DNA from: a virus
Lineage: Duplodnaviria > Caudoviricetes
IMG/VR virus record: IMGVR_UViG_3300035698_007626
Coordinates: 708 to 64,707 of that record
DNA: 64,000 bases
Direction: 5' to 3' (one strand)
In this document: positions 1 through 64,000 of the stretch, one piece after another
How the letters are laid out: every line of letters begins with the position of its first letter
How positions within the stretch are numbered: the first letter of the stretch is position 1
Translations under genes and position numbers: made by a program
Notes under the pieces: model-generated
Databases searched by the model: none
Seen by the model: the letters and a program-made list of their open reading frames with translations, nothing else
Told to the model about the DNA's origin: nothing

Positions 1-165
1 ATAACGTGGACTTGTGCTTCTGCACAATCTACGTCTTCTGGAAAGTCTCCATCGACAATGCGGACCAGAGCCTCCCGCAGCAGGGCGACGTCGGCCTGCA
101 AGGCCTCAATTCTCGCCTCGGTTGCTTCTCGTAGCCAGCCGGGATCAGTGCACAGTTTCTCTGGA

Positions 166-396
166 TCAGTCGTCTTCTTCACTCCGTTGGAAGCAGTAAT
201 AGTAACTATACAAACAAGCACACAGGAGGAAGCCAGCGACGCTGACTAGAAAACCCAGCACGGTTGCCGCACCCACCTCCATGTCGACGGCCATGTAAAT
301 ATCACGCCAAAAAACCGCCATAAAATAAAGTACCAGCGACCCAACAGCAGGCAAGATTAAAAGTCCTAGAGCTTTTAAGGTGGTTAACATAGCCAA
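166..396 (-). CDS. Hypothetical small membrane protein (two hydrophobic segments)
   Basis: 76-aa ORF with two hydrophobic stretches; GGAG upstream. Confidence 0.5.
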   Translation of the reverse strand: MAMLTTLKALGLLILPAVGSLVLYFMAVFWRDIYMAVDMEVGAATVLGFLVSVAGFLLCACLYSYYYCFQRSEEDD

Positions 397-402
397 GTCT
401 CC

Positions 403-431
403 AAAAAAATGGGGGGCACAAAGGCCCCCCG
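403..431 (-). terminator. Rho-independent terminator downstream of the SSB-like gene
   Basis: GGGGGGC/GCCCCCC stem followed by a T7 tract on the minus strand. Confidence 0.75.
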
Positions 432-452
432 TAAGTTTGATATGGAAGTGTA

Positions 453-893
453 CTAGTTGACTAGCACACGCTTGACGGTGGGGGTGGGCCGGTCACGGTC
501 CTTGCCCTGCATCTCGATCTCAACCTTACCAGTAAAAGTCTTGCCGAGCGCCAGTTCAAAGAGGTCGCGGTACGACACATCCTCTTCGTCAATACCGAGA
601 GCGTCAGTCAGGAAGTGCTTCACAGAGATGTGTGGCACATCATAGCTGAACGACTTCTCAGTCAACCAAAACTCCATGTACAGAGGCTTGGCCAGTTCCA
701 AGTCTTCATCGCTGAGGTCGCTCTCAACAATGGCGTCTGCCCGGATGCTCCACGTGAGCTTGCCGGTCTTGTTCTCACCAACTTCCTCGGTCTTATATCG
801 AGTGATGGTGAACTCGTAAACGCCCGGAGTAAGTGAAACCGGATCGGGGGTTTCGCCGGGAGTCATATCAAGGATCGCATTAAGATCAGCCAT
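453..893 (-). CDS. Putative single-stranded DNA-binding protein (DUF669-like OB fold)
   Basis: Acidic 146-aa protein with PGVYEFTI motif, downstream of a Sak4-like ATPase as is typical; AGGAG RBS. Confidence 0.55.
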   Translation of the reverse strand: MADLNAILDMTPGETPDPVSLTPGVYEFTITRYKTEEVGENKTGKLTWSIRADAIVESDLSDEDLELAKPLYMEFWLTEKSFSYDVPHISVKHFLTDALGIDEEDVSYRDLFELALGKTFTGKVEIEMQGKDRDRPTPTVKRVLVN

Positions 894-927
894 GTAGGCT
901 ACTCTCCTGTTGCAGTTAAGGAGCGGA

Positions 928-1290
928 TTATACCACCCGCTCTACGCCGATGTCAAGGCCCACCACTTCTACGGAGGCAGAAACCGAGACTTCGACACCG
1001 TTGCCCATTATGTCGTCCACATCAATCGTTACAGTATTACCGTTTTTATCGGTGACTGTGACCGGTTCAACGTTAGATTTAAAAAGCCACGGTTCGTAAG
1101 AATACCGCATTGCTAATTCAGCGTTACCATTAGCATCGGCATCCTCTTGTGCCCCGGCCCGCTCTTCATGCCACTTTCGGAAGGCGGCAATGAGCGAGTC
1201 CAAGGCTTCCACGTCGTAATCTTTAGTGGTGATTACTAGTGCATCGCCAATCGAGATTGCTCTCACAGCCTTAGTTGCTAGCTGCTTCAC
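928..1290 (-). CDS. Hypothetical protein
   Basis: 120-aa ORF, GGAGGAG RBS, start overlaps upstream stop. Confidence 0.55.
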   Translation of the reverse strand: MKQLATKAVRAISIGDALVITTKDYDVEALDSLIAAFRKWHEERAGAQEDADANGNAELAMRYSYEPWLFKSNVEPVTVTDKNGNTVTIDVDDIMGNGVEVSVSASVEVVGLDIGVERVV

Positions 1291-2069
1291 TTGGCTCCTC
1301 CTTGTTTCGACTTGGCGCTGGCCTGAATAACCTCGAACAGCTTTGCTAGGTCGGGTTCGACCTCTGACGCAAGAGCGTCGGGTGCTGGGCTTTTCAGGTC
1401 CATGCGAAAGTCGGAAGTGGTGCGGATGACGCGCTTACCGTCTTTACCGGGCTTCACATCCAGACGTGCCACCGTATTAAAGTAGCGCCCTACGTTTGAA
1501 CTAAGGTTCTTAGTCAACGTAAACGGCAGCCCTTTGCCGGCGTTGTCGTCAGATGTATAGAGGATGTGCGCCGTGCACACTACGTTGCACTTCACTTCCT
1601 CGCCGGTTAGGTAATCCAGCACGTACTCCACATTACGCCGCGCCTCACCCCATTCGGGCATAGAGGGCTGCTCTGTAAGCTTCTTGCCGTTAAAGGCAAG
1701 GGCTTGGTGCATCGCGGCGGCTGACATAAATGTCATACTGTCGATAACTAGTACGTCCTTCTCAGTCCAGTCCTTGATCTTTCCGAAATCTTCGGTGTCG
1801 TTCTTCCAGTGCGACAGAAGTCGCAAGGCTTTATGGAACGCTGTTGCATTTGTCAAGTTATCCCGCAAGGTTGCGTAATGAACACGGTCCATTGCGTCGG
1901 CTTCGAGATAGTGACTAAGGATGTCGAGACCGTTATCGAAGTCTAGAATGCGCAGATTGTAGCCTGCGTTGGCCAGCGTAGCAAGGCTGGCAGTTTTACC
2001 GGCGCCGGGGTCGCCCACTAGAAGCATGCGGGTAACACTCGATACCGGGTGGTCTTTGAAAGATGGCAT
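1287..2069 (-). CDS. AAA_24 / Sak4-like recombination ATPase
   Basis: Walker A GDPGAGKT, ILDFDNG, Walker B VLVIDS, VVCTAH. Confidence 0.8.
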   Translation of the reverse strand: MPSFKDHPVSSVTRMLLVGDPGAGKTASLATLANAGYNLRILDFDNGLDILSHYLEADAMDRVHYATLRDNLTNATAFHKALRLLSHWKNDTEDFGKIKDWTEKDVLVIDSMTFMSAAAMHQALAFNGKKLTEQPSMPEWGEARRNVEYVLDYLTGEEVKCNVVCTAHILYTSDDNAGKGLPFTLTKNLSSNVGRYFNTVARLDVKPGKDGKRVIRTTSDFRMDLKSPAPDALASEVEPDLAKLFEVIQASAKSKQGGAK

Positions 2070-2098
2070 ACATACGCCCCTATTTGATTTGAGGACGT

Positions 2099-2127
2099 AT
2101 TATACCAACTCTCAAACTCTATGTCAA
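2099..2127 (-). promoter_or_regulatory. sigma70 promoter
   Basis: TTGACA-N17-TATAAT (perfect consensus) upstream of the Sak4-like gene. Confidence 0.85.
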
Positions 2128-2141
2128 TTGTTTTCTGTTCG

Positions 2142-3005
2142 TCATTCGTCGGGGTCGTCAGGTATCCACGCAACCGCATCATCTTCATAAGGAGAAGAAG
2201 CAGTAATTTCAAGAACCTGCCTAGTACGTGCGCTCAACGATCCTCCGACCCTCGGCTGCAAGGTTCTGGCGCCTTCGCCAGCACTGGGCAGGTTGGGGCC
2301 TCGGGACACCACATCCTGCGCCGGGGACGCTAGCCGCCGCCCTTGGAAAATACTATCCGGGTGGGCCGGAGAGATCCGCTCAGTCACATATCTGTCTGGC
2401 AGGCTTTCTCCACCCCGCGTCATGATGGTGTCTGCAATAGCCAATTGCTCCGAGATGCTTACTGCTGCCTGCATCGCACTTCCCTCTCCGTCTCTTGCAC
2501 CTTCTTGCGCTGTTACGTCAAACATCCGACTGCGTGCAGACATTAGAAGACGGGGCGCATTAGTTTCACGCAAGGCTCTAAGAACATTAAGTGAATCGTA
2601 CTGCCTAAGCTCTACTACGTTATAGCGCCACTGTGGATTAAAGAAAATGTCAACATACCGCACGTCCTCGGTTCTTTGTAAGAAGGTGTGCATTGCTTTT
2701 ACCCAGCGCCGCCACGAAGGAGGGCACTCATCTGACCAACTATGCGCCCTATCCCACACGCAATATGCCGCCAGATATGCCATGAACGAACCTGTCCACC
2801 CATTGGCTAAAGACATCTCATGGTTAAAGGGTGTAAAATCCGTCACCCAATTGATTAACTCGCATGCCTGTCCATCATCATAATCTCCGAACCTCGGGCT
2901 CCGAACTTCGCCTTCCTCCTCAGGATCAAATGTATTGATGGTCCGGGTACCTTGAGTGTCACTTATCTCCGGGGTCGGTGGGATTGGGGGGCGGGTCCGC
3001 GGCAT
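2142..3005 (-). CDS. Hypothetical protein (start uncertain)
   Basis: 287-aa ORF co-oriented in the operon; no recognisable motif. Confidence 0.5.
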   Translation of the reverse strand: MPRTRPPIPPTPEISDTQGTRTINTFDPEEEGEVRSPRFGDYDDGQACELINWVTDFTPFNHEMSLANGWTGSFMAYLAAYCVWDRAHSWSDECPPSWRRWVKAMHTFLQRTEDVRYVDIFFNPQWRYNVVELRQYDSLNVLRALRETNAPRLLMSARSRMFDVTAQEGARDGEGSAMQAAVSISEQLAIADTIMTRGGESLPDRYVTERISPAHPDSIFQGRRLASPAQDVVSRGPNLPSAGEGARTLQPRVGGSLSARTRQVLEITASSPYEDDAVAWIPDDPDE

Positions 3006-3906
3006 CTGCTGTCTCCAAAGTTGCGTGTTGCTTAATAGAAAAATCTCGATCTAACCAATAGCTGCGCCGACTAGGTGCCAGTGCGCAAATCTGCTGAAAC
3101 TGGCAGCCGCCGTAAGAGCCACAACTATTATAATTATGAGGCCAGTGGTCTGCCTTGGCGCACTGGTCTGCCCAATCAAGGAACATCTTAGCATCGCTGA
3201 GCCATTCCTCAATACGCGGTTCGTCTACATTAAATAGGCGGCGCACAAAGCGGGTGTAGTTGACGCCGGTGCTGATACCCTCAATCAAGACACCCTTAAC
3301 CGGCATCCCGATGATGTGGCGGGTCGCCCAAGTATAGGCAGCAATCTGCACATCAGGCTCGTAGTAGGACCAATACCGGTCATTGAGTGCCGACTTGGTA
3401 GTCTTGGTGTCCACCACGTACAAATCTTTATTGTATATAGCGAGCTTATCAATGCGCCCACTGAACCGCCAGTCCGTGCCAGGGAACGGGCACTCAAAGC
3501 GCGCCTCCAAGGCGGGCGTCCCATCTGGCAGGCTGGCCACCTCTATAGTGTCATAGTTGTATTCCTCGCAGCGCCAGATCAGGGCGCGCAGGGCGGTCTG
3601 CAAGTTGCGAGCGTTGTCGGTGCTAGCGTTCAGCGTTTCGCCGTATTCAAGACAGACGGCCCGGCACGCATCCCGCAGCGCAATCTCTTTATCAATGCCC
3701 GCGTGCGCGGCACCATCTAAAATCTCGCAGCCGTGATGCACAGCGGTGCCCCAGTAGGTGGCGGGGCTGCGCACATTACTACGGTACCCCAGCAAATTCT
3801 CCAGCTGGTACTTCTGGGGGCACGCCATAAAGGTTTTAAGAGAGGAGGCGTCCCAGACTTGCTGGGCACCCTCCACATATTTATCAAATATGAACTCACT
3901 CATCAA
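2959..3906 (-). CDS. PD-(D/E)XK exonuclease, Cas4/RecB-like
   Basis: SSLKTFMACPQKY, GTAVH, GRIDKL...VVDTKT, QIAAY, C-terminal Cys cluster (C...C...C). Confidence 0.85.
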   Translation of the reverse strand: MMSEFIFDKYVEGAQQVWDASSLKTFMACPQKYQLENLLGYRSNVRSPATYWGTAVHHGCEILDGAAHAGIDKEIALRDACRAVCLEYGETLNASTDNARNLQTALRALIWRCEEYNYDTIEVASLPDGTPALEARFECPFPGTDWRFSGRIDKLAIYNKDLYVVDTKTTKSALNDRYWSYYEPDVQIAAYTWATRHIIGMPVKGVLIEGISTGVNYTRFVRRLFNVDEPRIEEWLSDAKMFLDWADQCAKADHWPHNYNSCGSYGGCQFQQICALAPSRRSYWLDRDFSIKQHATLETADAADPPPNPTDPGDK

Positions 3907-4178
3907 GTGCTACCCAGCGTCTGGTCCAAGATGTTCGCCACATTCTTAGGCGGCTTCTTAGCGGTCTTGCCTGTCACTCGTTCTCCCTTGCGCTCAGCCT
4001 CACGAACGGCTAGCCGGGCGGCCCGCTGGGCCTCAACAATCACATCCAGCAACTTATCATCGCCGGCGATATCCTCAGGCGTGTACTTATCAAAGATTTC
4101 TTGCGCCCGCACAATCAACGGCGTCTCCTTCGGCTCTTCCTTAGTGGCCTTAGTTTCCTTGGTCATCCGCTCCCCCAT
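3903..4178 (-). CDS. Hypothetical protein
   Basis: Translationally coupled ORF; helical, charged. Confidence 0.55.
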   Translation of the reverse strand: MGERMTKETKATKEEPKETPLIVRAQEIFDKYTPEDIAGDDKLLDVIVEAQRAARLAVREAERKGERVTGKTAKKPPKNVANILDQTLGST

Positions 4179-4465
4179 TAGTTAAGTGAATCCGGCGCGT
4201 TGTGGACGGTGCCGGCGGTAGCTTCCTGCTCCGAGGGCATCACGATAGCCTGCGCCGCCTCCAACATCATACCCACTGTGATATTATTTCCGATGTTAGT
4301 GCAGCCGATGGTGGCAAACACTTCAAGGAAAGCGGCAGCAACCGACCAAGGGTTGCGCTCCTTATCTACACACTGGGTATTGTAGAACTCTAAGAGTTGT
4401 TCGTGGACCTCGACGCGATCCTGCTCTGCTTCATTGATTGCATTTTTGATTGTTTCTTTATCCAT
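4178..4465 (-). CDS. Hypothetical protein
   Basis: 95-aa ORF coupled to the downstream gene. Confidence 0.55.
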   Translation of the reverse strand: MDKETIKNAINEAEQDRVEVHEQLLEFYNTQCVDKERNPWSVAAAFLEVFATIGCTNIGNNITVGMMLEAAQAIVMPSEQEATAGTVHNAPDSLN

Positions 4466-4534
4466 GATTATTAACTAACCCCACATGATACTAATAGTGA
4501 AATGAATATAACGATATAAATATATCCAATGTAA

Positions 4535-4900
4535 TTAAATATCAAAACTACCTTCGGCCTGCTGGTCGTTTACTTCTGTGCCCGTATCCTTGTCCAGAAT
4601 ACGCAGCTTACTGGCAGGCGTCTCTGTGACGGACACCCCCCACTCCCCGTTAACCTCCTCTGCTACGAACTTAAGGTATGAAAACTTAGAGCTACTCACA
4701 AGCTCCGAGTTAACATGTTGAATTTCATAAGCTTTTCGGTATCGCTGTAGTTTAAACTTCAACGACTGCGCCTCTTTCTCGCAGACGCAGGGCACGAAAA
4801 TAGCCCCGTGACCTTCGTCACTTCGACGGATGGCAGTCTCTAAAATCCCCAGCAAATGCGGATGATCCGCCAACCGGTAGCTCTCTGGTTTAAATGGCAA
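4535..4900 (-). CDS. Hypothetical protein
   Basis: 121-aa ORF, AAGGAG RBS before a TTG start. Confidence 0.55.
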   Translation of the reverse strand: MPFKPESYRLADHPHLLGILETAIRRSDEGHGAIFVPCVCEKEAQSLKFKLQRYRKAYEIQHVNSELVSSSKFSYLKFVAEEVNGEWGVSVTETPASKLRILDKDTGTEVNDQQAEGSFDI

Positions 4901-5083
4901 ACCCTACTCCTTTAGTTACTCCCACCGTCCCCCACGTACATCTTGGTGTGTCTCATGATCTCTTCGGCGTCCAACATATCCCAGCCCGCATCCAGTAAAT
5001 CTTCCCGAAACTGGTACTCTTCAAGATCTCCTGAACTAAATAGCGCAACTGCGCGCACCATATTCAAAGTTTTAATGTCCGGC

Positions 5084-5112
5084 ATTGTACCCCACTTTCA
5101 GGCGTTTGTCAA
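5084..5112 (-). promoter_or_regulatory. sigma70 promoter
   Basis: TTGACA-N17-TACAAT. Confidence 0.75.
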
Positions 5113-5515
5113 ACTATTTCAAGGCTCCGCAAGGTAGCGCCGTAGCACCAGCACGTCGCCCACAAGCACTTCAGTATATGTCGTGCTGTCGTAGAGATTT
5201 GTGCCACAACTCAGCGCCCACACCTTGAAGTGATAATCATACATCGACGACGAGCGTCCGAACAGTAGGCAACAACGCCGCACAATCTTAGTCAGCAGAT
5301 TCAACATCACTTCCTCCATGATTATTTACCGTAGCGCCGGGCGCGCTTACGCATAGCTCTCCAAACCTTAGCTTCCCCCTCTGTCATACCCTCCCTTAAG
5401 TGCGGAGGCAGGCCGGGAAACTCTTCAAAAGATGGGCACTTACTTTCTTTCTTAAGCGGGCGCTTAAATAAGATCATAAGGTCGCAGAGTTTTCTTAACA
5501 TACTCAAGTTCCCTC

Positions 5516-6277
5516 TCAAACTCGGTGAATGAAGTTGACGTAGTCGTCAAGTGTTGTACCCTCAAGGCCGCACGCCGTATTAACTTCCAATACATACGCA
5601 CCGTCGCGTTTCTCAAGCACGTCCACGGCCCCGAAATCCAAGCCCAACGCCGCAACAGCCTGCTGCGCAACCTCCCCAACGTGAGGGGGGAGCGCGATGC
5701 CCTGCCTAGCGAAGATCCAGCCGTTGTCGTGGTTGCGGATGCGCCAGTTCACGTCCTCGTCGGCCACCCTATAGGTGCGGCGCTTCATGGCGCTGCTGAA
5801 AACTTCCCCCCTCGTGCAGTGCACCCGGTACTCGGCGCGCTTCTTGAGCAGCTTGGTATATAACGGGGCGGCGGGTAGATCATCACCCGGATCGGTGATT
5901 ATGATCCCCCGTCCGCCCGAAGCGCGCGTCAGCGTACGACATACAACCGACTTGCCATCAGCTAACCACTGACGGGCGAGCGTCGGGTCCGTGGTAAACG
6001 GGACAGCCCTCACTTCTGCCTCGTCAAACGCACGGAACGCGCTCAGCTTATCGGATGCCGCAGCGACGGCGCTCGGGGGGTTCAAAAGCACAGCACCGGT
6101 TTCTCGCATGCGATTAAACCAGCTGGCTTCTCCACTGAACCCCCAATTAATAATGACGTGGTCCCCCCTCGGGCGATAGCGTCGGCGCGGGTACACGCAG
6201 AAGCCCCCAAGAGTGCGCCCCAGCAGGCGGGCCGACCGTGACCCCATCTTATAAGGTAGTACCCTGTACTTAGTCAT
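5516..6277 (-). CDS. ATP-grasp peptide/amide ligase (phiEco32/LUZ24-type)
   Basis: INWG, LNPP..V..ASDKL, GGRGI, EYRVH, IRNHDNGW, LGLDFGAVD, VLEVNTACGL; start at MTKYRVLPY (AAGGAGG RBS). Confidence 0.9.
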   Translation of the reverse strand: MTKYRVLPYKMGSRSARLLGRTLGGFCVYPRRRYRPRGDHVIINWGFSGEASWFNRMRETGAVLLNPPSAVAAASDKLSAFRAFDEAEVRAVPFTTDPTLARQWLADGKSVVCRTLTRASGGRGIIITDPGDDLPAAPLYTKLLKKRAEYRVHCTRGEVFSSAMKRRTYRVADEDVNWRIRNHDNGWIFARQGIALPPHVGEVAQQAVAALGLDFGAVDVLEKRDGAYVLEVNTACGLEGTTLDDYVNFIHRV

Positions 6278-6545
6278 CAATAATATCCTCCTTGGGATGG
6301 TAATCAATTTGGCGAGGTGGTCCTAGCGTGTCAGCAAGTTTGGAGTTTCCAAACATACGCATGTCCTCTAAAGTCTCTTCACTCAGCACCCCCTCGCGGT
6401 CACCGAACAACTTACTAAAGTCTTTCAAATAGCGGGCGGCGCGGTTGCGCTCAGCCTCCAGATCCTCATAACATTTTTCCATCTGGCTGCGCAAGTCCTC
6501 GATCCTTGAATACATTTCCTTTTCGTACTCAATCGGTAAGGACAT
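6270..6545 (-). CDS. Hypothetical coiled-coil protein
   Basis: 91-aa ORF overlapping both neighbours. Confidence 0.5.
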   Translation of the reverse strand: MSLPIEYEKEMYSRIEDLRSQMEKCYEDLEAERNRAARYLKDFSKLFGDREGVLSEETLEDMRMFGNSKLADTLGPPRQIDYHPKEDIIDD

Positions 6546-6975
6546 TCCAAGTCTCCCATCGTTCTTTCATTTGTTGGATCTTTTCCTCAGGGCACCCGTG
6601 CGCCCCTCGAAGGTAGCATTCACGAACGTCCCACGACCACCAATTAGAGGGCATCACCTCACGAACAGGCACCCCCAGCCCAGAGGCTATGTTGCGCACG
6701 GCCCCCCACTCAGCCCGGCGGCTGTGGGTGTTGTCCACAATAATGCTGACGCCAGCCTCAAGGCACCGGCGCGCCGCCTTACGCACGGCCCTGTGGGCGG
6801 GCTTCAGCTGTGTAAAGTCGAACAGGTATTCAGAGGTGGCTGTGTCAATGAACCAGTCGTCCGCTGACAGGATCACGTACTGTTCCGCCACCTCGCGGCC
6901 CGTCTGCTGAAGCCGCCGCGCCTTATGTGATTTGCCGGAGCCGGGCAGGCCCCGCATGATAATGCACTCAGTCAT
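6529..6975 (-). CDS. AAA_33-type P-loop kinase (polynucleotide kinase / N4BP2-like)
   Basis: IMRGLPGSGKS, SADDWF, IIVDNT, HGCP..KI..MKERW; AGGAG RBS before ATG at 6975. Confidence 0.85.
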   Translation of the reverse strand: MTECIIMRGLPGSGKSHKARRLQQTGREVAEQYVILSADDWFIDTATSEYLFDFTQLKPAHRAVRKAARRCLEAGVSIIVDNTHSRRAEWGAVRNIASGLGVPVREVMPSNWWSWDVRECYLRGAHGCPEEKIQQMKERWETWNVLTD

Positions 6976-6989
6976 CGCTTGATCTCCTG

Positions 6990-7181
6990 TTACCGATAGA
7001 GCACCGTATAATCCCGATTGCACCGATTGGAGCGGGGGCCGGGAACCGCCTGCTTCCCCCTCATTTGTAAGCTATTGTTATTATTATATATTTTTTTTAT
7101 ATAAGGTTTATTATTAGAGAACCGCTTTCTGGACCACCCGCCAATCGGTGCTATCGGTAATATACGGTGCCCAATCGGTAA
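6990..7181. repeat. Imperfect ~41-bp inverted repeat of ACCGAT-like iterons flanking an AT-rich core; candidate replication origin
   Basis: Left arm 6990-7030 matches the reverse complement of 7141-7181; core ~7065-7120 is nearly all A/T. Confidence 0.7.
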
Positions 7182-7236
7182 ACGCCCCCGCTATGCTAAA
7201 GCCTCCAGCGCCGCAATACTCCCATGTCTAGGGTAT

Positions 7237-8001
7237 TTAGTCACGCACAGTCCGCCCCTTCGCAGCGCACAAAGCAGTATCAAGCGCGTGCTTCTCGCTA
7301 AATACCTGCTGCCGCGCCCAATACGTATAAGTTTCTTCCGCAGACACCAAGGTTGACGGTAGATGCACAACACCGTAAGCTTGCAGCGCCTGCCTGCTGT
7401 CGAAAGGAACTCGCACAATTGGAACGCGCACTTGCGGAGTCTCGCTGTAAGCCGTAAACCACAGCCCGTCGGAATTGTCGTCCTTTAAAACCTTAGGCCA
7501 AAGTCTTATCAAACTTTTATTAAAGTGATTATAACCGCAACAGGCGCGCCCTAGCATGTTGATGTATGATGTGGATGTCTCTGGAGCCGTTCGCAGAGAA
7601 GGCTGAGTATCCATGTGTGGTACAAGGTTGTCCTCTGAGGCAACTTCCCTGACTGGTTGCAGGTTCTTGTTAAACTGAGCCAAGTGGGGGCGCAGCAAAA
7701 GAATGCGTTCCGCCCTCGTGCTAGGGGAGCGTGGCTTGGTGTCAATTACTCCCTGCTCAAAGCTTGCCTCGATTAAAGCGCGCTCCAAAGAACTTAATAG
7801 GCTGATCTCATCTCCAGATACGGCCCAACCATATCTCGGGTGCCTGTAACAATGCGCATTGGTTACATACAGAGCGCCCTCATCGACACCCGTTATATTG
7901 TCGGTTTCATAGTCGTACACGACGCTCCTTGCAACGTTCAACTGTGTATAGAGAAGTTTACCGTTGTTCCTAGTGGGGCGTAGTACAGCCCATTTACTCA
8001 T
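7237..8001 (-). CDS. Hypothetical protein, paralog A of a tandem family
   Basis: Shares LYV.NA.CY.H...GWAV.G, RPHLA.FNK.L.PV, YIN..GR, LWP and R.AL.A.G with 7998-8753. Confidence 0.7.
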   Translation of the reverse strand: MSKWAVLRPTRNNGKLLYTQLNVARSVVYDYETDNITGVDEGALYVTNAHCYRHPRYGWAVSGDEISLLSSLERALIEASFEQGVIDTKPRSPSTRAERILLLRPHLAQFNKNLQPVREVASEDNLVPHMDTQPSLRTAPETSTSYINMLGRACCGYNHFNKSLIRLWPKVLKDDNSDGLWFTAYSETPQVRVPIVRVPFDSRQALQAYGVVHLPSTLVSAEETYTYWARQQVFSEKHALDTALCAAKGRTVRD

Positions 8002-8753
8002 GACGCGTATCCTTCTTTAACTTTCTTTAAGACATCGGCCAACAGTCCGTCGTAAGGTGCGGTCTGCTCATCGGCCCAATCAACATATCGTTGGCCATTC
8101 GGCAAGTCTAAACCCTGGGAGGTAAAGTCCACCGCACCGAAGGCTCGTAAAGCCTTGCGTCCATTGGAAGGAATTTTCACAATAATCGCCCGCCGCTGCT
8201 TATAAAAATTATGCTGAAGAAACCACGAATCCCGCTGCGACATGCGCCGCTGCAGCCGCGGCCACAGGTCGGACATTTCTAGTATGGTATGCCCCCTAAC
8301 ATCGCGCCCGGCGCTGTTAATATACTTACTTCCCACTTCTATTGTGTTGGGGGGTACGTCTAACACGCTAGGTGAGACATCAATATAGGCCTTAAGATTA
8401 AACTGTGTGTTGTGAGGCTTAACGGGACGTAAGTACTTATTGAAGAGAGCTAGGTGGGGACGTTTTGCGTGTAAAGGGTCTACGGCTGAAGGTCGCCGCT
8501 TAATATGGTTTAAGCGCCCTTTGATAAAACGTACCCCACGTAAATGGTTTAGCAAGTTGTGCCAGTCATGCACCGATTTTCCACCTACGGCCCAGCCAAG
8601 GTCTTTGTGCCAGTAGCAGTACGCATTGAACACATACAAATCGCGGCCTTCCTCATGCGGTGGGTAGTTACATACCTGATCGGGCCTATCTTCTCTTACT
8701 ATGTACAGCTTATTTCTGTTACGGTAAGGCCTTATAACAAAGATATCAGACAT
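7998..8753 (-). CDS. Hypothetical protein, paralog B of a tandem family
   Basis: Motif-by-motif similarity to 7237-8001; translationally coupled. Confidence 0.7.
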   Translation of the reverse strand: MSDIFVIRPYRNRNKLYIVREDRPDQVCNYPPHEEGRDLYVFNAYCYWHKDLGWAVGGKSVHDWHNLLNHLRGVRFIKGRLNHIKRRPSAVDPLHAKRPHLALFNKYLRPVKPHNTQFNLKAYIDVSPSVLDVPPNTIEVGSKYINSAGRDVRGHTILEMSDLWPRLQRRMSQRDSWFLQHNFYKQRRAIIVKIPSNGRKALRAFGAVDFTSQGLDLPNGQRYVDWADEQTAPYDGLLADVLKKVKEGYAS

Positions 8754-9714
8754 AAGGGGCCTCCACTATAAAACGATTGACTGGTATATGCTCGGCGTCG
8801 AGGGCGTAGACGTGCGGGTTCACTACAGAGCGGAGGTTCGGCAACGCATAAAGGTACTTGGCTCTGCGCAGCGCATGCTGATCTGTCAGCCACGTATTTG
8901 CCGCCTCCTTAGCTTCGCGGACTCTACGGGAAGCCTCCAAGGCCGTGATATAATCGATAATCACAGGCTCATATAATTCACACAACTCCAGCGGCGATTT
9001 CCCGTTAGGTAAGTGCTTGACGATACGCGAGGGCACAATAAAGGCAGACACTCCAAGCGCACCCTCATTGTCCAGTGTAGAGGTGACTATACAAGGATTC
9101 GAGTTGGAAAAGCGCGACACTATTTCAGGGAAAGTTTCCAACACATCATCCCAAAAATCGTACTCAACTTCAGACAGCTCCATGTTAAGTTGCCTCCATG
9201 CGCTGAAACAGTTTTGATGGTGGGGGCCCTCCGTCGGCACGAGGCTCACCCCGTATTTACAAATATAGCGTGTGCTTATGCTCGCCAATTTGGAAAGTTC
9301 CGGCGGCAGAGATTCTCCGTCAGGCCCTGCGGGTTCCTCAACATCGAAACCCTTGGCCTTGAGTCCTGCGGTAAGCGTGCCTGAAAACGCTGCAAGATGG
9401 CGGCGCTTTCTCAGCAACTCTACCGCCCTCGGTTCGTGAGGGTTCTCGATGTCAATACCCAACTCATCAAACACGCCCCGCAGCGCGTCCAAGCTGGGCT
9501 TGTGCCCTAGTGCCACAAGTTCCCCCTGAATAACGCCGCCAGCGTTGCGCATTTGTCGTTGCCGCTGCCCAGAGAAAGGCAAGCGGGAAGCACTGGGCTT
9601 ATAAGAGAATTCTGCGTTTTTGATAAGATAAGGGACGCGTGCGCCGAAGGAATAGTCGTACCCCTCCACGAAAATGGAAGGCGATGAACTGAGTTCGTGA
9701 ATAAGTTTAACCAT
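8746..9714 (-). CDS. Hypothetical protein, possible distant paralog C
   Basis: YLIKNA, RHLAAF, RYICKYG and IVKHLPNG..L echo the motifs of paralogs A/B in the same order. Confidence 0.6.
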   Translation of the reverse strand: MVKLIHELSSSPSIFVEGYDYSFGARVPYLIKNAEFSYKPSASRLPFSGQRQRQMRNAGGVIQGELVALGHKPSLDALRGVFDELGIDIENPHEPRAVELLRKRRHLAAFSGTLTAGLKAKGFDVEEPAGPDGESLPPELSKLASISTRYICKYGVSLVPTEGPHHQNCFSAWRQLNMELSEVEYDFWDDVLETFPEIVSRFSNSNPCIVTSTLDNEGALGVSAFIVPSRIVKHLPNGKSPLELCELYEPVIIDYITALEASRRVREAKEAANTWLTDQHALRRAKYLYALPNLRSVVNPHVYALDAEHIPVNRFIVEAPYV

Positions 9715-11168
9715 TAGGCACCCTCCGCCAAAGCAAAGCGGCCTTGCGAGTCCTCATATTCCTTTTCTTCCTTCACGCCCACAAGCATGTCCAAGATCCA
9801 GTCTGCCGCATCCGCGGGCCGACTGCGCACTAGGTCCACAATCTCTTTGTCCGTTGCATTGAGAAAGTCCAAGGTGGAGATGGGTTCGCGCGTCTCCTCG
9901 GCCTTATCCCCCTCCACTACGAGGCGCTCATACTCGGCGGCGTCAGGATCTTCCTGCGTACCGTCATCCACCTCATCATCGGTCACCGCGTCAGCAGCAA
10001 CAGCAGTCCCACTATCAGGCTCCCCCACATGAGCCACCACGAGGCTCCGTCGGAAGTCTGGGGCGAGGTTGTATTGCTGCGCGGCTTCCAGGGTCTTGCC
10101 GGGCGCGTCAATGTTATAGTGGTGCTCGATGTAGATTGCTTTACCGTTGTCGGAGAGTTCCCGAAAGGAGCGCCGCACTCCAGTGGCGCCGATAACGTCC
10201 TCAGTAAGCAGGCCCGACGGGTTGTCCTTGGTGGCGACGGCCTCACCCACAGTGCCCCTTACGAGTTCCGGCTTGGCCGCCTTGGCAGCGGGGGTGGTGG
10301 GGCTAAAGGGAGCGAGGTTGCGGGGCAGTTTATAGGAATGAGCAGGCCGGAGGAGCGCGTCCAAGAACGTCCAACGATGAAATGACGCCATGTCGGGTGG
10401 CAGCTTGCTGTTCCCCCCTCCGAAGAACTTGGTTTCATTGAACAGGGTAAGCCCCCTCAATGGGGCAAAGGTCGTAGTCACCACGTTATTACTCTTGTTC
10501 GCAGGCTTCCCCTTAGCAGCCGCCGGCGTCCGGCTATAATAGGACGAGTTGGCGCCGTGGGAGTTGTGCGCGCCATGAGCGTGGTGTACCACGGGCGGAC
10601 GAAAGCTGCTATTCGAGAACCAGACACCATCCTTTTCCCCGGCCCCCGCCTTGTCCTTGTTGAAGGTGTGGAACTGCTGGGTTTCGCCGTCCGCAATAAC
10701 GAGGCGCGACTGGCCGATGATGGACTCCACCCACTTAGTGAAGCTGGGGTCACTCAGCAAATCCGGGTTGGCCTTCAGGATGGGACGCAGCACGCCGCTG
10801 GCCAAGTGGAAAGTATCATTCCGGTGATTATCTCCCTTATCGGGCAGCGTCCACACCGTGCCGTTGTGCATGAGGTACATGTCCCGACCATCTTCCTTGT
10901 AGGTCAGGATGGGCTGTGGGTGGACGTTGCTCTTGTCGATGTCTCCCACGGTCTTAAGGCGCAAATGTACTGCGACCTCCTTGCCCTCGTACCGGGCGAG
11001 CATTGCCTTTACATCTTCCCACTTTTCCGGGAGCACTCGGTGGATGTGGATGCGCTTCTTCCCCACCGGCACCATGATGCCTGCGCCATGGCTGTTGGTC
11101 TTGAAGGAGCGGGCGAGCACCTCCCACGGGAAGTTCTTAGGTTCTTTGACGTGTGCAATAAGACACAT
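9714..11168 (-). CDS. Class II (Ntn) glutamine amidotransferase with long C-terminal extension
   Basis: N-terminal Met-Cys, NSHGAG, VHLRLKTVG, NVHP, LMHNG, NDT, WFSN. Confidence 0.9.
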   Translation of the reverse strand: MCLIAHVKEPKNFPWEVLARSFKTNSHGAGIMVPVGKKRIHIHRVLPEKWEDVKAMLARYEGKEVAVHLRLKTVGDIDKSNVHPQPILTYKEDGRDMYLMHNGTVWTLPDKGDNHRNDTFHLASGVLRPILKANPDLLSDPSFTKWVESIIGQSRLVIADGETQQFHTFNKDKAGAGEKDGVWFSNSSFRPPVVHHAHGAHNSHGANSSYYSRTPAAAKGKPANKSNNVVTTTFAPLRGLTLFNETKFFGGGNSKLPPDMASFHRWTFLDALLRPAHSYKLPRNLAPFSPTTPAAKAAKPELVRGTVGEAVATKDNPSGLLTEDVIGATGVRRSFRELSDNGKAIYIEHHYNIDAPGKTLEAAQQYNLAPDFRRSLVVAHVGEPDSGTAVAADAVTDDEVDDGTQEDPDAAEYERLVVEGDKAEETREPISTLDFLNATDKEIVDLVRSRPADAADWILDMLVGVKEEKEYEDSQGRFALAEGA

Positions 11169-11181
11169 AATAGTAGTTTCC

Positions 11182-12036
11182 TTACGTGTTGTCGGGGTCG
11201 TCGAGGTTGATGGTGCTGGAGGGGCGGCCCACCGCGTAATGATTCTTAATCAGCCACGCCCTCAGATACTTGAACCGCTTGGAGTTGGAGCCCTTGGTGG
11301 CGTACTCACAGAAGTCGTGCCATGCGAGCCTCTTGAAGCTGGCGTACCGAGTAAATTCGCACAACGCCTGCACGAACTGGATGTACCGGTAGATGCCGGA
11401 GCGCGACACATTACCACGGAACAGCCGAAACTCAATCGTGCCGTCCTTGCTGAAGTTGAGGGCGCCCCGTCCGCCGAAGTTGCCTTGCGTGAACGACACC
11501 AAGGTGACGCCCGGCACATACGGGGCCCACCTGTTGTTGCGTCCGCTGAACTTGACGAGATGCTCAAGGTTGTCGCTGGCGTTGATGAAGTGCGCCAGCT
11601 TGGCGGCGTGGGCGGCGGTGAAGTAGTTGCTGCTGACGTGGATGTGGACGCCGGCGCGCTCGGTGCCCCATGCCCAGAGCAGTTTGGCGGGGCCGTTGTT
11701 CTCGGCAAAGAACTTTTCCCAGACGCCACCCATGTGGTAGTCGAAGGTGGCCGGGGTCGTCACGATTTCCATGCCGTCGTCGAGCGTCCCATCGTTGATA
11801 ATCACCACAAACCCATTCAGGGCCTCATACACCTTCTTCACTGCCGCTTCCATGCTGACGCCCTTCTTTCGCACAGCGGCCTTCAGTTCTGCCTCAATCT
11901 CAATACCTAGGTACAGTCGCGGGGTCTTGGGGTGGGCTTTAATCTGGGCCTGCTCATACTTGGAGGCCTTGAAGCCGAAGTATTCCGAGGGCTTCGAGCC
12001 GCGCATAACCTTGCGGTCAAAGTGTAGCTTAGACAT
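11182..12036 (-). CDS. Putative amidoligase (COOH-NH2 ligase, glutamine synthetase-like fold)
   Basis: LGIEIE, DGTL..GMEIVT.P, GVHIHVS, ALN, TIEFRLFRG. Confidence 0.9.
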   Translation of the reverse strand: MSKLHFDRKVMRGSKPSEYFGFKASKYEQAQIKAHPKTPRLYLGIEIEAELKAAVRKKGVSMEAAVKKVYEALNGFVVIINDGTLDDGMEIVTTPATFDYHMGGVWEKFFAENNGPAKLLWAWGTERAGVHIHVSSNYFTAAHAAKLAHFINASDNLEHLVKFSGRNNRWAPYVPGVTLVSFTQGNFGGRGALNFSKDGTIEFRLFRGNVSRSGIYRYIQFVQALCEFTRYASFKRLAWHDFCEYATKGSNSKRFKYLRAWLIKNHYAVGRPSSTINLDDPDNT

Positions 12037-12559
12037 GGGAGGGGTTCCACTTGATGTAAGAGAAAGTGCCGCTTAGCGTGTGCACAAAAGCCCGGCTTGT
12101 CTTGGACCACTTGTCTTGCTTGTGGTCTAGGAGGGCGCTGGGGTCCTCGTCCCACACGTAGGTGATCGCATTGATAGTTTCAGCCTTGAGCCCCTTGGTG
12201 GTGCGCACGGTGGCGCCCACCGGGATGAAGCACGATTCTAGCAGGTGCTGTGTGACTCTGGTATACACCCCGAAAGGCAGATACCTCAGCTCCCCCCTCA
12301 CAAAGCGGCGCCCCTGCCCGGCTCCGGCGGGGTGCATCACAGGGAAGGCGTAGGGGCTGCCCATAGGCTCAATCTCGGTAAGAGTGAAGGACGTGGTGGT
12401 GGTCTGCATTTCGTCCACCTTGCTAATCATGCCCAGATCGAACGCCTTACACAGCAGACCGCCGTGCTTAAGGTGACCATAGGCAAACACCGGCACATAG
12501 TCGCCGATTACCCGGTCACCATTGACATCGTTGAAGTGTTCCTCAGGCAGTTTCGTCAC
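12029..12559 (-). CDS. Gamma-glutamylcyclotransferase-like protein (divergent copy)
   Basis: VFAYGHLKHG, FPVM, VRGEL, AITY; probable GTG start at 12559 after AAGGAG. Confidence 0.7.
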   Translation of the reverse strand: MTKLPEEHFNDVNGDRVIGDYVPVFAYGHLKHGGLLCKAFDLGMISKVDEMQTTTTSFTLTEIEPMGSPYAFPVMHPAGAGQGRRFVRGELRYLPFGVYTRVTQHLLESCFIPVGATVRTTKGLKAETINAITYVWDEDPSALLDHKQDKWSKTSRAFVHTLSGTFSYIKWNPSHV

Positions 12560-12579
12560 AAACTTTCTCCTTAAGTGAG

Positions 12580-12910
12580 GGGGGGGTTTGAGTAATGTGG
12601 TCGCATGAAAGTGGAGCACCGGCGCGCCTTTGGATATCTAACAACTCGCTCGGCGCCCACCTAAGCAGGCTAGAGTTCTAAAGTTGTCGTGAACAGGCGT
12701 CCCTGTCGGAACGATCCCGCCCTCCACTTCCATTCCACCACACGTGGCGAACATCACCTAGGTATAAGATTGCGTACTGTGCAAGACTGTAAACTAACTA
12801 CAGTCCGCCAAGCATTGCTACTATTTATAATAAGGCTGTTGTCTCTCCAACAGGTCACGCCGTCGTTTTGCCGCAGGCCGGCGTCCGCCCGCTCCCCATG
12901 GGGGAAACTC
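12580..12910 (-). ncRNA. Candidate structured intergenic RNA upstream of the amidoligase operon
   Basis: ~330 nt without a credible ORF; long-range stem 12595-12616/12722-12743 and several hairpins with G-U pairs on the minus strand. Confidence 0.5.
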
Positions 12911-12911
12911 T

Positions 12912-13130
12912 CTAATTATTTTTGATCGTAAACGTCTGTGACCAGAGGGGACCATTAAAGTGTGTCTTGCGCACCTTTTTAGGCTTTCCATCGCCATCCG
13001 GTGCAGGGGTAAGTTGCTGTAGCTGGGAGTGTAGAGTATTCCAAAAAGTTTCATTCTCTGGCAACGTATTCGGACGCAAACTGCCGCGTATCCACTTAAT
13101 GAAGTCAGTTCTACTATACGCCGCGGTCAT
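12912..13130 (-). CDS. Hypothetical protein
   Basis: 72-aa ORF in operon orientation. Confidence 0.4.
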   Translation of the reverse strand: MTAAYSRTDFIKWIRGSLRPNTLPENETFWNTLHSQLQQLTPAPDGDGKPKKVRKTHFNGPLWSQTFTIKNN

Positions 13131-13172
13131 CGCAGCATCTTGTGCTCGTACAAATCCCAGCCGGAAAGTTTT

Positions 13173-13601
13173 TCAGACATGATAGTTCCTCTCAGAGGTT
13201 AAAAGTTTTATGTTCAATACCCACTCTTGGATGTTGTCGCGCGTCGTTACGTGCTCCGCCCAACGGCTGGGGGGCCTCTCGTTGTAGTACATTGCGGCGC
13301 TATGTTCCACGCCATCGACCACAACCGCCACATCCATCAAGTTGTAGTGGTTAGGATACCCCTCTATATAATCGAGATCCTGCTTAGTATCTCGGTCTAC
13401 CTTGTAAAGCTCGCCCCTGATCTGGAATGTCCCCGACGCATGGACATATGGGAAAGTGTGGGGGCTGGTCATGGTGAAGGAGGCGTCTCTTGTCACGCCC
13501 TCTCCCATAAACTCGGCCCCGCCCCGCTCCAAGATTGCGTTGTTGCTGCCGGCGCGCTTCAGGGTGCCATACACAAACACCAAATACATATCGTCAGACA
13601 C
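13173..13601 (-). CDS. Gamma-glutamylcyclotransferase (AIG2-like)
   Basis: VFVYGTLKR, FPYV, IRGELYKV, LDYIEGYP.HY. Confidence 0.9.
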   Translation of the reverse strand: MSDDMYLVFVYGTLKRAGSNNAILERGGAEFMGEGVTRDASFTMTSPHTFPYVHASGTFQIRGELYKVDRDTKQDLDYIEGYPNHYNLMDVAVVVDGVEHSAAMYYNERPPSRWAEHVTTRDNIQEWVLNIKLLTSERNYHV

Positions 13602-14032
13602 TAATTAGATCCTTCTTTACAGCGCGCCGCCTTAAGCCCTAGGCCGCACAGGATTTCAACCAGGCGCGCAGAACTCACATCATCGACCTCAAGGCCGGAG
13701 TCCCAGTTGAAAACGCCGCCGGTCCAGTATCGTTGTAGGTGGCCGCGCTCATGGCTATGCACCTTCCAGCTAAAGTCATCCAGCAGCGGCATCGGGGGCG
13801 GCGTAACAATCACGCCATCCACACGCACTTCAATGCCGTCAGGAAATACGAGGGCGAAGCCGGCCAAGCTCTTGTCGTTACCAAAAATCTGGCGGCCTGC
13901 GTCCATGATGTCGTTAGGGAGCGCGTTAATCACGAGGTAGATGCCCTCTCCCCCCTTGTCGGGGAAAGTCGGCACAGTGCACCCGGAGAGCGCCGCGGCT
14001 GTAATCAACAGGAACACTGTGCGCATCATCAT
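13601..14032 (-). CDS. Lipoprotein with HExxH motif (possible zinc peptidase)
   Basis: Signal peptide with lipobox LSGC; HERGH motif. Confidence 0.6.
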   Translation of the reverse strand: MMMRTVFLLITAAALSGCTVPTFPDKGGEGIYLVINALPNDIMDAGRQIFGNDKSLAGFALVFPDGIEVRVDGVIVTPPPMPLLDDFSWKVHSHERGHLQRYWTGGVFNWDSGLEVDDVSSARLVEILCGLGLKAARCKEGSN

Positions 14033-14069
14033 TACTCCTCATTCCTTACTTTGACGGTTCCTGTGACGG

Positions 14070-14303
14070 TCATGCGGGACCTCCTATTGGATGGCAAGCC
14101 ATCGCGCCGAGGGTCATGATCTCCCCGTTGTCGAGGAAGATGGGCTTATGGTGCACCCGGTAGATGTCTCGCTGGGCGTTGACGCAAGCCTCGCGGCCAA
14201 TCCAAGGGCCAACTTGCATCTTAACTTCAAAGAATTTCCCGTCAGAGGCGCCTTTGTCGTACGACAGGATCATCAAGGTGTAGGCGAGTACGAAGAGCTT
14301 CAT
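14070..14303 (-). CDS. Hypothetical exported small protein
   Basis: MKLFVLAYTLMIL hydrophobic N-terminus; GGAG RBS. Confidence 0.5.
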   Translation of the reverse strand: MKLFVLAYTLMILSYDKGASDGKFFEVKMQVGPWIGREACVNAQRDIYRVHHKPIFLDNGEIMTLGAMACHPIGGPA

Positions 14304-14589
14304 CGTAAGTTCTCCAAAGTAAGGCCCAAAGGGTAATCCCGAGCGCAAGCACACAGAGCAGCAGCAAGCCTACCGAAACCAATACTATAGCCGCCACAAG
14401 CCTAAGTTTTGCAGTTGCCGCAAGAGTAGGTGGCGGCAAGGTACATTTTAAGGGCTTTTTTAGTGTAAAAAATGCGATTAGCACTCACGTAATCCTCACC
14501 TTCAGTGTCTTTTGAGATTACAGGCAAAATTGCAATAGGTGTGGCAGCGAAATCTTCATGTATGTCACATACAGCCATATCTTCAATCC

Positions 14590-14840
14590 TTTTAGTTGAG
14601 GGGAACACTCTGAAACACCTCGCAAGGTGCTTGAGAGTAGGGGCGAGTGGGCAAAAAGCAAAATGCAAAGTGCAAGATACAATCTGCAAAGATGCTCTAC
14701 TACCGGCAAATAACAACGTACAAACCGCTACATTAATGCTGGGTAGATCGAGCTTTTACCTATTTGCCAACGGACATATGCCCGTGAAATACACGCAGGA
14801 ACCGGAGTCCCTACTTCCCACTCGCCCAAGAAGCTACCAG
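14590..14840 (-). ncRNA. Candidate structured intergenic RNA containing a heptamer repeat array
   Basis: Perfect 11-bp closing stem 14641-14651/14817-14827, inner stems, six GCAANNN-like units at 14651-14692. Confidence 0.45.
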
Positions 14841-14842
14841 AA

Positions 14843-15505
14843 TTAAACGATACCGTTCTCTTCCAACAGCTCCCAGTCTGCCGGGCGGATAGCCACACGC
14901 AGTTGCGTGTTAGCCTTTAACAACTCTTCTGAGATGTTGTCCACGCGGCGAGAAAGTTCCGTACAGCGGCGTTTAGCCTCAGCCTCCAGTATCGGGGAGA
15001 TGGCCGAGTACTGTCCACTCTCCCATTTAGGTTCTGCCACCACGCCGGGGTTATTTTTGTGGTCGTCCCTGCGGCGCCAGTATGCATTCACCTTTGCTTC
15101 CATAACTTGCCGGTCGCCGACACCGGGGGGCCTGCCTTCTGCCACCCTATTCAGCAGCTTGATTAAGCGTTCTGCCGTGACTTTAGCCGTCAACAGGCCA
15201 TTGATCGAGGTTTCGGGAGTTCCTTCGTTGTTCTTTGCCGCGATAGCCATACGTAGGCGGTGCCGGACACTCAACAACGCAGTCAGCTTCAACACCAGCT
15301 TGGCGATTTCGGCGCAACGCTGGGCGTGCAGTTCCTTGGCCTCCTCTAACGAAACGGGAACATCCAACGTCAATAGGGCGCCGGCACCGAAGCCAATTAG
15401 TTCCACACCATTCTTGTGGTATTTAACGTATTCTTCGATGCGCGTATTGATGAGGTGGGCACGCCGCAAGGTGGCGTACTGCAAAGCGCTCTTAGTTTCA
15501 GTCAT
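14843..15505 (-). CDS. Hypothetical coiled-coil protein
   Basis: 220-aa ORF, AAGGAG RBS. Confidence 0.6.
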   Translation of the reverse strand: MTETKSALQYATLRRAHLINTRIEEYVKYHKNGVELIGFGAGALLTLDVPVSLEEAKELHAQRCAEIAKLVLKLTALLSVRHRLRMAIAAKNNEGTPETSINGLLTAKVTAERLIKLLNRVAEGRPPGVGDRQVMEAKVNAYWRRRDDHKNNPGVVAEPKWESGQYSAISPILEAEAKRRCTELSRRVDNISEELLKANTQLRVAIRPADWELLEENGIV

Positions 15506-15818
15506 CGGTGCTCTCCTTCTGAGGGTTTAACAAGGTGAGATTAGTTACATACAGGCAGCCACAACTACAGGCTGGTTGTGGGCGCGTGCCAGCACATTGA
15601 CCATCGTGGTCGCTGTCCCAAGTGTTTCCGCACTCACAACATTGGTAAACGTAAGTGGTTTTGTCGATGGGTGCTCTCCATGAGGCGCTTTAAGGTCTGA
15701 TGTTTTATGTCAAACCCTCGATTATATAGCTCGATAATATACAGCGCCTCATCGTGTTCAGGGTGGTGGCGTAGGATTTCATTCTCGAATCCATCCGTCA
15801 TCTTTTGAGAGCTTTTTA

Positions 15819-16625
15819 TCATGAGCGAAATGCCTCTGCTTCCTTGCGTGTGATGAAAAAGTGTATGCCGTGTGAGCATTCGTTCCAGCTATTTTCGTCC
15901 CACTTGTTCGCGCGGACTGTCTCGCCCACCTTGTATTCTGTGGTGGGGCCGTATTTGGTCGTGATACCAACGGCCTCACCGATAGTTTCCAGTACCTCAG
16001 CATATTCCGCCCGGCACTTTCGCCCTGTTGCGTTGGACCGTTTGGCGTCGGCTGGGATGCGAAGTTTGACCAGCACGCCGCCCGCCTTTTTCCATCCGAT
16101 TAAGTCTCCGTCAGGAAGGATTGACGTACGCGCTTGTGCGAGTGAGGCACCCCGGGCACCCCGAAGGTAGGCACCCCGAAGGTCAGCACCCCGAAGGCTG
16201 GCACCTGTAAGGTTAGCGTCCCAGAGGCCAGCACCCCGAAGGTAGGCACCCCGAAGGTCAGCGTCCCGAAGGTCAGCACCTGTAAGGTTGACACCCCGAA
16301 GGTAGGCACCTGTAAGGTTAGCGTCCCGAAGGTCAGCACTCCGAAGGTCGGCACCCTGAAGGTAGGCACCCCGAAGGTTGACACCCAGAAGGTAGGCAAC
16401 TGTAAGATTAGCGTCCCGAAGGCCGGCACCCCAGAGGCCGGCACCTGTAAGGTCGGCACCTGTAAGGTTAGCACCTGTAAGGTCGGCACCCCGAAGGTAG
16501 GCAGCGCGTACGGCCCGCCCTAGGATAACACTGCGGGAGGCTTCTTTGTATTTCGCGTCCACCTTGGCGATGTATAATGTCTCGTCGTTAATTGATTTGA
16601 TTGTAAACTTGAATGTCTCAGTCAT
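15819..16625 (-). CDS. Pentapeptide repeat protein with DUF5758-like C-terminal domain
   Basis: A(D/N/Y)L(R/T)G repeats; C-terminal GWKK...KCRAEYAEV...NECSHGIHFF. Confidence 0.9.
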   Translation of the reverse strand: MTETFKFTIKSINDETLYIAKVDAKYKEASRSVILGRAVRAAYLRGADLTGANLTGADLTGAGLWGAGLRDANLTVAYLLGVNLRGAYLQGADLRSADLRDANLTGAYLRGVNLTGADLRDADLRGAYLRGAGLWDANLTGASLRGADLRGAYLRGARGASLAQARTSILPDGDLIGWKKAGGVLVKLRIPADAKRSNATGRKCRAEYAEVLETIGEAVGITTKYGPTTEYKVGETVRANKWDENSWNECSHGIHFFITRKEAEAFRS

Positions 16626-16861
16626 CGTTTTTCTCCGTACGGTGGGTGGTAGGGGCTTGCGAAGTAAACCGGCTTGTCTACTTGCTTGGCGTACTCTAGG
16701 TCACGCTTGCAGGCCTCAGTAAGGAGAGGTCGTTCTCGTTGTCCGATCACGGGCGATAGGTAAAGGCGCGCAAAGTCAACAGCCTCATTGGCACTCTGCG
16801 CTACCACCAGTACGTTGGTGTTGCGGAATGTTACATTGAAAATTCGTAGGTCATCGTTCAT
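16622..16861 (-). CDS. Hypothetical protein
   Basis: 79-aa ORF, GAGGAG RBS. Confidence 0.55.
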   Translation of the reverse strand: MNDDLRIFNVTFRNTNVLVVAQSANEAVDFARLYLSPVIGQRERPLLTEACKRDLEYAKQVDKPVYFASPYHPPYGEKR

Positions 16862-16932
16862 GGTAGTCTCCTCTGGGCATAGGGGAGGGCAGCCCCCGCT
16901 TGAGACTGCCCTCTGGCCATGCCTAGTGGCCG

Positions 16933-17472
16933 TTAGGCGGAGGCCGCAGCAGGCTGCTGACCGTCACCATTCTCGGCATCGGTATCATCAGCACTGTCTG
17001 CGCTGTGGAAGTCCTCGGCGGAACCAATCACAGTCTCGCCCGCTTCAAGCACGGCGAGGAAGTATGTGAGGTCCTTGACGACCGTAGTGCGTGGGGAGTC
17101 GTCCTTGTAGGCAGGAGCGAACTCGCCATTGTCGCCAGCCTCATCCGGTGCGCTGCGGATGAAATCGGCCAGCTTGCGGGCATTGGTGGGGTGCAGGATG
17201 CGTGCCCACTGGGAAGCGTAGAGGGAGACAGGCCACCGCTGGAGGCCGTACACGTTGACGGTGCCCTTGCCAGTGTTGCCCTTCTCGTCGATCTTGGTGC
17301 GGCTCTTCACGGAGCAAGTGAAGTTGCTACCGTTGCCGCCAGAGGCAAGCTGCCCCTGAAGCTTCTGGATGACGCCATCCTTGGCCGTGTTCTCGGCGGC
17401 AAGCTGCGCCATCTGGTGTTGGAGAACACCCATCTGCTCTTCGAGGGTCAGCTTCTTTTCATCTTTCGCCAT
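16933..17472 (-). CDS. Conserved hypothetical protein (KG.V.VYGL.R.PV.LY..QW family)
   Basis: AAGGAG RBS before ATG at 17472; N-terminal coiled coil, conserved core, acidic tail. Confidence 0.7.
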   Translation of the reverse strand: MAKDEKKLTLEEQMGVLQHQMAQLAAENTAKDGVIQKLQGQLASGGNGSNFTCSVKSRTKIDEKGNTGKGTVNVYGLQRWPVSLYASQWARILHPTNARKLADFIRSAPDEAGDNGEFAPAYKDDSPRTTVVKDLTYFLAVLEAGETVIGSAEDFHSADSADDTDAENGDGQQPAAASA

Positions 17473-17565
17473 TTTGTGGCACTCCTTTGCCCGAAATAGG
17501 GCATCTTGGTCACTATGACCTAAAGAATACGCAAAGGGGAGAGCCGAGTTCACCTGACTCGATCT

Positions 17566-17598
<33 letters not shown>

Positions 17599-17749
17599 GT
17601 TCGCTTCACGTTCCGCTGTATATCTATAAGCGTGATTAACTATTCAGGGGGCTAAATCTTCATGACAACCTCTTATATGTTTACGCCTTAATAGGGCATC
17701 GACAGCCCGTGACAACGCACCCTATAGGATGCGATGCCAAAGGCTGGCG

Positions 17750-17944
17750 CTAGCGGCGCGGCAGCTTGTGGGTGGTCTTGATGAACTTGGCGGCAGCGCG
17801 ACCACTGAGGGTTACCTTGCCGGTATCCAGTATCTCGCGTGCTTCCTTATGGCTGGCGTCAGGAAATGCCTTGAGGACGCCGCTACGCAGGGCTTCGAAA
17901 TCCTTGCGGGGCATCTTGCGAGGAACGCTGAACCGTACATCCAT
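17750..17944 (-). CDS. Hypothetical basic protein
   Basis: 64-aa ORF, AGGAG RBS. Confidence 0.55.
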   Translation of the reverse strand: MDVRFSVPRKMPRKDFEALRSGVLKAFPDASHKEAREILDTGKVTLSGRAAAKFIKTTHKLPRR

Positions 17945-18149
17945 GGCGAGTCTCCTAGACTATTAGGTTGAGTAGCATGACGACAGCAACTGTGATGCCG
18001 AGCCAGAATTGGCTCACCACAGGCCGTTACTCACGCTGGGATTGGGAAGGCGCTGGGGCTTGTCCCGCTTGGACATCTTCTGCCCAGCTACCAGATCGCT
18101 GCCACCGCGCACCCACGCTCGGTACACTCGGTGGGTCATAGGGCGGCTC

Positions 18150-18443
18150 TTAGGGCGCCAAGGCTTCGCAGGCGGCGTTGACTGTCGGGGCATAGGTCAG
18201 GGACTCCAGCGAGCGGTTGAGGGTGTGCAAGGGGACACCGTGGCCGGTGGCCTTGGCAGCAAGCAGGCCGCCGTAGAGACCGCGGGCCATACGCGACCCT
18301 CCATGAGTAGCAGGGTTGGCCTTGTGTGCCCCGATGGCAATAGCTGCCCAGCGAGGGTTGCGCCCATTGAGGCGAAAGGGGGAGTTCTTGGCTTTCTCTG
18401 CTCCCCTCGCGCCGCGCTGGCTCTTGTTATTTCCATCAGCCAC
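18150..18443 (-). CDS. Hypothetical protein
   Basis: 97-aa ORF, GAGGAG RBS before GTG. Confidence 0.5.
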   Translation of the reverse strand: MADGNNKSQRGARGAEKAKNSPFRLNGRNPRWAAIAIGAHKANPATHGGSRMARGLYGGLLAAKATGHGVPLHTLNRSLESLTYAPTVNAACEALAP

Positions 18444-18529
18444 AGACTTTCTCCTCTAGTGGAGTTATAAGGACATACTTGATGAAGGCCGCTAGGCGTT
18501 CTTTGCCAGTCATGAGATGCTCCTTGGTT

Positions 18530-19240
18530 GGGCCTTCCTTGTGGATACGCTAAGCGAGCTACGATCCATGCCGGGGTTTGCTTATGAGGGGACAGGTCGT
18601 GTGTGCTTAACATACCCACAAGGAAGGAGACTCCCCACCGATACTGAGTAGCTCGGAAAGAAGCCTCACAACCATAGGTCGGTCCATATCGTTTTCTTCT
18701 CTTGGCCTTGCCAACTCCTTCGCTGCGTACTTCCCACCCGCCACGCTTTGCGTTCGCTTTTAACAGCTACTTGCTCCGGCCTTGACCATGGGTCAAAGCG
18801 TATGCACACTAAAAGGGGACCTAGTTGGCTCACCTCACCCTACTCTCGTAAGGGTTACGTCACTCCACCCTGCCAGCTCTCGCACCGGGGTATGGGAGTG
18901 ATTTCGCGTACTGTATCCTTGCAAATCTGAACACCCAGCTGGTCTTGCCAGCTAGACTAGTATGGTGCCTTCGCAACCTATACTCACAGACGGAGCGGAT
19001 ATCTCCGTATCACGGGATGGCAGCGGCCAATGGCTTGCTTCCACCGTGGGCTGATATGACCAGCCAACCACCTAGGATCATCGAGGATATCATCCTAAGC
19101 TCGCTGCAACTTCCAACCGGAACGACGCCGGGCTGGACAATTACAGCTATAGACCTTACAGTCTGACCGCTCTAGTTGCTTGGCTGGTCCCCTTAGGGAC
19201 TTGGTGCCATTGTGCAGGGAGCGATCGCCGCCTCGCCGTG
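18530..19240 (-). ncRNA. Candidate large structured non-coding RNA (~710 nt)
   Basis: No credible ORF; more than 10 hairpins, 23-bp 3' stem with G-U pairs, GAGA tetraloops; begins just downstream of the promoter at 19247-19275. Confidence 0.6.
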
Positions 19241-19246
19241 TTCGAA

Positions 19247-19275
19247 ATATGGGGCCGGGGGGCGGCGATTTCAAG
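19247..19275 (-). promoter_or_regulatory. sigma32 (RpoH)-type promoter, leftward
   Basis: CTTGAAA-N14-CCCCATAT. Confidence 0.7.
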
Positions 19276-19517
19276 GGCGATTTCTTGCGTTGTTTGGTCG
19301 ATTTCAGCAACAATCGGGCCGTCGAGCCGCCGCCCGGCGCAAGAATGTTTCAAAATCAGGCCCGGCCCGTGTCGGCGAGAGCGCGCATTGCCGTCAGTCA
19401 AAGGGGGCGAGGGACGCCCGGAGCTAGGTTGCCAACCTGTTGTCGGTATTCGTACAGGCAAGTAGGCGCGTGGCGCGATGCCAATTGCGACGCCAGTCCC
19501 GGTAATAGGGGGCGGGC

Positions 19518-19546
19518 CTTGACAGCGCCGGGTCCGCCCCCCATAT
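19518..19546 (+). promoter_or_regulatory. sigma32-type promoter, rightward
   Basis: CTTGAC-N15-CCCCATAT followed by GCCGGAATAATCCGGC hairpin. Confidence 0.6.
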
Positions 19547-19604
19547 GGTCCAGTGCCGCCGGAATAATCCGGCCGGTCTAGGTCAGCCAAGTAATGAGGA
19601 TACC

Positions 19605-19997
19605 ATGAGTAAATCACATAGCACGCAGTTTTCCGACGCCACCTTTGCAGGTACAGGCTGGTTGATTATAGGGAACAAGGGTTACTTCAACCAACATACC
19701 AGTGAGTGGACGCACCACGACGTGGCTGGTTGTGTCATCCATCAAAAGGCCATCGCCGCTTGCTTGGCAGGTACCCTGCGCAATCTGGACGGGGAAGGCG
19801 GAAGTAGTATCCATCTGTGCAAGGTGCCGCTATGGTATGCTTCCACCGTCTTGGCCTACATTGCCGCACCTAATAAGCGAGGGCGGCTGGTTACTACCTG
19901 CCCTAGTGAGGCACAAGTATTCCTTGATCCGCAGATAGCGCAACTTGCATCGAGCCTGTACCTTGAGGATAAGGATCAGGTGGATCAGGGTATTTAG
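19605..19997 (+). CDS. Hypothetical protein
   Basis: GAGGA RBS before ATG at 19605, downstream of a promoter. Confidence 0.55.
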   Translation: MSKSHSTQFSDATFAGTGWLIIGNKGYFNQHTSEWTHHDVAGCVIHQKAIAACLAGTLRNLDGEGGSSIHLCKVPLWYASTVLAYIAAPNKRGRLVTTCPSEAQVFLDPQIAQLASSLYLEDKDQVDQGI

Positions 19998-20022
19998 ACC
20001 AACCCGTTGTAGGTAATCGCAG

Positions 20023-20055
20023 GGCCTAGGCTGGCCTAGGCTGGCCTAGGCTGGC
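20023..20055. repeat. Three tandem 10-bp repeats GGCCTAGGCT (each containing the palindrome GCCTAGGC)
   Basis: Seen directly. Confidence 0.9.
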
Positions 20056-20111
20056 AGGGAACAGGATTGAGGATGGAAAAGCTAGGATAATCAACGGGTT
20101 AGCGGCCCGCC

Positions 20112-20139
20112 CTTGACTGCAGGGGATGCGTCCCCATAT
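20112..20139 (+). promoter_or_regulatory. sigma32-type promoter, rightward
   Basis: CTTGAC-N14-CCCCATAT followed by GCCGGGATGATCCGGC hairpin. Confidence 0.6.
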
Positions 20140-20183
20140 GACACGGTGCCGGGATGATCCGGCAGTTAATCTTGGAGATAAAA

Positions 20184-20558
20184 ATGACTGGCATTACCCA
20201 AGCAATGATTGACGAAATACGCAAGGCCAACCCGACCACGGCGGACGCCATGCAAGTGACGTACGACAAGGCGGCCAAGGGCGGCGGCGGCAAGCTTTCC
20301 GTGGCGATTCCGGCTGCGACCAGCAAGGGGGAGCCCAGCAAGGGCACCTTGCAGTTTCGGGGGATGGGGCGCTATCCTACCTCGGTTTATTGGCAGCACT
20401 TGTTGAGCATCCTAAAGATGTGTTCGGACGGGACCGTGGCCGATGCCCTGGTAAAGGACGCGGCGAATGTGTCATGGGATAAGGAAAGCCCCAAGGGGCA
20501 GGGGGCGCTGCCACGCGAGGAGATTGTGGCCAAGCTTGAAGCTGCAATGGGCAAGTAG
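20184..20558 (+). CDS. Hypothetical protein, paralog of 16933-17472
   Basis: KGTLQFRGMGRYPTSVY matches KGTVNVYGLQRWPVSLY; GGAG RBS. Confidence 0.65.
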   Translation: MTGITQAMIDEIRKANPTTADAMQVTYDKAAKGGGGKLSVAIPAATSKGEPSKGTLQFRGMGRYPTSVYWQHLLSILKMCSDGTVADALVKDAANVSWDKESPKGQGALPREEIVAKLEAAMGK

Positions 20559-20672
20559 GGCAACCGGGGGTTGGCAGGTAGCCAGCCCCCACCCCCCCAC
20601 CCAAAAAAAAGGGGGCAGGCTGTCGTCGTCGTATGCCTCCGCACCGAACTGACCTAATTTTGAACTTTTGCC

Positions 20673-20803
20673 TAACCCATTGAAATATAAGGAGAAAATC
20701 CCCCACCGCCCAACGCCCCCTAGGGCCCCGGCGCGGCGGGCCAGCCTACACAGGAGAGGCCCACATTATACCACACGCCGCCCCCGGCCCTAACCCATTG
20801 ATT
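20673..20803 (-). promoter_or_regulatory. IHF-like binding sites upstream of terS (also 20089-20101 on +)
   Basis: AATCAA-N4-TTA at 20791-20803 (-) and 20089-20101 (+); TTTCAA-N4-TTA at 20673-20685 (-). Confidence 0.55.
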
Positions 20804-20941
20804 TCATTGAACAAAGGAAACGCCCCCCAACGAAAAGGGGCCCCGCCCCAACCCGAAGGTCGAAAGCGGAGCCCCAATCGTGACCGGTCAAAAGATTCTG
20901 ACGTGGTCTTTCCCCAACCAAGATATTAACACAGCAGGCGG

Positions 20942-20971
20942 TTGCAATGCAACCCTGATTTTTTGTATAAT
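20942..20971 (+). promoter_or_regulatory. sigma70 promoter for terS (probably leaderless transcript)
   Basis: TTGCAA-N18-TATAAT, ATG 7 nt downstream, no SD. Confidence 0.65.
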
Positions 20972-20977
20972 ATACAT

Positions 20978-21454
20978 ATGGGAAAAAGTCACAAAGACCA
21001 AGAACTTACCGACAAAGAGAAAATGTTTACCCTTGAGTATATCAAGGACTTCAATGCCATGCGGTCGGCGGTGGCTGCCGGTTACACGCTGAACTATTCC
21101 AAGGCCAACTCCTACAAAATTCCGCGCCGGCCCCAAGTGCTGGCCGAGATCAATCGCTTGCAGGCCGAGCGCGTAAAGCAGACGGCCATGGACGCGGACG
21201 AGGTGGTGCGACGGCTCACCCGAATCGCCCAGAAGGCCGAGCATGAATCGCGCTACAACGACGCCATTCGGGCGCTCGAACTGATCGGCAAACATCTCCA
21301 GATGTTCACTGATCGCAGTGAGATCGAACTCACGTCCCGCAACCCCTACGCGAGCGGCAACGATGCCGAGGCGATGCTGCGCGACATTAAACACTTAACC
21401 AAGGTTCTGGGCGGCGGCAAGCGGCTCACGGACGATGAGGACACGCTCCATTGA
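20978..21454 (+). CDS. terS: Terminase small subunit
   Basis: LTDKEKMF..EYIKDFNA.RSA..AGY ... RALELIGKHL.MF (Terminase_2 pattern); directly upstream of terL. Confidence 0.9.
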   Translation: MGKSHKDQELTDKEKMFTLEYIKDFNAMRSAVAAGYTLNYSKANSYKIPRRPQVLAEINRLQAERVKQTAMDADEVVRRLTRIAQKAEHESRYNDAIRALELIGKHLQMFTDRSEIELTSRNPYASGNDAEAMLRDIKHLTKVLGGGKRLTDDEDTLH

Positions 21455-21599
21455 CCCTAACCCCCAAGTATAAGCTGGCGGCGCCGGGCGATTGTCCTAC
21501 CACGGTCTTCCTGTGGGGCGGCGTCGCATACACTCTTGCCTAAGCAGGATGCGGGCCTCACCGGCCTACAAAATCTTCTAGACTGGCTGGAGCCCGGCG

Positions 21600-23207
21600 A
21601 TGAGTAACGAAGAAACGCTGATCGCCGAGGTCGTCACACAGGAGGATCGCGATGCGCTAACGCGGCTGGCTGTAAAGACGGCGCGCGAAGATCTGCTCGC
21701 CTTCATCCTGCTACTTAACCCCGGCTTCTCGGTGGCGCCCCACCATAGGCTGATTTGTGACAAGCTCATGTCCCTAGAAGCGGGTGAGTTGCGCCGGCTG
21801 ATGCTCTTCGTTGCGCCGCGTTCTTCGAAGTCACTCATCTCCTCAATCTATTACCCGGCGTGGCTGTTCGGCAAGCACGGCGACTGGCAGTTTCTGGGCG
21901 TGTCGCATAGCGCCACCCTCGCCACCAAGTTTGGGCGCACCGTTCGAGACATCATTCAGTCACGTCAATTCAAGGTAATCTTCCCAGAAGTCCACGTCAA
22001 CCCAGGCCAGAGCGCTAAGGACCATTGGTCAATCATTCTTGGCCCGCGCATCAAAGACGGATTGCCGGGCGGTGAATACCTAGCTGCCGGCGCGGGCCAG
22101 CCTATTGCGGGCCACGGCGCCCATCAAGGCATGATCGACGATCCCATCTCCGAGCAGGATGCGTGGAGTGAGGCCAAGCGCAACACAGTTAACGAATGGT
22201 ATCCCGGCGGTTTCCGCTCCCGACTTATGCCCGGTGGCCGGGTCGGCATTATTCAGACGCGCTGGCATGAGATGGACTTGAGCGGCTATTTATTGCGCCT
22301 ATCCAAGGAACAGCCTCTGGCGGATCAGTGGGAAGTTATTCGTATTCCCGTCCTCAATACGTCCGAGTCCACAAAACTCCTTAACAATGCGCGCGACAAA
22401 CTAATCGACCAAGGTTACCTCAAGCCCGATTACCCGGAATTGCAGCCCGGTGAATCTTTTTGGCCGGCTCCCAGCGAAACAGACAACGACTACCACTGGC
22501 CCACCAGCGAAGTGCTTGCGACAAAGCATTCCATGCCAGAGCATCAGTTCGATGCCATTTATATGCAGGTGCCCAGCTCCAAGGGGGGAAACATTTTGCG
22601 CGCGGCGGACTGGCAGAAGTGGGACATGGAAAAGCACAAGGTGCCGCCGGTTTGCGACTACATCATCCAATCGTGGGACACGGCGTTCTCCACCAAGGAG
22701 AGTGCGGATTTCAGTGCCTGCACAACGTGGGGCGTTTTCCAAGAGGAGGGCAAAGCCCATCTCGTGCTCCTCGGCGCCACCAAGGGCCGGTGGGCCTACC
22801 CCACACTGCGCCAGAATGTTATCGAAAAGTTTAACGAGCACCACCCTGATGTCATCATCATGGAAAAGAAAGCCAGCGGTCAGTCGTTGATTCAGGAGCT
22901 GTCGCTCACAGGCATTCCGATGTATCCTTTCACACCGGAGAAAGACAAGATTACGCGTGCCCATTTGGCCTCAGAGATTTTTGCCCAGAAACGCATCTGG
23001 TACCCGAGTGGGCGCCAGTGGGCACAGGACGTCATAGACGAATGTACGCGCTTCCCCGCAGACCGGCACGACGACTATGTCGATACCGTTAGTCAGGCTG
23101 TGATGTGGATGCGCTTCGGTGGTTGGGTGGATTCTGCCCGTGACCGCTTGCGTGACGTCGATGAATATGATACAATGTCTAGCACAAAAAGTAGGGTATA
23201 TTACTAA
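21600..23207 (+). CDS. terL: Terminase large subunit
   Basis: APRSSKS Walker A, IDDP Walker B, QTRWH..DL.G, nuclease SWDTAF and HDDYVD. Confidence 0.95.
   Translation: MSNEETLIAEVVTQEDRDALTRLAVKTAREDLLAFILLLNPGFSVAPHHRLICDKLMSLEAGELRRLMLFVAPRSSKSLISSIYYPAWLFGKHGDWQFLGVSHSATLATKFGRTVRDIIQSRQFKVIFPEVHVNPGQSAKDHWSIILGPRIKDGLPGGEYLAAGAGQPIAGHGAHQGMIDDPISEQDAWSEAKRNTVNEWYPGGFRSRLMPGGRVGIIQTRWHEMDLSGYLLRLSKEQPLADQWEVIRIPVLNTSESTKLLNNARDKLIDQGYLKPDYPELQPGESFWPAPSETDNDYHWPTSEVLATKHSMPEHQFDAIYMQVPSSKGGNILRAADWQKWDMEKHKVPPVCDYIIQSWDTAFSTKESADFSACTTWGVFQEEGKAHLVLLGATKGRWAYPTLRQNVIEKFNEHHPDVIIMEKKASGQSLIQELSLTGIPMYPFTPEKDKITRAHLASEIFAQKRIWYPSGRQWAQDVIDECTRFPADRHDDYVDTVSQAVMWMRFGGWVDSARDRLRDVDEYDTMSSTKSRVYY
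23148..23176 (+). promoter_or_regulatory. sigma70 promoter for the portal gene
   Basis: TTGCGT-N17-TACAAT with extended TG. Confidence 0.55.
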
Positions 23208-25612
23208 TGCCGCCGAGCAATTTTGAAGCGCCTCTCACGACACTGCCTGAAATCCCCGAGTCTGTCGATTCAGGCTTGGATGGCGAAGTAGAAGTAGAGG
23301 TCGATGTTCCTTTTGATCCGATGATGGAAATGGGGGAGCCGGACCCGTTATCCCCCCTCGCACAGCATGACGATAACCTTGCTGAGTTCTTGGACGAGAA
23401 CGATTTGCAGGGCGTTGCCGACGAGCTCATGGAGCTTTACGAAGATGACGTCAGTTCCCGCTCTGAGTGGGAGGCCATTGCCAAAGACGCCATCAATATG
23501 CTGGGCTTTTCCGTAGATGAGCGCTCGGAGCCCTTCGAGGGGGCCTGTGGGGCCACCCACCCCGTCCTTTCGCAGGCGGTTATCAAGTTTCAGGCCAAGG
23601 CTTTTAAGGAACTGTTCCCCAGCGGGGGGCCGGTTCGCACACAGATCATGGGTGTGCACAATCCTGAGCGCGAGCAGCAGGCCAAGCGTGTAAAAGACTA
23701 CATGAATTACCAGACGACGCACCAGATGCCGGAGTTTGGGCGCGAACTGGACAAGATGCTCTTCTACGTCGGCCTCTTTGGCTCGGCATTTAAGAAAACC
23801 TACTATGATGGCGCCCTCAATCGGCCCACATCGCGCGTGGTGCGGGCGGAAGATTTTGTAATTGACTACTGGGCCTCGGATTTGGAGACGGCGGAGCGCT
23901 ATACGCACCGTCAGATCCTCTCAACCAACGAAATTAAGCGCCATATGCTCAATGGTGTGTTTCGTGATATCGAATTAGAGGACCCGACGCCCCCCGAGGC
24001 GGACGGTGTGTCCGAAACGGTGGACGAATTGCAGGGGCGCTCCCGCAATTACACCCAAAATGACCAACATACCGTGCTGGAAATGCACGTCATGGCCGAA
24101 ATTCCCGGCGATGAGGAAATCAACGGCCTATTGAAGCCGTATATCGTTTCAATCCACGAAGATTCGGGCCACGTCCTAGCTATTCGGCGTAATTGGAAGG
24201 AAGACGACCCTTCAATGGAGAAGCGCCAGTACTTCGTCCATTACCAGATGATTCCCGGCCTCGGTTTCTACGGATATGGCTACCTCCATCTGATTGGCGG
24301 CCTTACCAAGACGGCCACCGCCAGTATGCGGCAGCTTATCGACGCAGGCACGCTAGCAAATCTACCCGGCGGCTTCAAAGCCCACGGCTTGCGCGTGCTG
24401 GCGCCCGATGATCCCATTCAGCCGGGCGAATGGCGCGATGTTAACGCTCCGGCGGGCGATCTGGCCAAGTCGCTGCTGCCCCTTCCCTATAAGGAGCCGT
24501 CGTCCACCTTATTCAATTTACTGCAATTTGTTGTAGAAACGGCCAAGGAGTTTGCGGACAGCACCGACCGTATTGTGGACGAGGCATCCAACTACGGGCC
24601 GGTGGGTACCACCATGGCGCTCATGGAACATTCTACCAAGATGTTCAGTGCCATTCACAAACGCCTGCATTCGGCGCAAGCCATTGAATTAAACCTGCTG
24701 GCGCAGATCAACTCTGAATATCTGCCAGAGCAGTATCCCTACGAGCAGGCAGGGCAGGCTCAGAATATTTTCCGTGAAGATTTCGATATGCGTAGTATCG
24801 ACGTCATTCCAGTCTCTGATCCTAACATGCCCACCGCTGCGCACCGGATCGCCAAGATCAATGCCATCATGTCCATTGCCGCTTCGGACCCGGCGGCCCA
24901 TGATATGAACGCGATCCGCCTAGATCTTTACCTTGCTATGGGTGTGGACCAGCCTGAGAAGTACTTAGCCAAGCCGCCTCAACCCATCAGCGCTGATCCC
25001 ATCACCGAGAACAGCTCGGCCATGGTGGGCAAGCAGGTGGCGGCCCAGCCTCACCAGAACCACGACGCGCACGTCACTGTACATGCCAGCGTCCTGAACA
25101 ACCCGGCCTACGCCGAGATGGTGGGCATGCGGCAGATTCTGCTGGCCCACATCAACGAGCATCTGTCGCACAAGTTCCGCATGGAGATCCTGCAGATGGC
25201 GGGCGATCCGCAGATGCAGCAGGCTGTCATGGCGGGCGATCCGCTCGATCCGCAGGTTGAGAACCAGATTGCCATCATGGCGGCTGATGCCAGCGACGCC
25301 CTGCTTGAACTGGATCGCGTCAAGAGTGAAATCCTCGCCGGCAATCAGGAAGATCCGGTCATCGAATTGCAGCGTAAGGAGATCGAGTTGCGCGAGATGA
25401 AGGTGCAGAACGACGCCCTTAAGATGGCGCTGGCGCACGAGATTGACAAGGATAAGCTGACCCTCGATAGGGATAAGCTCAAGCTGCAAGAAGCCGAGGT
25501 CATGATTGATGATGCCAACACGGACCTTGATCGAGAGGCCCGCATCCAAATAGAAGAAAATAAACTAGCAGCACAGAAAGTAAAGAATAATGAGCGACCA
25601 AGCTCTAGCTAA
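23207..25612 (+). CDS. Portal protein
   Basis: 801 aa after terL; PFEGACGATHP, GSAFKKTYYD, PGLGFYGYG, DVIPVSDPN, C-terminal coiled-coil barrel. Confidence 0.9.
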   Translation: MPPSNFEAPLTTLPEIPESVDSGLDGEVEVEVDVPFDPMMEMGEPDPLSPLAQHDDNLAEFLDENDLQGVADELMELYEDDVSSRSEWEAIAKDAINMLGFSVDERSEPFEGACGATHPVLSQAVIKFQAKAFKELFPSGGPVRTQIMGVHNPEREQQAKRVKDYMNYQTTHQMPEFGRELDKMLFYVGLFGSAFKKTYYDGALNRPTSRVVRAEDFVIDYWASDLETAERYTHRQILSTNEIKRHMLNGVFRDIELEDPTPPEADGVSETVDELQGRSRNYTQNDQHTVLEMHVMAEIPGDEEINGLLKPYIVSIHEDSGHVLAIRRNWKEDDPSMEKRQYFVHYQMIPGLGFYGYGYLHLIGGLTKTATASMRQLIDAGTLANLPGGFKAHGLRVLAPDDPIQPGEWRDVNAPAGDLAKSLLPLPYKEPSSTLFNLLQFVVETAKEFADSTDRIVDEASNYGPVGTTMALMEHSTKMFSAIHKRLHSAQAIELNLLAQINSEYLPEQYPYEQAGQAQNIFREDFDMRSIDVIPVSDPNMPTAAHRIAKINAIMSIAASDPAAHDMNAIRLDLYLAMGVDQPEKYLAKPPQPISADPITENSSAMVGKQVAAQPHQNHDAHVTVHASVLNNPAYAEMVGMRQILLAHINEHLSHKFRMEILQMAGDPQMQQAVMAGDPLDPQVENQIAIMAADASDALLELDRVKSEILAGNQEDPVIELQRKEIELREMKVQNDALKMALAHEIDKDKLTLDRDKLKLQEAEVMIDDANTDLDREARIQIEENKLAAQKVKNNERPSSS

Positions 25613-25814
25613 ATATATAGACTCCCTGATGGTGGCCTTTCAAAAAGGCGAAGAGGAAGCCATTCAAAATGTGGTCGGCGACATGGGTCTCGCTGACATA
25701 GAACAATACCGCTATCAGATGGGTTATCTCTGCGCCATTCGCGACGGGATGTCCATAATTGCTAGCGAATATAAAAAACTAACAGGAGAGAATAACGATG
25801 GTGAAGAAGACTGA
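25590..25814 (+). CDS. Hypothetical head-module protein
   Basis: 74 aa with QYRYQMG motif, between portal and GroES. Confidence 0.6.
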   Translation: MSDQALAKYIDSLMVAFQKGEEEAIQNVVGDMGLADIEQYRYQMGYLCAIRDGMSIIASEYKKLTGENNDGEED

Positions 25815-26160
25815 AATCACTCCCGATACTATGAAGCGCCTCCCTGTCCCAGCGGGCTGGCGCATCTTGATGAAGCTGGTTGAGCCTGAGGGCGCGGTCG
25901 GTTCTATTATTTTGCCGGACGCGACCATTGAGGCCCAGAAGTACGCCACCATGGTGGGGCTTGTTGTTTCAGTGGGGCAGTTGGCTTTCAGCGGCGATCG
26001 TTTCTCAGGTGCCCTTGGCTGGGCGGTTCCGGGCGACTTCATTATGATTGCTAAGTTTGGCGGAAAGCGCTTCAAGGTTGATGGCGAAGAATATCGGATT
26101 ATCAATGATGATGAGATCATTGCCGTGCTGCCTGACCCAGATGCGGTTGCTGAAGCCTAA
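25798..26160 (+). CDS. groES: Co-chaperonin GroES (Cpn10)
   Basis: PAGWRIL, GSIILPD, GLVVSVG, PGDFI..AKFGG, DGEEYRIINDDEIIAV. Confidence 0.9.
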   Translation: MVKKTEITPDTMKRLPVPAGWRILMKLVEPEGAVGSIILPDATIEAQKYATMVGLVVSVGQLAFSGDRFSGALGWAVPGDFIMIAKFGGKRFKVDGEEYRIINDDEIIAVLPDPDAVAEA

Positions 26161-26164
26161 GGGG

Positions 26165-26202
26165 TTGAAATCCCACACATCACTGTGTTAATATTCAATT
26201 AA
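26165..26202 (+). promoter_or_regulatory. sigma70-like late promoter overlapping a TTAA-N7-TTAA box
   Basis: TTGAAA-N18-TAATAT with extended TG; TTAAtattcaaTTAA at 26188-26202. Confidence 0.5.
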
Positions 26203-26236
26203 GCGAAAAATCGTAGTTCGCTACTACGGAGGAAAT

Positions 26237-27190
26237 ATGAACGAAGACAAAAAGCTTGAGGACGATCTCGACTTCGAGATTGAAATCGAGGACACTCCCG
26301 TCGATGATGATTCATCCAATCTCGACGATAAGGAGCCTGAGGATGAACTCCCTGAAAATGATGACGATGACGAGCTACCCCCTCAAGACGAGGCGGATGA
26401 AGCTAGCAAAGCTGATTCTGCTGATGTTGAGGAAGATGAGGCTCCTAAGGGCACGCGCGCCGAACGGCGCATTCGCAAGCTATTGCGGCGAGCTAAGGAA
26501 GCTGAAGAGCGCGCCGAAGCCCTTTCCAAGAAGTTGGAAGATTCGGATGGCGCTCGGGTTAAGAGTGAATCTGTGGCCGTTCGCGAATATGGTGAACGCC
26601 TAGAGGCTCAGGAAATCGCTGTAAAGCGGGCCCTGACTGACGCTGTTAACGAGGGCGACGTCACTAAGCAGGTCGATGCGCAGGACAATCTTGCGCGCCT
26701 GAAAGCTGAGCGGGCCAACTTCGATGCATTTAAGTCTCGGAGGGGGGACCCTGATAAGCCCAAGGACGAGGCCAATGCTCCTAAGAAGGAGGACACGCCC
26801 GCCCCTCGGGGGCCTGATCGTCGAGCAATTCAATGGAACAAGCGCAATGATTGGTTTGGGGGCGAGAGCCGTCGGGACCAGATCAGAACGAATGCGGCGC
26901 TGTCCATTCATTCGGAACTTCTTGATGAAGGGATCGACCCTGAGAACGAGCCAGAGGAATATTACAATCAGCTGGACTTGCGTCTTACGGATGAGTTCCC
27001 GGAGTTGAAGAAAAAGAATACGCGGAGTAATCAGCGAGTGACTAATTCTAAGGCGGGTGCAGCGCGCAGTACCCAGAACGGTAAACGCAAGGTCAAGCTC
27101 ACACGCGAGCAAGTTAAAGCAGCTACTAAGCTGGGCGTTACCCTCGAAGACTATGCGCGGGAACTCATGAAGTTGGAGAACGCACAATGA
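26237..27190 (+). CDS. Capsid scaffolding protein
   Basis: Acidic N-terminus, coiled coil, WNKRNDWFG, C-terminal VKLT..QV..A.KLGV.LE.YA. Confidence 0.8.
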   Translation: MNEDKKLEDDLDFEIEIEDTPVDDDSSNLDDKEPEDELPENDDDDELPPQDEADEASKADSADVEEDEAPKGTRAERRIRKLLRRAKEAEERAEALSKKLEDSDGARVKSESVAVREYGERLEAQEIAVKRALTDAVNEGDVTKQVDAQDNLARLKAERANFDAFKSRRGDPDKPKDEANAPKKEDTPAPRGPDRRAIQWNKRNDWFGGESRRDQIRTNAALSIHSELLDEGIDPENEPEEYYNQLDLRLTDEFPELKKKNTRSNQRVTNSKAGAARSTQNGKRKVKLTREQVKAATKLGVTLEDYARELMKLENAQ

Positions 27191-27648
27191 GTGAAAGAGA
27201 TAAGCCCCGTCAGACGCGCGAGTCGGAAGCGCGAGAACTAAAGTGGGTACCCCCCACGGCTCTTGAGACCCCCACCCCTCCCGAAGGTTTTTCTTACAGG
27301 TGGGTGCGACATGAGCTTGTAGGCGAAGACCAGTCTGGTAACGTCTATAACAGATTACGGCAGCACTATGAGCCCGTTACTGCGGACGAGCTGGCTGGTT
27401 TCGATGTTGAAAGCATGGAAGACGGCAAGCACGCAGGCGTGGTTCGAAGTGGTGACCTCATCCTGATGAAGGCCCCTACGACTATTACAGAGCAGCGTAA
27501 AGAGCATTACGCTAAGCAGAATAAGTTGATGGAACAGGCTATCGATCAGGAGATGGCGGCAAGGACTCCCAAGTCGATGCCGTTTTCTAACGAGAGTGAC
27601 CCCGCTAAGGTATCCTTTGGCAAGCGCTCTCCGACTATCGAGGACTGA
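27187..27648 (+). CDS. Conserved head-module protein
   Basis: W.PP..L..P.PPEG..YRWVR, G.LILMK motif typical of this module. Confidence 0.65.
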   Translation: MSERDKPRQTRESEARELKWVPPTALETPTPPEGFSYRWVRHELVGEDQSGNVYNRLRQHYEPVTADELAGFDVESMEDGKHAGVVRSGDLILMKAPTTITEQRKEHYAKQNKLMEQAIDQEMAARTPKSMPFSNESDPAKVSFGKRSPTIED

Positions 27649-27691
27649 TACGGAGGGTATGGTCCTCGCCACCTAATTAGGAGTAAACTAT

Positions 27692-28285
27692 ATGGCTTAC
27701 GGACTTAAGCCGGTTAAGCATGCGGCTGGTGGTGTTGTGCGGTACAACAACTATATGAACTACCGCATTAAGGACCAGTACGCGACGGCGCTTTACACCG
27801 GTGATCCAGTGATCCTCTCCAGTGAGGGTTATGTTAATATCGCTATCGGTTCCGCCGGTACACCTTCTACCGCTTTGCTTGGTGTATTTTGGGGTGTCAA
27901 GTATCAGGATGCGACTTCGGGCGAAGTCAAAATCCAGAAGTACTGGCCGGCTAGCACTGACGCGGACGGTGAAATTGAGGCGCTGGTGATCGACGATCCC
28001 AACGTGCTCTTCATGGTCGAATCCAATCAGGCAGCCACCGCGCTTCTTGCCAATGACATTGGCACCAACTGTGATCTCGTAGCAGCTGCGGGCTCCACCG
28101 TTACCGGCCTCTCGGGTTGGGCGTTGGATTCCAGTGAGACTGCCACGGGCACTGCTCAAGTACGAATTGTCGGTTCCGCCGAAGAAGACGGGCAGCCCCG
28201 TCAGAACTTCACCGCAGCGGGTACGACTATGGACGTGTTTGTCCGCCTGAATGAGCACTTCTGGCTCAGCACGACCGGCATCTAA
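27692..28285 (+). CDS. Putative capsid decoration/cement protein
   Basis: YGLKPV, YTGDPV, LGVF.GV.Y, DDPN.LF; immediately upstream of the capsid gene. Confidence 0.65.
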   Translation: MAYGLKPVKHAAGGVVRYNNYMNYRIKDQYATALYTGDPVILSSEGYVNIAIGSAGTPSTALLGVFWGVKYQDATSGEVKIQKYWPASTDADGEIEALVIDDPNVLFMVESNQAATALLANDIGTNCDLVAAAGSTVTGLSGWALDSSETATGTAQVRIVGSAEEDGQPRQNFTAAGTTMDVFVRLNEHFWLSTTGI

Positions 28286-28299
28286 GGAGTAATTAAACT

Positions 28300-29208
28300 A
28301 TGGCACTTACTCGTACACAAATCGTTAAGCACCTTGAGCCGGGCCTCAATGCTATCTTTGGTCAGGCTTATAAGGGCTATGAAAACGAGCACGAAGTCCT
28401 CTTCGATAAGGAGTCGTCCAGTCGGGCGTTCGAGGAAGAGGTTCTGTTCCCCGGTTTCGCTGGTGCATTTGTCAAGCCTGAGGGCTCGGCGGTTGCATAT
28501 GCTGAAACCGGCGAAGGCTACACTGCCCGCCATGTGATGGACACCATTGCGCTGGCGTTTGCTTTGACTGAAGAGGCCATGGAGGACAACCTCTATGACT
28601 CGATGTCCAAGCGGCTATCCAAGGCCTTGGCCCGCGCCATGGCACACACCAAGCAGGTTAAGGCGGCAGCCGTCTACAACAACGGCTTCTCCAGCATCTA
28701 TCCGGGCGGCGATGGCAAGGAACTCTTTGCCACGAACCATCCTCTGCAGGATGGCGGCACCGGGCGCAACGAGCTGTCTACTGCGGCGGATCTCTCTGAG
28801 ACCTCGCTGGAGACGGCGCTGATTGACATCGCGGGTATCACCGACGATAAGTCGATTCCTATCGCACTGCAGGCACGGTCGCTGCATATTCCGCGCCAGC
28901 TGCTCTTTGTGGCTGAGCGAATTATGCGGTCGCCCTATCGCCCCGCCACTGCTGACAATGATGTGAACGCCATCTACAACACCGGCATGCTGCCCGGCGG
29001 CTATCACGTTAATCATCGCTTCACCGACACGGACGCTTGGTTCATTCGAACCGATTGCCCGGACGGCATGAAGCACTTCGAGCGCGTCGGCATCTCCACC
29101 AAGATGGAAGGCGATTTCGAATCTGGCAATATGCGCTACAAGGCCCGGGAGCGTTACTCCTTCGGTTGGTCTGACTGGCGTGCGGCCTTTGGTTCAGCGG
29201 GCAACTAG
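28300..29208 (+). CDS. Major capsid protein (HK97 fold)
   Basis: LEPGLNA.FG, SSRAFEEEV, TEEAMEDNLY, GDG..LF..NHP, YKARERYSFGWSDWR; strong RBS and terminator. Confidence 0.9.
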   Translation: MALTRTQIVKHLEPGLNAIFGQAYKGYENEHEVLFDKESSSRAFEEEVLFPGFAGAFVKPEGSAVAYAETGEGYTARHVMDTIALAFALTEEAMEDNLYDSMSKRLSKALARAMAHTKQVKAAAVYNNGFSSIYPGGDGKELFATNHPLQDGGTGRNELSTAADLSETSLETALIDIAGITDDKSIPIALQARSLHIPRQLLFVAERIMRSPYRPATADNDVNAIYNTGMLPGGYHVNHRFTDTDAWFIRTDCPDGMKHFERVGISTKMEGDFESGNMRYKARERYSFGWSDWRAAFGSAGN

Positions 29209-29233
29209 TCCTAACTGATCCTATCGTGTAATT

Positions 29234-29261
29234 GAGGGGGGACCGAAATCCCCCCTCTTTT
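29234..29261 (+). terminator. Rho-independent terminator after the capsid gene
   Basis: GAGGGGGGA/TCCCCCCTC stem then TTTT. Confidence 0.8.
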
Positions 29262-29273
29262 GCTTGGTGGTTG

Positions 29274-29303
29274 TTGAATTGCGGGCTGCCACTGTGATAC
29301 TAT
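29274..29303 (+). promoter_or_regulatory. sigma70-like late promoter
   Basis: TTGAAT-N18-TACTAT with extended TG. Confidence 0.55.
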
Positions 29304-29370
29304 TAACATAGTCTCATTCGGCTCCCCCTAGGGGGGCTTTGGGCTATTAACCCTATGGAATGGAAAGATA

Positions 29371-30297
29371 ATGCCTAATTCTAATTTTCCGAACGGTTTT
29401 AACTATGGGCTCGTTGTCCGTGGTATGCCGATTCTAAACTCTTACGGCGGCGACGTCTACTGGGTCGATTCCAATGTCGGTGGTAACGAGGGCACCTTTG
29501 CGCGCCCGTTCACCTCGATGGAAGTAGCCACTAACAGCGGCGTGCTGAGTGCGGGTGATATCGTGATGGTCAAGCCCGGCCACGTTGAAACTGTTATTGC
29601 AGCTGGCGGTCTCACTCTTGACGTAGAGGGCGTGGCTTATGTCGGCCTCGGCTCGGGCTCTAATCGACCTCAGGTCAATTTCACCACGGCGGTCGGTGCT
29701 GACATGGATGTGGACGCGGCCAATATCACTACGGCCAATTTCTTGTTCACAGGCGGCGTTGATGCGCTCACAGGTCCGATCGACGTTAACGCGGCTGACT
29801 TCACTATGGTCAATTGCGAGACGCGCGATGTCACCGGTCAGGCCACCGACTTCATCGTGACCGACGCCAACGCTGATCGCTTCTCCCTCGTCGGGTGGAC
29901 TCATAGGGGCGCGGCTACCGCTGGTGCAGACACTGCCCTCAGCATTGTGGGCGGCGCGGACATCACTGTCATCCCTGAGTTTGTTGACGGTAACTTCGAA
30001 GTGGCGGCTATCGAAAATGTCACTACGGCAGCCACCAACTTGCAGGTATTCGGTTCTGGTGCATACCCGGCTTACCTGCGGACGCGTAACGCGGCTGATG
30101 TGATCTTCACAGCGGTTTCCACCTCTACCGGGCGCGTCGGACCTAACCTGAATGTGCGGCTGCAGGACGATGCAGCTAACGTCACTGAGTCCTTTGTCGG
30201 CGCGGATATGAACTTCTTCCAGCCGATCAATGTCACGAATGCTGACGGTGAGTCTTCGTTGCAGCTGAATATCGCGGCTTCGACCGACGCCTCCTAA
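29371..30297 (+). CDS. Virion protein, probable beta-helix (head spike/fibre-like)
   Basis: Ala/Thr/Val/Asp-rich; YWVDS...PFTS...GDIVMVKPGH pattern. Confidence 0.55.
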   Translation: MPNSNFPNGFNYGLVVRGMPILNSYGGDVYWVDSNVGGNEGTFARPFTSMEVATNSGVLSAGDIVMVKPGHVETVIAAGGLTLDVEGVAYVGLGSGSNRPQVNFTTAVGADMDVDAANITTANFLFTGGVDALTGPIDVNAADFTMVNCETRDVTGQATDFIVTDANADRFSLVGWTHRGAATAGADTALSIVGGADITVIPEFVDGNFEVAAIENVTTAATNLQVFGSGAYPAYLRTRNAADVIFTAVSTSTGRVGPNLNVRLQDDAANVTESFVGADMNFFQPINVTNADGESSLQLNIAASTDAS

Positions 30298-30746
30298 TGA
30301 AGGTTGCGCTTGTAGCAAAGGGGCCATCCCGGTTGTCTTTCTTTTCCCAGAGAGACTCCGGGGAGCTTCCCGAGAGTTGCACCCGAGCAGCCTTGAACTT
30401 CAAGAAAGTTTGCTACACGTGCAAAGAATATGATGAAGTGCCCAACGCCGTGCGTTACCCCATTGAGCAGGTTGCTAAAAAGCTCCCCGTATTCATTCGG
30501 GATTTTGCACTAACCTCGACGGTGGCGTACGCGTTGGCCTTCACGCGCTACATGGTTGTTGAACAGATGGACTTGTACGGAGTGGATTTCGACGATAGCC
30601 GCCATCACACCCAGCACGTTTCCTGCGCTCTAATAGCGGGTTACATTATGGGACAAGGAACAGGCATTACTGTTGTAGAAGATAGTAAATTTTGTTTTCG
30701 CAATGAGCCGCATAAGTATCTACATTACGGCTTCTCAAGACTTTAA
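30297..30746 (+). CDS. Glycosyltransferase-like protein (GT29/DUF115-like motifs), possibly internally shortened
   Basis: KVALVAKGPS, YPIEQV, TSTVAYAL, LYGVDF. Confidence 0.45.
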   Translation: MKVALVAKGPSRLSFFSQRDSGELPESCTRAALNFKKVCYTCKEYDEVPNAVRYPIEQVAKKLPVFIRDFALTSTVAYALAFTRYMVVEQMDLYGVDFDDSRHHTQHVSCALIAGYIMGQGTGITVVEDSKFCFRNEPHKYLHYGFSRL

Positions 30747-30788
30747 CTCTTATTTCGGGCGCTCACAGTTGCCCGTATGGAAAAATAA

Positions 30789-31166
30789 ATGGCAGACGCA
30801 GTTACCTCCCAAACTCTCGCAGATGGCACCAAGACCGCCGTCCTCAAATTCACAAACATTTCTGATGGAACCGGGGAGTCCGCCATTAAGAAGGTGGATG
30901 CCTCCGCTCTGGGCGATGCCCCTACCGACCTCAAAATTCAGCGTATGTGGTACAGCACCTCCGGGATGTCTGTTAACATCTTATGGGATGCCTCTGCCAA
31001 TGTCACTGCGTATGTAGCAGCGGCCGACGGTTACCAAGACTTTCGGTGTTTCGGTGGACTCAAGAACAACGCCTCCACCGGTAAGACTGGAGACATCCTT
31101 TTTACCACAGTGGGGCACACTGCTAACGATACTTACACCGTCATCCTTGAAGTGAGTAAATCCTAA
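30789..31166 (+). CDS. Conserved virion structural protein
   Basis: MADAVTSQT...KFTNISDGTGES...DF..FGGL.NNA..GKTGDI. Confidence 0.65.
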   Translation: MADAVTSQTLADGTKTAVLKFTNISDGTGESAIKKVDASALGDAPTDLKIQRMWYSTSGMSVNILWDASANVTAYVAAADGYQDFRCFGGLKNNASTGKTGDILFTTVGHTANDTYTVILEVSKS

Positions 31167-31435
31167 TGAGCGGCGATCCCAGTGGTTGGTTAAAGATTCT
31201 AGTTACGGTCGTCTTGATGGCCACCACCGGTATGGCGACGTGGCTTTGGAAACTAGATAATCGCAGTTTTGATTATGTCACCCGTATGGAACTTCAGCGA
31301 GAGATTAAAAGTATTGAAGTGAATTCAAATCGCGGATTTGATCGAATGGAAGTTTGGATGCAGCGTTTAGCTGACCAAATTCTAACTTTAAACAAAAGCA
31401 TCAATAAGAAGCAAGATAGGGAAGCGCGGCCCTAA
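31166..31435 (+). CDS. Membrane-anchored coiled-coil protein
   Basis: One N-terminal TM helix then a coiled coil. Confidence 0.55.
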   Translation: MSGDPSGWLKILVTVVLMATTGMATWLWKLDNRSFDYVTRMELQREIKSIEVNSNRGFDRMEVWMQRLADQILTLNKSINKKQDREARP

Positions 31436-32109
31436 TGGCAACTAGCGGAACATATACATGGGATCTTCAAGTTGACGATGTTATCGAATCCGCTTTTGAA
31501 CACTGTGGTCTAGAAGTAACATCGGGGCGCGACCTTGCCATCGGCAAGCGTAACCTCAATCTACTGCTGACCTCGTGGGTCAACGATGGCGTCAACCTCT
31601 GGACGGTCGATCAGGCCACCATCGACCTCACTGCCTCTACGCAGTCCTACACCCTAGATTCGCAAGTCGTGGACATCCTCGATGCGGTCTCGCGCGAAAC
31701 GGCCAGCGGCACCGATCAGGAGATGAGTGCCGTCTCAATGTCCGAATATCTAAACCGCCCCAACAAAGATACCGGCGGGCGGCCTGTCCACTATACCACG
31801 GAGCGTAATCAAAGTGGCCCCACGCTCTATGTCTGGCCCGTCCCCACCGATACCTCGTACGACATGGTGGTTTGGCAGATTCGCTACCCACAGGATAGCG
31901 AGTACACGGCATCCCCCGATGCGCCCCGACGCTTCTACCCGGCGCTGACGTGGGGCCTTGCGGAGTGGATCGCCATTGAGAAAATGGATAAGGTGGGCCT
32001 TGAGCGCCAGCAGCTTATCCAGAATATGTCCAGCAAACTCTACAACGCGGCCAAGGGTGAGGACCGTGAGCGGGCCTCCCTCTACCTCGTGCCCGGAAGA
32101 TCGCGCTAA
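31435..32109 (+). CDS. Head-tail adaptor (tail tubular protein A-like)
   Basis: MATSGT...LNLLL..W.N.GVNLW, PNK...GRP, YVWPVP, EDRERAS. Confidence 0.75.
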   Translation: MATSGTYTWDLQVDDVIESAFEHCGLEVTSGRDLAIGKRNLNLLLTSWVNDGVNLWTVDQATIDLTASTQSYTLDSQVVDILDAVSRETASGTDQEMSAVSMSEYLNRPNKDTGGRPVHYTTERNQSGPTLYVWPVPTDTSYDMVVWQIRYPQDSEYTASPDAPRRFYPALTWGLAEWIAIEKMDKVGLERQQLIQNMSSKLYNAAKGEDRERASLYLVPGRSR

Positions 32110-32597
32110 TGGGACGTTGGGCACGCGGCAAGCATTCAAAAGCAATCAGCGACCGCTCTGGCCGCAAGTTTCCCTACAGGGAGATGGTCACGGAGTGGAC
32201 GGGGGCGCGCGTCCATAAGAGTGAATTTGAGCCCAAGCACCCGCAGCTTACGCCGCGCCGCAATATCAACGACCCCCAAACTCTCGCAGACCCCCGGCCT
32301 GACAGCGATGGCCGCAGCATTTATTTAAACATCGGGCGCATCGGCAATCCCGCGACCGGCGAAATGCCCCGTGCCTTGCACCTCGGCGCCCACGTCGGGC
32401 ACTTCTTAGTTTACTTATTCCCTCAGACTAACGCAACAGGCGTGGTCGCAACCGCCGCAGCGGGCACAGTCACGCCCTGCATAGAGTTCACTGAGGGGGG
32501 AAACGCGGCAACTGTTGCCGTGGGGAGCGTTACCATCGCATTTGATGAGTTGAGTTTCAGTACAGACACTTGGGGAACCAACACCTATGGCAACTAA
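32109..32597 (+). CDS. Conserved virion protein
   Basis: ARGKH.KAISDRSG..FPY.EM..EW.G..VH.SEFEPKHPQL, DPRPD. Confidence 0.65.
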   Translation: MGRWARGKHSKAISDRSGRKFPYREMVTEWTGARVHKSEFEPKHPQLTPRRNINDPQTLADPRPDSDGRSIYLNIGRIGNPATGEMPRALHLGAHVGHFLVYLFPQTNATGVVATAAAGTVTPCIEFTEGGNAATVAVGSVTIAFDELSFSTDTWGTNTYGN

Positions 32598-33261
32598 TCA
32601 CACCACGCTCATTCAGGATATTCAGGACTGGCTCGAAAACGACGCCACTGAGTTCACTGACAACATCGATACCTTCATTCGGCTGGCGGAAGAGCGTATT
32701 GCTCGCGACCTCGATGCGCGCGGCCATGCCCAATTTCGCACCAGCGCCGCCTTAACCGTGGCGGATACGGCCTCAGCCTCCAGCGCTCTGCCCTCCGACT
32801 TTCTGAGGGCGCGCTATCTGCGTATCCAGAGTGGCGCCTTCCTATTGCGCAAGGACGAGACCTTCATCTACGAGATTGACCCGAGCGCCACCGCCGGAAC
32901 CCCTAAGTATTACGCCGAGGTAGGCACGGCTGACATCGAATCGGGGGCGACCTCCTTTGTAGTGGCGCCGGCCTCCAGTGGCGGGCACACCCTAGATTTA
33001 GGCTACGTGAATCGTCCCTCCCCCCTCACAGCTAGCAATGCGACTTCGTGGCTTACGAACAACGCCGAAGACCTTCTACTGCGCGCCTGCCTGCTGGAGG
33101 GGGCCATCTTCATGCAGATGGATGACGGCGATCTTCAAACCCATGCCACCACATACAACGATGCCTTGGGCTCGCTGCTTAAAGAGCAGAAATTGCGGCG
33201 CGACAGCGATGATTACCGCAAAGGGGAACGAGTTGAAAACGCTGGCAATTCTGGAGTATAA
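32587..33261 (+). CDS. Second head-tail adaptor-like protein
   Basis: L..DIQDW.E, FIRLAE.RI, G.PKYYA, SWL..NAEDLLL.A.L.E. Confidence 0.7.
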   Translation: MATNHTTLIQDIQDWLENDATEFTDNIDTFIRLAEERIARDLDARGHAQFRTSAALTVADTASASSALPSDFLRARYLRIQSGAFLLRKDETFIYEIDPSATAGTPKYYAEVGTADIESGATSFVVAPASSGGHTLDLGYVNRPSPLTASNATSWLTNNAEDLLLRACLLEGAIFMQMDDGDLQTHATTYNDALGSLLKEQKLRRDSDDYRKGERVENAGNSGV

Positions 33262-33268
33262 TTAGACT

Positions 33269-33700
33269 ATGGCTATTACACAAGCAGTGTGCAATTCTTT
33301 CAAGCAAGAGCTTATGCAAGAGGAGCACGACTTAGACAATGACACATTCAAGATTGCGCTGTTCACGTCGAGCGCCACCCTCGGTGCAGGTACCACGGCC
33401 TACGCAGTGACCAATGAGGTGAGCAGCACGGGTGGCACGGGTTATACGGCAGGAGGCAAAACCCTTGCCCTAGCAGCCGGGCCTGCTTTATCGGGCAGCA
33501 CGGCCCTTGTGGATTGGGATGATGTGGCGTGGACCTCTTCTAGCTTTACGGCTCGGGGTGCTCTCATCTATAACAGCACCAACTCCAATAAGGCGGTCCT
33601 TGTCCTAGACTTTGGGGCGGACCAGACTATCGCGTCGGGCGCCTTAACGGTTGCATTTCCTACTGCCGACGCATCCAATGCAATTTTAAGGATTAGCTAA
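33269..33700 (+). CDS. Tail/virion structural protein
   Basis: MAITQAVCNSFKQEL, FKIALFTSSA, TARGALIYN, VLDFG.D. Confidence 0.65.
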   Translation: MAITQAVCNSFKQELMQEEHDLDNDTFKIALFTSSATLGAGTTAYAVTNEVSSTGGTGYTAGGKTLALAAGPALSGSTALVDWDDVAWTSSSFTARGALIYNSTNSNKAVLVLDFGADQTIASGALTVAFPTADASNAILRIS

Positions 33701-35169
33701 TGGCTTCCACTGCATCCGATCTTCTCAAACTTGAGCTTCAAACAACGGGTGAAAACGATGGCACTTGGGGCACCAAGCTTAACACGGCCCTCGCGCGGCT
33801 CGAAGAAGGTGTGGCGGGTGTCACTAATGTCACCATCACGTCCGGCGATTATACGCTGGACGACACTCAATACGCAGAGCACGACGACGGTTCCAACACC
33901 AGTGAGTCTCACGTGGCAGTCATCAAAGCCACTGGCACCCTGACCGCAGCCCGCGCTCTCAATGTGCCGGCCCGCACCAAGATCTATTGGGTGTGGAATG
34001 CCACAGGTTCAAACTTCAACCTAACTGTCCAAGTAACGGGCGGGGGTGGTAACGGTGTCGTTGTGCCTCGCAACACTGCGATGGCGTTGCTGTCAGATGG
34101 TACGGATATTGTAGCTTTGACGCCGGCAGTGGCTTCCTCCAACACAGCATCCGCGATCTCCGGCGATAATCTTCTGGATAATCCAGACTTTCGTATTGCG
34201 CAACGGGGCACAGCTTTTACCAGCGCGACGGCTCCTGCGAATTCAGACGACACGTATTTACTTGACCGTTGGGTGCTTCTCTCCGATGGCAACGATATCG
34301 TTGATGTAAATCAGAAGACTGACGGCGTTCTCGGTCCGTACAGCTACTTAGAAGCTGATGTAGAAAACACTGCAAAGAAGTTCGGCTTCTTGCAGATCAT
34401 CGAGCAGAAGAACCTTGGGGCGATCTCGGATGAAAGTCAAGTTGTCTCCTTATCCTTCAAAGCCAAAGTATCTGACGCTGCAAAGTTAGACAATATCAAA
34501 GCAGTTGTCTTGGCGTGGTCCAGCACGGCGGACAGCGTAACCTCGGACGTAGTGTCTGCATGGAATGTTGCCGATACCACGCCCACTTGGGCCACTAACT
34601 GGACTGCAGAGAATACTCCGGCAAACCTCTCAGTCACCACCAGTGAGGATACGTATCGAATCGAAAACATTGCGATTGATACTTCAGGTGTAAACAATCT
34701 CGCCGTATTTATTTGGTCGGACGCGGTAGCGGATAACGACACAGCCGGTACTACATTGCACCTAACTGACGTCAAGTTAGAGATTGGCTCCGTTGCCACC
34801 CCTCAAAGAGCTAGGCACGATATCGAAGAGTTTTTACGCTGCCTTAAGTACTGTTGGCAAATTAATAAGGCCTCCAGTGCTGGTTTTATTACCGGTTTCA
34901 ATCCGACAGCCACGAATGCGCGTTATCCTTTACAGTTTCCTGTAACGATGCGGGCCGCTCCATCTCTCACAGTTAGCGGTGTTGGGGACTTTCAAGTACG
35001 CCATGGTGCGACCAACTCTGACACTACAAATCTCACATTGGCGGGAGGCGATGCTCAAACGGCTTACTTATCGGCCACGGTAGCCTCCGGCCTTACGGCG
35101 GGACAGGCGAGCGCTCTATCCGGGGATGGCGGTGGCACCCGCTGGATTCGATTTAGCGCGGATTTGTAA
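33700..35169 (+). CDS. Tail fibre / receptor-binding protein
   Basis: TGEN.GTWG..N N-terminus; NLL.N.DFRIAQRG, DRW, V.LEIGSVATP, C..Y, F.V.MRAAP fibre motifs. Confidence 0.8.
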   Translation: MASTASDLLKLELQTTGENDGTWGTKLNTALARLEEGVAGVTNVTITSGDYTLDDTQYAEHDDGSNTSESHVAVIKATGTLTAARALNVPARTKIYWVWNATGSNFNLTVQVTGGGGNGVVVPRNTAMALLSDGTDIVALTPAVASSNTASAISGDNLLDNPDFRIAQRGTAFTSATAPANSDDTYLLDRWVLLSDGNDIVDVNQKTDGVLGPYSYLEADVENTAKKFGFLQIIEQKNLGAISDESQVVSLSFKAKVSDAAKLDNIKAVVLAWSSTADSVTSDVVSAWNVADTTPTWATNWTAENTPANLSVTTSEDTYRIENIAIDTSGVNNLAVFIWSDAVADNDTAGTTLHLTDVKLEIGSVATPQRARHDIEEFLRCLKYCWQINKASSAGFITGFNPTATNARYPLQFPVTMRAAPSLTVSGVGDFQVRHGATNSDTTNLTLAGGDAQTAYLSATVASGLTAGQASALSGDGGGTRWIRFSADL

Positions 35170-35170
35170 A

Positions 35171-35626
35171 ATGAAGCAATATGTTGATGTATATGGCGAC
35201 GGGACAATTTATCAAGCCGGAGATAATAGCATCCCAGCTTCCTCCGACAACGGGGACTTTGTTAAAATGCAGGCTGAATTGGCGGCGGGGGAGGCTGAAA
35301 TCACGGCGGCCCCTGTCTCAACTGCGGCGGCTATTGTGACAGACATCAAAGCAGAAGCGCAGCATCAAATCACCGTTGTGCTCGGTTTGCCTGAATGGAA
35401 GCAACGGAACATGATTATGCGCGCGGTGGAACTAGTTGAGAAAAAGGCTCTTGATGAGCCGTTGTCTGAAGCGGAGTTAGCTGAAGAGAGTCTACTCAAA
35501 GGGGCCGCCGCTATCATAAAGAATGTGCGCGTAGTGAGTAACAGTCTAGAGTTGGCCGCTGCCTCGCTCACGGAACAAGAGCGCGCTTCGTATAATGTGA
35601 AAAATGAGTTTGACGCTCTTCTTTGA
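35171..35626 (+). CDS. Putative tail fibre assembly chaperone
   Basis: IP...DN.DF and IKAEA...I....PEWKQRN motifs; follows the fibre gene. Confidence 0.6.
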   Translation: MKQYVDVYGDGTIYQAGDNSIPASSDNGDFVKMQAELAAGEAEITAAPVSTAAAIVTDIKAEAQHQITVVLGLPEWKQRNMIMRAVELVEKKALDEPLSEAELAEESLLKGAAAIIKNVRVVSNSLELAAASLTEQERASYNVKNEFDALL

Positions 35627-35643
35627 CATTCTGGAGAATGTAG

Positions 35644-37461
35644 TTGAAGCACCTGAAGCTGACTATTCCTCCGGGAGTTAGTCGTAACGACTTAACCTAC
35701 ACCACAGGGCCGCGCTGGCACAACAGCGATAAAATCCGATTTCATTACGGTCTACCTCAGCGCATCGGTGGGTGGGAGCATTTCGACAGTACACAACTCA
35801 CAGGCGCGGCCCGCAACCTACACCAGTGGCGGGCGCTCGATGGATTCCGCCTTCTATCAATCGGCACCACGTCGCATTTCTACACGTATCAAGGGGGGAC
35901 TCTCAGCGATGTTACGCCCCTGCGCGCGGCCACCGTTTCCATGCCCACCGACCCTTACACCACGGGCGCTGTCGGTAGCACCACTGTCACCGTAACCAAC
36001 ACGTCACACGGAGCAGTCACGGCGGCTCGTTACGTCCATACCAGCGCGGACGCGGTCGGCGACGGCATCACCATAACTCAAAATCAAGAATACTATATTA
36101 CTAAGGTGGATGATAACTCATTCACCATCACAGCCACCACAGGCACCGCCAGCAGCGGTAGCACGGCGTTCGGGGGTGGTAGCGTGACCGGCGATTACAC
36201 CATCAATCCCGGTAAAACAAACGCCATCTTGGGCTACGGCTGGGGCGCTAGCACTTATAGCGGCAGCACCTTCGGTACAGCGCGCACCACCAGTAACGTC
36301 ACCCTAGATCCGCGCATCTGGACCTCAGACAATTGGGGTGAGGACCTACTCGCATCCTACACTCCCAACGGTAAACTTTATTTATTCGATGAGTCCTCGC
36401 CCACAGCACGCATGACTGAAGTCTCCAATGCTCCCTCTCAAGTGGATCTTGTCCTAATCAGTGAGCCCGACCGGCATGCTGTGGCCTTTGGCGCGCACGA
36501 CGGCAGCAATTACGATCCCCTCCTGATTCGCTGGAGCGACCAAGAAGACTACACTACTTGGACGGCCAGCGCCACCAACACGGCGGGATCGCAGCGGCTC
36601 GGCAGCGGGAACCGAATCGTCGCAGCCAAAGAGGCGCGCGGGCAGATCTACGTATGGACCGATACCACCATGTACGCTATGCAATACGTGGGGCCGCCCT
36701 TCACCTTTGGCTTCCAGTCCTTAGGTAAGAACGAGGGGCCCCTCGGTCCGCACGCTGCGATTGTGTACAATGACATCGCTTATTGGAAATCAGATCGGGG
36801 TTTCTACGCCTATGACGGTTCCATTCGCCTCATCGAATGCCCGGTGGAAGACTACATTTTTGACAACCTCGACTCAGAACAGAGCCAAAAGGCTTTTGCG
36901 GGAGCCTGCAACGATTACAACGAGCTGTGGTTCTTCTACCAAACGAAGACCGCAACCAATGACGAGATCGACCGCTATGCCATCTATTCCATCCTTGACG
37001 GCTCGTGGGCCCTCGGCACCCTCGAACGCACCGCATGGACTGACCACGGTGTGTGGAAATCCCCCCTCGCAGTGGGGCAAGATAACTACATCTATGAGCA
37101 CGAACTTACCACCGGGGTGGATGCCAACGGCTCCCCCCTCGCAGCGTATGTCGAAAGCGGTAGTTTCGAGTTGGGCTCCAACGACCAAGAGCAGGGGCCC
37201 GGCGACCGCCTCGTCTACCTTGACCGGCTAATTCCCGACATAGACACCAGCGGCACGGTGAAGTTCACCCTCTACACGAAGCGCTACCCCAACGGCGCCG
37301 AGACCACCAAGGGCCCTTACAGTATCACCGACTCTACGAACAAAGTGGACTTGCGGGCGCGCGGGCGTACCTTCCGGGTCAGATTTGAAAACGACGACCT
37401 CGGTAATGCGTGGCGGCTCGGCCACAATCGGGTGCGCATGCGCTCACACGGGAGACGTTAA
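35644..37461 (+). CDS. Tail nozzle / head stabilisation protein (P22 gp10-like beta-propeller)
   Basis: PG..R, DKIRF..G.P.RIGGW, IRWSDQE, AGSQRL, ELWFFY, RTAW.D, RARGR. Confidence 0.8.
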   Translation: MKHLKLTIPPGVSRNDLTYTTGPRWHNSDKIRFHYGLPQRIGGWEHFDSTQLTGAARNLHQWRALDGFRLLSIGTTSHFYTYQGGTLSDVTPLRAATVSMPTDPYTTGAVGSTTVTVTNTSHGAVTAARYVHTSADAVGDGITITQNQEYYITKVDDNSFTITATTGTASSGSTAFGGGSVTGDYTINPGKTNAILGYGWGASTYSGSTFGTARTTSNVTLDPRIWTSDNWGEDLLASYTPNGKLYLFDESSPTARMTEVSNAPSQVDLVLISEPDRHAVAFGAHDGSNYDPLLIRWSDQEDYTTWTASATNTAGSQRLGSGNRIVAAKEARGQIYVWTDTTMYAMQYVGPPFTFGFQSLGKNEGPLGPHAAIVYNDIAYWKSDRGFYAYDGSIRLIECPVEDYIFDNLDSEQSQKAFAGACNDYNELWFFYQTKTATNDEIDRYAIYSILDGSWALGTLERTAWTDHGVWKSPLAVGQDNYIYEHELTTGVDANGSPLAAYVESGSFELGSNDQEQGPGDRLVYLDRLIPDIDTSGTVKFTLYTKRYPNGAETTKGPYSITDSTNKVDLRARGRTFRVRFENDDLGNAWRLGHNRVRMRSHGRR

Positions 37462-37730
37462 TGCCCATTGGCACAAATATTGCGCGCCCAATCTATCCGC
37501 GTTTCATCAATGAAGGCAGGGTGATGCAGGACTTGCGTATCCTAAAGGACGCGCTCGAACGGCGCGATCGGCAAGTGCCCATCTTCCCGGCCAACGTCAC
37601 CACCGGATTCCAAGTAACCAACGGCGTAGACACGTGGGATCTCGATGCAACCGGCTCAACCGCCGACACGGTGCGTAAGGTATTAGGAACACTCATCACT
37701 TACTTGCAAAACAACGGCACATTAAGGTAA
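37461..37730 (+). CDS. Hypothetical virion protein
   Basis: Coupled ORF in the tail module. Confidence 0.5.
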   Translation: MPIGTNIARPIYPRFINEGRVMQDLRILKDALERRDRQVPIFPANVTTGFQVTNGVDTWDLDATGSTADTVRKVLGTLITYLQNNGTLR

Positions 37731-37739
37731 AATATTAGT

Positions 37740-38717
37740 ATGGCATATGGTATCCAAGCTCTGCAGTCGCCGACCCGGATGCCGCGCAATCCGGCCCCTG
37801 CTGCAAAACAGCTGGCGGCGTCGGGGCGTGGGGGCGACGATTCAGTTGCCCATCTTACCGAGGGTGAAATGATTATCCCGGAGTCTTTCCAGACGCCCGG
37901 TGTCATGGCCCTCCTGTCCAAAGAGATGCGTCAAAAGGGTGCCAACCCCGCCGAATACCAAGTAGGCAGTGAGCACGCCTCCATTAACCCCACCACCGGC
38001 CTTCAGGAGTTCGCCGACCGATTCGGGCAGGCGCGTGACCGGGCCGAAGTAGACAGTTTCCAGCGCTTCATGGATCGGGGCGTGACCATCGGTAGGCGCT
38101 TCGCCGACTGGGACGAAGAGTCGGGAGGCCCGCTCCCGTCCTACCTGGGTGCTCAGCAAAACGAAGATCTAAACCAGCTCATGGTTGAGTACGGCCTCGG
38201 CGGCTTTGAAGAGCCCACTATCGCCCCCGGCGCCCTGAACAGTCTGCGCGACATCTTCCAGGGTGGCGGCACCCCGCAGGGCGACCTTCAACACGCGGCG
38301 CTCGAAGCGGCTCGAGGCGGGTTCCAAGATCCGCGTGGCGGTTCCAACGTGAATGCCTCCCCCCTCAACGGCCTCGGCGGTCTGGGCGGTCAGGCGGCGG
38401 GCGGTCAACTACAGGCTATCCTTGACACGTACAACGCCGATCAGGGGGGCCCTCGCAACGAAAGCGACATCCAGCTTACAGACATCCTCACGGCCTACGG
38501 GGTGCCCGGCGCAGTCAATACCGCGCCTGACTACTCCAATATGGGCACCTATGGTGAACAGGGCGGCGAGCGCTCCTTGGCGCGCTTCACCATTCCGGGC
38601 GATCAGGTCCTCAGTGATGCCGAGGTCGAGCGACGTGGGGGCGCCGACGCCATCAGCAATCAGGTTGCAATGACACCATCCTACATGTTCTACGACATCC
38701 TGAGGGGCGACAGCTAA
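37740..38717 (+). CDS. Internal virion (ejection) protein
   Basis: GRGGD..VAHLTEGE and SINP.TGL.EF motifs; Gly/Gln-rich. Confidence 0.6.
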   Translation: MAYGIQALQSPTRMPRNPAPAAKQLAASGRGGDDSVAHLTEGEMIIPESFQTPGVMALLSKEMRQKGANPAEYQVGSEHASINPTTGLQEFADRFGQARDRAEVDSFQRFMDRGVTIGRRFADWDEESGGPLPSYLGAQQNEDLNQLMVEYGLGGFEEPTIAPGALNSLRDIFQGGGTPQGDLQHAALEAARGGFQDPRGGSNVNASPLNGLGGLGGQAAGGQLQAILDTYNADQGGPRNESDIQLTDILTAYGVPGAVNTAPDYSNMGTYGEQGGERSLARFTIPGDQVLSDAEVERRGGADAISNQVAMTPSYMFYDILRGDS

Positions 38718-39730
38718 TGGTAATAGGTGTAGGTACCGGCCTAGCAATCTCGGCGGGCCTCGGGCTTGCCTCCAGCGTCCTTGGTGAAAATAGCGGCCCT
38801 TCCAGCTACGCTGACGCCACTCAAACGATTGTCAATGAGCTCCCGTCTTATCTGCGTGGCCCGACTTCGCGGCTGGCGCAGTCTGCCGAAAGCCTCGTAG
38901 CAAACGACCCCTATCAACCCTATCAAGGCCAGCGCATTGCCTCACTCACACCAGACCACATCAGCGGCTTCAACACGGCGCGCGACGCCTCGGGCATCGG
39001 GGCTATGCGCGTGGGCTCAGGCTACGAGATGGCCTCGCAGGCGGGGGCGCCGGTCGGCGGTCAAGACATTAATCGTCTCTTCAACCCGTACCTCTCCCTC
39101 GTCGGCCAGCAAGCCGAGCGGGAACTCAGCCGCCAGAACCTCCAGCAGCGCAACGTAGACGGTGCGCGGGCTGTGCAGGCAGGCGCATTCGGTGGCGCGC
39201 GGCACGGTATTGTTGATGCAGAGCGGGAGCGCAATCATACGCGCGGTCTTAGCGACCTCTATGAGCGGCTCTATGCAGGCGGCTATGATCGGGCTCTCTC
39301 AGGGGCTCAGACTGATAAGGCGCGAGGCCTTCAGAGCGGAATTGCTCAAGGCCAACTTGGTGTACAAGGTCAGCAGACGGCTTTCCAAGACACGGCCCAG
39401 CAGATCGGCATCGGCCAACTGCAACAAGAACAGACTCAGCGTAACCTCAATCTCGGTTACACGGACTTCCAGAATCAGCGGCGCCACCCCTATGAGCAGC
39501 TTGAGTTCCTCACGCAGACCCTCGCGGGCAACCCCGGCGCGCGTACCATGTCGACTTCCCAGATTAGCTCGACGCCCCGTTACGATCCCTCTGCCCTGCA
39601 GCAGGGCCTTGGCACCGGCATTGCCACCCTAGGGGCGCTCTCTAACTTCGGGGCTTTCGGACAACAGGGCAGCGGTGTTGCGGGTCTCCAGCAGTCGCCG
39701 AACTTTTACCTTAATGGAGCACCCCAGTAA
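38717..39730 (+). CDS. DNA transfer / ejection protein
   Basis: YQPYQGQRIA, NPY, AGAFGG.RHG, Gln-rich, hydrophobic Gly/Ala termini. Confidence 0.7.
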   Translation: MVIGVGTGLAISAGLGLASSVLGENSGPSSYADATQTIVNELPSYLRGPTSRLAQSAESLVANDPYQPYQGQRIASLTPDHISGFNTARDASGIGAMRVGSGYEMASQAGAPVGGQDINRLFNPYLSLVGQQAERELSRQNLQQRNVDGARAVQAGAFGGARHGIVDAERERNHTRGLSDLYERLYAGGYDRALSGAQTDKARGLQSGIAQGQLGVQGQQTAFQDTAQQIGIGQLQQEQTQRNLNLGYTDFQNQRRHPYEQLEFLTQTLAGNPGARTMSTSQISSTPRYDPSALQQGLGTGIATLGALSNFGAFGQQGSGVAGLQQSPNFYLNGAPQ

Positions 39731-40686
39731 TGGTGGGCGTTGAAGACATCCTCAAGTTCCTGAGTCCGAGTTTCTACTCCTCAAATAATGCAAATAACCC
39801 TAATGTAGTGCGTGCGCAACAGTACGCTAACGACGAAGACGCTGCTGCTGACATATTTCATCGACTTGACAAAGATAAAAACGCAATCAGCGATGCACTT
39901 CAAGGATGGTCCAATTACGGGGCGCGTGTACATCGTAACCCACCCCGGGCCGGGCGTAAGCCTCTAGACCCCGTTACTTATAATCAAGATGTGGACACTC
40001 ACGGCATTGATAAACTTGAGAGTGTGCCCCTCAAAGCACAGGGGCCGCGCACGCCCGCCGAGATGTTGATGCCCAGCGCCGACGGTCCGCCCAGCGCCGA
40101 CGGTCCGCCCACCGATCTTCGGGCCCCTACTGCAGAGGGGGGAGGCCTCGGGTCTAAACTTGAAGGCCTGTTGAGCAACCCCGACGTTGGGCGCTATTTG
40201 ACTGAGTTGGGTGCGAGCCTCGCGCAAGGAACTGGCCGGCCTCAGGGTGACTTCGCGGCTTCCCTTACTCGGGGCATGCAGGCCGGCGGTAAGGCGGTGG
40301 ACGCCGCTACTGCCGCCAAATCCAACACGGCCTTCAAGGAGTCGCAGGCGCGCGCTATGGACGCAGGGGCCAAGCTGAGTGAGGAGCAGGCCAAGGCCAT
40401 GGGCGTGGGGCCAGAGAAGTTTCGCACCCTGTCGCGCATCGCCGAGTGGCTGGGCGCCAAGGACTCCAAGAGTCGGGCCGAAGTTTTTAAGCGCATGTTC
40501 TCCACAGACAAGGGCGCCGATCCCATGGAACTGATGATGCTGAGCATGCTCGTCCCCGAACTAGGGCCTGAGATCAGCAATATTATTCGTAAGCAGTACG
40601 GCCTTGGCAAGGCAGGTGGCCCGCCCAAGGGCACTAAGATAGACCGCACTGGAGTAACGGCAGTATCCAAGACTCCAGCTGAATAG
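39730..40686 (+). CDS. Internal virion / ejection protein
   Basis: Position between ejection genes; Gly/Ala-rich helical segment. Confidence 0.55.
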   Translation: MVGVEDILKFLSPSFYSSNNANNPNVVRAQQYANDEDAAADIFHRLDKDKNAISDALQGWSNYGARVHRNPPRAGRKPLDPVTYNQDVDTHGIDKLESVPLKAQGPRTPAEMLMPSADGPPSADGPPTDLRAPTAEGGGLGSKLEGLLSNPDVGRYLTELGASLAQGTGRPQGDFAASLTRGMQAGGKAVDAATAAKSNTAFKESQARAMDAGAKLSEEQAKAMGVGPEKFRTLSRIAEWLGAKDSKSRAEVFKRMFSTDKGADPMELMMLSMLVPELGPEISNIIRKQYGLGKAGGPPKGTKIDRTGVTAVSKTPAE

Positions 40687-40692
40687 GAAATA

Positions 40693-43600
40693 ATGGTTCA
40701 GTATGTTGATCTGGGAGGCGGTGTTTACGTTGAGTACCCCGACTCCCTGTCCAAGAGCGAAATAGACGCAGACCTTCGCTCCGAAAGTTTCAAAGCCCAG
40801 ATGGGCGAACAGGGTCTCGATCTCGTTATCGACGACTCGCAGCAAGTCTCGGAAGACCAAGGCTTTGCCGACATTGTGGCCAACAACTTTTCGCGTGGCC
40901 TCAAAACCGGTTGGCAGGGTCTCACCACGGACCTCGCAGCCGCTGGCGCCATCGACCCTGATTGGGCGTCGCGCCTCATTGCCTCAGGTGAAATCGAGAA
41001 ACGCCAAACAGAGATGCCGCGCGACCTGCGCGATTTCTATTCCATGGAGGGGTGGCGCGAATCCCTCTGGCAAGTCCTTTCAAATCCAGTAGACGTCGGC
41101 CTCGCCCTCACCGCTGAGGGTCTGGGCACAAGTGTCGTGCCCCTGTTGGCGGGCGTTGGCGGCGCACTAGCGGGCAGCCAAGCGGGCCCCGTGGGCGGTA
41201 CAGTCGGTCTGGCGGCGGGCGTAGGCATTGGCTCATTCATGGTTGAGGCGGGCGGCAGTATGGTCGACCTCATGATGGAGGAGGGCGTTGAGCTTACGAA
41301 CGCCGAGGCCATCGCGGGCCGGCTCGTGGACTCTGAGTTCATGGAGCGCGCTATTAAGCGGGGCGTCACCAAGGGTGCCGTGGTCGGTGCCTTAGACGCA
41401 GCCTCGGCTGGCGTCGCAGGACGCATCATTGCAGCCGCCGCTAAGAAAACCCTAGGGACGCGCGTTGCCGCCGTCTTCGGTGAACTCGGCGTACAGGGTG
41501 GCGCGGGCGGCGGCGGCGAAGCGCTCAGCCAGCTCGCCATTGGTGAAGAGATTTCGCCGCCCTCAGTCCTTGCTGAGTTCTTCGGGGAGATTGTACCGGG
41601 CATAGGCGAGATCGCCATCAACAAGATGGTCTCCCAGTCCAACCAGCGCGACGATGAAAAAGCTGACACCAACGTCACGGGCGGCACTGTATTCAGTGAT
41701 AACCGCACCGATTCCCTGCGCGGTAAAAAAGCCAAGTACGAGGACATCGATAGCCCCGTTACGCTAGCGGCCACCTTCGAAACCTCAGGGCAGAAGAAGA
41801 TGATGTTGCGGCTCCGCGATGGCAGCGTTATTGTTGTACCCTACGACCCCGCAAAACTCACCGCCATCAATACCAAGCCTGCCGCCCCAGCCGAACAGGA
41901 CGGTCCCCCCTCACAATCTACGGCCACTCCCCCCTCAAAGAAGCCACCCGCACCCCCCGCACCCCCCGCACCAGCGCAGCCGGCGGCCACTCGCGATGCC
42001 CCGCTGCCCAGCGTTGAGGAGATCCTTGCGGGGCGCCAGCGCACTGCAGTAGACGAAGTCACGCAAGACTACATGGACACCCCAGAGGCCTCAGCCATCC
42101 CGGACGTGCCCCTGCTGGCGCTGCCTGCCCCAGTCTTGCCTGAAGTAACTGCCGGCGCTGAAGAGCTCCTGATTGCCAACGACATTGACCCCTCGGCCAT
42201 TACAGGCACCGGCAAGGACGGGCGCATCATTAAGCGCGATGCCACTAACTACCTCAAGGAACAGCTCTCCGCCGCTCCCCCCTCACAGCCCTCCGCCGCT
42301 GCCCCAGAAGCCCCAGAAGCCCCAGAAGCCCCAGAAGCCCCGGCCTTCCCACATATTGATTCGGATGATTTGGCATTTTTGCAGGCCCAAGGGACGCCCC
42401 CGGAAATCTTGCAGGAACTCACGGCTGCCGATGCGGCCTCAATGGTCCGTACTCTGAAGGTAATTGAAGAGGACGCTGCCGCCCTCGCAGCCCCTGAGCC
42501 CACGCCCGAGCCCACGCCGCCGAAGAGCGTTGAGGACACGTTGCTTGAGAGCGGTATGACGCCTGAGCAACTTGAGGCCCTTACTCCCGAAGACAAGGCC
42601 GAACTCGTTGAATTACTGGGCACACAAGAAGAGGTACTGCCGGACCCCGACCAACTTGCCGACGACTTCAATGCGGAAAATTTTGACGCTGAAACGGTGG
42701 ACGCTGAGCTTGAGGCGTTCGCGGCGGAAATGGATAAACCCAAAGCCACCGAGGAGCGCCAGCACCACCCCGATGCACCCCCAAAAACAAAGGTGGCCGT
42801 AAAAGATAAACCAATTACACAACCCACGGTTGCTAATGTTGTGCGCCAAGTGGATGGTGTGGACTATAACATCAATTACGCCTCAGGGCTCATTGAGCGC
42901 GTTGATGGGGAAAAGACCACGTCAGGGCAGAAGAAAGCTGTGCGCAACAAGCTGGGACTGCCGCCCCCGCGCAACATTGATTACACCCCAGAGGAGGTGG
43001 AGATTGATGGCAAATTATTCCGTTACCACCCCGGCTCAGGGGCGGTCTCTCGGTTTGCAGCCCCCTTAACTGAGGGGGGAAAGGGCCACTGGCGAAAGGC
43101 GGGCGAGGCGGCCTCCGCAGAAGTGCGCACGAAGATTGGTGCAGGCAAGGTCCGGCGCAGTGCTCGCATCCCCGGTTGGTCGCCGCCGCGTCGTATGAAC
43201 GATGTGCAGCGCATCCTCGCCGACCTGCGCAAGTGGGGCCTCAATGGCCGCGTCCTGCCGCGCCTTGTCATGGGCAAGGTTTACGATAATGAAGGCAACA
43301 TCGTTGGGGCCCTGTGGGACCCGGTGAAGAAAATCATCACTATAGACGCGATGCGGCCCGACATGTATAACTTGTGGCGCCACGAGGCCTTTCACGCCAT
43401 GCACGACATGGGGTTCTTCCCCGAAGTTGAGCGGCGGGCCTTGGAGCAGATGGTTCCCGTGTGGATGGAGCAATTCAATATTCGCGAGCGCTGGGCCGAG
43501 TACAATCTCACCGAAGACGAGTTGGCGCGCGAGGCGGAGGCCGAAGCGTTCGCCGCCTATGCACAGGGCTTCTATCACCCCAACGGCGCCATCGGTTATA

Positions 43601-46600
43601 TCTTCCAGCGTATTGCCGACTTTGTGCGCTGGCTGCGCGGGCACTTCACATCTGACGGGGGCGCCGCATACAAGGTCACCGAACAACTCTTCAACCAGAT
43701 TGAGGGGGGAGCATATAGCAACACCTTGGCGCTCAACATGGAGGAGACGGCCATCCTCGAAATGATGGACTCCATGGTGGATGCGTCGCCGCAGATGCGC
43801 GAGGAGATGCTGGACCGCATGGTTGAGATGGGGCTTAATCAGACCTCGCCCTACTCGCCGCACGTCAACGCCAATGCCAACGCGGGGCGCATTTCGCGCG
43901 CGTCCCCCGCCGACTTCAAGCAGTGGTTTGGCGATTCCCAAGTCACCCATCCCGACGGGACGCCCGCCCTAGTCTACATCAACCGCGATGGCGCGCCGGT
44001 CTACGGGCCGGCCACCACGTCCTTTGTCTACGGCACCGGCGTGCCCGCTGGGCCTACGCAGAATCGGGGCTTCGTCTCGAACTCCCCCCTCGGAGCGGCC
44101 AATTTGAAGCCGGCCTTTCTGCACATCGCCAATCCGGTGCGCGTCTTCGGCTTAGGGGCCGGCCCCATCAACATGGTGCGGCAGCTGATCGGCGACCAGC
44201 CCAAGACCTCGCAGGTCCTCGATGGGCCCGAGATTACAATCAACCCGGTCTTCACCGTGCAAGAGGGTGCGCTTCTCATCGAGCAGATGACGAAGAGCCC
44301 CAAGCGCCAGATGGACCTCCTGCAGAAAGCGTTAAAGAACAAGGGCTACGACGGCCTCGTTTATCACAATGCGGCGGAGTCCCCCCTCAATCCCACGGAT
44401 TTGTGGATGCCGTTCGATAGCAAGCAGGTGCGGCCTGCCATGGACGTCAAGGGGCGCGATCTTCGGCAGTCTTCCAACATTAAACCCCGGCGCTCCGCCG
44501 CGACCGGCCTTGATGATGCGCCCGGCGCCTCCACTGCCCAGCGCTCCAGCATCGTCAAGCAGGCGCTTAACGTGGTGCAGCATGCCTCACGCACCAGCGC
44601 GGACAAAATTGACAGCCCTCAGAAACTGTCGCGCCTCGGCATGTGGGTGCACTCGCTGCGGCACGTTGCCCAAGAGTTCACGGACTTTGCTGACTTCTAC
44701 GCATGGACAGACGTTCTGCGCACCACCCGCAACACGGTCGCCAACGAGGGCTCGGTCCTCATTAGGCCGCTGGGGCGCATCTCGGACGAGCAGCGTCACG
44801 TTGTCCATAAGGCCATGGAAATCTCGCAGATGTTTCCGGGCAAGTATGCGCCAAACGAGAACGGCCAAATTGTATTTGTGGCCCCGGCAGAATTGCCCCA
44901 CGTGGGGATGGAGTCGGAAGTCATTGCGAACGAAGTAGTCATCCTAGAGAATGAGACTGCCGAGGCCTACATGGCCGCGCAGCAGACCATGGATTATGCG
45001 CTCAATGAGCTGAAGCGGGCCTACCTGTCGCGCCAGACTGATAACATTCGCAACGTCCTGCAGCGGCTCCACGAGGTTGGCGTCACCACGGTTTCGCCGA
45101 CACAGGCTGAGGATATGGATGCGGCCATTGCTAACTCCCTGCAAATCCCGGCGCCCGGCAATGTGACAGACGACTTCATTGAGTCGATGACCCCGGCGCA
45201 GTTCCGGGCCTTGCACGACCACGTGCGCGTGTTGCTTAACGGGTTCTTCGGGGGCGTCCCTGATGCCACATACAGCGAAACACTAGAGGCTCTCCAGCAG
45301 CACTATACGCGCGAGGACGGCTCTAATCCCGAGGCAACCACCTTCACAGCGCTCACCGAATTAACCAATGAGCTACAAGAAATCCGCACTGCCCTGAACC
45401 AGTTCGAAGGTTATGGCAAAGTAGACTATGTGCCATTCATGCGCTTCGGCCAACACTACGTCGAGGTGCGCTCCATTGACGAAGACGGCAAACCCGGCAA
45501 GCTCCTGCACTATGAGTTCATTGAGTTCAATCCGTGGGAGAAGGGGCCGCTGTGGCAACGCAAGGCGCGCAAGGCCATCACGCGGCTCAAGCAGCAGTAC
45601 CCGGACGCGCACGTCGAGAACAAGGTGCGGCGGGCCACTTTCGACTCATTGCGCAAGGTGGCCGGCGACGAGTTCTCGCAGATCGACTACGCCATGCAGT
45701 TCATGTCAGGGGCCCAGCAGGAGTTTTACGGCGCATTCAAGCGCAACGCAGAGGCGGCCCTCTCGGCGCGCGGCTTCAAGAATATGCTGCGGGCGCGTAA
45801 GGGTGTCTCAGGCTACAGTACCGACTTTACGCGGGGCCTCTTACAGTATCTCATTGGGGTGTCTGGCTACGTGTCAAAGATGCGGTACCAGCCACACATT
45901 GATGCTGCCGTTAATCGTATCGAGACCAACACAGACACGGACGCCAATCTAGCTAAGCTGGCGCGCGAGAGCCGTGACTACATCCTTTCCCCCGAGGAAG
46001 AATACCAGACGTGGCGGAAGTGGGGCTTCATCTGGTTCCTTGGAGGCAACATCTCCTCGGCCTTGCTGCAGACCATGTCGCTTGTGCAGTTCACCGGCGC
46101 CCACCTATCCAGCTTCCTAGGCAACGCGGGCTCCATAAAGCACATGGCGCAGGCCTCTGCTGACATGACAAAGATTATGAAGGGGGGCGACCGGGAGCGG
46201 GAGTACTCAGATATTTTCATGGCCTTCAACAGGCTGCCGGAAGATGTGCGCAAGCACGTTAAGCGCGGCGTCGAGGAAGGTATTATCAAGCAGCAGGCCG
46301 TGCTCGAAGAGTCGGGCATGTCTCCCACCAGTGCCTCCACCGGCATTGCGCGCGCCAAGGGTACATGGGAAAACACCATTGTTAACAAGCTGCTGGCGGG
46401 GCCCTTCTCCACCTTCGAGACGTGGTCGCGCGGGGTGGCTTTCATTGCGGCTATTCGCGGCTCCACGCTGCCGAACGGCGAAATCAAGCCCGAGGTCCAG
46501 CGCAAGATCCTAGAGGTCTTCGGTAACAATGCGCTCTTCCTGCGCCTCATGCGTCAAGAGGGGGGAATAACTCCGTACCTATTTGCGCGCATGGTGGTGG

Positions 46601-47670
46601 ACGACACGTTCGGCGTCTATGGTAAGGGCAATCGCCCGTACATGATGCAGGGCATCGGCTCGGCCCTCTTGCAGTTCCAGACATACCCGCTGCAGATGTT
46701 CGAGTTTCTGAAGCGGATGCTCACCAGCCAAGGTGGCGCGGGCAAGGCGGCGTTCGCCAAGGTCATGCTCATGCTGTTCCTGACGGCGGGCCTGCGCGGG
46801 CTGCCGCTGGGCGACGACATGGCGGACTATTGGGAGTACTATAAGCGTACCTTTAGTGACGTCGATGACCCGCTGTCGCTTCAGTTGCGTGAGATGCTGA
46901 GCACTAACTTTGGCTTCTCCCCCTTCATGCAGGAGTTCATGGAGAACGGCCTGTTCAATGCGGCGGGCATTGATGTGCAGCGGCGCATCAGCCTCGGTGA
47001 GATGGTGGGCTCGGAGCAGGTCAAGGCGCTGCTCGGCGTGCGGGGTGGCGTGGACGAACTGCTCGGCGTGCCGGGCGCGTTGGCGTTTACCAGTGTCGGC
47101 AACTTTTACGAGCAGCAGCAACAGGGGCGGACCGTAGCGGCCCTCCAAAGTCTGATGCCCACCTTCTTGAAGAACGCCACCACCGGCCTATACACCCTCG
47201 GCGATTCAGGCCTCACGACGGCGGCGGGCGTTCGACTTATCAACCCCGAGGAAATCAATGCTGGCGAGCGCTACTCTAAGTTCTTCGGCTTTAACCCCAC
47301 GCGCCATGCCCACGCGCGCGAGCAGGAGTGGATGCGCAACCGGCTCAGCAGTGCGGTCGAGCAGGCCAAGTACCGATACGAGCGGCGTTACGAGGGTCAC
47401 ATGTTAGATTACATCGAGGCCATGCACGAGGACGACGAGGGCAATATGCGCTCGGCTAAAGAGTCTATGAACGACATTGTGGAGCAAATACTAGAACACA
47501 ACAGCAAGGCAAAACCTGAGCATTACATTGCGTTTAACTTGACAAACATTATGCTGCGTGTTATGATTGCCCGCAATCCTAAGATGAGGAACTTCCAGAT
47601 TAAAGAGCTGGCCCGGCCTCGCGCAATGGGTATGGAAGACCTCTACTATAACAAAGGATTCAGAGAATGA
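40693..47670 (+). CDS. Large polyvalent internal virion protein (Gly/Ala membrane region, E3-binding domain, zincin HExxH, ART-PolyVal-like, PLxRFG-like)
   Basis: 2325 aa; IDPSAITGTGKDGRIIKRD, HEAFH, FKQWFGDS...KGYDGLVY...FDSKQV, YVPFMRFG.HYV. Confidence 0.8.
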   Translation: MVQYVDLGGGVYVEYPDSLSKSEIDADLRSESFKAQMGEQGLDLVIDDSQQVSEDQGFADIVANNFSRGLKTGWQGLTTDLAAAGAIDPDWASRLIASGEIEKRQTEMPRDLRDFYSMEGWRESLWQVLSNPVDVGLALTAEGLGTSVVPLLAGVGGALAGSQAGPVGGTVGLAAGVGIGSFMVEAGGSMVDLMMEEGVELTNAEAIAGRLVDSEFMERAIKRGVTKGAVVGALDAASAGVAGRIIAAAAKKTLGTRVAAVFGELGVQGGAGGGGEALSQLAIGEEISPPSVLAEFFGEIVPGIGEIAINKMVSQSNQRDDEKADTNVTGGTVFSDNRTDSLRGKKAKYEDIDSPVTLAATFETSGQKKMMLRLRDGSVIVVPYDPAKLTAINTKPAAPAEQDGPPSQSTATPPSKKPPAPPAPPAPAQPAATRDAPLPSVEEILAGRQRTAVDEVTQDYMDTPEASAIPDVPLLALPAPVLPEVTAGAEELLIANDIDPSAITGTGKDGRIIKRDATNYLKEQLSAAPPSQPSAAAPEAPEAPEAPEAPAFPHIDSDDLAFLQAQGTPPEILQELTAADAASMVRTLKVIEEDAAALAAPEPTPEPTPPKSVEDTLLESGMTPEQLEALTPEDKAELVELLGTQEEVLPDPDQLADDFNAENFDAETVDAELEAFAAEMDKPKATEERQHHPDAPPKTKVAVKDKPITQPTVANVVRQVDGVDYNINYASGLIERVDGEKTTSGQKKAVRNKLGLPPPRNIDYTPEEVEIDGKLFRYHPGSGAVSRFAAPLTEGGKGHWRKAGEAASAEVRTKIGAGKVRRSARIPGWSPPRRMNDVQRILADLRKWGLNGRVLPRLVMGKVYDNEGNIVGALWDPVKKIITIDAMRPDMYNLWRHEAFHAMHDMGFFPEVERRALEQMVPVWMEQFNIRERWAEYNLTEDELAREAEAEAFAAYAQGFYHPNGAIGYIFQRIADFVRWLRGHFTSDGGAAYKVTEQLFNQIEGGAYSNTLALNMEETAILEMMDSMVDASPQMREEMLDRMVEMGLNQTSPYSPHVNANANAGRISRASPADFKQWFGDSQVTHPDGTPALVYINRDGAPVYGPATTSFVYGTGVPAGPTQNRGFVSNSPLGAANLKPAFLHIANPVRVFGLGAGPINMVRQLIGDQPKTSQVLDGPEITINPVFTVQEGALLIEQMTKSPKRQMDLLQKALKNKGYDGLVYHNAAESPLNPTDLWMPFDSKQVRPAMDVKGRDLRQSSNIKPRRSAATGLDDAPGASTAQRSSIVKQALNVVQHASRTSADKIDSPQKLSRLGMWVHSLRHVAQEFTDFADFYAWTDVLRTTRNTVANEGSVLIRPLGRISDEQRHVVHKAMEISQMFPGKYAPNENGQIVFVAPAELPHVGMESEVIANEVVILENETAEAYMAAQQTMDYALNELKRAYLSRQTDNIRNVLQRLHEVGVTTVSPTQAEDMDAAIANSLQIPAPGNVTDDFIESMTPAQFRALHDHVRVLLNGFFGGVPDATYSETLEALQQHYTREDGSNPEATTFTALTELTNELQEIRTALNQFEGYGKVDYVPFMRFGQHYVEVRSIDEDGKPGKLLHYEFIEFNPWEKGPLWQRKARKAITRLKQQYPDAHVENKVRRATFDSLRKVAGDEFSQIDYAMQFMSGAQQEFYGAFKRNAEAALSARGFKNMLRARKGVSGYSTDFTRGLLQYLIGVSGYVSKMRYQPHIDAAVNRIETNTDTDANLAKLARESRDYILSPEEEYQTWRKWGFIWFLGGNISSALLQTMSLVQFTGAHLSSFLGNAGSIKHMAQASADMTKIMKGGDREREYSDIFMAFNRLPEDVRKHVKRGVEEGIIKQQAVLEESGMSPTSASTGIARAKGTWENTIVNKLLAGPFSTFETWSRGVAFIAAIRGSTLPNGEIKPEVQRKILEVFGNNALFLRLMRQEGGITPYLFARMVVDDTFGVYGKGNRPYMMQGIGSALLQFQTYPLQMFEFLKRMLTSQGGAGKAAFAKVMLMLFLTAGLRGLPLGDDMADYWEYYKRTFSDVDDPLSLQLREMLSTNFGFSPFMQEFMENGLFNAAGIDVQRRISLGEMVGSEQVKALLGVRGGVDELLGVPGALAFTSVGNFYEQQQQGRTVAALQSLMPTFLKNATTGLYTLGDSGLTTAAGVRLINPEEINAGERYSKFFGFNPTRHAHAREQEWMRNRLSSAVEQAKYRYERRYEGHMLDYIEAMHEDDEGNMRSAKESMNDIVEQILEHNSKAKPEHYIAFNLTNIMLRVMIARNPKMRNFQIKELARPRAMGMEDLYYNKGFRE
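47539..47567 (+). promoter_or_regulatory. sigma70 promoter inside the 3' end of the large gene
   Basis: TTGACA-N17-TATGAT with extended TG. Confidence 0.6.
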
Positions 47671-48035
47671 AGAAAATCAGTAAATGGGTGGCAGCCGCTT
47701 TGGTGTCTTTTGTAATTGGGGTGAGTCCGGCTCTCGCTGATGAGAGTTGCATCACACCCGAAGCCTTCTTAGAGACCCTGCAGGTGAGCCTGCCTAATGT
47801 CCAAGAGTTGCGCCTTTACACGGGCGTCGATGCTTGGGAGTTTGCGTCCGAGATGGTGGAAGCCCCGGTGGAATTATTCATGGCATACGGCGCTGTGCAA
47901 ATTCTTAGGGAGCCCGCCTACCCCACTGATTTATTGGTACTCTTCAATCTACAAGGTTGCTATGTGGGGCATGAGGAATTTTCGCATGACCACGTTGACG
48001 CAGCCATTATACACATGGAAGGAACGCCAGCTTAA
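47667..48035 (+). CDS. Hypothetical exported protein
   Basis: Signal peptide ending in PALA. Confidence 0.6.
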   Translation: MKKISKWVAAALVSFVIGVSPALADESCITPEAFLETLQVSLPNVQELRLYTGVDAWEFASEMVEAPVELFMAYGAVQILREPAYPTDLLVLFNLQGCYVGHEEFSHDHVDAAIIHMEGTPA

Positions 48036-49270
48036 TGTCACGTATAGTCTTTCTCCAAAAAGCAGTCAATGCCGTTGTAGAAGCAGGGGGCAACAAGACC
48101 GCCGCCGCTGAGACACTCGGCATCCCACGAACCACGCTAAATGACCGACTAGCGGAAGCGCGGCGGACTGGCGTCATCCCGTCCATCGAGGCACCCGACG
48201 TTGAGGCCAAGCTGGCCGAGGCAGAATATCGCCATACGCAGGAGGTGCGCTCCCTAGAGCGCCAGCTGCGCGCGGCCACCACCAACGCCGTGACCGAGGA
48301 AGCCATTCGTAACGTCTACTTGGAACTGGGCGGCACCGAGCTAGCTGCGCCTAGGTGGCTCCGTCAAACATCTCGCGCCGTGGAAAATAGTGCGGGCGTG
48401 CCTACGCTGTTCCTCAGCGACTACCATTGGGGCGAGGTTGTCTCATCAGAGGAAGTCAATGGACAGAACACTTACAATCCCGAGATCGCTCGCGAGCGTC
48501 ATGAACTCACAATCAACCGGGCCGTGGACTTGTGTAAAAATCACATGGTCGGCAACGACTACCCGGGAATTGTGGTGGCTCTCGGTGGCGATATGGTCAG
48601 CGGAGAGATCCACCCGGAGATTACCGCAACCAACTCAGGCTCAGTCCTTGAACAACTCTTCGAGGTCGGCGCAGAATTGAAGCGCGCCATCACTTACATT
48701 GCCGACGAGTTCGGGGCGGTCTTTGTGCCCACGGCTTTCGGCAATCACGCGCGCACCACCTTCAAGCCGGGCTTCAAGCAGGCGGCCAAGAACAACGTGG
48801 ACTGGGCGCTATACATGTTCCTTGCGTCGTTGTTCAAGGACGATGATCGTGTCACGATCCATGTGCCCAAGTCATTCGATAGCCACTTCAGGATCTTCGA
48901 CACGTCTTACTTGCTGACCCACGGCGATCGCCTCGGCGTGGCGGGCGGGTCGGGCGAGATCGGCATGTTGTCGCCCATTGCGCGCGGCGTTAAGCGCCTC
49001 AAGGCCCAGTATTCCGACTTCAACATTGACATCGACTATGTCATGATGGGCCATTACCATCACCGGCTGCGGCTGCCCGACGCCATGGTCAACGGCTCCA
49101 TCAAGGGCTACGACGAGTTTGCAATGGGCATGCGCTTCTCGCCCCAAGCGCCGCAGCAGGCCTTGTGGTTTACGCACCCGCGCCACGGCGTCACCTTCGA
49201 ATGTCCCATCTTTTCGGGAGAGGTTGCGCCCGCTGCACACAATCCGTGGGTGGCTTGGAAACCTGTCTAA
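48035..49270 (+). CDS. HTH + calcineurin-like metallophosphoesterase
   Basis: Fis-like GNKTAAAETLGIPRTTL; SDYHWGE, GGDMVSG, GNH, HGD, GHYH. Confidence 0.85.
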   Translation: MSRIVFLQKAVNAVVEAGGNKTAAAETLGIPRTTLNDRLAEARRTGVIPSIEAPDVEAKLAEAEYRHTQEVRSLERQLRAATTNAVTEEAIRNVYLELGGTELAAPRWLRQTSRAVENSAGVPTLFLSDYHWGEVVSSEEVNGQNTYNPEIARERHELTINRAVDLCKNHMVGNDYPGIVVALGGDMVSGEIHPEITATNSGSVLEQLFEVGAELKRAITYIADEFGAVFVPTAFGNHARTTFKPGFKQAAKNNVDWALYMFLASLFKDDDRVTIHVPKSFDSHFRIFDTSYLLTHGDRLGVAGGSGEIGMLSPIARGVKRLKAQYSDFNIDIDYVMMGHYHHRLRLPDAMVNGSIKGYDEFAMGMRFSPQAPQQALWFTHPRHGVTFECPIFSGEVAPAAHNPWVAWKPV

Positions 49271-49283
49271 TTTGTGGTATTAT
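49255..49283 (+). promoter_or_regulatory. sigma70 promoter for the lysis cassette (probably leaderless)
   Basis: TTGGAA-N17-TATTAT with extended TG; ATG 7 nt downstream. Confidence 0.6.
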
Positions 49284-49289
49284 TGTATT

Positions 49290-50108
49290 ATGAGTATTCT
49301 AGAACACCTTGACCAATTAGTCAGTGCCCCATCTAAGGGCATTGACTCGCTGCGTGAAGATGTTCTCGCCGGGCGGGCCACGGCGGGCGAATATGCTCAA
49401 GCTACCTTTAAGGAAGTGGATGGGGAGGGGTCTCAAGAAAATAGCTTCGCCGCCAACCCCGCCTCGCCCTTCCAAGATTTTTGGGGAATGCTTAGTAACA
49501 TGGTACAAGGACGTAAGCGCTACAACGACCAAGAGATGGCCGCGCTGGGCATCGACAACGACTTCATTGCCGACCAAGAAGGCTTTGAGACCACCGGCTA
49601 CGTGCCCAACTCAGGCAAGAGCGGCGTCACTGTGAGCAGCGGCGTCGATCTGGGCCAGATGAATGAGGCCGACCTGCGCGGGCTGGGACTTGCATCCCCC
49701 CTCGCGGACCGGCTCAAGCCCTACCTAGGGGCCAAGCGCGACGAGGCGCAGAGCGTCCTTCGACAGAAGCCCCTGCGTTTAACTGAGGGTGAGGCGTACG
49801 ACCTAGACCTTGCCTTCAAAAAGAAGCAGGCGCGCCAGCTTCGCAACAAGTGGGAGAAGTCTAGCGGGCAGTCATGGGACGACCTGACGCCCTACCAGCG
49901 CACGGTTCTTTACTCGGTCGCCCATCAATATGGCACCGACCTAGAGAGTGCCACTCCCAAGTTTTGGCAGGCCGCCACTACCGGCGACTGGCGCGGCGTG
50001 CTAAAAGAACTCCGAGATTTCGGAGACAGCTACAAGTCTAGGCGCAACCGGGAAGCGGACTATCTGCAAGCCGGGCTGCGCAACAATTCTAAAAGGATGT
50101 TTAAATAA
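49290..50108 (+). CDS. Pesticin-type (T4 lysozyme fold) muramidase / endolysin
   Basis: FI..QEG...GYVP..GKSGVT..SGVDLGQ, L.PYLG, QRTV..SV.HQYG, ELRDFGD.Y.SRRNREA.YL. Confidence 0.85.
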   Translation: MSILEHLDQLVSAPSKGIDSLREDVLAGRATAGEYAQATFKEVDGEGSQENSFAANPASPFQDFWGMLSNMVQGRKRYNDQEMAALGIDNDFIADQEGFETTGYVPNSGKSGVTVSSGVDLGQMNEADLRGLGLASPLADRLKPYLGAKRDEAQSVLRQKPLRLTEGEAYDLDLAFKKKQARQLRNKWEKSSGQSWDDLTPYQRTVLYSVAHQYGTDLESATPKFWQAATTGDWRGVLKELRDFGDSYKSRRNREADYLQAGLRNNSKRMFK

Positions 50109-50275
50109 TGGAAGATTTTGATCTCGTATCTATGCTCGTGGGCGCGGTCGTGGTGGCAATTCCCTTTGCCCTGCAGTACCTGCGCACCTACGTTAAGTCC
50201 ACCGACACTAAGCTCGATAACAAAATTCTGGACGCCGTTGAGCAGGCGTTCAAGGGCAAGCCCGAGGACAAGTAA
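50108..50275 (+). CDS. Putative holin (55 aa, below the ORF-track cutoff)
   Basis: MEDFDLVSMLVGAVVVAIPFALQYLRTYVKSTDTKLDNKILDAVEQAFKGKPEDK; TAATG overlaps at both ends. Confidence 0.6.
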   Translation: MEDFDLVSMLVGAVVVAIPFALQYLRTYVKSTDTKLDNKILDAVEQAFKGKPEDK

Positions 50276-50511
50276 TGGGTTGGTCAGCGCTGCTCTTCAA
50301 GCTTTTGCCTACGCTAATCAATGGCGCCGTGTTACTGGCTAAGGCGTTCATCTCATACTTCCTAGGTAAGAAGGCGGGCAAGGCTGACCAGCAAAACACT
50401 GATCTGAAGGCTACAGTAAATGTCAAAGATAAACAAGCTGAGGCTGCGCGCAAGTCTCCTAAGTCTAAGTCTGCTGCTATTGACGAGTTGCGCGACGGCG
50501 ACGCTTTCTAG
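50275..50511 (+). CDS. Putative i-spanin (Rz-like)
   Basis: N-terminal TM then helical periplasmic domain. Confidence 0.65.
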   Translation: MGWSALLFKLLPTLINGAVLLAKAFISYFLGKKAGKADQQNTDLKATVNVKDKQAEAARKSPKSKSAAIDELRDGDAF

Positions 50512-50659
50512 CGTCTGTCCCGCGCCTGTAGAATACAGCACATTGGAACAGCGGCAGCTTGCACAGGAGCTTGACTCCGTGGACCCCGGCTCAACGATTA
50601 TGCGGGTGGTCCTCGATTTTATTCAACTGAATAGGGAGCTCAAAGAATGTCAAAAATGA
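50420..50659 (+). CDS. Putative o-spanin lipoprotein (Rz1-like)
   Basis: Overlaps the i-spanin in another frame; LLLLTSC lipobox. Confidence 0.7.
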   Translation: MSKINKLRLRASLLSLSLLLLTSCATATLSSVCPAPVEYSTLEQRQLAQELDSVDPGSTIMRVVLDFIQLNRELKECQK

Positions 50660-50692
50660 AAACGGCCAAGCCGGCCTGTAAGCGAAATAAGT

Positions 50693-50719
50693 AGGGGGGC
50701 CCAGTGCCCCCCTTTCTTT
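50693..50719. terminator. Terminator at the convergence of the two genome arms
   Basis: AGGGGGGC/GCCCCCCT stem with T-rich tail; A-rich on the other side. Confidence 0.75.
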
Positions 50720-50907
50720 ATCAATTTATGCCTGTTACAGTCCGCCATCCATGACAATCAGTGCCCGCCAGTAATCCCGTTCTTTGCGTGGAAGCTGGTC
50801 AAAGTCACGCCAGCCCGGTCGCCGGATGCCGGGCGCGCGCTCGCGATGGAGTGCATACAGGGCCCGGGCCTCCTCGTCATACTTAGTATTCTCAACGGCC
50901 ATAGTCT

Positions 50908-51153
50908 TTAATCCTCTCTGTGCTCAGGCTGTCGGCGGATGTGCCCCACCAGCTTGTTAAGATCGTGATAAGTAAACTTACTCTTGTCGGGGCAGGGCTC
51001 ATCCCCAAACATAAACGCCCGCCACGCCTTCCACACAAGGAGCCAAGAGTCCAGCCCGTAGCCCTCTTGTGTGTACTTCTCCATGTAAGTCGGTTGTGTC
51101 TCTACCAACGCAGTAAGCAGCGGCGGCAGGTACACCTCAGGAATGGCCTTCAT
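50908..51153 (-). CDS. Hypothetical protein
   Basis: 81-aa coupled ORF. Confidence 0.5.
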   Translation of the reverse strand: MKAIPEVYLPPLLTALVETQPTYMEKYTQEGYGLDSWLLVWKAWRAFMFGDEPCPDKSKFTYHDLNKLVGHIRRQPEHRED

Positions 51154-51383
51154 TACGCGAACTCACCGCCGGCCATATTGATCCGGTGCCGGATCTTTTC
51201 TACTGTCTCCGCCACCACGAGATTGTCGCGTTTGCCGCGCATCTCGACAATGACACAAACCAGTTTATCGTGTACGGCCTTAATGTCCTTGATGCGGACT
51301 AGGCACGGGGCCCAGCCCATCTCGTCGTTCTCCACATCAGGCATCTCCGCGTGTAGCAAAATGAACTTTGTCATATAGATCAT
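51153..51383 (-). CDS. Hypothetical protein
   Basis: 76-aa ORF, GGAG RBS. Confidence 0.5.
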   Translation of the reverse strand: MIYMTKFILLHAEMPDVENDEMGWAPCLVRIKDIKAVHDKLVCVIVEMRGKRDNLVVAETVEKIRHRINMAGGEFA

Positions 51384-51549
51384 TACACTCCGTAATTAAT
51401 TTTTGAAGAGTCTCGGCGGCCTCCCGCATCAGGCGGTCCCTATAGGGGTCCGACCGGTGGCCGTTACGTAGGCGTTGAATTAACAGTGTATAGTCCCGTA
51501 CACCCTCAACTCCCCGCACTCCTAGCTTCTTGGACTTCCGTCGTGGCAT
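51337..51549 (-). CDS. Hypothetical protein
   Basis: 70-aa ORF, LIQRLR...MREAA.TL motif common in small phage proteins. Confidence 0.45.
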   Translation of the reverse strand: MPRRKSKKLGVRGVEGVRDYTLLIQRLRNGHRSDPYRDRLMREAAETLQKLITECNDLYDKVHFATRGDA

Positions 51550-51550
51550 C

Positions 51551-51754
51551 TTACGTCTCTTTCAACGCCTCATAAACTTCCGGCAGTGCGTCCGCCGTCT
51601 TCCTATCCAGCAGCCCCAGCGCGGCGCGTGGCGTCAGGTTGTACATATGCTGGATCGGGGGCCAACCCCCCAACTTATAAAGCCCGTAACGCTTGTACCC
51701 CTTAGGGCTGGGCTTGCGAAATCCTACGATCAACTTAGTCATATCCCCCCTCAT
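51551..51754 (-). CDS. Hypothetical protein
   Basis: Short ORF in operon orientation. Confidence 0.45.
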   Translation of the reverse strand: MRGDMTKLIVGFRKPSPKGYKRYGLYKLGGWPPIQHMYNLTPRAALGLLDRKTADALPEVYEALKET

Positions 51755-51870
51755 TGATTAACAGTACCAGTGCCTCGTGCTCGGGCACCCCGATCTTTTT
51801 CAAAGCGCACCACGCAGTCTCGCCATTGATACGCTTAGCATTCAGGCTCGCTAAGATTTGAGCTATTTCC

Positions 51871-54114
51871 TCATTCATCACAGGTTCTCGTTCCAGTTTC
51901 AGGGTCTATGCGGCACGCCGCCCCCTCTTCCTCGGAGGCCGTCTCAGTAAGAATGCCCATGCGCTTGCCGCCCGGATTAAACGTGGTGACACCCTTGGTG
52001 CCTAACTCCCACGCCTTTGTGTAGACGGCCTTGAACTCCTCCCAAGGCGTGCTGGGGTCCACGTTAATAGTCTTAGAACAGGCGCTATCAATGAAACACT
52101 GGGCCGTCGCCAGCACGGCAAGGTGCTCGTCCAGTGTGGCCTCAGTAGCGGTCTTGCCTCGCACCCCGTGCTCTCCCCACGCATAGTCCATAATCGCCAC
52201 CTGTTTCTCCCCGTCAAACTCTTTTACCGTGCGCGTGAACTCCAGCGCATAGGGCGGCTCGATCCCACTGGACACATTCCCAGCGGCCAAGCTGATAGTA
52301 CCTGTTGGGGCGATGCTTGTCAAGTGCGAATTGCGAATGCCCTGCGAATAGATGGTGTCGCGGGTCGTCGGCTCCAGCGTCCGCACAAACCCGCCCTCCA
52401 TATACGCATCGGGCTCATACAATGGAAATGGCTCCTTGCGGCCCGCCACATCGGCGCTCGCCACATAACATCGATTGGTGATAAACCCCATCACCTGCGC
52501 CTGCTGTTCCAGAAAGCTGGCACTGCCGTACACATGCCCTAAAATTTCCAGCGCGTTCGCCAGCCCCGTAACCCCGAGGCCCATGCGACGCTTGTTCTTG
52601 GCCTCCTCGCGCTGCTCGACCAGCGGGTACTTAGTGCGGTCCACCACGTTGTCCATGGCGGGCACCACGGTCTCCACGTCGTTGGCCAGCATGTCCCAAT
52701 CAAAGCCGCGTCCGTCTCGATGAATGTATTTCACCAGATTGAAACTGCCCAGCAGGCACGCCCCGTTGGGAGGCAGGGGCTGTTCGCCGCACGGATTTGT
52801 CGCCGCAATAGTCTCACAATAATGCAGGTTGTTCATCTTATTGATGCGGTCAATGAAGAGCACGCCGGGCTCGGCCCAGTTCCACGTGCTGCGCATAATC
52901 TCTTCCCACAAATTGGCGGGATCAACTTCTGAATAGGTGCGCCCTCCCCACGAAAGCTCGAATGCGTCGGCGCCCGCGGTGACCGCTTTCATAAACTTGT
53001 CCGTCACAGCCAGCGAGATGTTGAAACCCGTCAGGCGATCGCGGTTCTGCTTGGCGCGAATAAACTCTTCTACATCCGGGTGGTCGATGCGCAACACGCC
53101 CATCTGGGCGCCCCTGCGATGGCCTGCCGACATGGTGGCGCGGCACACCGCATCATAAATCTCCATAAACGACAGAGGCCCGGAGCTCTTGGACTGCAAC
53201 TTCGTAATCAAGTCCCCCCTCGGGCGCAGCGTGGAATTGTGTGACAAGAACCCATTGGCAATAAGAGTTTTGGTTTCAGTTTCCGTGGCCCACAACTCTT
53301 GCTCTCCAATAAATTCAATACTTTTAACGTAAGAAGATTTAGTGGTTTTTCCACAGAGCTTGTTACCTTCGCCGTCCAAAATACCAGAAAGCCAACAATT
53401 CTCTTGGATTTCCCAAGGTTCTGTTGTGAATGCAATTTGGTCGTCTTTTTTTAAATCCTTGGTTTTAACCCACTTGTATCCTTGCCCTTTTTTCTTAAAA
53501 GGAAAATTTTTCGCACGACGAACTACCCAAAAATGGTCAGCAGACGCCGTAACATTTCCTCTATTGGTACGTACAACATACGTCGGCTGTGTTACCTTTT
53601 TATTTTCTAGAACTTTACTTCTCTTAAAAGTATTTTTGGTTAGATTTAACTCTTCGTCAAAAGCAACAAGTTCATCATCTTTTTCTAAATTGCTGACTTT
53701 TTCCCAAGTCAAATCGCTTTTTAGTATTAACGTGTCTGGAGCAAGGCAAAAGTCGTAGCCGACGCCACCGCCCATGCGCATGGTCTGTGCGGCCTTCCGG
53801 GCCACATCCATAATACTATCCTCACCATCCACGAACGTGTCCTGAATAGTGGGCATCACGTAACAATTGAAAGCCGTGATCGCTCTCGGCGACCCCATGG
53901 CGGCCTGCACGCGCCCGCCCGGTAGAAACCGCTGTTCCAACAACACATCACGCAGCCGGTCAAAGTGTTCGTCGTTGTCCTTGAGGGCGTTAGCTACGCG
54001 GGCACTCCACTCGCGGAAGCTCTCGTTGTTCCCTCGGTACTTCTCGGCGTGAATTTCATCACTGAACGTCTTGGTTGCGTGGGCTCTGTTTGACACTGGT
54101 TTCCAATTCCTCAA
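51871..54114 (-). CDS. nrdJ: Class II (adenosylcobalamin-dependent) ribonucleotide reductase containing a mini-intein
   Basis: FLPGGR, AFNCYV, RRGAQM, ATNPCGEQPL, CLLGS, SIAPTGTIS, C-terminal Cys pair; no NrdB partner seen. Confidence 0.9.
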   Translation of the reverse strand: MRNWKPVSNRAHATKTFSDEIHAEKYRGNNESFREWSARVANALKDNDEHFDRLRDVLLEQRFLPGGRVQAAMGSPRAITAFNCYVMPTIQDTFVDGEDSIMDVARKAAQTMRMGGGVGYDFCLAPDTLILKSDLTWEKVSNLEKDDELVAFDEELNLTKNTFKRSKVLENKKVTQPTYVVRTNRGNVTASADHFWVVRRAKNFPFKKKGQGYKWVKTKDLKKDDQIAFTTEPWEIQENCWLSGILDGEGNKLCGKTTKSSYVKSIEFIGEQELWATETETKTLIANGFLSHNSTLRPRGDLITKLQSKSSGPLSFMEIYDAVCRATMSAGHRRGAQMGVLRIDHPDVEEFIRAKQNRDRLTGFNISLAVTDKFMKAVTAGADAFELSWGGRTYSEVDPANLWEEIMRSTWNWAEPGVLFIDRINKMNNLHYCETIAATNPCGEQPLPPNGACLLGSFNLVKYIHRDGRGFDWDMLANDVETVVPAMDNVVDRTKYPLVEQREEAKNKRRMGLGVTGLANALEILGHVYGSASFLEQQAQVMGFITNRCYVASADVAGRKEPFPLYEPDAYMEGGFVRTLEPTTRDTIYSQGIRNSHLTSIAPTGTISLAAGNVSSGIEPPYALEFTRTVKEFDGEKQVAIMDYAWGEHGVRGKTATEATLDEHLAVLATAQCFIDSACSKTINVDPSTPWEEFKAVYTKAWELGTKGVTTFNPGGKRMGILTETASEEEGAACRIDPETGTRTCDE
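53236..53748 (-). mobile_element. Mini-intein (171 aa) in NrdJ with a relic LAGLIDADG motif
   Basis: GYDF|CLAPDT ... TASADH ... WLSGILDGEG ... LIANGFLSHN|STLRP; AT-rich versus flanks. Confidence 0.9.
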
Positions 54115-54325
54115 GCAGGGCGCGGCCCCTGCCTCTCAATTCTTTCTTCCGTAACATCTCCACGACCTTGCGCGGATCGGCCTCGGTCTCTTCCATTAGC
54201 AACTTGGTTTTCGTAGAAAAGCGGGACACCTTGGGGACGCCCCCAATAGGCATTACAAACACCCACTTGCGCCCGCGCTTTACGAGAGCGATGCGCCACC
54301 CCTCAAGGTACACCGAATATAGCAT
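54059..54325 (-). CDS. Hypothetical basic protein
   Basis: 88-aa ORF, RGRKWV motif. Confidence 0.5.
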   Translation of the reverse strand: MLYSVYLEGWRIALVKRGRKWVFVMPIGGVPKVSRFSTKTKLLMEETEADPRKVVEMLRKKELRGRGRALLEELETSVKQSPRNQDVQ

Positions 54326-54563
54326 CGTACTTCACTTTCAACTCGGGGTCTTCAATCTTGGGGTCCAGCCCCAGTTCACGGCACGCCGCCCTATAGAAGT
54401 TAACAACGTCCATGGCAGCGTCGCGACTCACGGCCTGCTTAGACAGCGCGTGCAACTTGATAATCATCTGCTTCATGCGGCGCTCAAGCTCGTCGTTTCG
54501 CTGTTTAAGTTTGAAGATTGCTGTAGCGTCGAGAACCAGCGTGGTGGTTTTCTGTTTGTCCAT
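54303..54563 (-). CDS. Hypothetical coiled-coil protein
   Basis: 86-aa ORF. Confidence 0.5.
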   Translation of the reverse strand: MDKQKTTTLVLDATAIFKLKQRNDELERRMKQMIIKLHALSKQAVSRDAAMDVVNFYRAACRELGLDPKIEDPELKVKYDAIFGVP

Positions 54564-54985
54564 TTAGCAAAGCCCCCCTTGTTTCCCACATAGTAGCGAC
54601 GATAAGACGACACAATATCGTGGGTCTTGTACATGTCCGGCATACAAGCCGGCGGGTCGCGCCAACCGGCGCGCGGCAGATTCGGTGAGGGGGGAAGGCG
54701 CTGCCACACTTTCATGCTGGCGTGGACCTTCCCGCCGTACCGATGGCTGTACTCTGCGCCCAGCGCATGCAGGTGCGCCACTAGCCATCGGTAATGCTCA
54801 ATGCTGTCGGCGGCCCAGCGCACGCACGGGTGGCGCGCATGGGTGGGCTTGTACTTACCCGGAAAATCATCCGGCACCGCCGTGCACAAAATCTGCGCGG
54901 TCTCCAGCGTCATCTTGACGACGTGCTTATCACATAACATCTGGGCCGCCAGCGCCGGGTCGCGGTGCACAAAGAAAATATTCAT
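54473..54985 (-). CDS. Pyrimidine dimer DNA glycosylase-like protein (DenV-related)
   Basis: MNIF....DP..AAQ..CDKHVVKM.LE.AQ.L, YKPTH..HPC..W, EY..RYG.K.H, PP.CMPD.YK. Confidence 0.8.
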   Translation of the reverse strand: MNIFFVHRDPALAAQMLCDKHVVKMTLETAQILCTAVPDDFPGKYKPTHARHPCVRWAADSIEHYRWLVAHLHALGAEYSHRYGGKVHASMKVWQRLPPSPNLPRAGWRDPPACMPDMYKTHDIVSSYRRYYVGNKGGFAKWTNRKPPRWFSTLQQSSNLNSETTSLSAA

Positions 54986-55093
54986 TAGATCTCCTGAGAT
55001 AGAAAGGGGGAGGTTGCCTAAGCTTCCTCCCCCCTCTCGGTCACATGACCGGCCCGTCCCCCCTCAGAGCAGCCCGGCCATGTAACGAAGCGT

Positions 55094-55122
55094 ATTATAG
55101 CAAAACTAGGTGGGCCTGTCAA
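55094..55122 (-). promoter_or_regulatory. sigma70 promoter
   Basis: TTGACA-N17-TATAAT. Confidence 0.85.
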
Positions 55123-55527
55123 CCTTCTTTTTAACAGGCGGCAGCACCAAGGCGCCGGGCGGATGAAAGCCCATCGGCACCGTCACAGCGGGCGCCTCGT
55201 CTTCCTCTTCAACCTCCCAAATCTCCTCGCCGTTGGGCCAGTATAGCCCCGTAAACCTAGGCTCGACGTGGTCTTTCCCCATCAGAGTTCAGCCCCCATG
55301 CGCTCTAAGGCAAGGGCGAAGGCCGGCGGGATGCGTGTACCATAGGCTTCCGAGACGGCCAGAAAAACCTCCACAAACTCATCGGCGGTTTCAATGGTCT
55401 CAACGCGTTCCATCAGTGGTTCGTCGTGCATCAAATTTATCCCTTCCTTTTCTAGAGTACTTTCTCTTACTGCGTACCACGCTTGACTTGAATAGCCGAA
55501 GCACTGGCGCAATAGGGTTGCGGCGCT

Positions 55528-56025
55528 TTATATTTTTGGCACGTTTTTTACGCATAGTGTTGCGACACCTTGCCACCCTCGTCGCGCTAACATGTCCTCG
55601 GGTGTCTTAAATACAAGGCCCTTCCAGCCGTGTTTCATGAAGTTGCAAATTTGTACCAATCGAATGTGTTTCTTAGGAAACATCTTTCTTATAACAGGCA
55701 AATAATGTTGTGCCAACTGCGTGATGGCGTGGCCGGTTGCGGTGCGCTTCACCTCAATGATGTAGATGGTGCGCTTGCGTTTCTTGGGCATGAGTAGAAT
55801 GTCAGGCTGACACCATCCCACGCCGCGCTTGTCTTGATACTTGATCCACTGGCCCATCAACACCTCTCGGTCCTTACCGCACAGGGCCTCAAGCAGCGCG
55901 CCCAGCCGCTCTTCATACAGCTGACCTTCTCGTTGTACGCCTTTGAGGGGGGAGTCGGTGAGCCACGGGGGGCGCTCCGTAAACTCCGCCCATCTGACGC
56001 CAATTATTTTAGCGCGCTTAGCCAC
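55528..56025 (-). CDS. PD-(D/E)XK nuclease (possible resolvase)
   Basis: G..YE, QPDILL, IIEVK.T, QL..Y. Confidence 0.7.
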   Translation of the reverse strand: MAKRAKIIGVRWAEFTERPPWLTDSPLKGVQREGQLYEERLGALLEALCGKDREVLMGQWIKYQDKRGVGWCQPDILLMPKKRKRTIYIIEVKRTATGHAITQLAQHYLPVIRKMFPKKHIRLVQICNFMKHGWKGLVFKTPEDMLARRGWQGVATLCVKNVPKI

Positions 56026-57277
56026 AGGGTTGCAGTTTGCCTTTCACTCGTCTAACCATATTAGATGATATCATGGTTTGAATGACTTGTTCAACCTCGC
56101 CCGGCGTGCTCACCAGATCCGCCACCTTGCGCCGGAAGGCGGCCTCGGGCATGCCCCCCTTGGCGTCGCGCACAAAGGCGCGCAGGTGCTCATTCAGATC
56201 TTCCATGGTGCGGCCCACTCGGCCCCGCCCAAACAGTGTCAGGGCTTGTGGCATGTTCCGCTCGGCCTCGAACAGGGTACCCTTGGCGCGCTCCCAGTCC
56301 CCCTCGCGAATGATGCGCTCGTTGCTGCGGGATGCGCTATACACCATCGCCAGCTTGACGCACTGCCAATGGCGCCTCTGCAAGTACTCACCCAGATTGG
56401 GATCGACGGGGCGGGGCTCCAGCCCGGCCTGCACGTCGGCGCGGGCCTTGGCGTAGAAGCTTTCCTCGAAAGTCATGGGGCCGCGCATGTGGGCAATCTT
56501 GGCGAGGTCACTTGTGAAGGCCTCGATGGTGCCGGGCTTCACCCGCTTATATTCTAGGTCATCGGTGCGGGACTCGCTCGGATCATACACCACGATGATG
56601 CGCGACAGTAGGCCCTGCGACCGGGCGTTCTCCGGCAGGTGCCGAACCAACTCGGTCGGGGTGGCGCACGCAATCCAGTTAAGGCAAGGGCCCTTGATGT
56701 GGGCCTCTCCGGAGGTCTTGGTCAAGTAGTCGAAACTGGGTAGGCGATCCCACATCTCTGTGAGGAACATCTGCGTGTACTGGTCGTCGCGGTTCATGAA
56801 GGTGCCGAACTCACTAGTGACGAGAGTCATACTACTATCATAGTGTGAGGGCTCCCGATAAGACGCAAGCTCAATGTCGAGCCGCCCCAGCTTGGCCATC
56901 TCCTGCACCAGCTTCTCGGGCGTTACCTTGGCACCCATAACGTAGCGCGGGCGGTCGTCCAAGTCATAGGTACTGAGACCTATGTTGAAGTTCTCGTCGC
57001 CCTTGCTGGTGCCCAGCGGTGTCGTGATACCCGGAAACACGTGGCGCAGCGGCAAGATCAGGGAGGCGCTCTTCCCTGAGCCGGGCCCGCCCACCAGACA
57101 GATGAACATGTTGGCGCCGACTTGAAACGCCCCACTATCAAACCACACCGTGCGTCCCATGGCCCCAGCCACAGCGCTAATGGAGGCCCACTGCCGGAAG
57201 GCGCGCGGCAGTTGTGCCATGTCGCTATCTTGGGCGCGCACCATTGCTGTAATTAGGTCCTTGTAGTTGCGCATCAA
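56018..57277 (-). CDS. DUF3987-type P-loop ATPase (replicative helicase/primase partner)
   Basis: P..F..W..ISAVAGA..R.VW, GGPGSGKS, TPEKL, SEFG.F, GLLSRII. Confidence 0.75.
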   Translation of the reverse strand: MMRNYKDLITAMVRAQDSDMAQLPRAFRQWASISAVAGAMGRTVWFDSGAFQVGANMFICLVGGPGSGKSASLILPLRHVFPGITTPLGTSKGDENFNIGLSTYDLDDRPRYVMGAKVTPEKLVQEMAKLGRLDIELASYREPSHYDSSMTLVTSEFGTFMNRDDQYTQMFLTEMWDRLPSFDYLTKTSGEAHIKGPCLNWIACATPTELVRHLPENARSQGLLSRIIVVYDPSESRTDDLEYKRVKPGTIEAFTSDLAKIAHMRGPMTFEESFYAKARADVQAGLEPRPVDPNLGEYLQRRHWQCVKLAMVYSASRSNERIIREGDWERAKGTLFEAERNMPQALTLFGRGRVGRTMEDLNEHLRAFVRDAKGGMPEAAFRRKVADLVSTPGEVEQVIQTMISSNMVRRVKGKLQPCG

Positions 57278-57447
57278 GCATCCGCAAACTTAATATTGCT
57301 GCGGACCTGATAGGGTTCCGTCTCGTTGTTGTAAACGCTCTCGACCCAGACGCGGACGTGCCGGTAGCCTTTGCGGTGCCAGAAGTTTTCAATGCGCTCG
57401 GCCAACTCCCACGAAAGTCGGCGGCTGTACAAGTAATTATTCTTCAT
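57274..57447 (-). CDS. Small conserved protein (57 aa, below cutoff)
   Basis: MKNNYLYSRRLSWELAERIENFWHRKGY...YQVRSN; overlaps both neighbours. Confidence 0.55.
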   Translation of the reverse strand: MKNNYLYSRRLSWELAERIENFWHRKGYRHVRVWVESVYNNETEPYQVRSNIKFADA

Positions 57448-59977
57448 GTTGTTGGTTCCACTGCTCTACTGTCATAAGGTCCTTCCAATTGCGCCCAATT
57501 TCAATGGCGCTTGGTACAACCATCGTCCGCCCGTGAATGGTCAGCGGATTTGTAAGGCATTCTAGCACGCGCGGAACGAGAGTGTCAAATGATTTTTCTT
57601 TAATCTGCCCTACGACACTGTCGTGCACCTGCCCAAATAAGGCAAGGGGTTCGCCGGCGCGCTCTAACTCATTCCAGATGCGATAAAGCCCCACGTTCAG
57701 CAAATCGCCGATGGTGCTCTGCGGGTCGTACGCAATAGCCTCGCGCTGGGTAGCTGCCGTCGATGCCCTTCCCAAGAACACGCGCCGTCGCCCGAGGGCC
57801 GTAGTCAAAGAGGACGTAGTCTCCAGCTGGTGGGCCACTCCGTCATGCCATGTTCGAATGCCGGGGAACGCTCCCTCCACAAAGACGACCTTGCCTTCGC
57901 TGTCGTTGGCCTCTATCAGGATATCAAATCCCGCATCGGGGTCCTGTTTGTGCCAGCGCTCAAGGTCGCGCCGTGACATGGCCGCGCCGTAGTACCGCGC
58001 CTGAAACAGCGCCGCATACCGTTTATGAATGCGCAGGTGCCGGGCGAGGCTGTCCACAGTCAGACCATAGTTCGCCCCGTGGCCGGCGCGCTTGCAAATA
58101 TCTCTATATGAAAAGTCCCGGTAATACTTCTCTTCGGCCATGGCGCGATCTCGTTGTAGGTCGCCGGTCCAATCGCGGTGGGGCCAGATCATCTTTACCA
58201 CAGTGGTGTGTAGGTCGCCCTCTTCGCACGCCTTGATGTAGCCCTCGTCCTCAGACAGATATGCCACGACGCGCGACTCGGCCTGCTCAAGGTCAGCATC
58301 GAACAGCACGTAGCCGGGGTCCGGCACAAAGATGCCGCGCAAGTCTTTGGTCACGTTCTGCAAATTGGTGCCGGTGTTGAAGGGGCTGCTGCTACTGGAC
58401 CAGCGTCCCGTATTATGAACAAGCAAACCTGCGGCGGAATATTGTGGCGGACTGCTACTGGGCATAGTACAATCGTAAACAGCACCACGCCAAGGCTTAA
58501 CAGCAACCACTTCGTTGTAGTTAAATTCTGCTGAGGTTTTTCTAAATCTATTTAGAAGTGTCGCAACTTTGTCAAGTTTACTCGACTGTACAAATCCACA
58601 TAACTTAAGAAACTTCGCCGTTTCTCTGCGAGGTAGAACTAACTTAAAGTTGTAACTTATAGACTCAATGCCTAAATATTTAAGCATCGTTTGTATCTGT
58701 GTACGCAGCTTGTCTGAAGCACTTCCAAAAATCAATCCGTTCTTTTTAGAGGTAACGTGACTGTCTAACGTCAAACCGCGCAAAAGAGCACGTAACGCTA
58801 TTGGAGTTCCCCGCAGCGCCCACTTTGGGATAGTCTTACTCAATGCGGTTGCCCATACAGGTTCCAACATATCGTACAAGGGGCGATGTGATACATGCGC
58901 GTAATCCTTGTAACAACGCGGTACAGCCTCAGGGAATAAATATTTCACTAACTCAACAAAGCGAGCTTGAACCTCGGGGTCGCGGTTGCTGATACGAATA
59001 CTGTATCCACCGTTGCTGGAATGTAAAGTACCGTCGGCAAGTAACATTCCAAGAAGTTCATAAAATTCTACTGGAGTGCTTTTTGAGTAAGGAGTGACAA
59101 CTGTTCCGAACAAAGTGTTTGGAATGCTATTAACTAAACTTTGACCAAGCACCAAATTTCGGGCTTCAACCCAACCAATCCTTTCAACTGCAAAGGGATG
59201 ATTTTTAGAACACCGAAGGGTGGTGCCATTAGCTAAAAGAATTTCCAAACCCTCTGTGTTCTTGTAACAAACTTTTTTAACAGGATTTACAAACTCATTA
59301 CCATTCCAAAGATGTGTTTTATAACTTGTGCTGTTATAAATATCCGCGAGAGGTCGAATGCCGGAAGCAGTTACAACTAACGTATCCCCCGACAGACACT
59401 CAGTGCCCGCCACGTTGTAGCTGCACCGCATGCGCCCATCACCGTCGAGCGTGGACTTGAGCACCGATAGTTTCTTAACGGTGTCTCGAATAGCCAACAC
59501 GAACAGCGCCAGCGGGCGCCCCCGTGGGTACTGCCGGGCTACGGCCTCAAGGGCCTCGCGGTCAGTGCTGACCTTCATCTTGCCCTTTGCGTTGCGCATC
59601 TGAGGGGGGATCGCGAGTTCCTCATAAAGGATGCGCTTAAGCTGCACCGGCGAGTTAACATTAATGTCCTTGCCCCATACGGCGTTGGCGATCTTGTTCG
59701 TTGCCGCCATCAGCAGTTTCTGGGAGGCCTCCAGTTCCACGGTGCGCGCGGCGATCACGTCCTTGTCCACGGCCCAACCGCGCAGGATCAGATTGATAGC
59801 GCACGCCGCCATGCCGCGCTCGAAGTCATAGGTGCGCCGGGCGTGCTTGTCCACCTGTGGCAGCAGGGCGCTGTAGATCTCGTGAGTCAGCGCGCAGTCT
59901 AGCCCGTTGTAGACCCACAGGCGCTGCTCATCGTCCAGCTTCAAGTCATCCAGCTGCGAGCTTTTTATAACCCTCAT
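57437..59977 (-). CDS. polA: Family A DNA polymerase (polymerase portion plus ExoIII motif) with intein
   Basis: YNGLD, NSPVQL, TGRWSS, NLQN, motif A DLEQAE.R, motif B R..CK...HG.NYG, motif C QVHDS. Confidence 0.9.
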   Translation of the reverse strand: MRVIKSSQLDDLKLDDEQRLWVYNGLDCALTHEIYSALLPQVDKHARRTYDFERGMAACAINLILRGWAVDKDVIAARTVELEASQKLLMAATNKIANAVWGKDINVNSPVQLKRILYEELAIPPQMRNAKGKMKVSTDREALEAVARQYPRGRPLALFVLAIRDTVKKLSVLKSTLDGDGRMRCSYNVAGTECLSGDTLVVTASGIRPLADIYNSTSYKTHLWNGNEFVNPVKKVCYKNTEGLEILLANGTTLRCSKNHPFAVERIGWVEARNLVLGQSLVNSIPNTLFGTVVTPYSKSTPVEFYELLGMLLADGTLHSSNGGYSIRISNRDPEVQARFVELVKYLFPEAVPRCYKDYAHVSHRPLYDMLEPVWATALSKTIPKWALRGTPIALRALLRGLTLDSHVTSKKNGLIFGSASDKLRTQIQTMLKYLGIESISYNFKLVLPRRETAKFLKLCGFVQSSKLDKVATLLNRFRKTSAEFNYNEVVAVKPWRGAVYDCTMPSSSPPQYSAAGLLVHNTGRWSSSSSPFNTGTNLQNVTKDLRGIFVPDPGYVLFDADLEQAESRVVAYLSEDEGYIKACEEGDLHTTVVKMIWPHRDWTGDLQRDRAMAEEKYYRDFSYRDICKRAGHGANYGLTVDSLARHLRIHKRYAALFQARYYGAAMSRRDLERWHKQDPDAGFDILIEANDSEGKVVFVEGAFPGIRTWHDGVAHQLETTSSLTTALGRRRVFLGRASTAATQREAIAYDPQSTIGDLLNVGLYRIWNELERAGEPLALFGQVHDSVVGQIKEKSFDTLVPRVLECLTNPLTIHGRTMVVPSAIEIGRNWKDLMTVEQWNQQHEE
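58412..59398 (-). mobile_element. Intein (329 aa) with LAGLIDADG homing endonuclease in PolA
   Basis: AGTE|CLSGDT ... CSKNHPF ... LLGMLLADG ... LLRGLTLDS ... VYDC ... LLVHN|TGRWSS; AT-rich. Confidence 0.92.
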
Positions 59978-60465
59978 TTGAAATCCAGTACTACGAGTTT
60001 ATCGCCCAGCATCTCGCGCGCCTTGGCCTCCAGCGCGCCGGTTGGGCCGTTGGGGTAGACGTAGTTGGGCACGAAGACGCGCGTAATGCCCACCTGATGT
60101 ACTAACGAAGCACAATGCTCACAAGGATGCAGAGGATAAACAAAAAGGCTGTGACCTCGTAGGTCGCGCTGCGCAAAAAGGATCACATTTTCTTCAGCAT
60201 GGATCACCCTCTTCCATTTGGTTTCGCGCACCATGTCTACTAGTGCGTCATCGTCGTAGCCCTGCGGCAAGCCGTTGAAGCCAACACTCACCACCCGGTT
60301 GTTGGGGGCTGCGATGACGGCGCCCACCCCGTGGCCGGGGTCCTTACTCCATGACGCCGCCAGCTTTGCCAACTCCATAAACCGCTGCTGCCATTTAGAC
60401 GGGGTCACGCACAAGCCCTCCGCCGGTCTCGTCTCGGGAAATGAATTGAACAGCATATGTCTCAT
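59974..60465 (-). CDS. dCMP deaminase
   Basis: SKDP...VGAVI, GFNG.P, HAEEN, PCEHC. Confidence 0.92.
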   Translation of the reverse strand: MRHMLFNSFPETRPAEGLCVTPSKWQQRFMELAKLAASWSKDPGHGVGAVIAAPNNRVVSVGFNGLPQGYDDDALVDMVRETKWKRVIHAEENVILFAQRDLRGHSLFVYPLHPCEHCASLVHQVGITRVFVPNYVYPNGPTGALEAKAREMLGDKLVVLDFK

Positions 60466-60467
60466 AG

Positions 60468-60986
60468 TTATACCAAGCTCTTTTCAATGGCGCGAATGAG
60501 AATGGCCGCGTATCCGATGACGCCGCGCAATTCATGGACGGCCTTTTTCTGATCCCCCCTCTGGATCATACCAAAGGCCTCGTTGGCCTTCTTGATAATC
60601 TGGCCCACGGGGTAGCCCGCGCCCGCCAGCCGCACCTCTGACGCCCACGACTGCTCGTCCCACGAGCCCGCGCCCGCCCCGTGGCGCTCGGTGCCTTTGC
60701 TGGCAATATTGTTTTCGAGAGCCTCGTTAAGGACGCGCCGCAACTCGCTGTAGTAATCCACCTCGGCATCTTGGAAAGCGCGTCCGGCGAGTGGGTCGAG
60801 GGCGCCGCCGCTTGGTCTTTCCCCGAGGTTGTTTTCGTAATGAGCAGGGTATCGGCTATTCAGTACTGCTTCGGCCATTGGTTTGTCTTCCCCTCGACAC
60901 ACGCATTTTGCGGGCCTCTTGTCAAGCAGTTTCTCCTGCTGTTGTTTGGATGTTTGGATCTCGTTGTAGGCCTTGGTGAGACTCAT
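60468..60986 (-). CDS. Conserved phage protein (KG.ERH family, all-alpha)
   Basis: L..VLNEA....SKGTERH...EQ...GYP.GQ.IKK..E...EL.G.I.YAA. Confidence 0.6.
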   Translation of the reverse strand: MSLTKAYNEIQTSKQQQEKLLDKRPAKCVCRGEDKPMAEAVLNSRYPAHYENNLGERPSGGALDPLAGRAFQDAEVDYYSELRRVLNEALENNIASKGTERHGAGAGSWDEQSWASEVRLAGAGYPVGQIIKKANEAFGMIQRGDQKKAVHELRGVIGYAAILIRAIEKSLV

Positions 60987-60987
60987 T

Positions 60988-61224
60988 CTATTCTCCATCA
61001 AGAGTTTTCTCCACAAACCATGCCGGCAAGCAGGCAAGCTCACATACTAAGTAAAAGTTTTCGCCCCGGTCTTGGAGCCAAGTGCGGGCACGCTCTCCCG
61101 TCTTGTTGTCTTTGACGGTGTCCTCAACCATTTGGTCAAGGAACGCCCGCCACATACGCACCATAGCTGGGTCGTAGGACGACACCAACACAGGTATTTT
61201 GGCAAAGGTATTTGGTCTTTTCAC
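60988..61224 (-). CDS. Hypothetical protein
   Basis: MWRAFLDQ..ED...A..WL....F..VCELA.L motif of small phage proteins. Confidence 0.55.
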   Translation of the reverse strand: MKRPNTFAKIPVLVSSYDPAMVRMWRAFLDQMVEDTVKDNKTGERARTWLQDRGENFYLVCELACLPAWFVEKTLDGE

Positions 61225-62381
61225 TCGTCCCGCTTATTGCTTTTGTGGAACTTGACCATAGTTTTCCAAGGGCGCTCGTTCGTGTAGAGCGAAGCCAGCA
61301 TGCCTAAGTCTTTACGCATCTCCGGCTGGAGGGCGTGATGCATGTGCATCGTATCCTCCACGTTGCCCCGCACATAGATCCCCATGATCCGGGCCAGCCA
61401 TGTAATATCATATGTGCAATTCTGCGCCAGCTTGGGAATGGTGGGGTCTTCTAGAATTTTCTTTACCCACCCCCAAGCCACCGCCTCACTTTCGGCACTC
61501 GACCAGTAGCTGCCGCTGTCCATGTTCTTATCACAGAACGGAATGACGAACGACACGTTGTCGTTGGGCGAGAAGCCAATACAAGTAATTTGCGAAACCA
61601 TGTCCGTCTCGATGTCGAATGACAGGGGTGTGGTGCTGCCTTGCATAGGCTCGACCATCTCGTTGTAGAACTTCTCGATGTCGGCAAGTTGGGGTTCTAT
61701 CCACACTTCGCGTTCGATGCGCTTAATGGTGCGCGTGTTGCTCTCGGCCTGCGCCTTGATAAGATCGGCAATGAATACAGGTCGCCCGCTCCAGCCTCGC
61801 ACGACTGCGTCCGGGTGGAGGGCGGGCACTACCTTCCATTGCTTCGAGGGGTGGAACCAATCATTGGTGTAGATGGTGTGGCCTCTGAATTTAGAGATGC
61901 CTTCTTCACCAGTGAGAGCCCAGAGCGCGACTCCGCCTAGAGCGATAATTACATGAGGATCAAAACGAGTAATTTCCTCACGCAGTCGATCCAGTGCATC
62001 CTCGCGCTCGGGCTCCACGTAGCCTAACTTGGACAGCGGCCACCGTGGTTTCCACCCCTCGAACTGTTTAACTTGTGTGCGCTTAACGAAGAAGCGCCCT
62101 AGGTCGTCGCCCGCTGGCTTGTATTCAAATACGTTTGTCAGCAGGCAATCTTCGCGCTTGATGTCGGCGCGGCGTAAACATTCATTTAACAACTCGCCGC
62201 CCGACCCGGCGAACGGGTGTCCATTCAAAACCTCGTCGGCGCCGGGTGCCTCACCAACTATGGCGATCTTGCCATCGTCCCTTGTGGGCCAGACGGCAGG
62301 CACCGGGCGCTTTACTGCATCTTCTCTACCCTTAGAAATAATTTGCCGCATAATATTTGTCGCCCATTTTAATTGCTTCAT
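61221..62381 (-). CDS. Uracil-DNA glycosylase (family 4-like) domain fused to the N-terminal part of a DEDDy 3'-5' exonuclease; N-terminal half of a split SPO1-type PolA
   Basis: IVGEAPG..E...G.PF.G.GG.LL, TNV, LHP; then ExoI SFDIET, ExoII QN..YD, DTM...H. Confidence 0.85.
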   Translation of the reverse strand: MKQLKWATNIMRQIISKGREDAVKRPVPAVWPTRDDGKIAIVGEAPGADEVLNGHPFAGSGGELLNECLRRADIKREDCLLTNVFEYKPAGDDLGRFFVKRTQVKQFEGWKPRWPLSKLGYVEPEREDALDRLREEITRFDPHVIIALGGVALWALTGEEGISKFRGHTIYTNDWFHPSKQWKVVPALHPDAVVRGWSGRPVFIADLIKAQAESNTRTIKRIEREVWIEPQLADIEKFYNEMVEPMQGSTTPLSFDIETDMVSQITCIGFSPNDNVSFVIPFCDKNMDSGSYWSSAESEAVAWGWVKKILEDPTIPKLAQNCTYDITWLARIMGIYVRGNVEDTMHMHHALQPEMRKDLGMLASLYTNERPWKTMVKFHKSNKRDE

Positions 62382-62784
62382 CTACCCAATCTTCGTAATC
62401 CATGTCGTTCCAATAATCAGGATGTGTACAATCAGAATTATAGATTAAAAAATCAAACCTTTGGTTACGAATAGCTAAGCAACCGCCTCCATCCCAGTGC
62501 CACATAACTTCCCAATCGTCTGGATTTTTGTAACAACTGATGCTAGCTACTTCTTTATAATTCTTAGCACCAAAACCCAGTAAAAGCGTGCGAGCATAAA
62601 GATCTAATGTATGGGGATCAACTTCTTCAAAACCATAATCAGGGTTCATATCAAATGAGGAGTAAGCACCGTAACCCCCGACAAAGAAAGCTTCACGTAA
62701 CAATTCTCCAGCCATATTGGGATGGACTTCTTTCAAATTTATTTCACTTGTTAAGATGGTATCTTTCAATTGCGTCGATAACAC
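62332..62784 (-). CDS. Hypothetical protein (AT-rich)
   Basis: Acidic/aromatic ORF in a low-GC patch. Confidence 0.5.
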   Translation of the reverse strand: MLSTQLKDTILTSEINLKEVHPNMAGELLREAFFVGGYGAYSSFDMNPDYGFEEVDPHTLDLYARTLLLGFGAKNYKEVASISCYKNPDDWEVMWHWDGGGCLAIRNQRFDFLIYNSDCTHPDYWNDMDYEDWVDEAIKMGDKYYAANYF

Positions 62785-62946
62785 TTTTAACTAGCTCCTG
62801 TAATTCTACTACAGCGGTCCACGCAAAAAACGCCGCCGCTCCCACCGCAAATGCAAACGCCATCGGCGCTGCTGGTAGCAGGAGTTCGGCAGAATGTAAA
62901 CATAAAATCAAAAATAGGTTTATCCCTAATGCACTGTAAGGCACGG

Positions 62947-62975
62947 ATTATACTCCATCAACTAACTCTTGTCAA
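62947..62975 (-). promoter_or_regulatory. sigma70 promoter for the replication operon
   Basis: TTGACA-N17-TATAAT. Confidence 0.85.
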
Positions 62976-63165
62976 GTTCTGCCATGGTCGCCCGCCACTT
63001 GCGGCAATATTTAAGCATCCCCCGGTCAATCTCTTCTTGAGGATACCCCATACGCAGGAACCATTCCTCGTCTGTCTCCCCCTCCTCCGGGTTGAACAGT
63101 CTAGGGAAACCGTATCGCCACCCCTCGGGGGGATCGATCACCCAGCCTTCAGGTTGCTTAGTCAT
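62962..63165 (-). CDS. Conserved small phage protein
   Basis: IDPP.GWRYGFP....EW....GYP motif; AAGGAG RBS. Confidence 0.65.
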   Translation of the reverse strand: MTKQPEGWVIDPPEGWRYGFPRLFNPEEGETDEEWFLRMGYPQEEIDRGMLKYCRKWRATMAELDKS

Positions 63166-63479
63166 TTGCTCTCCTTTAACCTGTCGGCTATGCTCTTATT
63201 TTCGCTTTGTAAGTTACAAAGTGCTTCAACTAATTCTTCTATTGTTGAAAGCAAAATATCTGGCCGAGTGGTTACGTTATGACAAAGTGCTTTTCTAATT
63301 AACCGATCAATCATGTTAATACATCTCCCGCGCTAGTTCGATCTGTTCAACGACCTCACCAAACGAGAAGCCTAGGCTACGTAAAGCTGCATGGAAAGCT
63401 TCCGTGTCTTTACATTCCGACATTGCGAACGCTTCCATTGCGCGCTCATGTTCTTCAATCCACATATCTTTCGACATAC

Positions 63480-63971
63480 TCATCGTTCCTCCTCCACCAC
63501 ATCAAAGCGAGCCCCGGTGAGGTTCGCGTAGGTGAGGTCTGCCCCGGTGAGGTCCGCCTCGGTGAAGTTGGCGTCGGTGAAGTTTGCGTCGGTGAGGTTC
63601 GCCCTCCAGAGATTTGCCCCGTTGAGGTCTGCCCCGGTAAGGTCCGCCCGGTAGAGGTGCGCCCCGGTGAGGTTGGCCCCGGTGAGGTTCGCCTCTCTGA
63701 GGTTAGCGTCGGTAAGGTCTGCCCCTCTAAGGTTCGCCTTTCTGAGGTCTGCCCCCCAGAGGTTCGCGTCGATAAGATTTGCGGCGGTAAGGTTCGCGTC
63801 GCTGAGGTCTGCCCCGGTGAGGTCTGCCAGGAAGAGGTTCGCCCCGTAGAGGTGCGCCCCCCTGAGGTCTGCCTCGGTAAGGTTTGCCTTTCTGAGGTCT
63901 GCCTCTCTGAGGTGATCACGGTCCAGCGTTAGCAGCACTTTACCGGTGTGTCGGTGCTTAATCTCGGTCAT
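63480..63971 (-). CDS. Pentapeptide repeat protein
   Basis: A(D/N)L(T/R)X repeats over most of the 163 aa. Confidence 0.9.
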   Translation of the reverse strand: MTEIKHRHTGKVLLTLDRDHLREADLRKANLTEADLRGAHLYGANLFLADLTGADLSDANLTAANLIDANLWGADLRKANLRGADLTDANLREANLTGANLTGAHLYRADLTGADLNGANLWRANLTDANFTDANFTEADLTGADLTYANLTGARFDVVEEER

Positions 63972-64000
63972 GTCCCTGTCCCGTCGTTTGTATCAAAGCG

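What the first reader, a model, noticed from the sequence alone, without database searches (positions are those of the whole stretch)
18530..19240. Candidate ~710-nt highly structured non-coding RNA heading the leftward transcript
Seen: about 700 nt with no credible ORF in an otherwise gene-packed genome, starting a few nt after a consensus CTTGAAA-N14-CCCCATAT promoter. Read on the minus strand it is almost all helices: GUCCC-UAAG-GGGAC, UAGGAU/AUCCUA, GGCUG/CAGCC, ACGGAG/CUCCGU, AGCUGG/CCAGCU, UCACUCC/GGAGUGA enclosing a GC-GAGA-GC hairpin, CCCU-UAC-GAGA-GUA-GGG, UUGACC/GGUCAA, and a 23-bp 3' stem (18533-18555 with 18605-18627). That stem has three G-U pairs that would be A-C mismatches on the plus strand, which favours a minus-strand RNA. 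It also has GNRA loops, repeated AGUA (E-loop-like) motifs and alternative pairings (AAGGGGACC with GGUCCCCUU ~370 nt away; GAGCUAC with two GUAGCU copies). Known: phages carry large structured RNAs of unclear function (GOLLD, ROOL) and antiterminator RNAs (HK022 put). I recognise no tRNA, tmRNA, RNase P or group I/II intron core. Inference: a new or diverged large phage RNA acting as scaffold, protein sponge or antiterminator.
Basis: partly seen in the sequence, partly recalled or inferred. Interest (0 to 1): 0.85.

Follow-up and report, generated by a model that had tools for sequence, protein, structure and literature searches.

The report
Orphan structured leader RNA in phage
A salt-lake phage has a roughly 730-base stretch without genes, sitting behind a strong promoter, that is predicted to fold unusually tightly as RNA, but no relative could be found to show that the fold matters.

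Summary
Window 18514-19240 (minus strand) is the only long stretch of this 64.7-kb phage genome without genes. It starts about 7 nt after a promoter that matches the published sigma-32 consensus exactly. It runs without a terminator into a ribosome-binding site, a 25-codon ORF and a conserved 97-aa basic protein.

The minus strand folds 35 kcal/mol better than shuffles (z -4.9, 0 of 100 shuffles as good); the plus strand does not (z -1.4). The 23-bp stem with three G-U pairs is real. Rfam 15 gives no match, so this is not GOLLD, ROOL or any other curated family.

The interpretation could not be tested. No homologue of the RNA turned up in any collection I could reach, so covariation is unavailable. 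The nearest reachable phages (TerL 58% identical or less) carry unrelated AT-rich operator DNA at the same spot. The predicted fold is no better defined than those of shuffles, and two other places in the genome fold more strikingly.

Best reading (about 0.5): a long structured 5' leader of the leftward replication operon, with a hairpin of RNase III substrate size just before the first ribosome-binding site. A new free-standing large RNA stays possible (about 0.15).

The parts
19247..19275 (-). Leftward promoter P1: CTTGAAA, 14-nt spacer, CCCCATAT. Predicted transcript start about 19239-19242.
   Evidence: It matches the sigma-32 consensus CTTGAAA-[N11/16]-CCCCAT printed in a table of PMC545781. 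The sigma-70-type scan also lists it at 9 of 12.
19264..19305 (-). Three direct repeats GAAATCG[C/A]C over and upstream of the -35 box; possible regulator sites.
   Evidence: The word with 1 mismatch or fewer is only mildly enriched genome-wide (27 against 18.6 expected), but three copies cluster here.
18514..19240 (-). Untranslated, ORF-free leader RNA of about 727 nt.
   Evidence: Fold z -4.9 on the minus strand against -1.4 on the plus strand. G 29.8% exceeds C 25.2% on the RNA strand, while the neighbouring leftward genes have C about equal to G.
19009..19240 (-). Domain 1: closed multi-helix domain. The 5' end pairs with nt 228-232, and the domain holds seven hairpins including GUCCC-UAAG-GGGAC.
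   Evidence: closing helices have probability 0.94-0.95; z -4.62 on minus (0 of 200 shuffles), -1.75 on plus; an alternative long-range 18-position helix (19172-19189 with 19058-19075) costs only 3.2 kcal/mol more, so the fold is not unique.
18773..18996 (-). Domain 2: central multi-branch domain with two hairpins capped by GAGA loops.
   Evidence: closing helix probability is only 0.54; z -3.3 on minus and -2.86 on plus, so little strand asymmetry.
18640..18772 (-). Domain 3: G-rich, weakly structured linker.
   Evidence: z -1.24 (22 of 200 shuffles as low). C/G ratio 0.43-0.48 in this stretch.
18530..18635 (-). Domain 4: 23-bp stem (18605-18627 with 18533-18555; 3 G-U pairs) capped by a 49-nt structured loop. 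Candidate RNase III-type processing or stabilising hairpin.
   Evidence: probability 0.99; z -6.5 on minus, -3.1 on plus.
18436..18525 (-). Ribosome-binding site AAGGAG (18520-18525), 6-nt spacer, then a 25-codon ORF (18436-18513) whose stop overlaps the GTG start of the next gene.
   Evidence: read directly from the sequence.
18150..18443 (-). First sizeable gene of the operon: a 97-aa basic protein (pI 11.0) of a small conserved family of unknown function.
   Evidence: 19 proteins at E <= 0.001 among 1.84 billion representatives, best 55% identity; alignment with a conserved N-terminal PFRLNG block; pI. No Pfam or PHROG family.
19518..19546 (+). Rightward promoter P2 of the same type, mirror-image to P1 (30-nt arms, 73% complementary).
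20112..20139 (+). Rightward promoter P3 of the same type.

Best explanation
The stretch is the long untranslated 5' leader of the phage's leftward operon, which carries replication, nucleotide-metabolism and accessory genes. Host RNA polymerase starts at about 19240 from a sigma-32-type promoter. It transcribes about 727 nt of G-rich, tightly folding RNA and continues without termination into a ribosome-binding site, a 25-codon ORF and a translationally coupled 97-aa basic protein.

Shown: the promoter match, the lack of ORFs, the lack of a terminator, the strand-specific excess of folding energy, and the reality of the downstream gene.

Inferred:
- The structure and the G-over-C bias keep a long untranslated RNA from being cut or terminated, because Rho needs C-rich unstructured RNA.
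- The 23-bp duplex that ends 7 nt before the ribosome-binding site is a double-strand-specific (RNase III-type) processing or stabilising element. It would set the 5' end of the mRNA and could release the upstream 600-700 nt as a separate RNA.

This layout resembles the lambda N leader, where a highly structured, RNase III-sensitive leader lies between the early promoter and the first small basic gene.
For: - P1 is an exact match to the published consensus and one of three such promoters in the control region.
- No other promoter-like site lies on the minus strand between 19246 and 17668, and no terminator-like site lies on that strand in 17500-20500. The downstream genes therefore depend on P1, and the leader must be transcribed with them.
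- The region is non-coding by ORF lists, alternative codes and codon-position GC.
- Fold z is -4.9 on minus and -1.4 on plus.
- By domain, D1 scores -4.6 on minus and -1.75 on plus, and D4 scores -6.5 on minus and -3.1 on plus.
- The 5' end is closed into a helix with probability 0.95.
- G exceeds C on the RNA strand, unlike the adjacent coding sequence.
- The 23-bp stem has 3 G-U pairs that would be A-C mismatches on the other strand.
- The 97-aa ORF is a real conserved gene, so the overlapping 140-aa ORF that would run into the stem is spurious.
- The lambda parallel comes from passages of PMC5725501. nutL lies about 200 bp upstream of N, the intervening leader is 'highly structured', and the paper's reference list has a paper on RNase III modulating N translation repression.
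Against: - No homologue was found, so there is no covariation and no evidence that selection keeps the fold.
- The ensemble is no better defined than that of shuffles.
- D1 has a near-isoenergetic alternative fold.
- D2 shows little strand asymmetry and D3 no signal.
- Domain borders were taken from the minus-strand fold, which favours that strand.
- The region's 300-nt windows rank only 12th and 18th of 1276 in the genome.
- The closest reachable phages hold unrelated AT-rich DNA at this position, packed with TGTCGCA words in both orientations, so the locus is not conserved as an RNA across the clade.
- Three G-U pairs on one strand carry modest weight: about 1 in 8 if the mismatches arose by transitions (my estimate).
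- RNase III cleavage, the transcript start and the transcript itself are all unobserved.
Confidence: 0.5

Rival explanations
1. A free-standing, trans-acting large structured RNA of a new class, comparable in size to ROOL and GOLLD. It would be cut out of the primary transcript at the 23-bp stem and act as a scaffold, sponge or assembly of its own.
For: The size (610-700 nt) and the two closed multi-helix domains with GNRA-type loops. The strand-specific fold excess. A long duplex at its 3' edge that could serve as a processing site. No Rfam family matches. Large ornate RNAs are known and form RNA-only assemblies (abstract of PMC12286853 in the listing); that some are phage-borne is recalled.
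Against: There is no terminator and no independent 3' end signal. No homologue exists in any collection searched, whereas the known ornate classes are recurrent families. No tRNA genes lie nearby. The ensemble is not unusually well defined. Nothing shows processing.
Confidence: 0.15
2. A fast-evolving control-region spacer with no function as RNA structure. On this reading the excess folding energy comes from a few inverted repeats, such as the 23-bp one, that arose as DNA-level sites or by chance.
For: Related phages also have 0.5-0.9-kb ORF-free DNA at this position, but of unrelated sequence and clearly DNA-level character: TGTCGCA 9 times in L027 against 0.47 expected, in both orientations, 7 of them within 2647-3153. 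D4 alone supplies about 21 of the 35 kcal/mol excess. Entropy and diversity are no better than shuffles. Other parts of the genome fold more strikingly.
Against: D1-D3 without the stem still score z -3.85 on minus against -1.47 on plus. The region has no iterons or repeated operator words. The G-over-C bias is strand-specific. A compact phage genome keeping 727 nt of transcribed non-coding sequence argues for some use.
Confidence: 0.25
3. A DNA-level element such as a replication origin or a packaging site next to the terminase genes.
For: It lies in the divergent control region about 1.7 kb from the small terminase gene. It contains inverted repeats.
Against: There is no AT-rich core and there are no iterons. 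The plus strand does not fold better than shuffles. A far better origin-like structure lies elsewhere: 59-nt inverted repeats around an AT-rich core at 6990-7181.
Confidence: 0.05
4. It encodes several very small proteins.
For: Minus-strand ORFs of 27-55 codons exist in the region.
Against: None has a ribosome-binding site like the AAGGAG before the 25-codon ORF (read). Codon-position GC is flat. Peptides from 97 related loci give no significant tblastn match.
Confidence: 0.05

Closest known systems
Leader of the phage lambda N gene (pL transcript: nutL, structured RNase III-sensitive leader, then N)
   Same: An early leftward promoter is followed by a long, highly structured untranslated leader. 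A long duplex lies just before the ribosome-binding site of a small, very basic first protein (97 aa, pI 11 here). The lambda facts come from passages of PMC5725501; the size and charge of N are recalled.
   Different: This leader is about 727 nt, against about 200. There is no boxA match and no second nut-like hairpin for a rightward operon. The 97-aa protein has no detectable relation to any named family. Cleavage is untested.
GOLLD and ROOL large ornate RNAs
   Same: Size range of several hundred nt, many helices, a phage setting and unknown function.
   Different: There is no match to any Rfam 15 model; that Rfam holds both families is recalled. No tRNA genes lie nearby. It sits inside an mRNA leader rather than as its own gene. 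It is an orphan, not a recurrent family.
RNase III processing hairpins in early transcripts of T7-like phages (recalled)
   Same: A duplex of about two helical turns in a polycistronic early transcript, just upstream of a ribosome-binding site.
   Different: Only one such stem is present. The other local inverted repeats of 15 nt or more are not placed between genes of this operon in a regular way.
HK022 put antiterminator RNAs (recalled)
   Same: Structured RNA directly downstream of an early promoter.
   Different: put elements are short twin stem-loops (recalled), whereas this is ten times longer.

Membership tests
Any curated RNA family (Rfam 15, including GOLLD, ROOL, OLE, HEARO, group I/II introns, RNase P, tmRNA, 6S) | Score at or above the family's covariance-model threshold | tested here: not met
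   0 matches at gathering score in the whole 64-kb window; at E <= 10 over 18300-19500 there is only a chance narK match (15.4 bits against a threshold of 43.2), and it lies outside the transcript.
GOLLD / ROOL | Frequent neighbourhood of tRNA genes in phages and prophages (recalled feature) | tested here: not met
   no tRNA or tmRNA gene in the window.
Lambdoid nut site / Nus-factor boxA | boxA consensus GYTCTTTAANA (gamma-proteobacterial consensus printed in PMC5725501) | tested here: not met
   105 matches with 2 mismatches or fewer in the window, none on the minus strand within 18514-19240. The consensus may differ in the unknown host.
Lambdoid nut site / Nus-factor boxA | The same boxB-type hairpin present in both early operons | tested here: not met
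   the 14-nt 5' hairpin has no second copy. The four other matches at 3 mismatches equal chance expectation (5 found, 5.1 expected).
Sigma-32 (RpoH) type promoter | CTTGAAA-[N11/16]-CCCCAT (table in PMC545781) | tested here: met
   exact match with a 14-nt spacer at 19249-19275 (0.07 expected). P2 and P3 differ only in the last two letters of the -35 word. Which sigma factor reads them cannot be tested here. Housekeeping promoters of some Alphaproteobacteria look similar (recalled).
RNase III substrate | Continuous double-stranded RNA of about two helical turns (about 20 bp or more; recalled) | tested here: met
   23 consecutive pairs (20 Watson-Crick and 3 G-U), pair probability 0.99.
RNase III substrate | Cleavage by the enzyme | not testable with these tools
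   No RNA data: no listed sequencing run is on record as RNA.
Structured functional RNA in general | Compensatory base changes among homologues | not testable with these tools
   No homologue was found. Three near-identical metagenome assemblies show 0 differences inside 18530-19240, against 7 substitution sites and 1 insertion in the 4001 nt laid.

The most novel reading that the evidence does not exclude
The first 600-700 nt of the leftward transcript are released at the 23-bp stem as a stable, free-standing ornate RNA. This would be a new class of large phage RNA with no Rfam relative. It would be made from a heat-shock-type promoter at the very start of infection, and it would act in trans, for example by titrating a host RNA-binding factor or nuclease, or by self-assembling as GOLLD and ROOL do. 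The small basic 97-aa protein encoded right behind it, which belongs to a conserved family found only in metagenomes, could be its partner.
Probability: 0.15. Interest if true: 0.75.

Novelty: new variant of a known kind. Interest (0 to 1): 0.4.

Why it matters
If the fold is functional, this would be one of the longest structured leaders known in a phage. It would also be a candidate new large RNA from a poorly sampled group: salt-lake relatives of the HTVC023P-type pelagiphages, with TerL 37% identical or less to any GenBank phage.

It also offers a tractable case of how a phage keeps a long untranslated early transcript alive. That all three promoters of the control region fit the heat-shock sigma consensus hints that early transcription may ride on the host stress response.

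As it stands, though, this is a single-sequence prediction. Its value is as a lead that becomes testable once the contigs of the few known relatives are fetched.

Tried and rejected
Homologue searches, all empty:
- blastn (distant mode) against 50,697 GenBank phages.
- nhmmer and blastn against 12 and then 97 related loci.
- Four exact 19-20-mers from D1, D2 (two) and D4 against IMG/VR.
- BLAST against 5 and then 401 genomes of the class of G001. G001 holds a locus titled Ochrobactrum, so I infer the class is Alphaproteobacteria.
- Single-sequence covariance models of D2 (R1) and D1 (R2) over 94 sources and 830 kb: self only at E <= 10.
- R2 over 151 genomes.

Protein anchors:
- TerL alone gave 35% identity or less in IMG/VR (12 loci) and 27% or less in JGI metagenomes (5 loci).
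- A TerL alignment gave 58% or less in IMG/VR (80 loci kept of 580) and 36% or less in GTDB genomes (80 kept of 548).
- The 97-aa and 206-aa neighbours gave no locus in IMG/VR.
- The 206-aa protein has no homologue but itself.
- The 97-aa family is absent from GenBank phages and PLSDB plasmids, from 401 sampled genomes and from 38 IMG/VR records of relatives.
- hhalign of the family against the first leftward protein of L027 found nothing.

Other checks:
- Decayed-gene test: 8370 peptides from related loci against the region gave nothing beyond chance.
- Alternative genetic codes opened no frame.
- nut-like reading: no boxA and no second hairpin.
- Expression: no RNA holder is listed among 3 runs, all salt-lake metagenome DNA kept as contigs.
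- The Atlas search of the 97-aa protein gave no usable hit, and its stored model has pLDDT 0.44.

Full report
**Setting.** The window is bases 708-64707 of a 64,707-bp IMG/VR virus record rated 100% complete; the query stretch occurs once in it. Genes run rightward from about 19.6 to 51 kb: small terminase 20942-21454, large terminase 21600-23207, portal 23207-25612. They run leftward from 18.5 kb to the window start and again from 64 to 51.9 kb. The leftward set includes:
- family A DNA polymerase with an intein
- UDG-exonuclease
- dCMP deaminase
- ribonucleotide reductase
- a DUF3987 primase-like protein
- an AAA_24 ATPase
- a PD-(D/E)XK nuclease
- an ATP-grasp protein
- amidoligase-like and GGACT proteins
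- two pentapeptide-repeat proteins

The finding lies in the divergent control region between the two arms. The nearest GenBank phages are HTVC023P-type pelagiphages, with TerL 34-37% identical. Near-identical DNA is held by three salt-lake metagenome runs.

**The observation.** It is confirmed.
- No ORF longer than 73 aa lies inside 18530-19240.
- Recoding TGA or TAG opens nothing across it.
- GC by codon position is flat.
- The only other gap of 250 nt or more without a 70-aa ORF consists of three small ORFs and is unstructured.
- The promoter CTTGAAA-N14-CCCCATAT is at 19247-19275.
- With two rightward copies it makes 3 matches to a pattern expected 0.03 times, and these account for all 3 CCCCATAT words in 64 kb.
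- The word matches the sigma-32 consensus CTTGAAA-[N11/16]-CCCCAT printed in a table of PMC545781 (I read only the passages found).

**Is it more than chance?** On folding energy, yes. The minus strand folds at -287.4 kcal/mol against -252.4 +/- 7.1 for 100 dinucleotide shuffles (z -4.9, none as low). The plus strand gives z -1.4 (tool values -4.71 and -0.89 with 20 shuffles).

| Domain | Coordinates | z, minus strand | z, plus strand |
|---|---|---|---|
| D1 | 19009-19240 | -4.62 | -1.75 |
| D2 | 18773-18996 | -3.3 | -2.86 |
| D3 | 18640-18772 | -1.24 | -0.52 |
| D4 | 18530-18635 | -6.5 | -3.1 |
| D1-D3 (no stem) | 18640-19240 | -3.85 | -1.47 |

The borders were taken from the minus-strand fold, which favours that strand. 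The RNA strand is G-rich (29.8% G, 25.2% C), unlike the adjacent leftward genes.

Against this:
- Positional entropy and ensemble diversity are ordinary (z about -1).
- D1 has an alternative long-range helix only 3.2 kcal/mol above the MFE.
- In a composition-corrected scan of 1276 windows of 300 nt, the region's best windows rank 12th and 18th.
- Two other places fold more strikingly: 61780-62120 inside a gene (z -6.4) and an origin-like inverted repeat at 6880-7260 (z -5.2).

**What it is.**
- No terminator-like site follows on the minus strand, and no other promoter-like site precedes the first leftward genes.
- The stem ends 7 nt before an AAGGAG ribosome-binding site. A 25-codon ORF follows, and its stop overlaps the GTG start of a 97-aa ORF.
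- That ORF is real. An exhaustive HMMER search found 19 proteins at E <= 0.001, mostly 87-129 aa, sharing a conserved basic N-terminal block. Its pI is 11.0.
- The stretch is therefore, at the least, the 727-nt 5' leader of the leftward operon.
- Pfam scans of 30 larger ORFs found no reverse transcriptase, RNA-guided nuclease or phage RNA polymerase that would suggest a dedicated RNA partner.

**Known families.** Rfam 15 gives nothing at gathering score in the window, and nothing but a chance narK hit at E <= 10. There are no tRNA or tmRNA genes. I tested a lambda-nut-like reading and did not confirm it:
- The boxA consensus printed in PMC5725501 has no match with 2 mismatches or fewer on the RNA strand of the leader.
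- The 5' hairpin has no second copy.

The architectural likeness to the lambda N leader remains: an early promoter, a highly structured RNase III-modulated leader, then a small basic first gene (passages of PMC5725501). This is a statement about how it may work, not about membership.

**Homologues.** The RNA has no detectable relative in any of these:
- GenBank phages.
- 97 loci around related terminases from IMG/VR and JGI metagenomes, by nhmmer and blastn.
- 830 kb of those loci, by covariance models of D1 and D2.
- IMG/VR, by four exact 19-20-mers.
- 401 sampled genomes by BLAST and 151 by model R2.

Relatives do exist. A TerL at 76% identity and many at 50-57% appear in the protein collection, as do the members of the 97-aa family. 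The closest ones sit only in ENA, Logan or NCBI metagenome contigs that no open tool could fetch.

The reachable relatives (TerL 58% or less) also have a long ORF-free stretch between the leftward genes and the small terminase. In them it is AT-rich (23-40% GC), unrelated in sequence, and in L027 packed with TGTCGCA words in both orientations, which is a DNA-operator signature. The locus is therefore a large, fast-changing control region in this clade, and the structured G-rich leader is peculiar to this lineage.

Three near-identical metagenome assemblies differ from the window at 7 substitution sites and 1 insertion in 4001 nt, none of them inside the leader. About 1.2 would be expected there, so this says nothing.

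**Verdict.** The features are real. The most economical reading is a long structured leader with a processing or stabilising duplex before the first ribosome-binding site (about 0.5). A free-standing new large RNA (about 0.15) and an incidental fold in a fast-evolving spacer (about 0.25) both stay open. With one sequence and no expression data the claim rests on thermodynamic prediction alone, so I score interest at 0.4. The lead becomes testable as soon as the contigs named under next steps are fetched.

**Limits.** These statements are recalled, not tested: Rfam's holding of GOLLD and ROOL, T7 RNase III sites, HK022 put, the size of lambda N, and alphaproteobacterial housekeeping promoters.

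Noticed in passing
window 19247-19275 (-), 19518-19546 (+), 20112-20139 (+); weaker 49309-49332 (+): All three promoters of the divergent control region fit the heat-shock sigma-32 consensus (CTTGA[A/C]N, 13-14 nt spacer, CCCCATAT). P1 and P2 are mirror images. A phage whose early promoters use RpoH would be unusual, but housekeeping promoters of some Alphaproteobacteria look alike (recalled) and the host is unknown.
   Followed up: partly
window 6880-7260, arms 6990-7048 and 7123-7181: 59-nt inverted repeats (80% complementary) flank an AT-rich core between two leftward genes. Fold z is -5.2. It looks like a replication origin or a bidirectional terminator.
   Followed up: partly
window 61780-62120 (-): The strongest folding outlier of the genome (z -6.4, 0 of 100 shuffles as low) lies inside the UDG-exonuclease gene 61221-62381. 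Its function is unknown.
   Followed up: partly
window 16933-17553 (-) and 20154-20558 (+): Two paralogous proteins of unknown function (26% identity, E 3e-08) sit on either side of the control region, one in each divergent arm. The 206-aa copy has no homologue but itself among 5.8 billion proteins.
   Followed up: partly
window 18150-18443 (-): The 97-aa basic protein (pI 11) defines a small family with a conserved N-terminal block containing PFRLNG. It was seen only in metagenome contigs (19 representatives) and has no Pfam or PHROG family.
   Followed up: partly
window 57437-59977 (-): The family A DNA polymerase gene carries an intein with a LAGLIDADG endonuclease domain (Pfam matches to Intein_splicing and LAGLIDADG_3).
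   Followed up: no
window 15819-16625 (-) and 63480-63971 (-): Two pentapeptide-repeat proteins, one also with DUF5758. Proteins of this kind can mimic DNA (recalled).
   Followed up: no
L027 2599-3502 (also L088, L033); L041 5112-6015: Related marine phages have 0.9-kb ORF-free, strongly self-complementary regions between the leftward genes and the small terminase. z is -7.7 and -5.2 on the two strands in L027, and -5.8 and -8.3 in L041. In L027 the word TGTCGCA occurs 9 times against 0.47 expected, in both orientations, which suggests an operator or iteron array.
   Followed up: partly
window 19264-19305 (-): Three direct repeats GAAATCG[C/A]C, spaced 12 and 21 nt apart, lie over and upstream of the -35 box of P1. 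An inverted repeat (19505-19518 with 19531-19544) brackets the -35 box of P2. Both are likely regulator sites.
   Followed up: no

What the first reader, a model, noticed from the sequence alone, without database searches (positions are those of the whole stretch)
42145..42345. E3-binding (peripheral subunit-binding) domain mimic inside the ejected polyvalent protein
Seen: the 2325-aa internal virion protein contains TAGAEELLIANDIDPSAITGTGKDGRIIKRDATNYL, flanked by Ala/Pro linkers (PPAPPAPPAPAQP upstream, APEAPEAPEAP downstream). Known: this matches the E3-binding domain of 2-oxoacid dehydrogenase E2 subunits (A..L....ID.S.I.GTG.DGRI.K.D; GTGKDGRI is typical of SucB), which also sits between Ala/Pro linkers and docks E3/E1. 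Inference: on ejection the protein could recruit or titrate host dihydrolipoamide dehydrogenase, tying DNA entry to TCA/NADH metabolism, or aim the neighbouring zincin and ART-like domains at these complexes. I do not recall this domain in descriptions of phage polyvalent proteins.
Basis: partly seen in the sequence, partly recalled or inferred. Interest (0 to 1): 0.75.

Follow-up and report, generated by a model that had tools for sequence, protein, structure and literature searches.

The report
E3-binding-type mini-domain in phage virion giant
A giant phage virion protein carries one real copy of the tiny docking domain that normally holds metabolic enzyme complexes together, but it lacks the positive charges that domain uses to grip its usual partner, so its target is probably something else.

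Summary
Residues ~483-527 of the 2325-aa ORF (40693-47670, +) are a genuine peripheral-subunit-binding domain (PSBD). Pfam E3_binding scores above its cut-off. The best solved relative is the human E2b subunit-binding domain, E 4e-6. The AlphaFold2 model (pLDDT 84) matches PSBDs almost exclusively among the top 31 PDB ranks, at about 1 A rmsd. The domain lies between low-confidence Pro/Ala-rich linkers.

The proposed function, capture of host E3, is not supported. The two helix-1 positions that are Lys/Arg in 128 of 132 E2-borne PSBDs are Glu-Glu here. None of the 26 detectable homologous polyvalent proteins carries the domain.

PSBDs without basic helix-1 residues also occur outside E2. They are found in small phage proteins placed just after the capsid gene. 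They are also fused to bacterial NusA, IF-2 and L21.

My best reading is a flexibly tethered docking bead whose binding face has been altered and whose partner is unknown. No searched paper describes PSBDs in phage proteins. This is a new variant of a known domain, of moderate interest.

The parts
40693..47670 (+). 2325-aa polyvalent-type virion protein (P0002)
   Evidence: Single open frame. The C-terminal part matches phrog_11358 and F116-like 'PLxRFG domain/structural/internal virion' proteins. It lies after a homologue of DNA ejection protein phrog_4287 (38717-39730) at the end of the structural module.
40705..41625 (+). N-terminal module (aa 5-311) shared with other polyvalent proteins
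   Evidence: BLASTP to P0170-P0177 covers only aa 5-311 of the first 860 residues, at 28-40% identity.
41878..41994 (+). Pro/Ala-rich linker (aa ~396-434, includes PPAPPAPPAPAQP)
   Evidence: Read from the sequence. P+A fraction is 0.40-0.70 in 20-aa windows.
42079..42138 (+). Pro-rich stretch immediately upstream of the domain (aa ~463-482)
   Evidence: Read from the sequence. pLDDT is below 50 at aa 465-486 in the single-sequence model.
42139..42273 (+). PSBD / E3_binding domain (aa 483-527): helix 1 at aa 487-495, GTGKDGRI loop, helix 2 at aa 514-527
   Evidence: Pfam PF02817 above its cut-off. PDB phmmer E 4e-6. AF2 pLDDT 84.2 with helices at model residues 14-22 and 41-54. Foldseek PDB ranks 1-31 are PSBDs or PSBD-containing E2 models, at rmsd 0.8-2.5 A for the isolated domains.
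42268..42348 (+). Ala/Pro/Glu linker (aa ~526-552, (APE)n)
   Evidence: Read from the sequence. pLDDT is below 50 at aa 528-549.
42361..42732 (+). Two further small acidic helical modules (aa ~557-599 and ~613-680) separated by a PEPTPEPTPP linker
   Evidence: Single-sequence AF2 gives helices with pLDDT about 64-81, and pLDDT below 50 at aa 600-610. Each 20-aa window is net negative. No family was assigned.
43240..43704 (+). Zincin-like region (aa 850-1004, HEAFH at aa 897-901)
   Evidence: BLASTP to P0004 aa 1227-1372, E 3e-8, with HEAFH aligned to HESMH. No Pfam hit.
44095..44451 (+). Weak ART-PolyVal-like region (aa ~1135-1253)
   Evidence: PF18760 at 14 bits, E 0.09, below its cut-off of 31.2. 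It is collinear with the P0004 region that gives PF18760 at 26.4 bits, also below the cut-off.
45346..47568 (+). Conserved C-terminal region (aa 1552-2292)
   Evidence: phrog_11358, E 1.4e-48. tblastn finds 43 phage records, all covering only the C-terminal aa 1563-2318. 26% identity to P0004 over aa 1133-2302.

Best explanation
The segment is a real peripheral-subunit-binding domain: a ~40-residue, two-helix mini-domain of the E3_binding family. It was inserted once, in this lineage, into the variable, acidic, Pro/Ala-rich middle of a polyvalent virion protein. It hangs between flexible linkers as one of several small helical beads.

Its loop and second helix cannot be told apart from SucB-type PSBDs of aquatic Proteobacteria. 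Its first helix carries Glu-Glu where E2 domains carry the Arg/Lys that grip E3 or E1. That places it with a class of non-E2 PSBDs found in small phage head-module proteins and fused to bacterial NusA, IF-2 and L21.

I infer that it works as a tethered protein-protein docking module with a re-purposed binding face. After the protein leaves the capsid, or while it is held inside, the domain would anchor the polypeptide and its zincin and ART-like parts to a partner other than the canonical acidic site of E3.

Shown: domain identity, fold, linkers, loss of the basic residues, uniqueness among homologues, and the existence of the non-E2 class. Inferred: that it binds anything, that the partner is not E3, and that the protein is packaged and ejected.
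For: Domain identity: Pfam PF02817 at 25.6/31.5 bits against a cut-off of 23.7. There is one match in the whole record. All 24 PDB sequence hits are PSBDs. The AF2 model has pLDDT 84.2. Foldseek PDB ranks 1-31 are PSBDs or PSBD-containing E2 chains, with probability 0.85-1.00 down to rank 28.

Bead-on-linker layout: pLDDT is below 50 exactly in the Pro/Ala runs at aa 465-486, 528-549 and 600-610.

Altered binding face: human E2b 'VRRL' aligns with 'AEEL'. K/R is present at one or both of the two positions in 64 of 64 E2 PSBDs from genome loci and in 64 of 68 from representative E2s. It is present in 2 of 11 phage PSBDs and 2 of 4 NusA/IF-2/L21 PSBDs. The pair is 'EE' in the NusA and IF-2 copies, as in the window. 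The helix-1 half of the domain has net charge -5.

Helix 1 is scored better by the non-E2 model. It adds 7.8 bits under the phage+NusA/IF-2/L21 model and 2.9 bits under the E2 model.

The non-E2 class is real. Twelve viral loci encode small proteins with a C-terminal PSBD; the three scanned against Pfam gave E 1e-8 to 5e-12. In the loci examined, these proteins sit in the head module. Among the top 150 profile hits, 47 have the E2 catalytic domain and 54 a lipoyl domain. Others are fused to L21, L20, IF3_N, kinases, RodZ_C or HTH_17. NusA, IF-2 and L21 fusions were confirmed with NCBIfam.

Lineage-specific insertion: 0 of 17 and 0 of 9 further homologous polyvalent proteins have a PSBD. They align only to aa 5-311, aa 850-1004 and aa 1133-2302.
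Against: No binding partner was identified, so 'docking module' rests on what the fold does elsewhere.

The loop and helix 2 score slightly better with the E2 model than with the phage+non-E2 model (46.0 against 43.7 bits). The best single relatives are SucB PSBDs, at up to 54% identity. Those E2 sequences were, however, pre-selected as the best of more than 600 pattern matches. A recent capture from a host sucB, with E3 binding retained through the conserved GRI motif, is therefore not excluded.

Four of 68 representative E2 PSBDs also lack K/R at both positions, so the rule is not absolute.

My division into E2 and non-E2 used crude recalled sequence motifs, and fragments of E2 genes sit in the 'non-E2' bin.

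There is no direct evidence that the protein is in the virion or is ejected. The host is unknown.
Confidence: 0.5

Rival explanations
1. One reading: the domain mimics an E2 PSBD and binds host dihydrolipoamide dehydrogenase (E3) or E1. It would titrate that enzyme away from the PDH/OGDH complexes, or aim the zincin and ART-like domains at those complexes.
For: It is a bona fide PSBD by sequence and fold. The GTGKDGRI loop with its Arg-Ile is intact. The closest single sequences are SucB PSBDs of Gamma- and Alphaproteobacteria, e.g. L022 at 52% over 42 aa. The E2-only model scores the loop and helix 2 at 46.0 bits. The Ala/Pro linkers resemble E2 linkers.
Against: The two helix-1 positions that are K/R in 128 of 132 E2 PSBDs are Glu-Glu, a charge reversal. 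The Ser-Pro that starts helix 1 in most E2 copies is also absent. Basic residues around helix I are described as part of the conserved electrostatic binding site (PMC6270654, section 4.3). The same kind of helix 1 occurs in PSBDs on NusA, IF-2, L21 and phage head-module proteins, where an E3 link has no obvious rationale. No homologous polyvalent protein has the domain.
Confidence: 0.17
2. Passive bead: a linker-PSBD-linker piece was captured, for instance from a host sucB. It is kept only as a very small, fast-folding, soluble unit in a long acidic flexible region. That region would serve as a spacer or as charge ballast in a protein that must pass through the tail channel. The domain has no specific partner.
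For: The domain is embedded in about 250 residues of net-acidic, Pro/Ala-rich sequence with other small helical units of no known family. It is absent from all 26 homologues, so it is not needed for the core function of this protein family. The canonical binding residues have been lost. GC3 over aa 451-750 is 0.59-0.63, against 0.73-0.85 further downstream, which hints at a different history. Titles of the matched PDB entries describe PSBDs as ultrafast folders.
Against: The fold-determining residues and the whole GTGKDGRI loop are fully conserved. The helix-1 pattern is not random: it matches that of other non-E2 PSBDs, including the identical 'EE' in the NusA and IF-2 copies. This suggests selection on a surface.
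Confidence: 0.25
3. Chance resemblance or a mis-called frame: the peptide is not a real domain.
For: The domain is short, and Pfam matches only profile positions 13-34 of 36. Foldseek E-values do not go below 2.8e-3 because the domain is so small.
Against: The frame is an uninterrupted 2325-aa ORF. Three independent sequence tests are significant. The full-length alignment includes helix 1. The model is confident, and almost only PSBDs appear among the top 31 structural ranks.
Confidence: 0.02

Closest known systems
Peripheral subunit-binding domain (Pfam PF02817 E3_binding) of E2 chains of 2-oxoacid dehydrogenase complexes, especially SucB/E2o of Proteobacteria and human E2b (PDB 1ZWV, 3RNM)
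   Same: The size, the two-helix fold and the G-T-G-K-D-G-R-I loop are the same, and the domain is flanked by Ala/Pro-rich flexible linkers. Identity reaches 52-54% to SucB PSBDs. The human E2b domain matches at E 4e-6 and about 1.2 A rmsd.
   Different: The chain has no lipoyl domain and no acyltransferase core. Helix 1 starts with Thr-Ala-Gly instead of Ser-Pro, and it carries Glu-Glu where 128 of 132 E2 copies have Lys/Arg. The helix-1 half is net -5 rather than basic.
Non-E2 PSBDs: small phage head-module proteins (viral loci L002-L021) and bacterial NusA, IF-2 and L21 fusions (L040, L052, L088)
   Same: These are stand-alone PSBDs outside dehydrogenases, often after an acidic or Pro-rich linker. 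In most of them helix 1 has no Arg. NusA and IF-2 of one Gemmatimonadota MAG carry the same 'EE' pair.
   Different: In these proteins the domain is C-terminal (N-terminal in IF-2) on small or housekeeping proteins. Here it is internal to a 2325-aa polyvalent protein. Identity to the window is only 35-50%. None has a known function, and I found no paper on them.
Polyvalent proteins of phages and conjugative elements (Iyer et al. 2017, PMC5512222)
   Same: It is a giant multidomain protein encoded in the virion module. It has a zincin-like motif, a weak ART-PolyVal-like region and a conserved C-terminal region shared with F116-like 'PLxRFG' proteins. The paper proposes that such proteins are packaged and injected with the DNA (abstract and passages).
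   Different: In the paper's main text the terms E3-binding, dehydrogenase, lipoyl and peripheral subunit each occur 0 times (the supplementary domain tables could not be read). None of the 26 homologues found here has a PSBD.

Membership tests
PSBD / Pfam PF02817 E3_binding (domain family) | Profile match above the curated gathering score | tested here: met
   25.6 bits on the whole protein and 31.5 bits on the fragment, against a cut-off of 23.7. 31.6 bits in the six-frame search of the record.
PSBD / Pfam PF02817 E3_binding (domain family) | Fold of ~35-45 residues: two helices joined by a structured loop | tested here: met
   AF2 pLDDT 84.2, with helices at model residues 14-22 and 41-54. 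Foldseek PDB ranks 1-31 are PSBDs or PSBD-containing E2 chains; for example 3rnm_E has rmsd 1.2 A over 42 columns.
PSBD / Pfam PF02817 E3_binding (domain family) | Conserved G-[TS]-G-x-x-G-R-[IV] loop and Asp in helix 2 | tested here: met
   GTGKDGRI and the following Asp are identical to, or aligned with, the solved PSBDs and the 12 phage copies.
E2-type PSBD that docks E3/E1 (functional class) | [quoted passage not shown] | tested here: not met
   The window has E-E where 128 of 132 E2-borne PSBDs have K/R at one or both positions. 'VRRL' of human E2b aligns with 'AEEL'. The requirement is stated in PMC6270654, section 4.3.
E2-type PSBD that docks E3/E1 (functional class) | Lies in a chain with lipoyl domain(s) and an acyltransferase core | tested here: not met
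   No Biotin_lipoyl or 2-oxoacid_dh hit at E <= 1 in the 2325-aa protein.
E2-type PSBD that docks E3/E1 (functional class) | Flanked by flexible Ala/Pro-rich linkers | tested here: met
   Pro/Ala runs lie on both sides and have pLDDT below 50.
E2-type PSBD that docks E3/E1 (functional class) | Physical binding to E3 or E1 | not testable with these tools
   This needs a binding measurement with proteins of the true host, which is unknown.
Polyvalent proteins (Iyer et al. 2017) | Very large protein combining disparate domains, encoded with virion genes of a portal-terminase phage | tested here: met
   The protein is 2325 aa. TerL, portal, MCP, tail and ejection-protein homologues lie upstream. 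Homologues carry PF18760, PF18796, PF18823, PF18853 and PF18857.
Polyvalent proteins (Iyer et al. 2017) | Zincin-like metallopeptidase and/or ART-PolyVal domain | tested here: inconclusive
   The HEAFH motif aligns with a homologue's HESMH, but there is no Pfam hit. PF18760 scores only 14 bits, E 0.09.
Polyvalent proteins (Iyer et al. 2017) | Packaged in the capsid and injected with the DNA | not testable with these tools
   Inferred only from gene position and from annotations of distant C-terminal homologues as structural or internal virion proteins.

The most novel reading that the evidence does not exclude
PSBDs with an acidic or neutral first helix form a separate, widely recruited docking module whose conserved partner is not E3. 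Bacteria attach it to NusA, IF-2, IF-3, L20 and L21. That pattern points to a partner in or near the transcription-translation machinery. Phages have taken the module into head-module proteins and, here, into an ejected polyvalent protein. Under this reading the incoming effector is parked on the host's gene-expression apparatus at the moment of DNA entry.
Probability: 0.12. Interest if true: 0.75.

Novelty: new variant of a known kind. Interest (0 to 1): 0.5.

Why it matters
The PSBD is treated in the literature as the adaptor of 2-oxoacid dehydrogenase complexes. Finding it inside a phage virion giant, with its E3/E1-gripping charges reversed, shows the fold has a second life as a portable docking bead. 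The same altered face appears in phage head-module proteins and on NusA, IF-2 and L21.

If a common partner exists, it would define a new interaction hub, and a new way for an injected phage protein to find its place in the host. If instead the domain still binds E3, it would be the first virion-delivered protein aimed at central carbon metabolism. A simple binding experiment tests either outcome.

Tried and rejected
- Complex prediction. I submitted a dihydrolipoyl dehydrogenase dimer (from a Rhodobacteraceae genome locus, as a 20-row alignment) with the window's PSBD (aa 483-528, with a 12-row alignment). It returned 'no answer', with scores 0.21 and 0.00 against a mark of 0.32, and the controls were not run. 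This counts neither for nor against binding. The E3 was a stand-in because the host is unknown.
- Close relatives of the whole protein. No DNA match in 50,697 phage records. No pattern-confirmed relative in IMG/VR or in genome contigs.
- PSBD against cultured phages by tblastn. There were only 9 marginal hits, with E >= 0.01. The best one, H42, an UNVERIFIED_ORG record, is a full-length E2 gene with lipoyl, PSBD and catalytic parts, so it is cellular-type.
- Foldseek against BFVD viral structures. No convincing PSBD; the best hit had E 0.36 and probability 0.77.
- Further degenerate PSBD copies in the protein. None found; there is one domain only.
- Origin of the domain. The E2 model and the phage+non-E2 model give similar scores (48.9 against 51.5 bits for the full domain; 46.0 against 43.7 without helix 1). 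I leave the origin open.
- Host. No tRNA, and none of the ten largest ORFs outside the virion module that I scanned matched an integrase family. TerL and a tail/stabilisation protein are only about 32-37% identical to Pelagibacter, Roseobacter and gammaproteobacterial phages. The host remains unknown.
- Literature. 0 papers for 'polyvalent protein' + 'peripheral subunit-binding'. Nothing relevant for E3_binding + phage, 'peripheral subunit-binding domain' + bacteriophage or 'E3 binding domain' + phage.
- I considered a DNA-binding, HeH-like role and rejected it as unlikely, because the domain and its surroundings are net acidic.
Full report
**1. What is there**

The window is almost the whole of a 64,707-base IMG/VR virus record, rated 100% complete. 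The ORF at 40693-47670 (+) is uninterrupted and encodes 2325 residues.

The downstream (APE)n linker directly follows the domain. The upstream PPAPPAPPAPAQP run (aa 418-430) is separated from the domain by about 50 residues, which hold a predicted helix and a second Pro-rich stretch.

**2. Is it a PSBD?** Yes, by four tests.

- Pfam E3_binding (PF02817) scores 25.6 bits on the whole protein and 31.5 bits on the fragment, against a cut-off of 23.7. Only profile positions 13-34 of 36 are matched.
- A six-frame search of the whole record finds this one place only, at 31.6 bits.
- phmmer against PDB sequences returns 24 sequences at E <= 1, all subunit-binding domains of E2 or E3BP. The best is human E2b (1ZWV, 3RNM) at E 4e-6, over 39 aligned residues that include helix 1.
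- An AlphaFold2 model built on 13 aligned sequences has pLDDT 84.2 and two helices. In a Foldseek search of the PDB, ranks 1-31 are PSBDs or PSBD-containing E2 chains, typically at 0.8-1.5 A rmsd. E-values stay at or above 2.8e-3 because the domain is so small.

**3. Context in the protein and the genome**

The gene closes the virion module: TerL, portal, major head protein, tail fibre, a 'virion structural/stabilisation' protein and a homologue of DNA ejection protein phrog_4287 lie upstream, and an exonuclease follows. The rest of the genome encodes its own replication genes. There is no tRNA. TerL and the stabilisation protein are 32-37% identical to those of Pelagibacter phages HTVC023P and HTVC027P, Roseobacter phage CRP-901 and phage DSL-LC04. 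The host is unknown, and G+C is 55.6%.

The protein is of the polyvalent kind.
- Its C-terminal part matches phrog_11358 and F116-like 'PLxRFG/structural/internal virion' proteins.
- The nearest proteins in 5.8 billion are P0003 and P0004, at 26-27% identity over half the query. They and other homologues carry polyvalent-protein domains.
- P0004 aligns only with aa 850-1004, a zincin-like region where HEAFH matches HESMH, and with aa 1133-2302.
- A second search with aa 1-860 found nine further proteins, which share only aa 5-311.

The PSBD therefore lies in the non-conserved middle of the protein. None of the 17 + 9 homologues has a PSBD: phmmer/hmmsearch scores are all under 3 bits, and no PF02817 appears in their precomputed Pfam lists. 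The ART-like call is weak, with PF18760 at 14 bits and E 0.09.

A single-sequence model of aa 430-700 has low overall confidence (mean pLDDT 60.5). It is nevertheless informative in pattern. Confidence falls below 50 exactly in the Pro/Ala runs. It rises in a helix at aa 441-461, in the PSBD, and in two further small helical modules at aa ~557-599 and ~613-680. The whole stretch from aa 440 to 680 is strongly acidic. The picture is beads on a flexible string.

**4. The binding face**

In the alignment to the solved human E2b domain, 'VRRL' of helix 1 aligns with 'AEEL'. I tabulated these two columns.

| PSBD source | K/R at one or both positions |
|---|---|
| Bacterial genome loci whose ORF has the E2 catalytic motif | 64 of 64 |
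| Representative proteins with that motif | 64 of 68 |
| Phage PSBDs (distinct sequences) | 2 of 11 |
| NusA / IF-2 / L21 PSBDs | 2 of 4 |

The NusA and IF-2 copies carry 'EE', as the window does.

With a cruder split, the figures were 85 of 91 domains in proteins with E2 motifs and 169 of 221 in the remainder, which includes E2 fragments.

A review states that the PSBD surface is rich in positive charges needed to bind the peripheral subunits. [quoted passage not shown] From memory, not from any call, the hot-spot residues in the Geobacillus domain are Arg135, Arg139 and Arg156. Only the equivalent of the last, the Arg of GRI, is kept here.

**5. PSBDs outside E2**

Scans of IMG/VR with the domain and with an alignment of it found 16 loci, 12 of them distinct beyond the first four. 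They encode small proteins of about 85-175 aa with a C-terminal PSBD. The three I scanned against Pfam gave E 5e-12 to 1e-8.

In the loci I annotated, these proteins lie in the head module, in two arrangements:
- TerL, protease/major-head fusion, PSBD protein, portal (L003), with the same ORF sizes and order in L011, L014 and L016.
- Protease, decoration protein, major head/virion structural protein, PSBD protein (L021).

The ESM Atlas lists clusters of 143, 98 and 73 small, mostly viral proteins with E3_binding. The scores are 0.84-0.86, so this is a lead only.

A profile of the 13 sequences, run against 1.84 billion representatives, gave 8569 hits at E <= 0.001. Of the best 150, all match E3_binding, 54 have a lipoyl domain and 47 the E2 catalytic domain. 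The rest include fusions to ribosomal proteins L21 and L20, IF3_N, protein kinases, RodZ_C and HTH_17.

Among the 80 best bacterial genome loci, most are SucB-type E2 genes. One Gemmatimonadota MAG, however, has NusA with a C-terminal PSBD, followed by IF-2 with an N-terminal PSBD. Two other Gemmatimonadota MAGs have L21 with a C-terminal PSBD.

**6. Origin**

The best single relatives of the window's domain are SucB PSBDs of Gamma- and Alphaproteobacteria, at up to 54% identity (52% over 42 aa in L022). The phage copies reach 47% and the NusA/IF-2/L21 copies 50%.

The model scores were:

| Model | Full domain | Without helix 1 | Added by helix 1 |
|---|---|---|---|
| E2 | 48.9 bits | 46.0 bits | 2.9 bits |
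| Phage + NusA/IF-2/L21 | 51.5 bits | 43.7 bits | 7.8 bits |

The loop and helix 2 look like SucB, and helix 1 looks like the non-E2 class. I cannot say whether the domain came from a host sucB and then changed, or came from the phage pool. The E2 set was pre-selected for likeness to the window, which favours it.

GC3 over aa 451-750 (0.59-0.63) is lower than downstream (0.73-0.85). This is a weak hint of mosaic history.

**7. What it does**

Shown: a real PSBD on flexible tethers, unique among homologues, with the canonical basic face replaced.

Inferred: it is a tethered docking module whose partner is not the canonical acidic site of E3 (confidence 0.5).

Rivals:
- A passive, fast-folding bead in an acidic spacer (0.25).
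- Chance resemblance (0.02).

That the protein is packaged and ejected is inferred from gene position. It also rests on the general proposal for polyvalent proteins (PMC5512222, abstract and passages).

**8. Novelty**

The main text of the paper that defined polyvalent proteins does not contain 'E3-binding', 'dehydrogenase', 'lipoyl' or 'peripheral subunit'. Its supplementary domain lists could not be read and might bear on this point. Four full-text searches found no paper on PSBDs in phage proteins. Cultured phage genomes gave only marginal tblastn hits, and the best is a cellular-type E2 gene on an unverified record. BFVD gave no convincing structural match.

The domain family is known. Its presence in a phage polyvalent protein, with a reversed-charge helix 1, is a new variant, and the wider non-E2 class appears to be undescribed.

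**9. Limits**

- The host is unknown.
- The E2 versus non-E2 split used simple recalled motifs.
- Only 150 of 8569 profile hits could be inspected.

Noticed in passing
L040:1453-3186 (NusA) and L040:3282-5912 (IF-2); L052:2494-3141 and L088:2115-3053 (L21): In Gemmatimonadota MAGs, NusA carries a C-terminal PSBD, the adjacent IF-2 an N-terminal PSBD, and ribosomal protein L21 a C-terminal PSBD. Each follows or precedes an acidic or Pro/Ala-rich linker. The NusA and IF-2 copies have Glu-Glu in helix 1, like the window. L20, IF3_N, kinase, RodZ_C and HTH_17 fusions appear among the top 150 profile hits.
   Followed up: partly
L003:5830-6120, L004:5800-6231, L021 ~4860-5111, L015:4602-5132, L010:114-584 and relatives L002-L020: These are small phage proteins (about 85-175 aa) with a C-terminal PSBD and no Arg in helix 1. 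In the loci I annotated they lie in the head module, in most of them just after the (putative) major capsid gene, in several unrelated module layouts. No PHROG family matches them.
   Followed up: partly
window 57437-59977 (-) and 61221-62381 (-), with 59974-60465 and 60468-61043 between: The DNA polymerase appears to be split into two ORFs. They match different parts of phrog_17 (positions 476-793 and 971-1242), and two small ORFs lie between them.
   Followed up: no
window 40693-42942 versus 42943-47670: GC3 is 0.59-0.71 in the first ~750 codons of the giant gene and 0.73-0.85 in the rest. This parallels the split into a non-conserved and a conserved part.
   Followed up: no
window 42793-43149 (aa ~700-820 of the giant protein): By eye there are two similar short segments, each ending in a basic helix-like stretch (around VDGVDYNINY... 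and IDGKLFRYHP...). No family was found in Pfam, and I did not test them as a repeat.
   Followed up: no
P0032 (472 aa, metagenomic representative): This is a Ser/Thr protein kinase followed by three tandem PSBDs with ordinary basic helix 1 (VRKLAEEHGVDL...). It is another non-E2 context, but one with the canonical binding face.
   Followed up: no
L102 (OR846616.1 21502-26582): A record labelled UNVERIFIED_ORG Enterococcus phage carries a full-length E2 gene (432 aa: lipoyl, PSBD, catalytic motif). It is probably bacterial DNA in a 'phage' record.
   Followed up: partly
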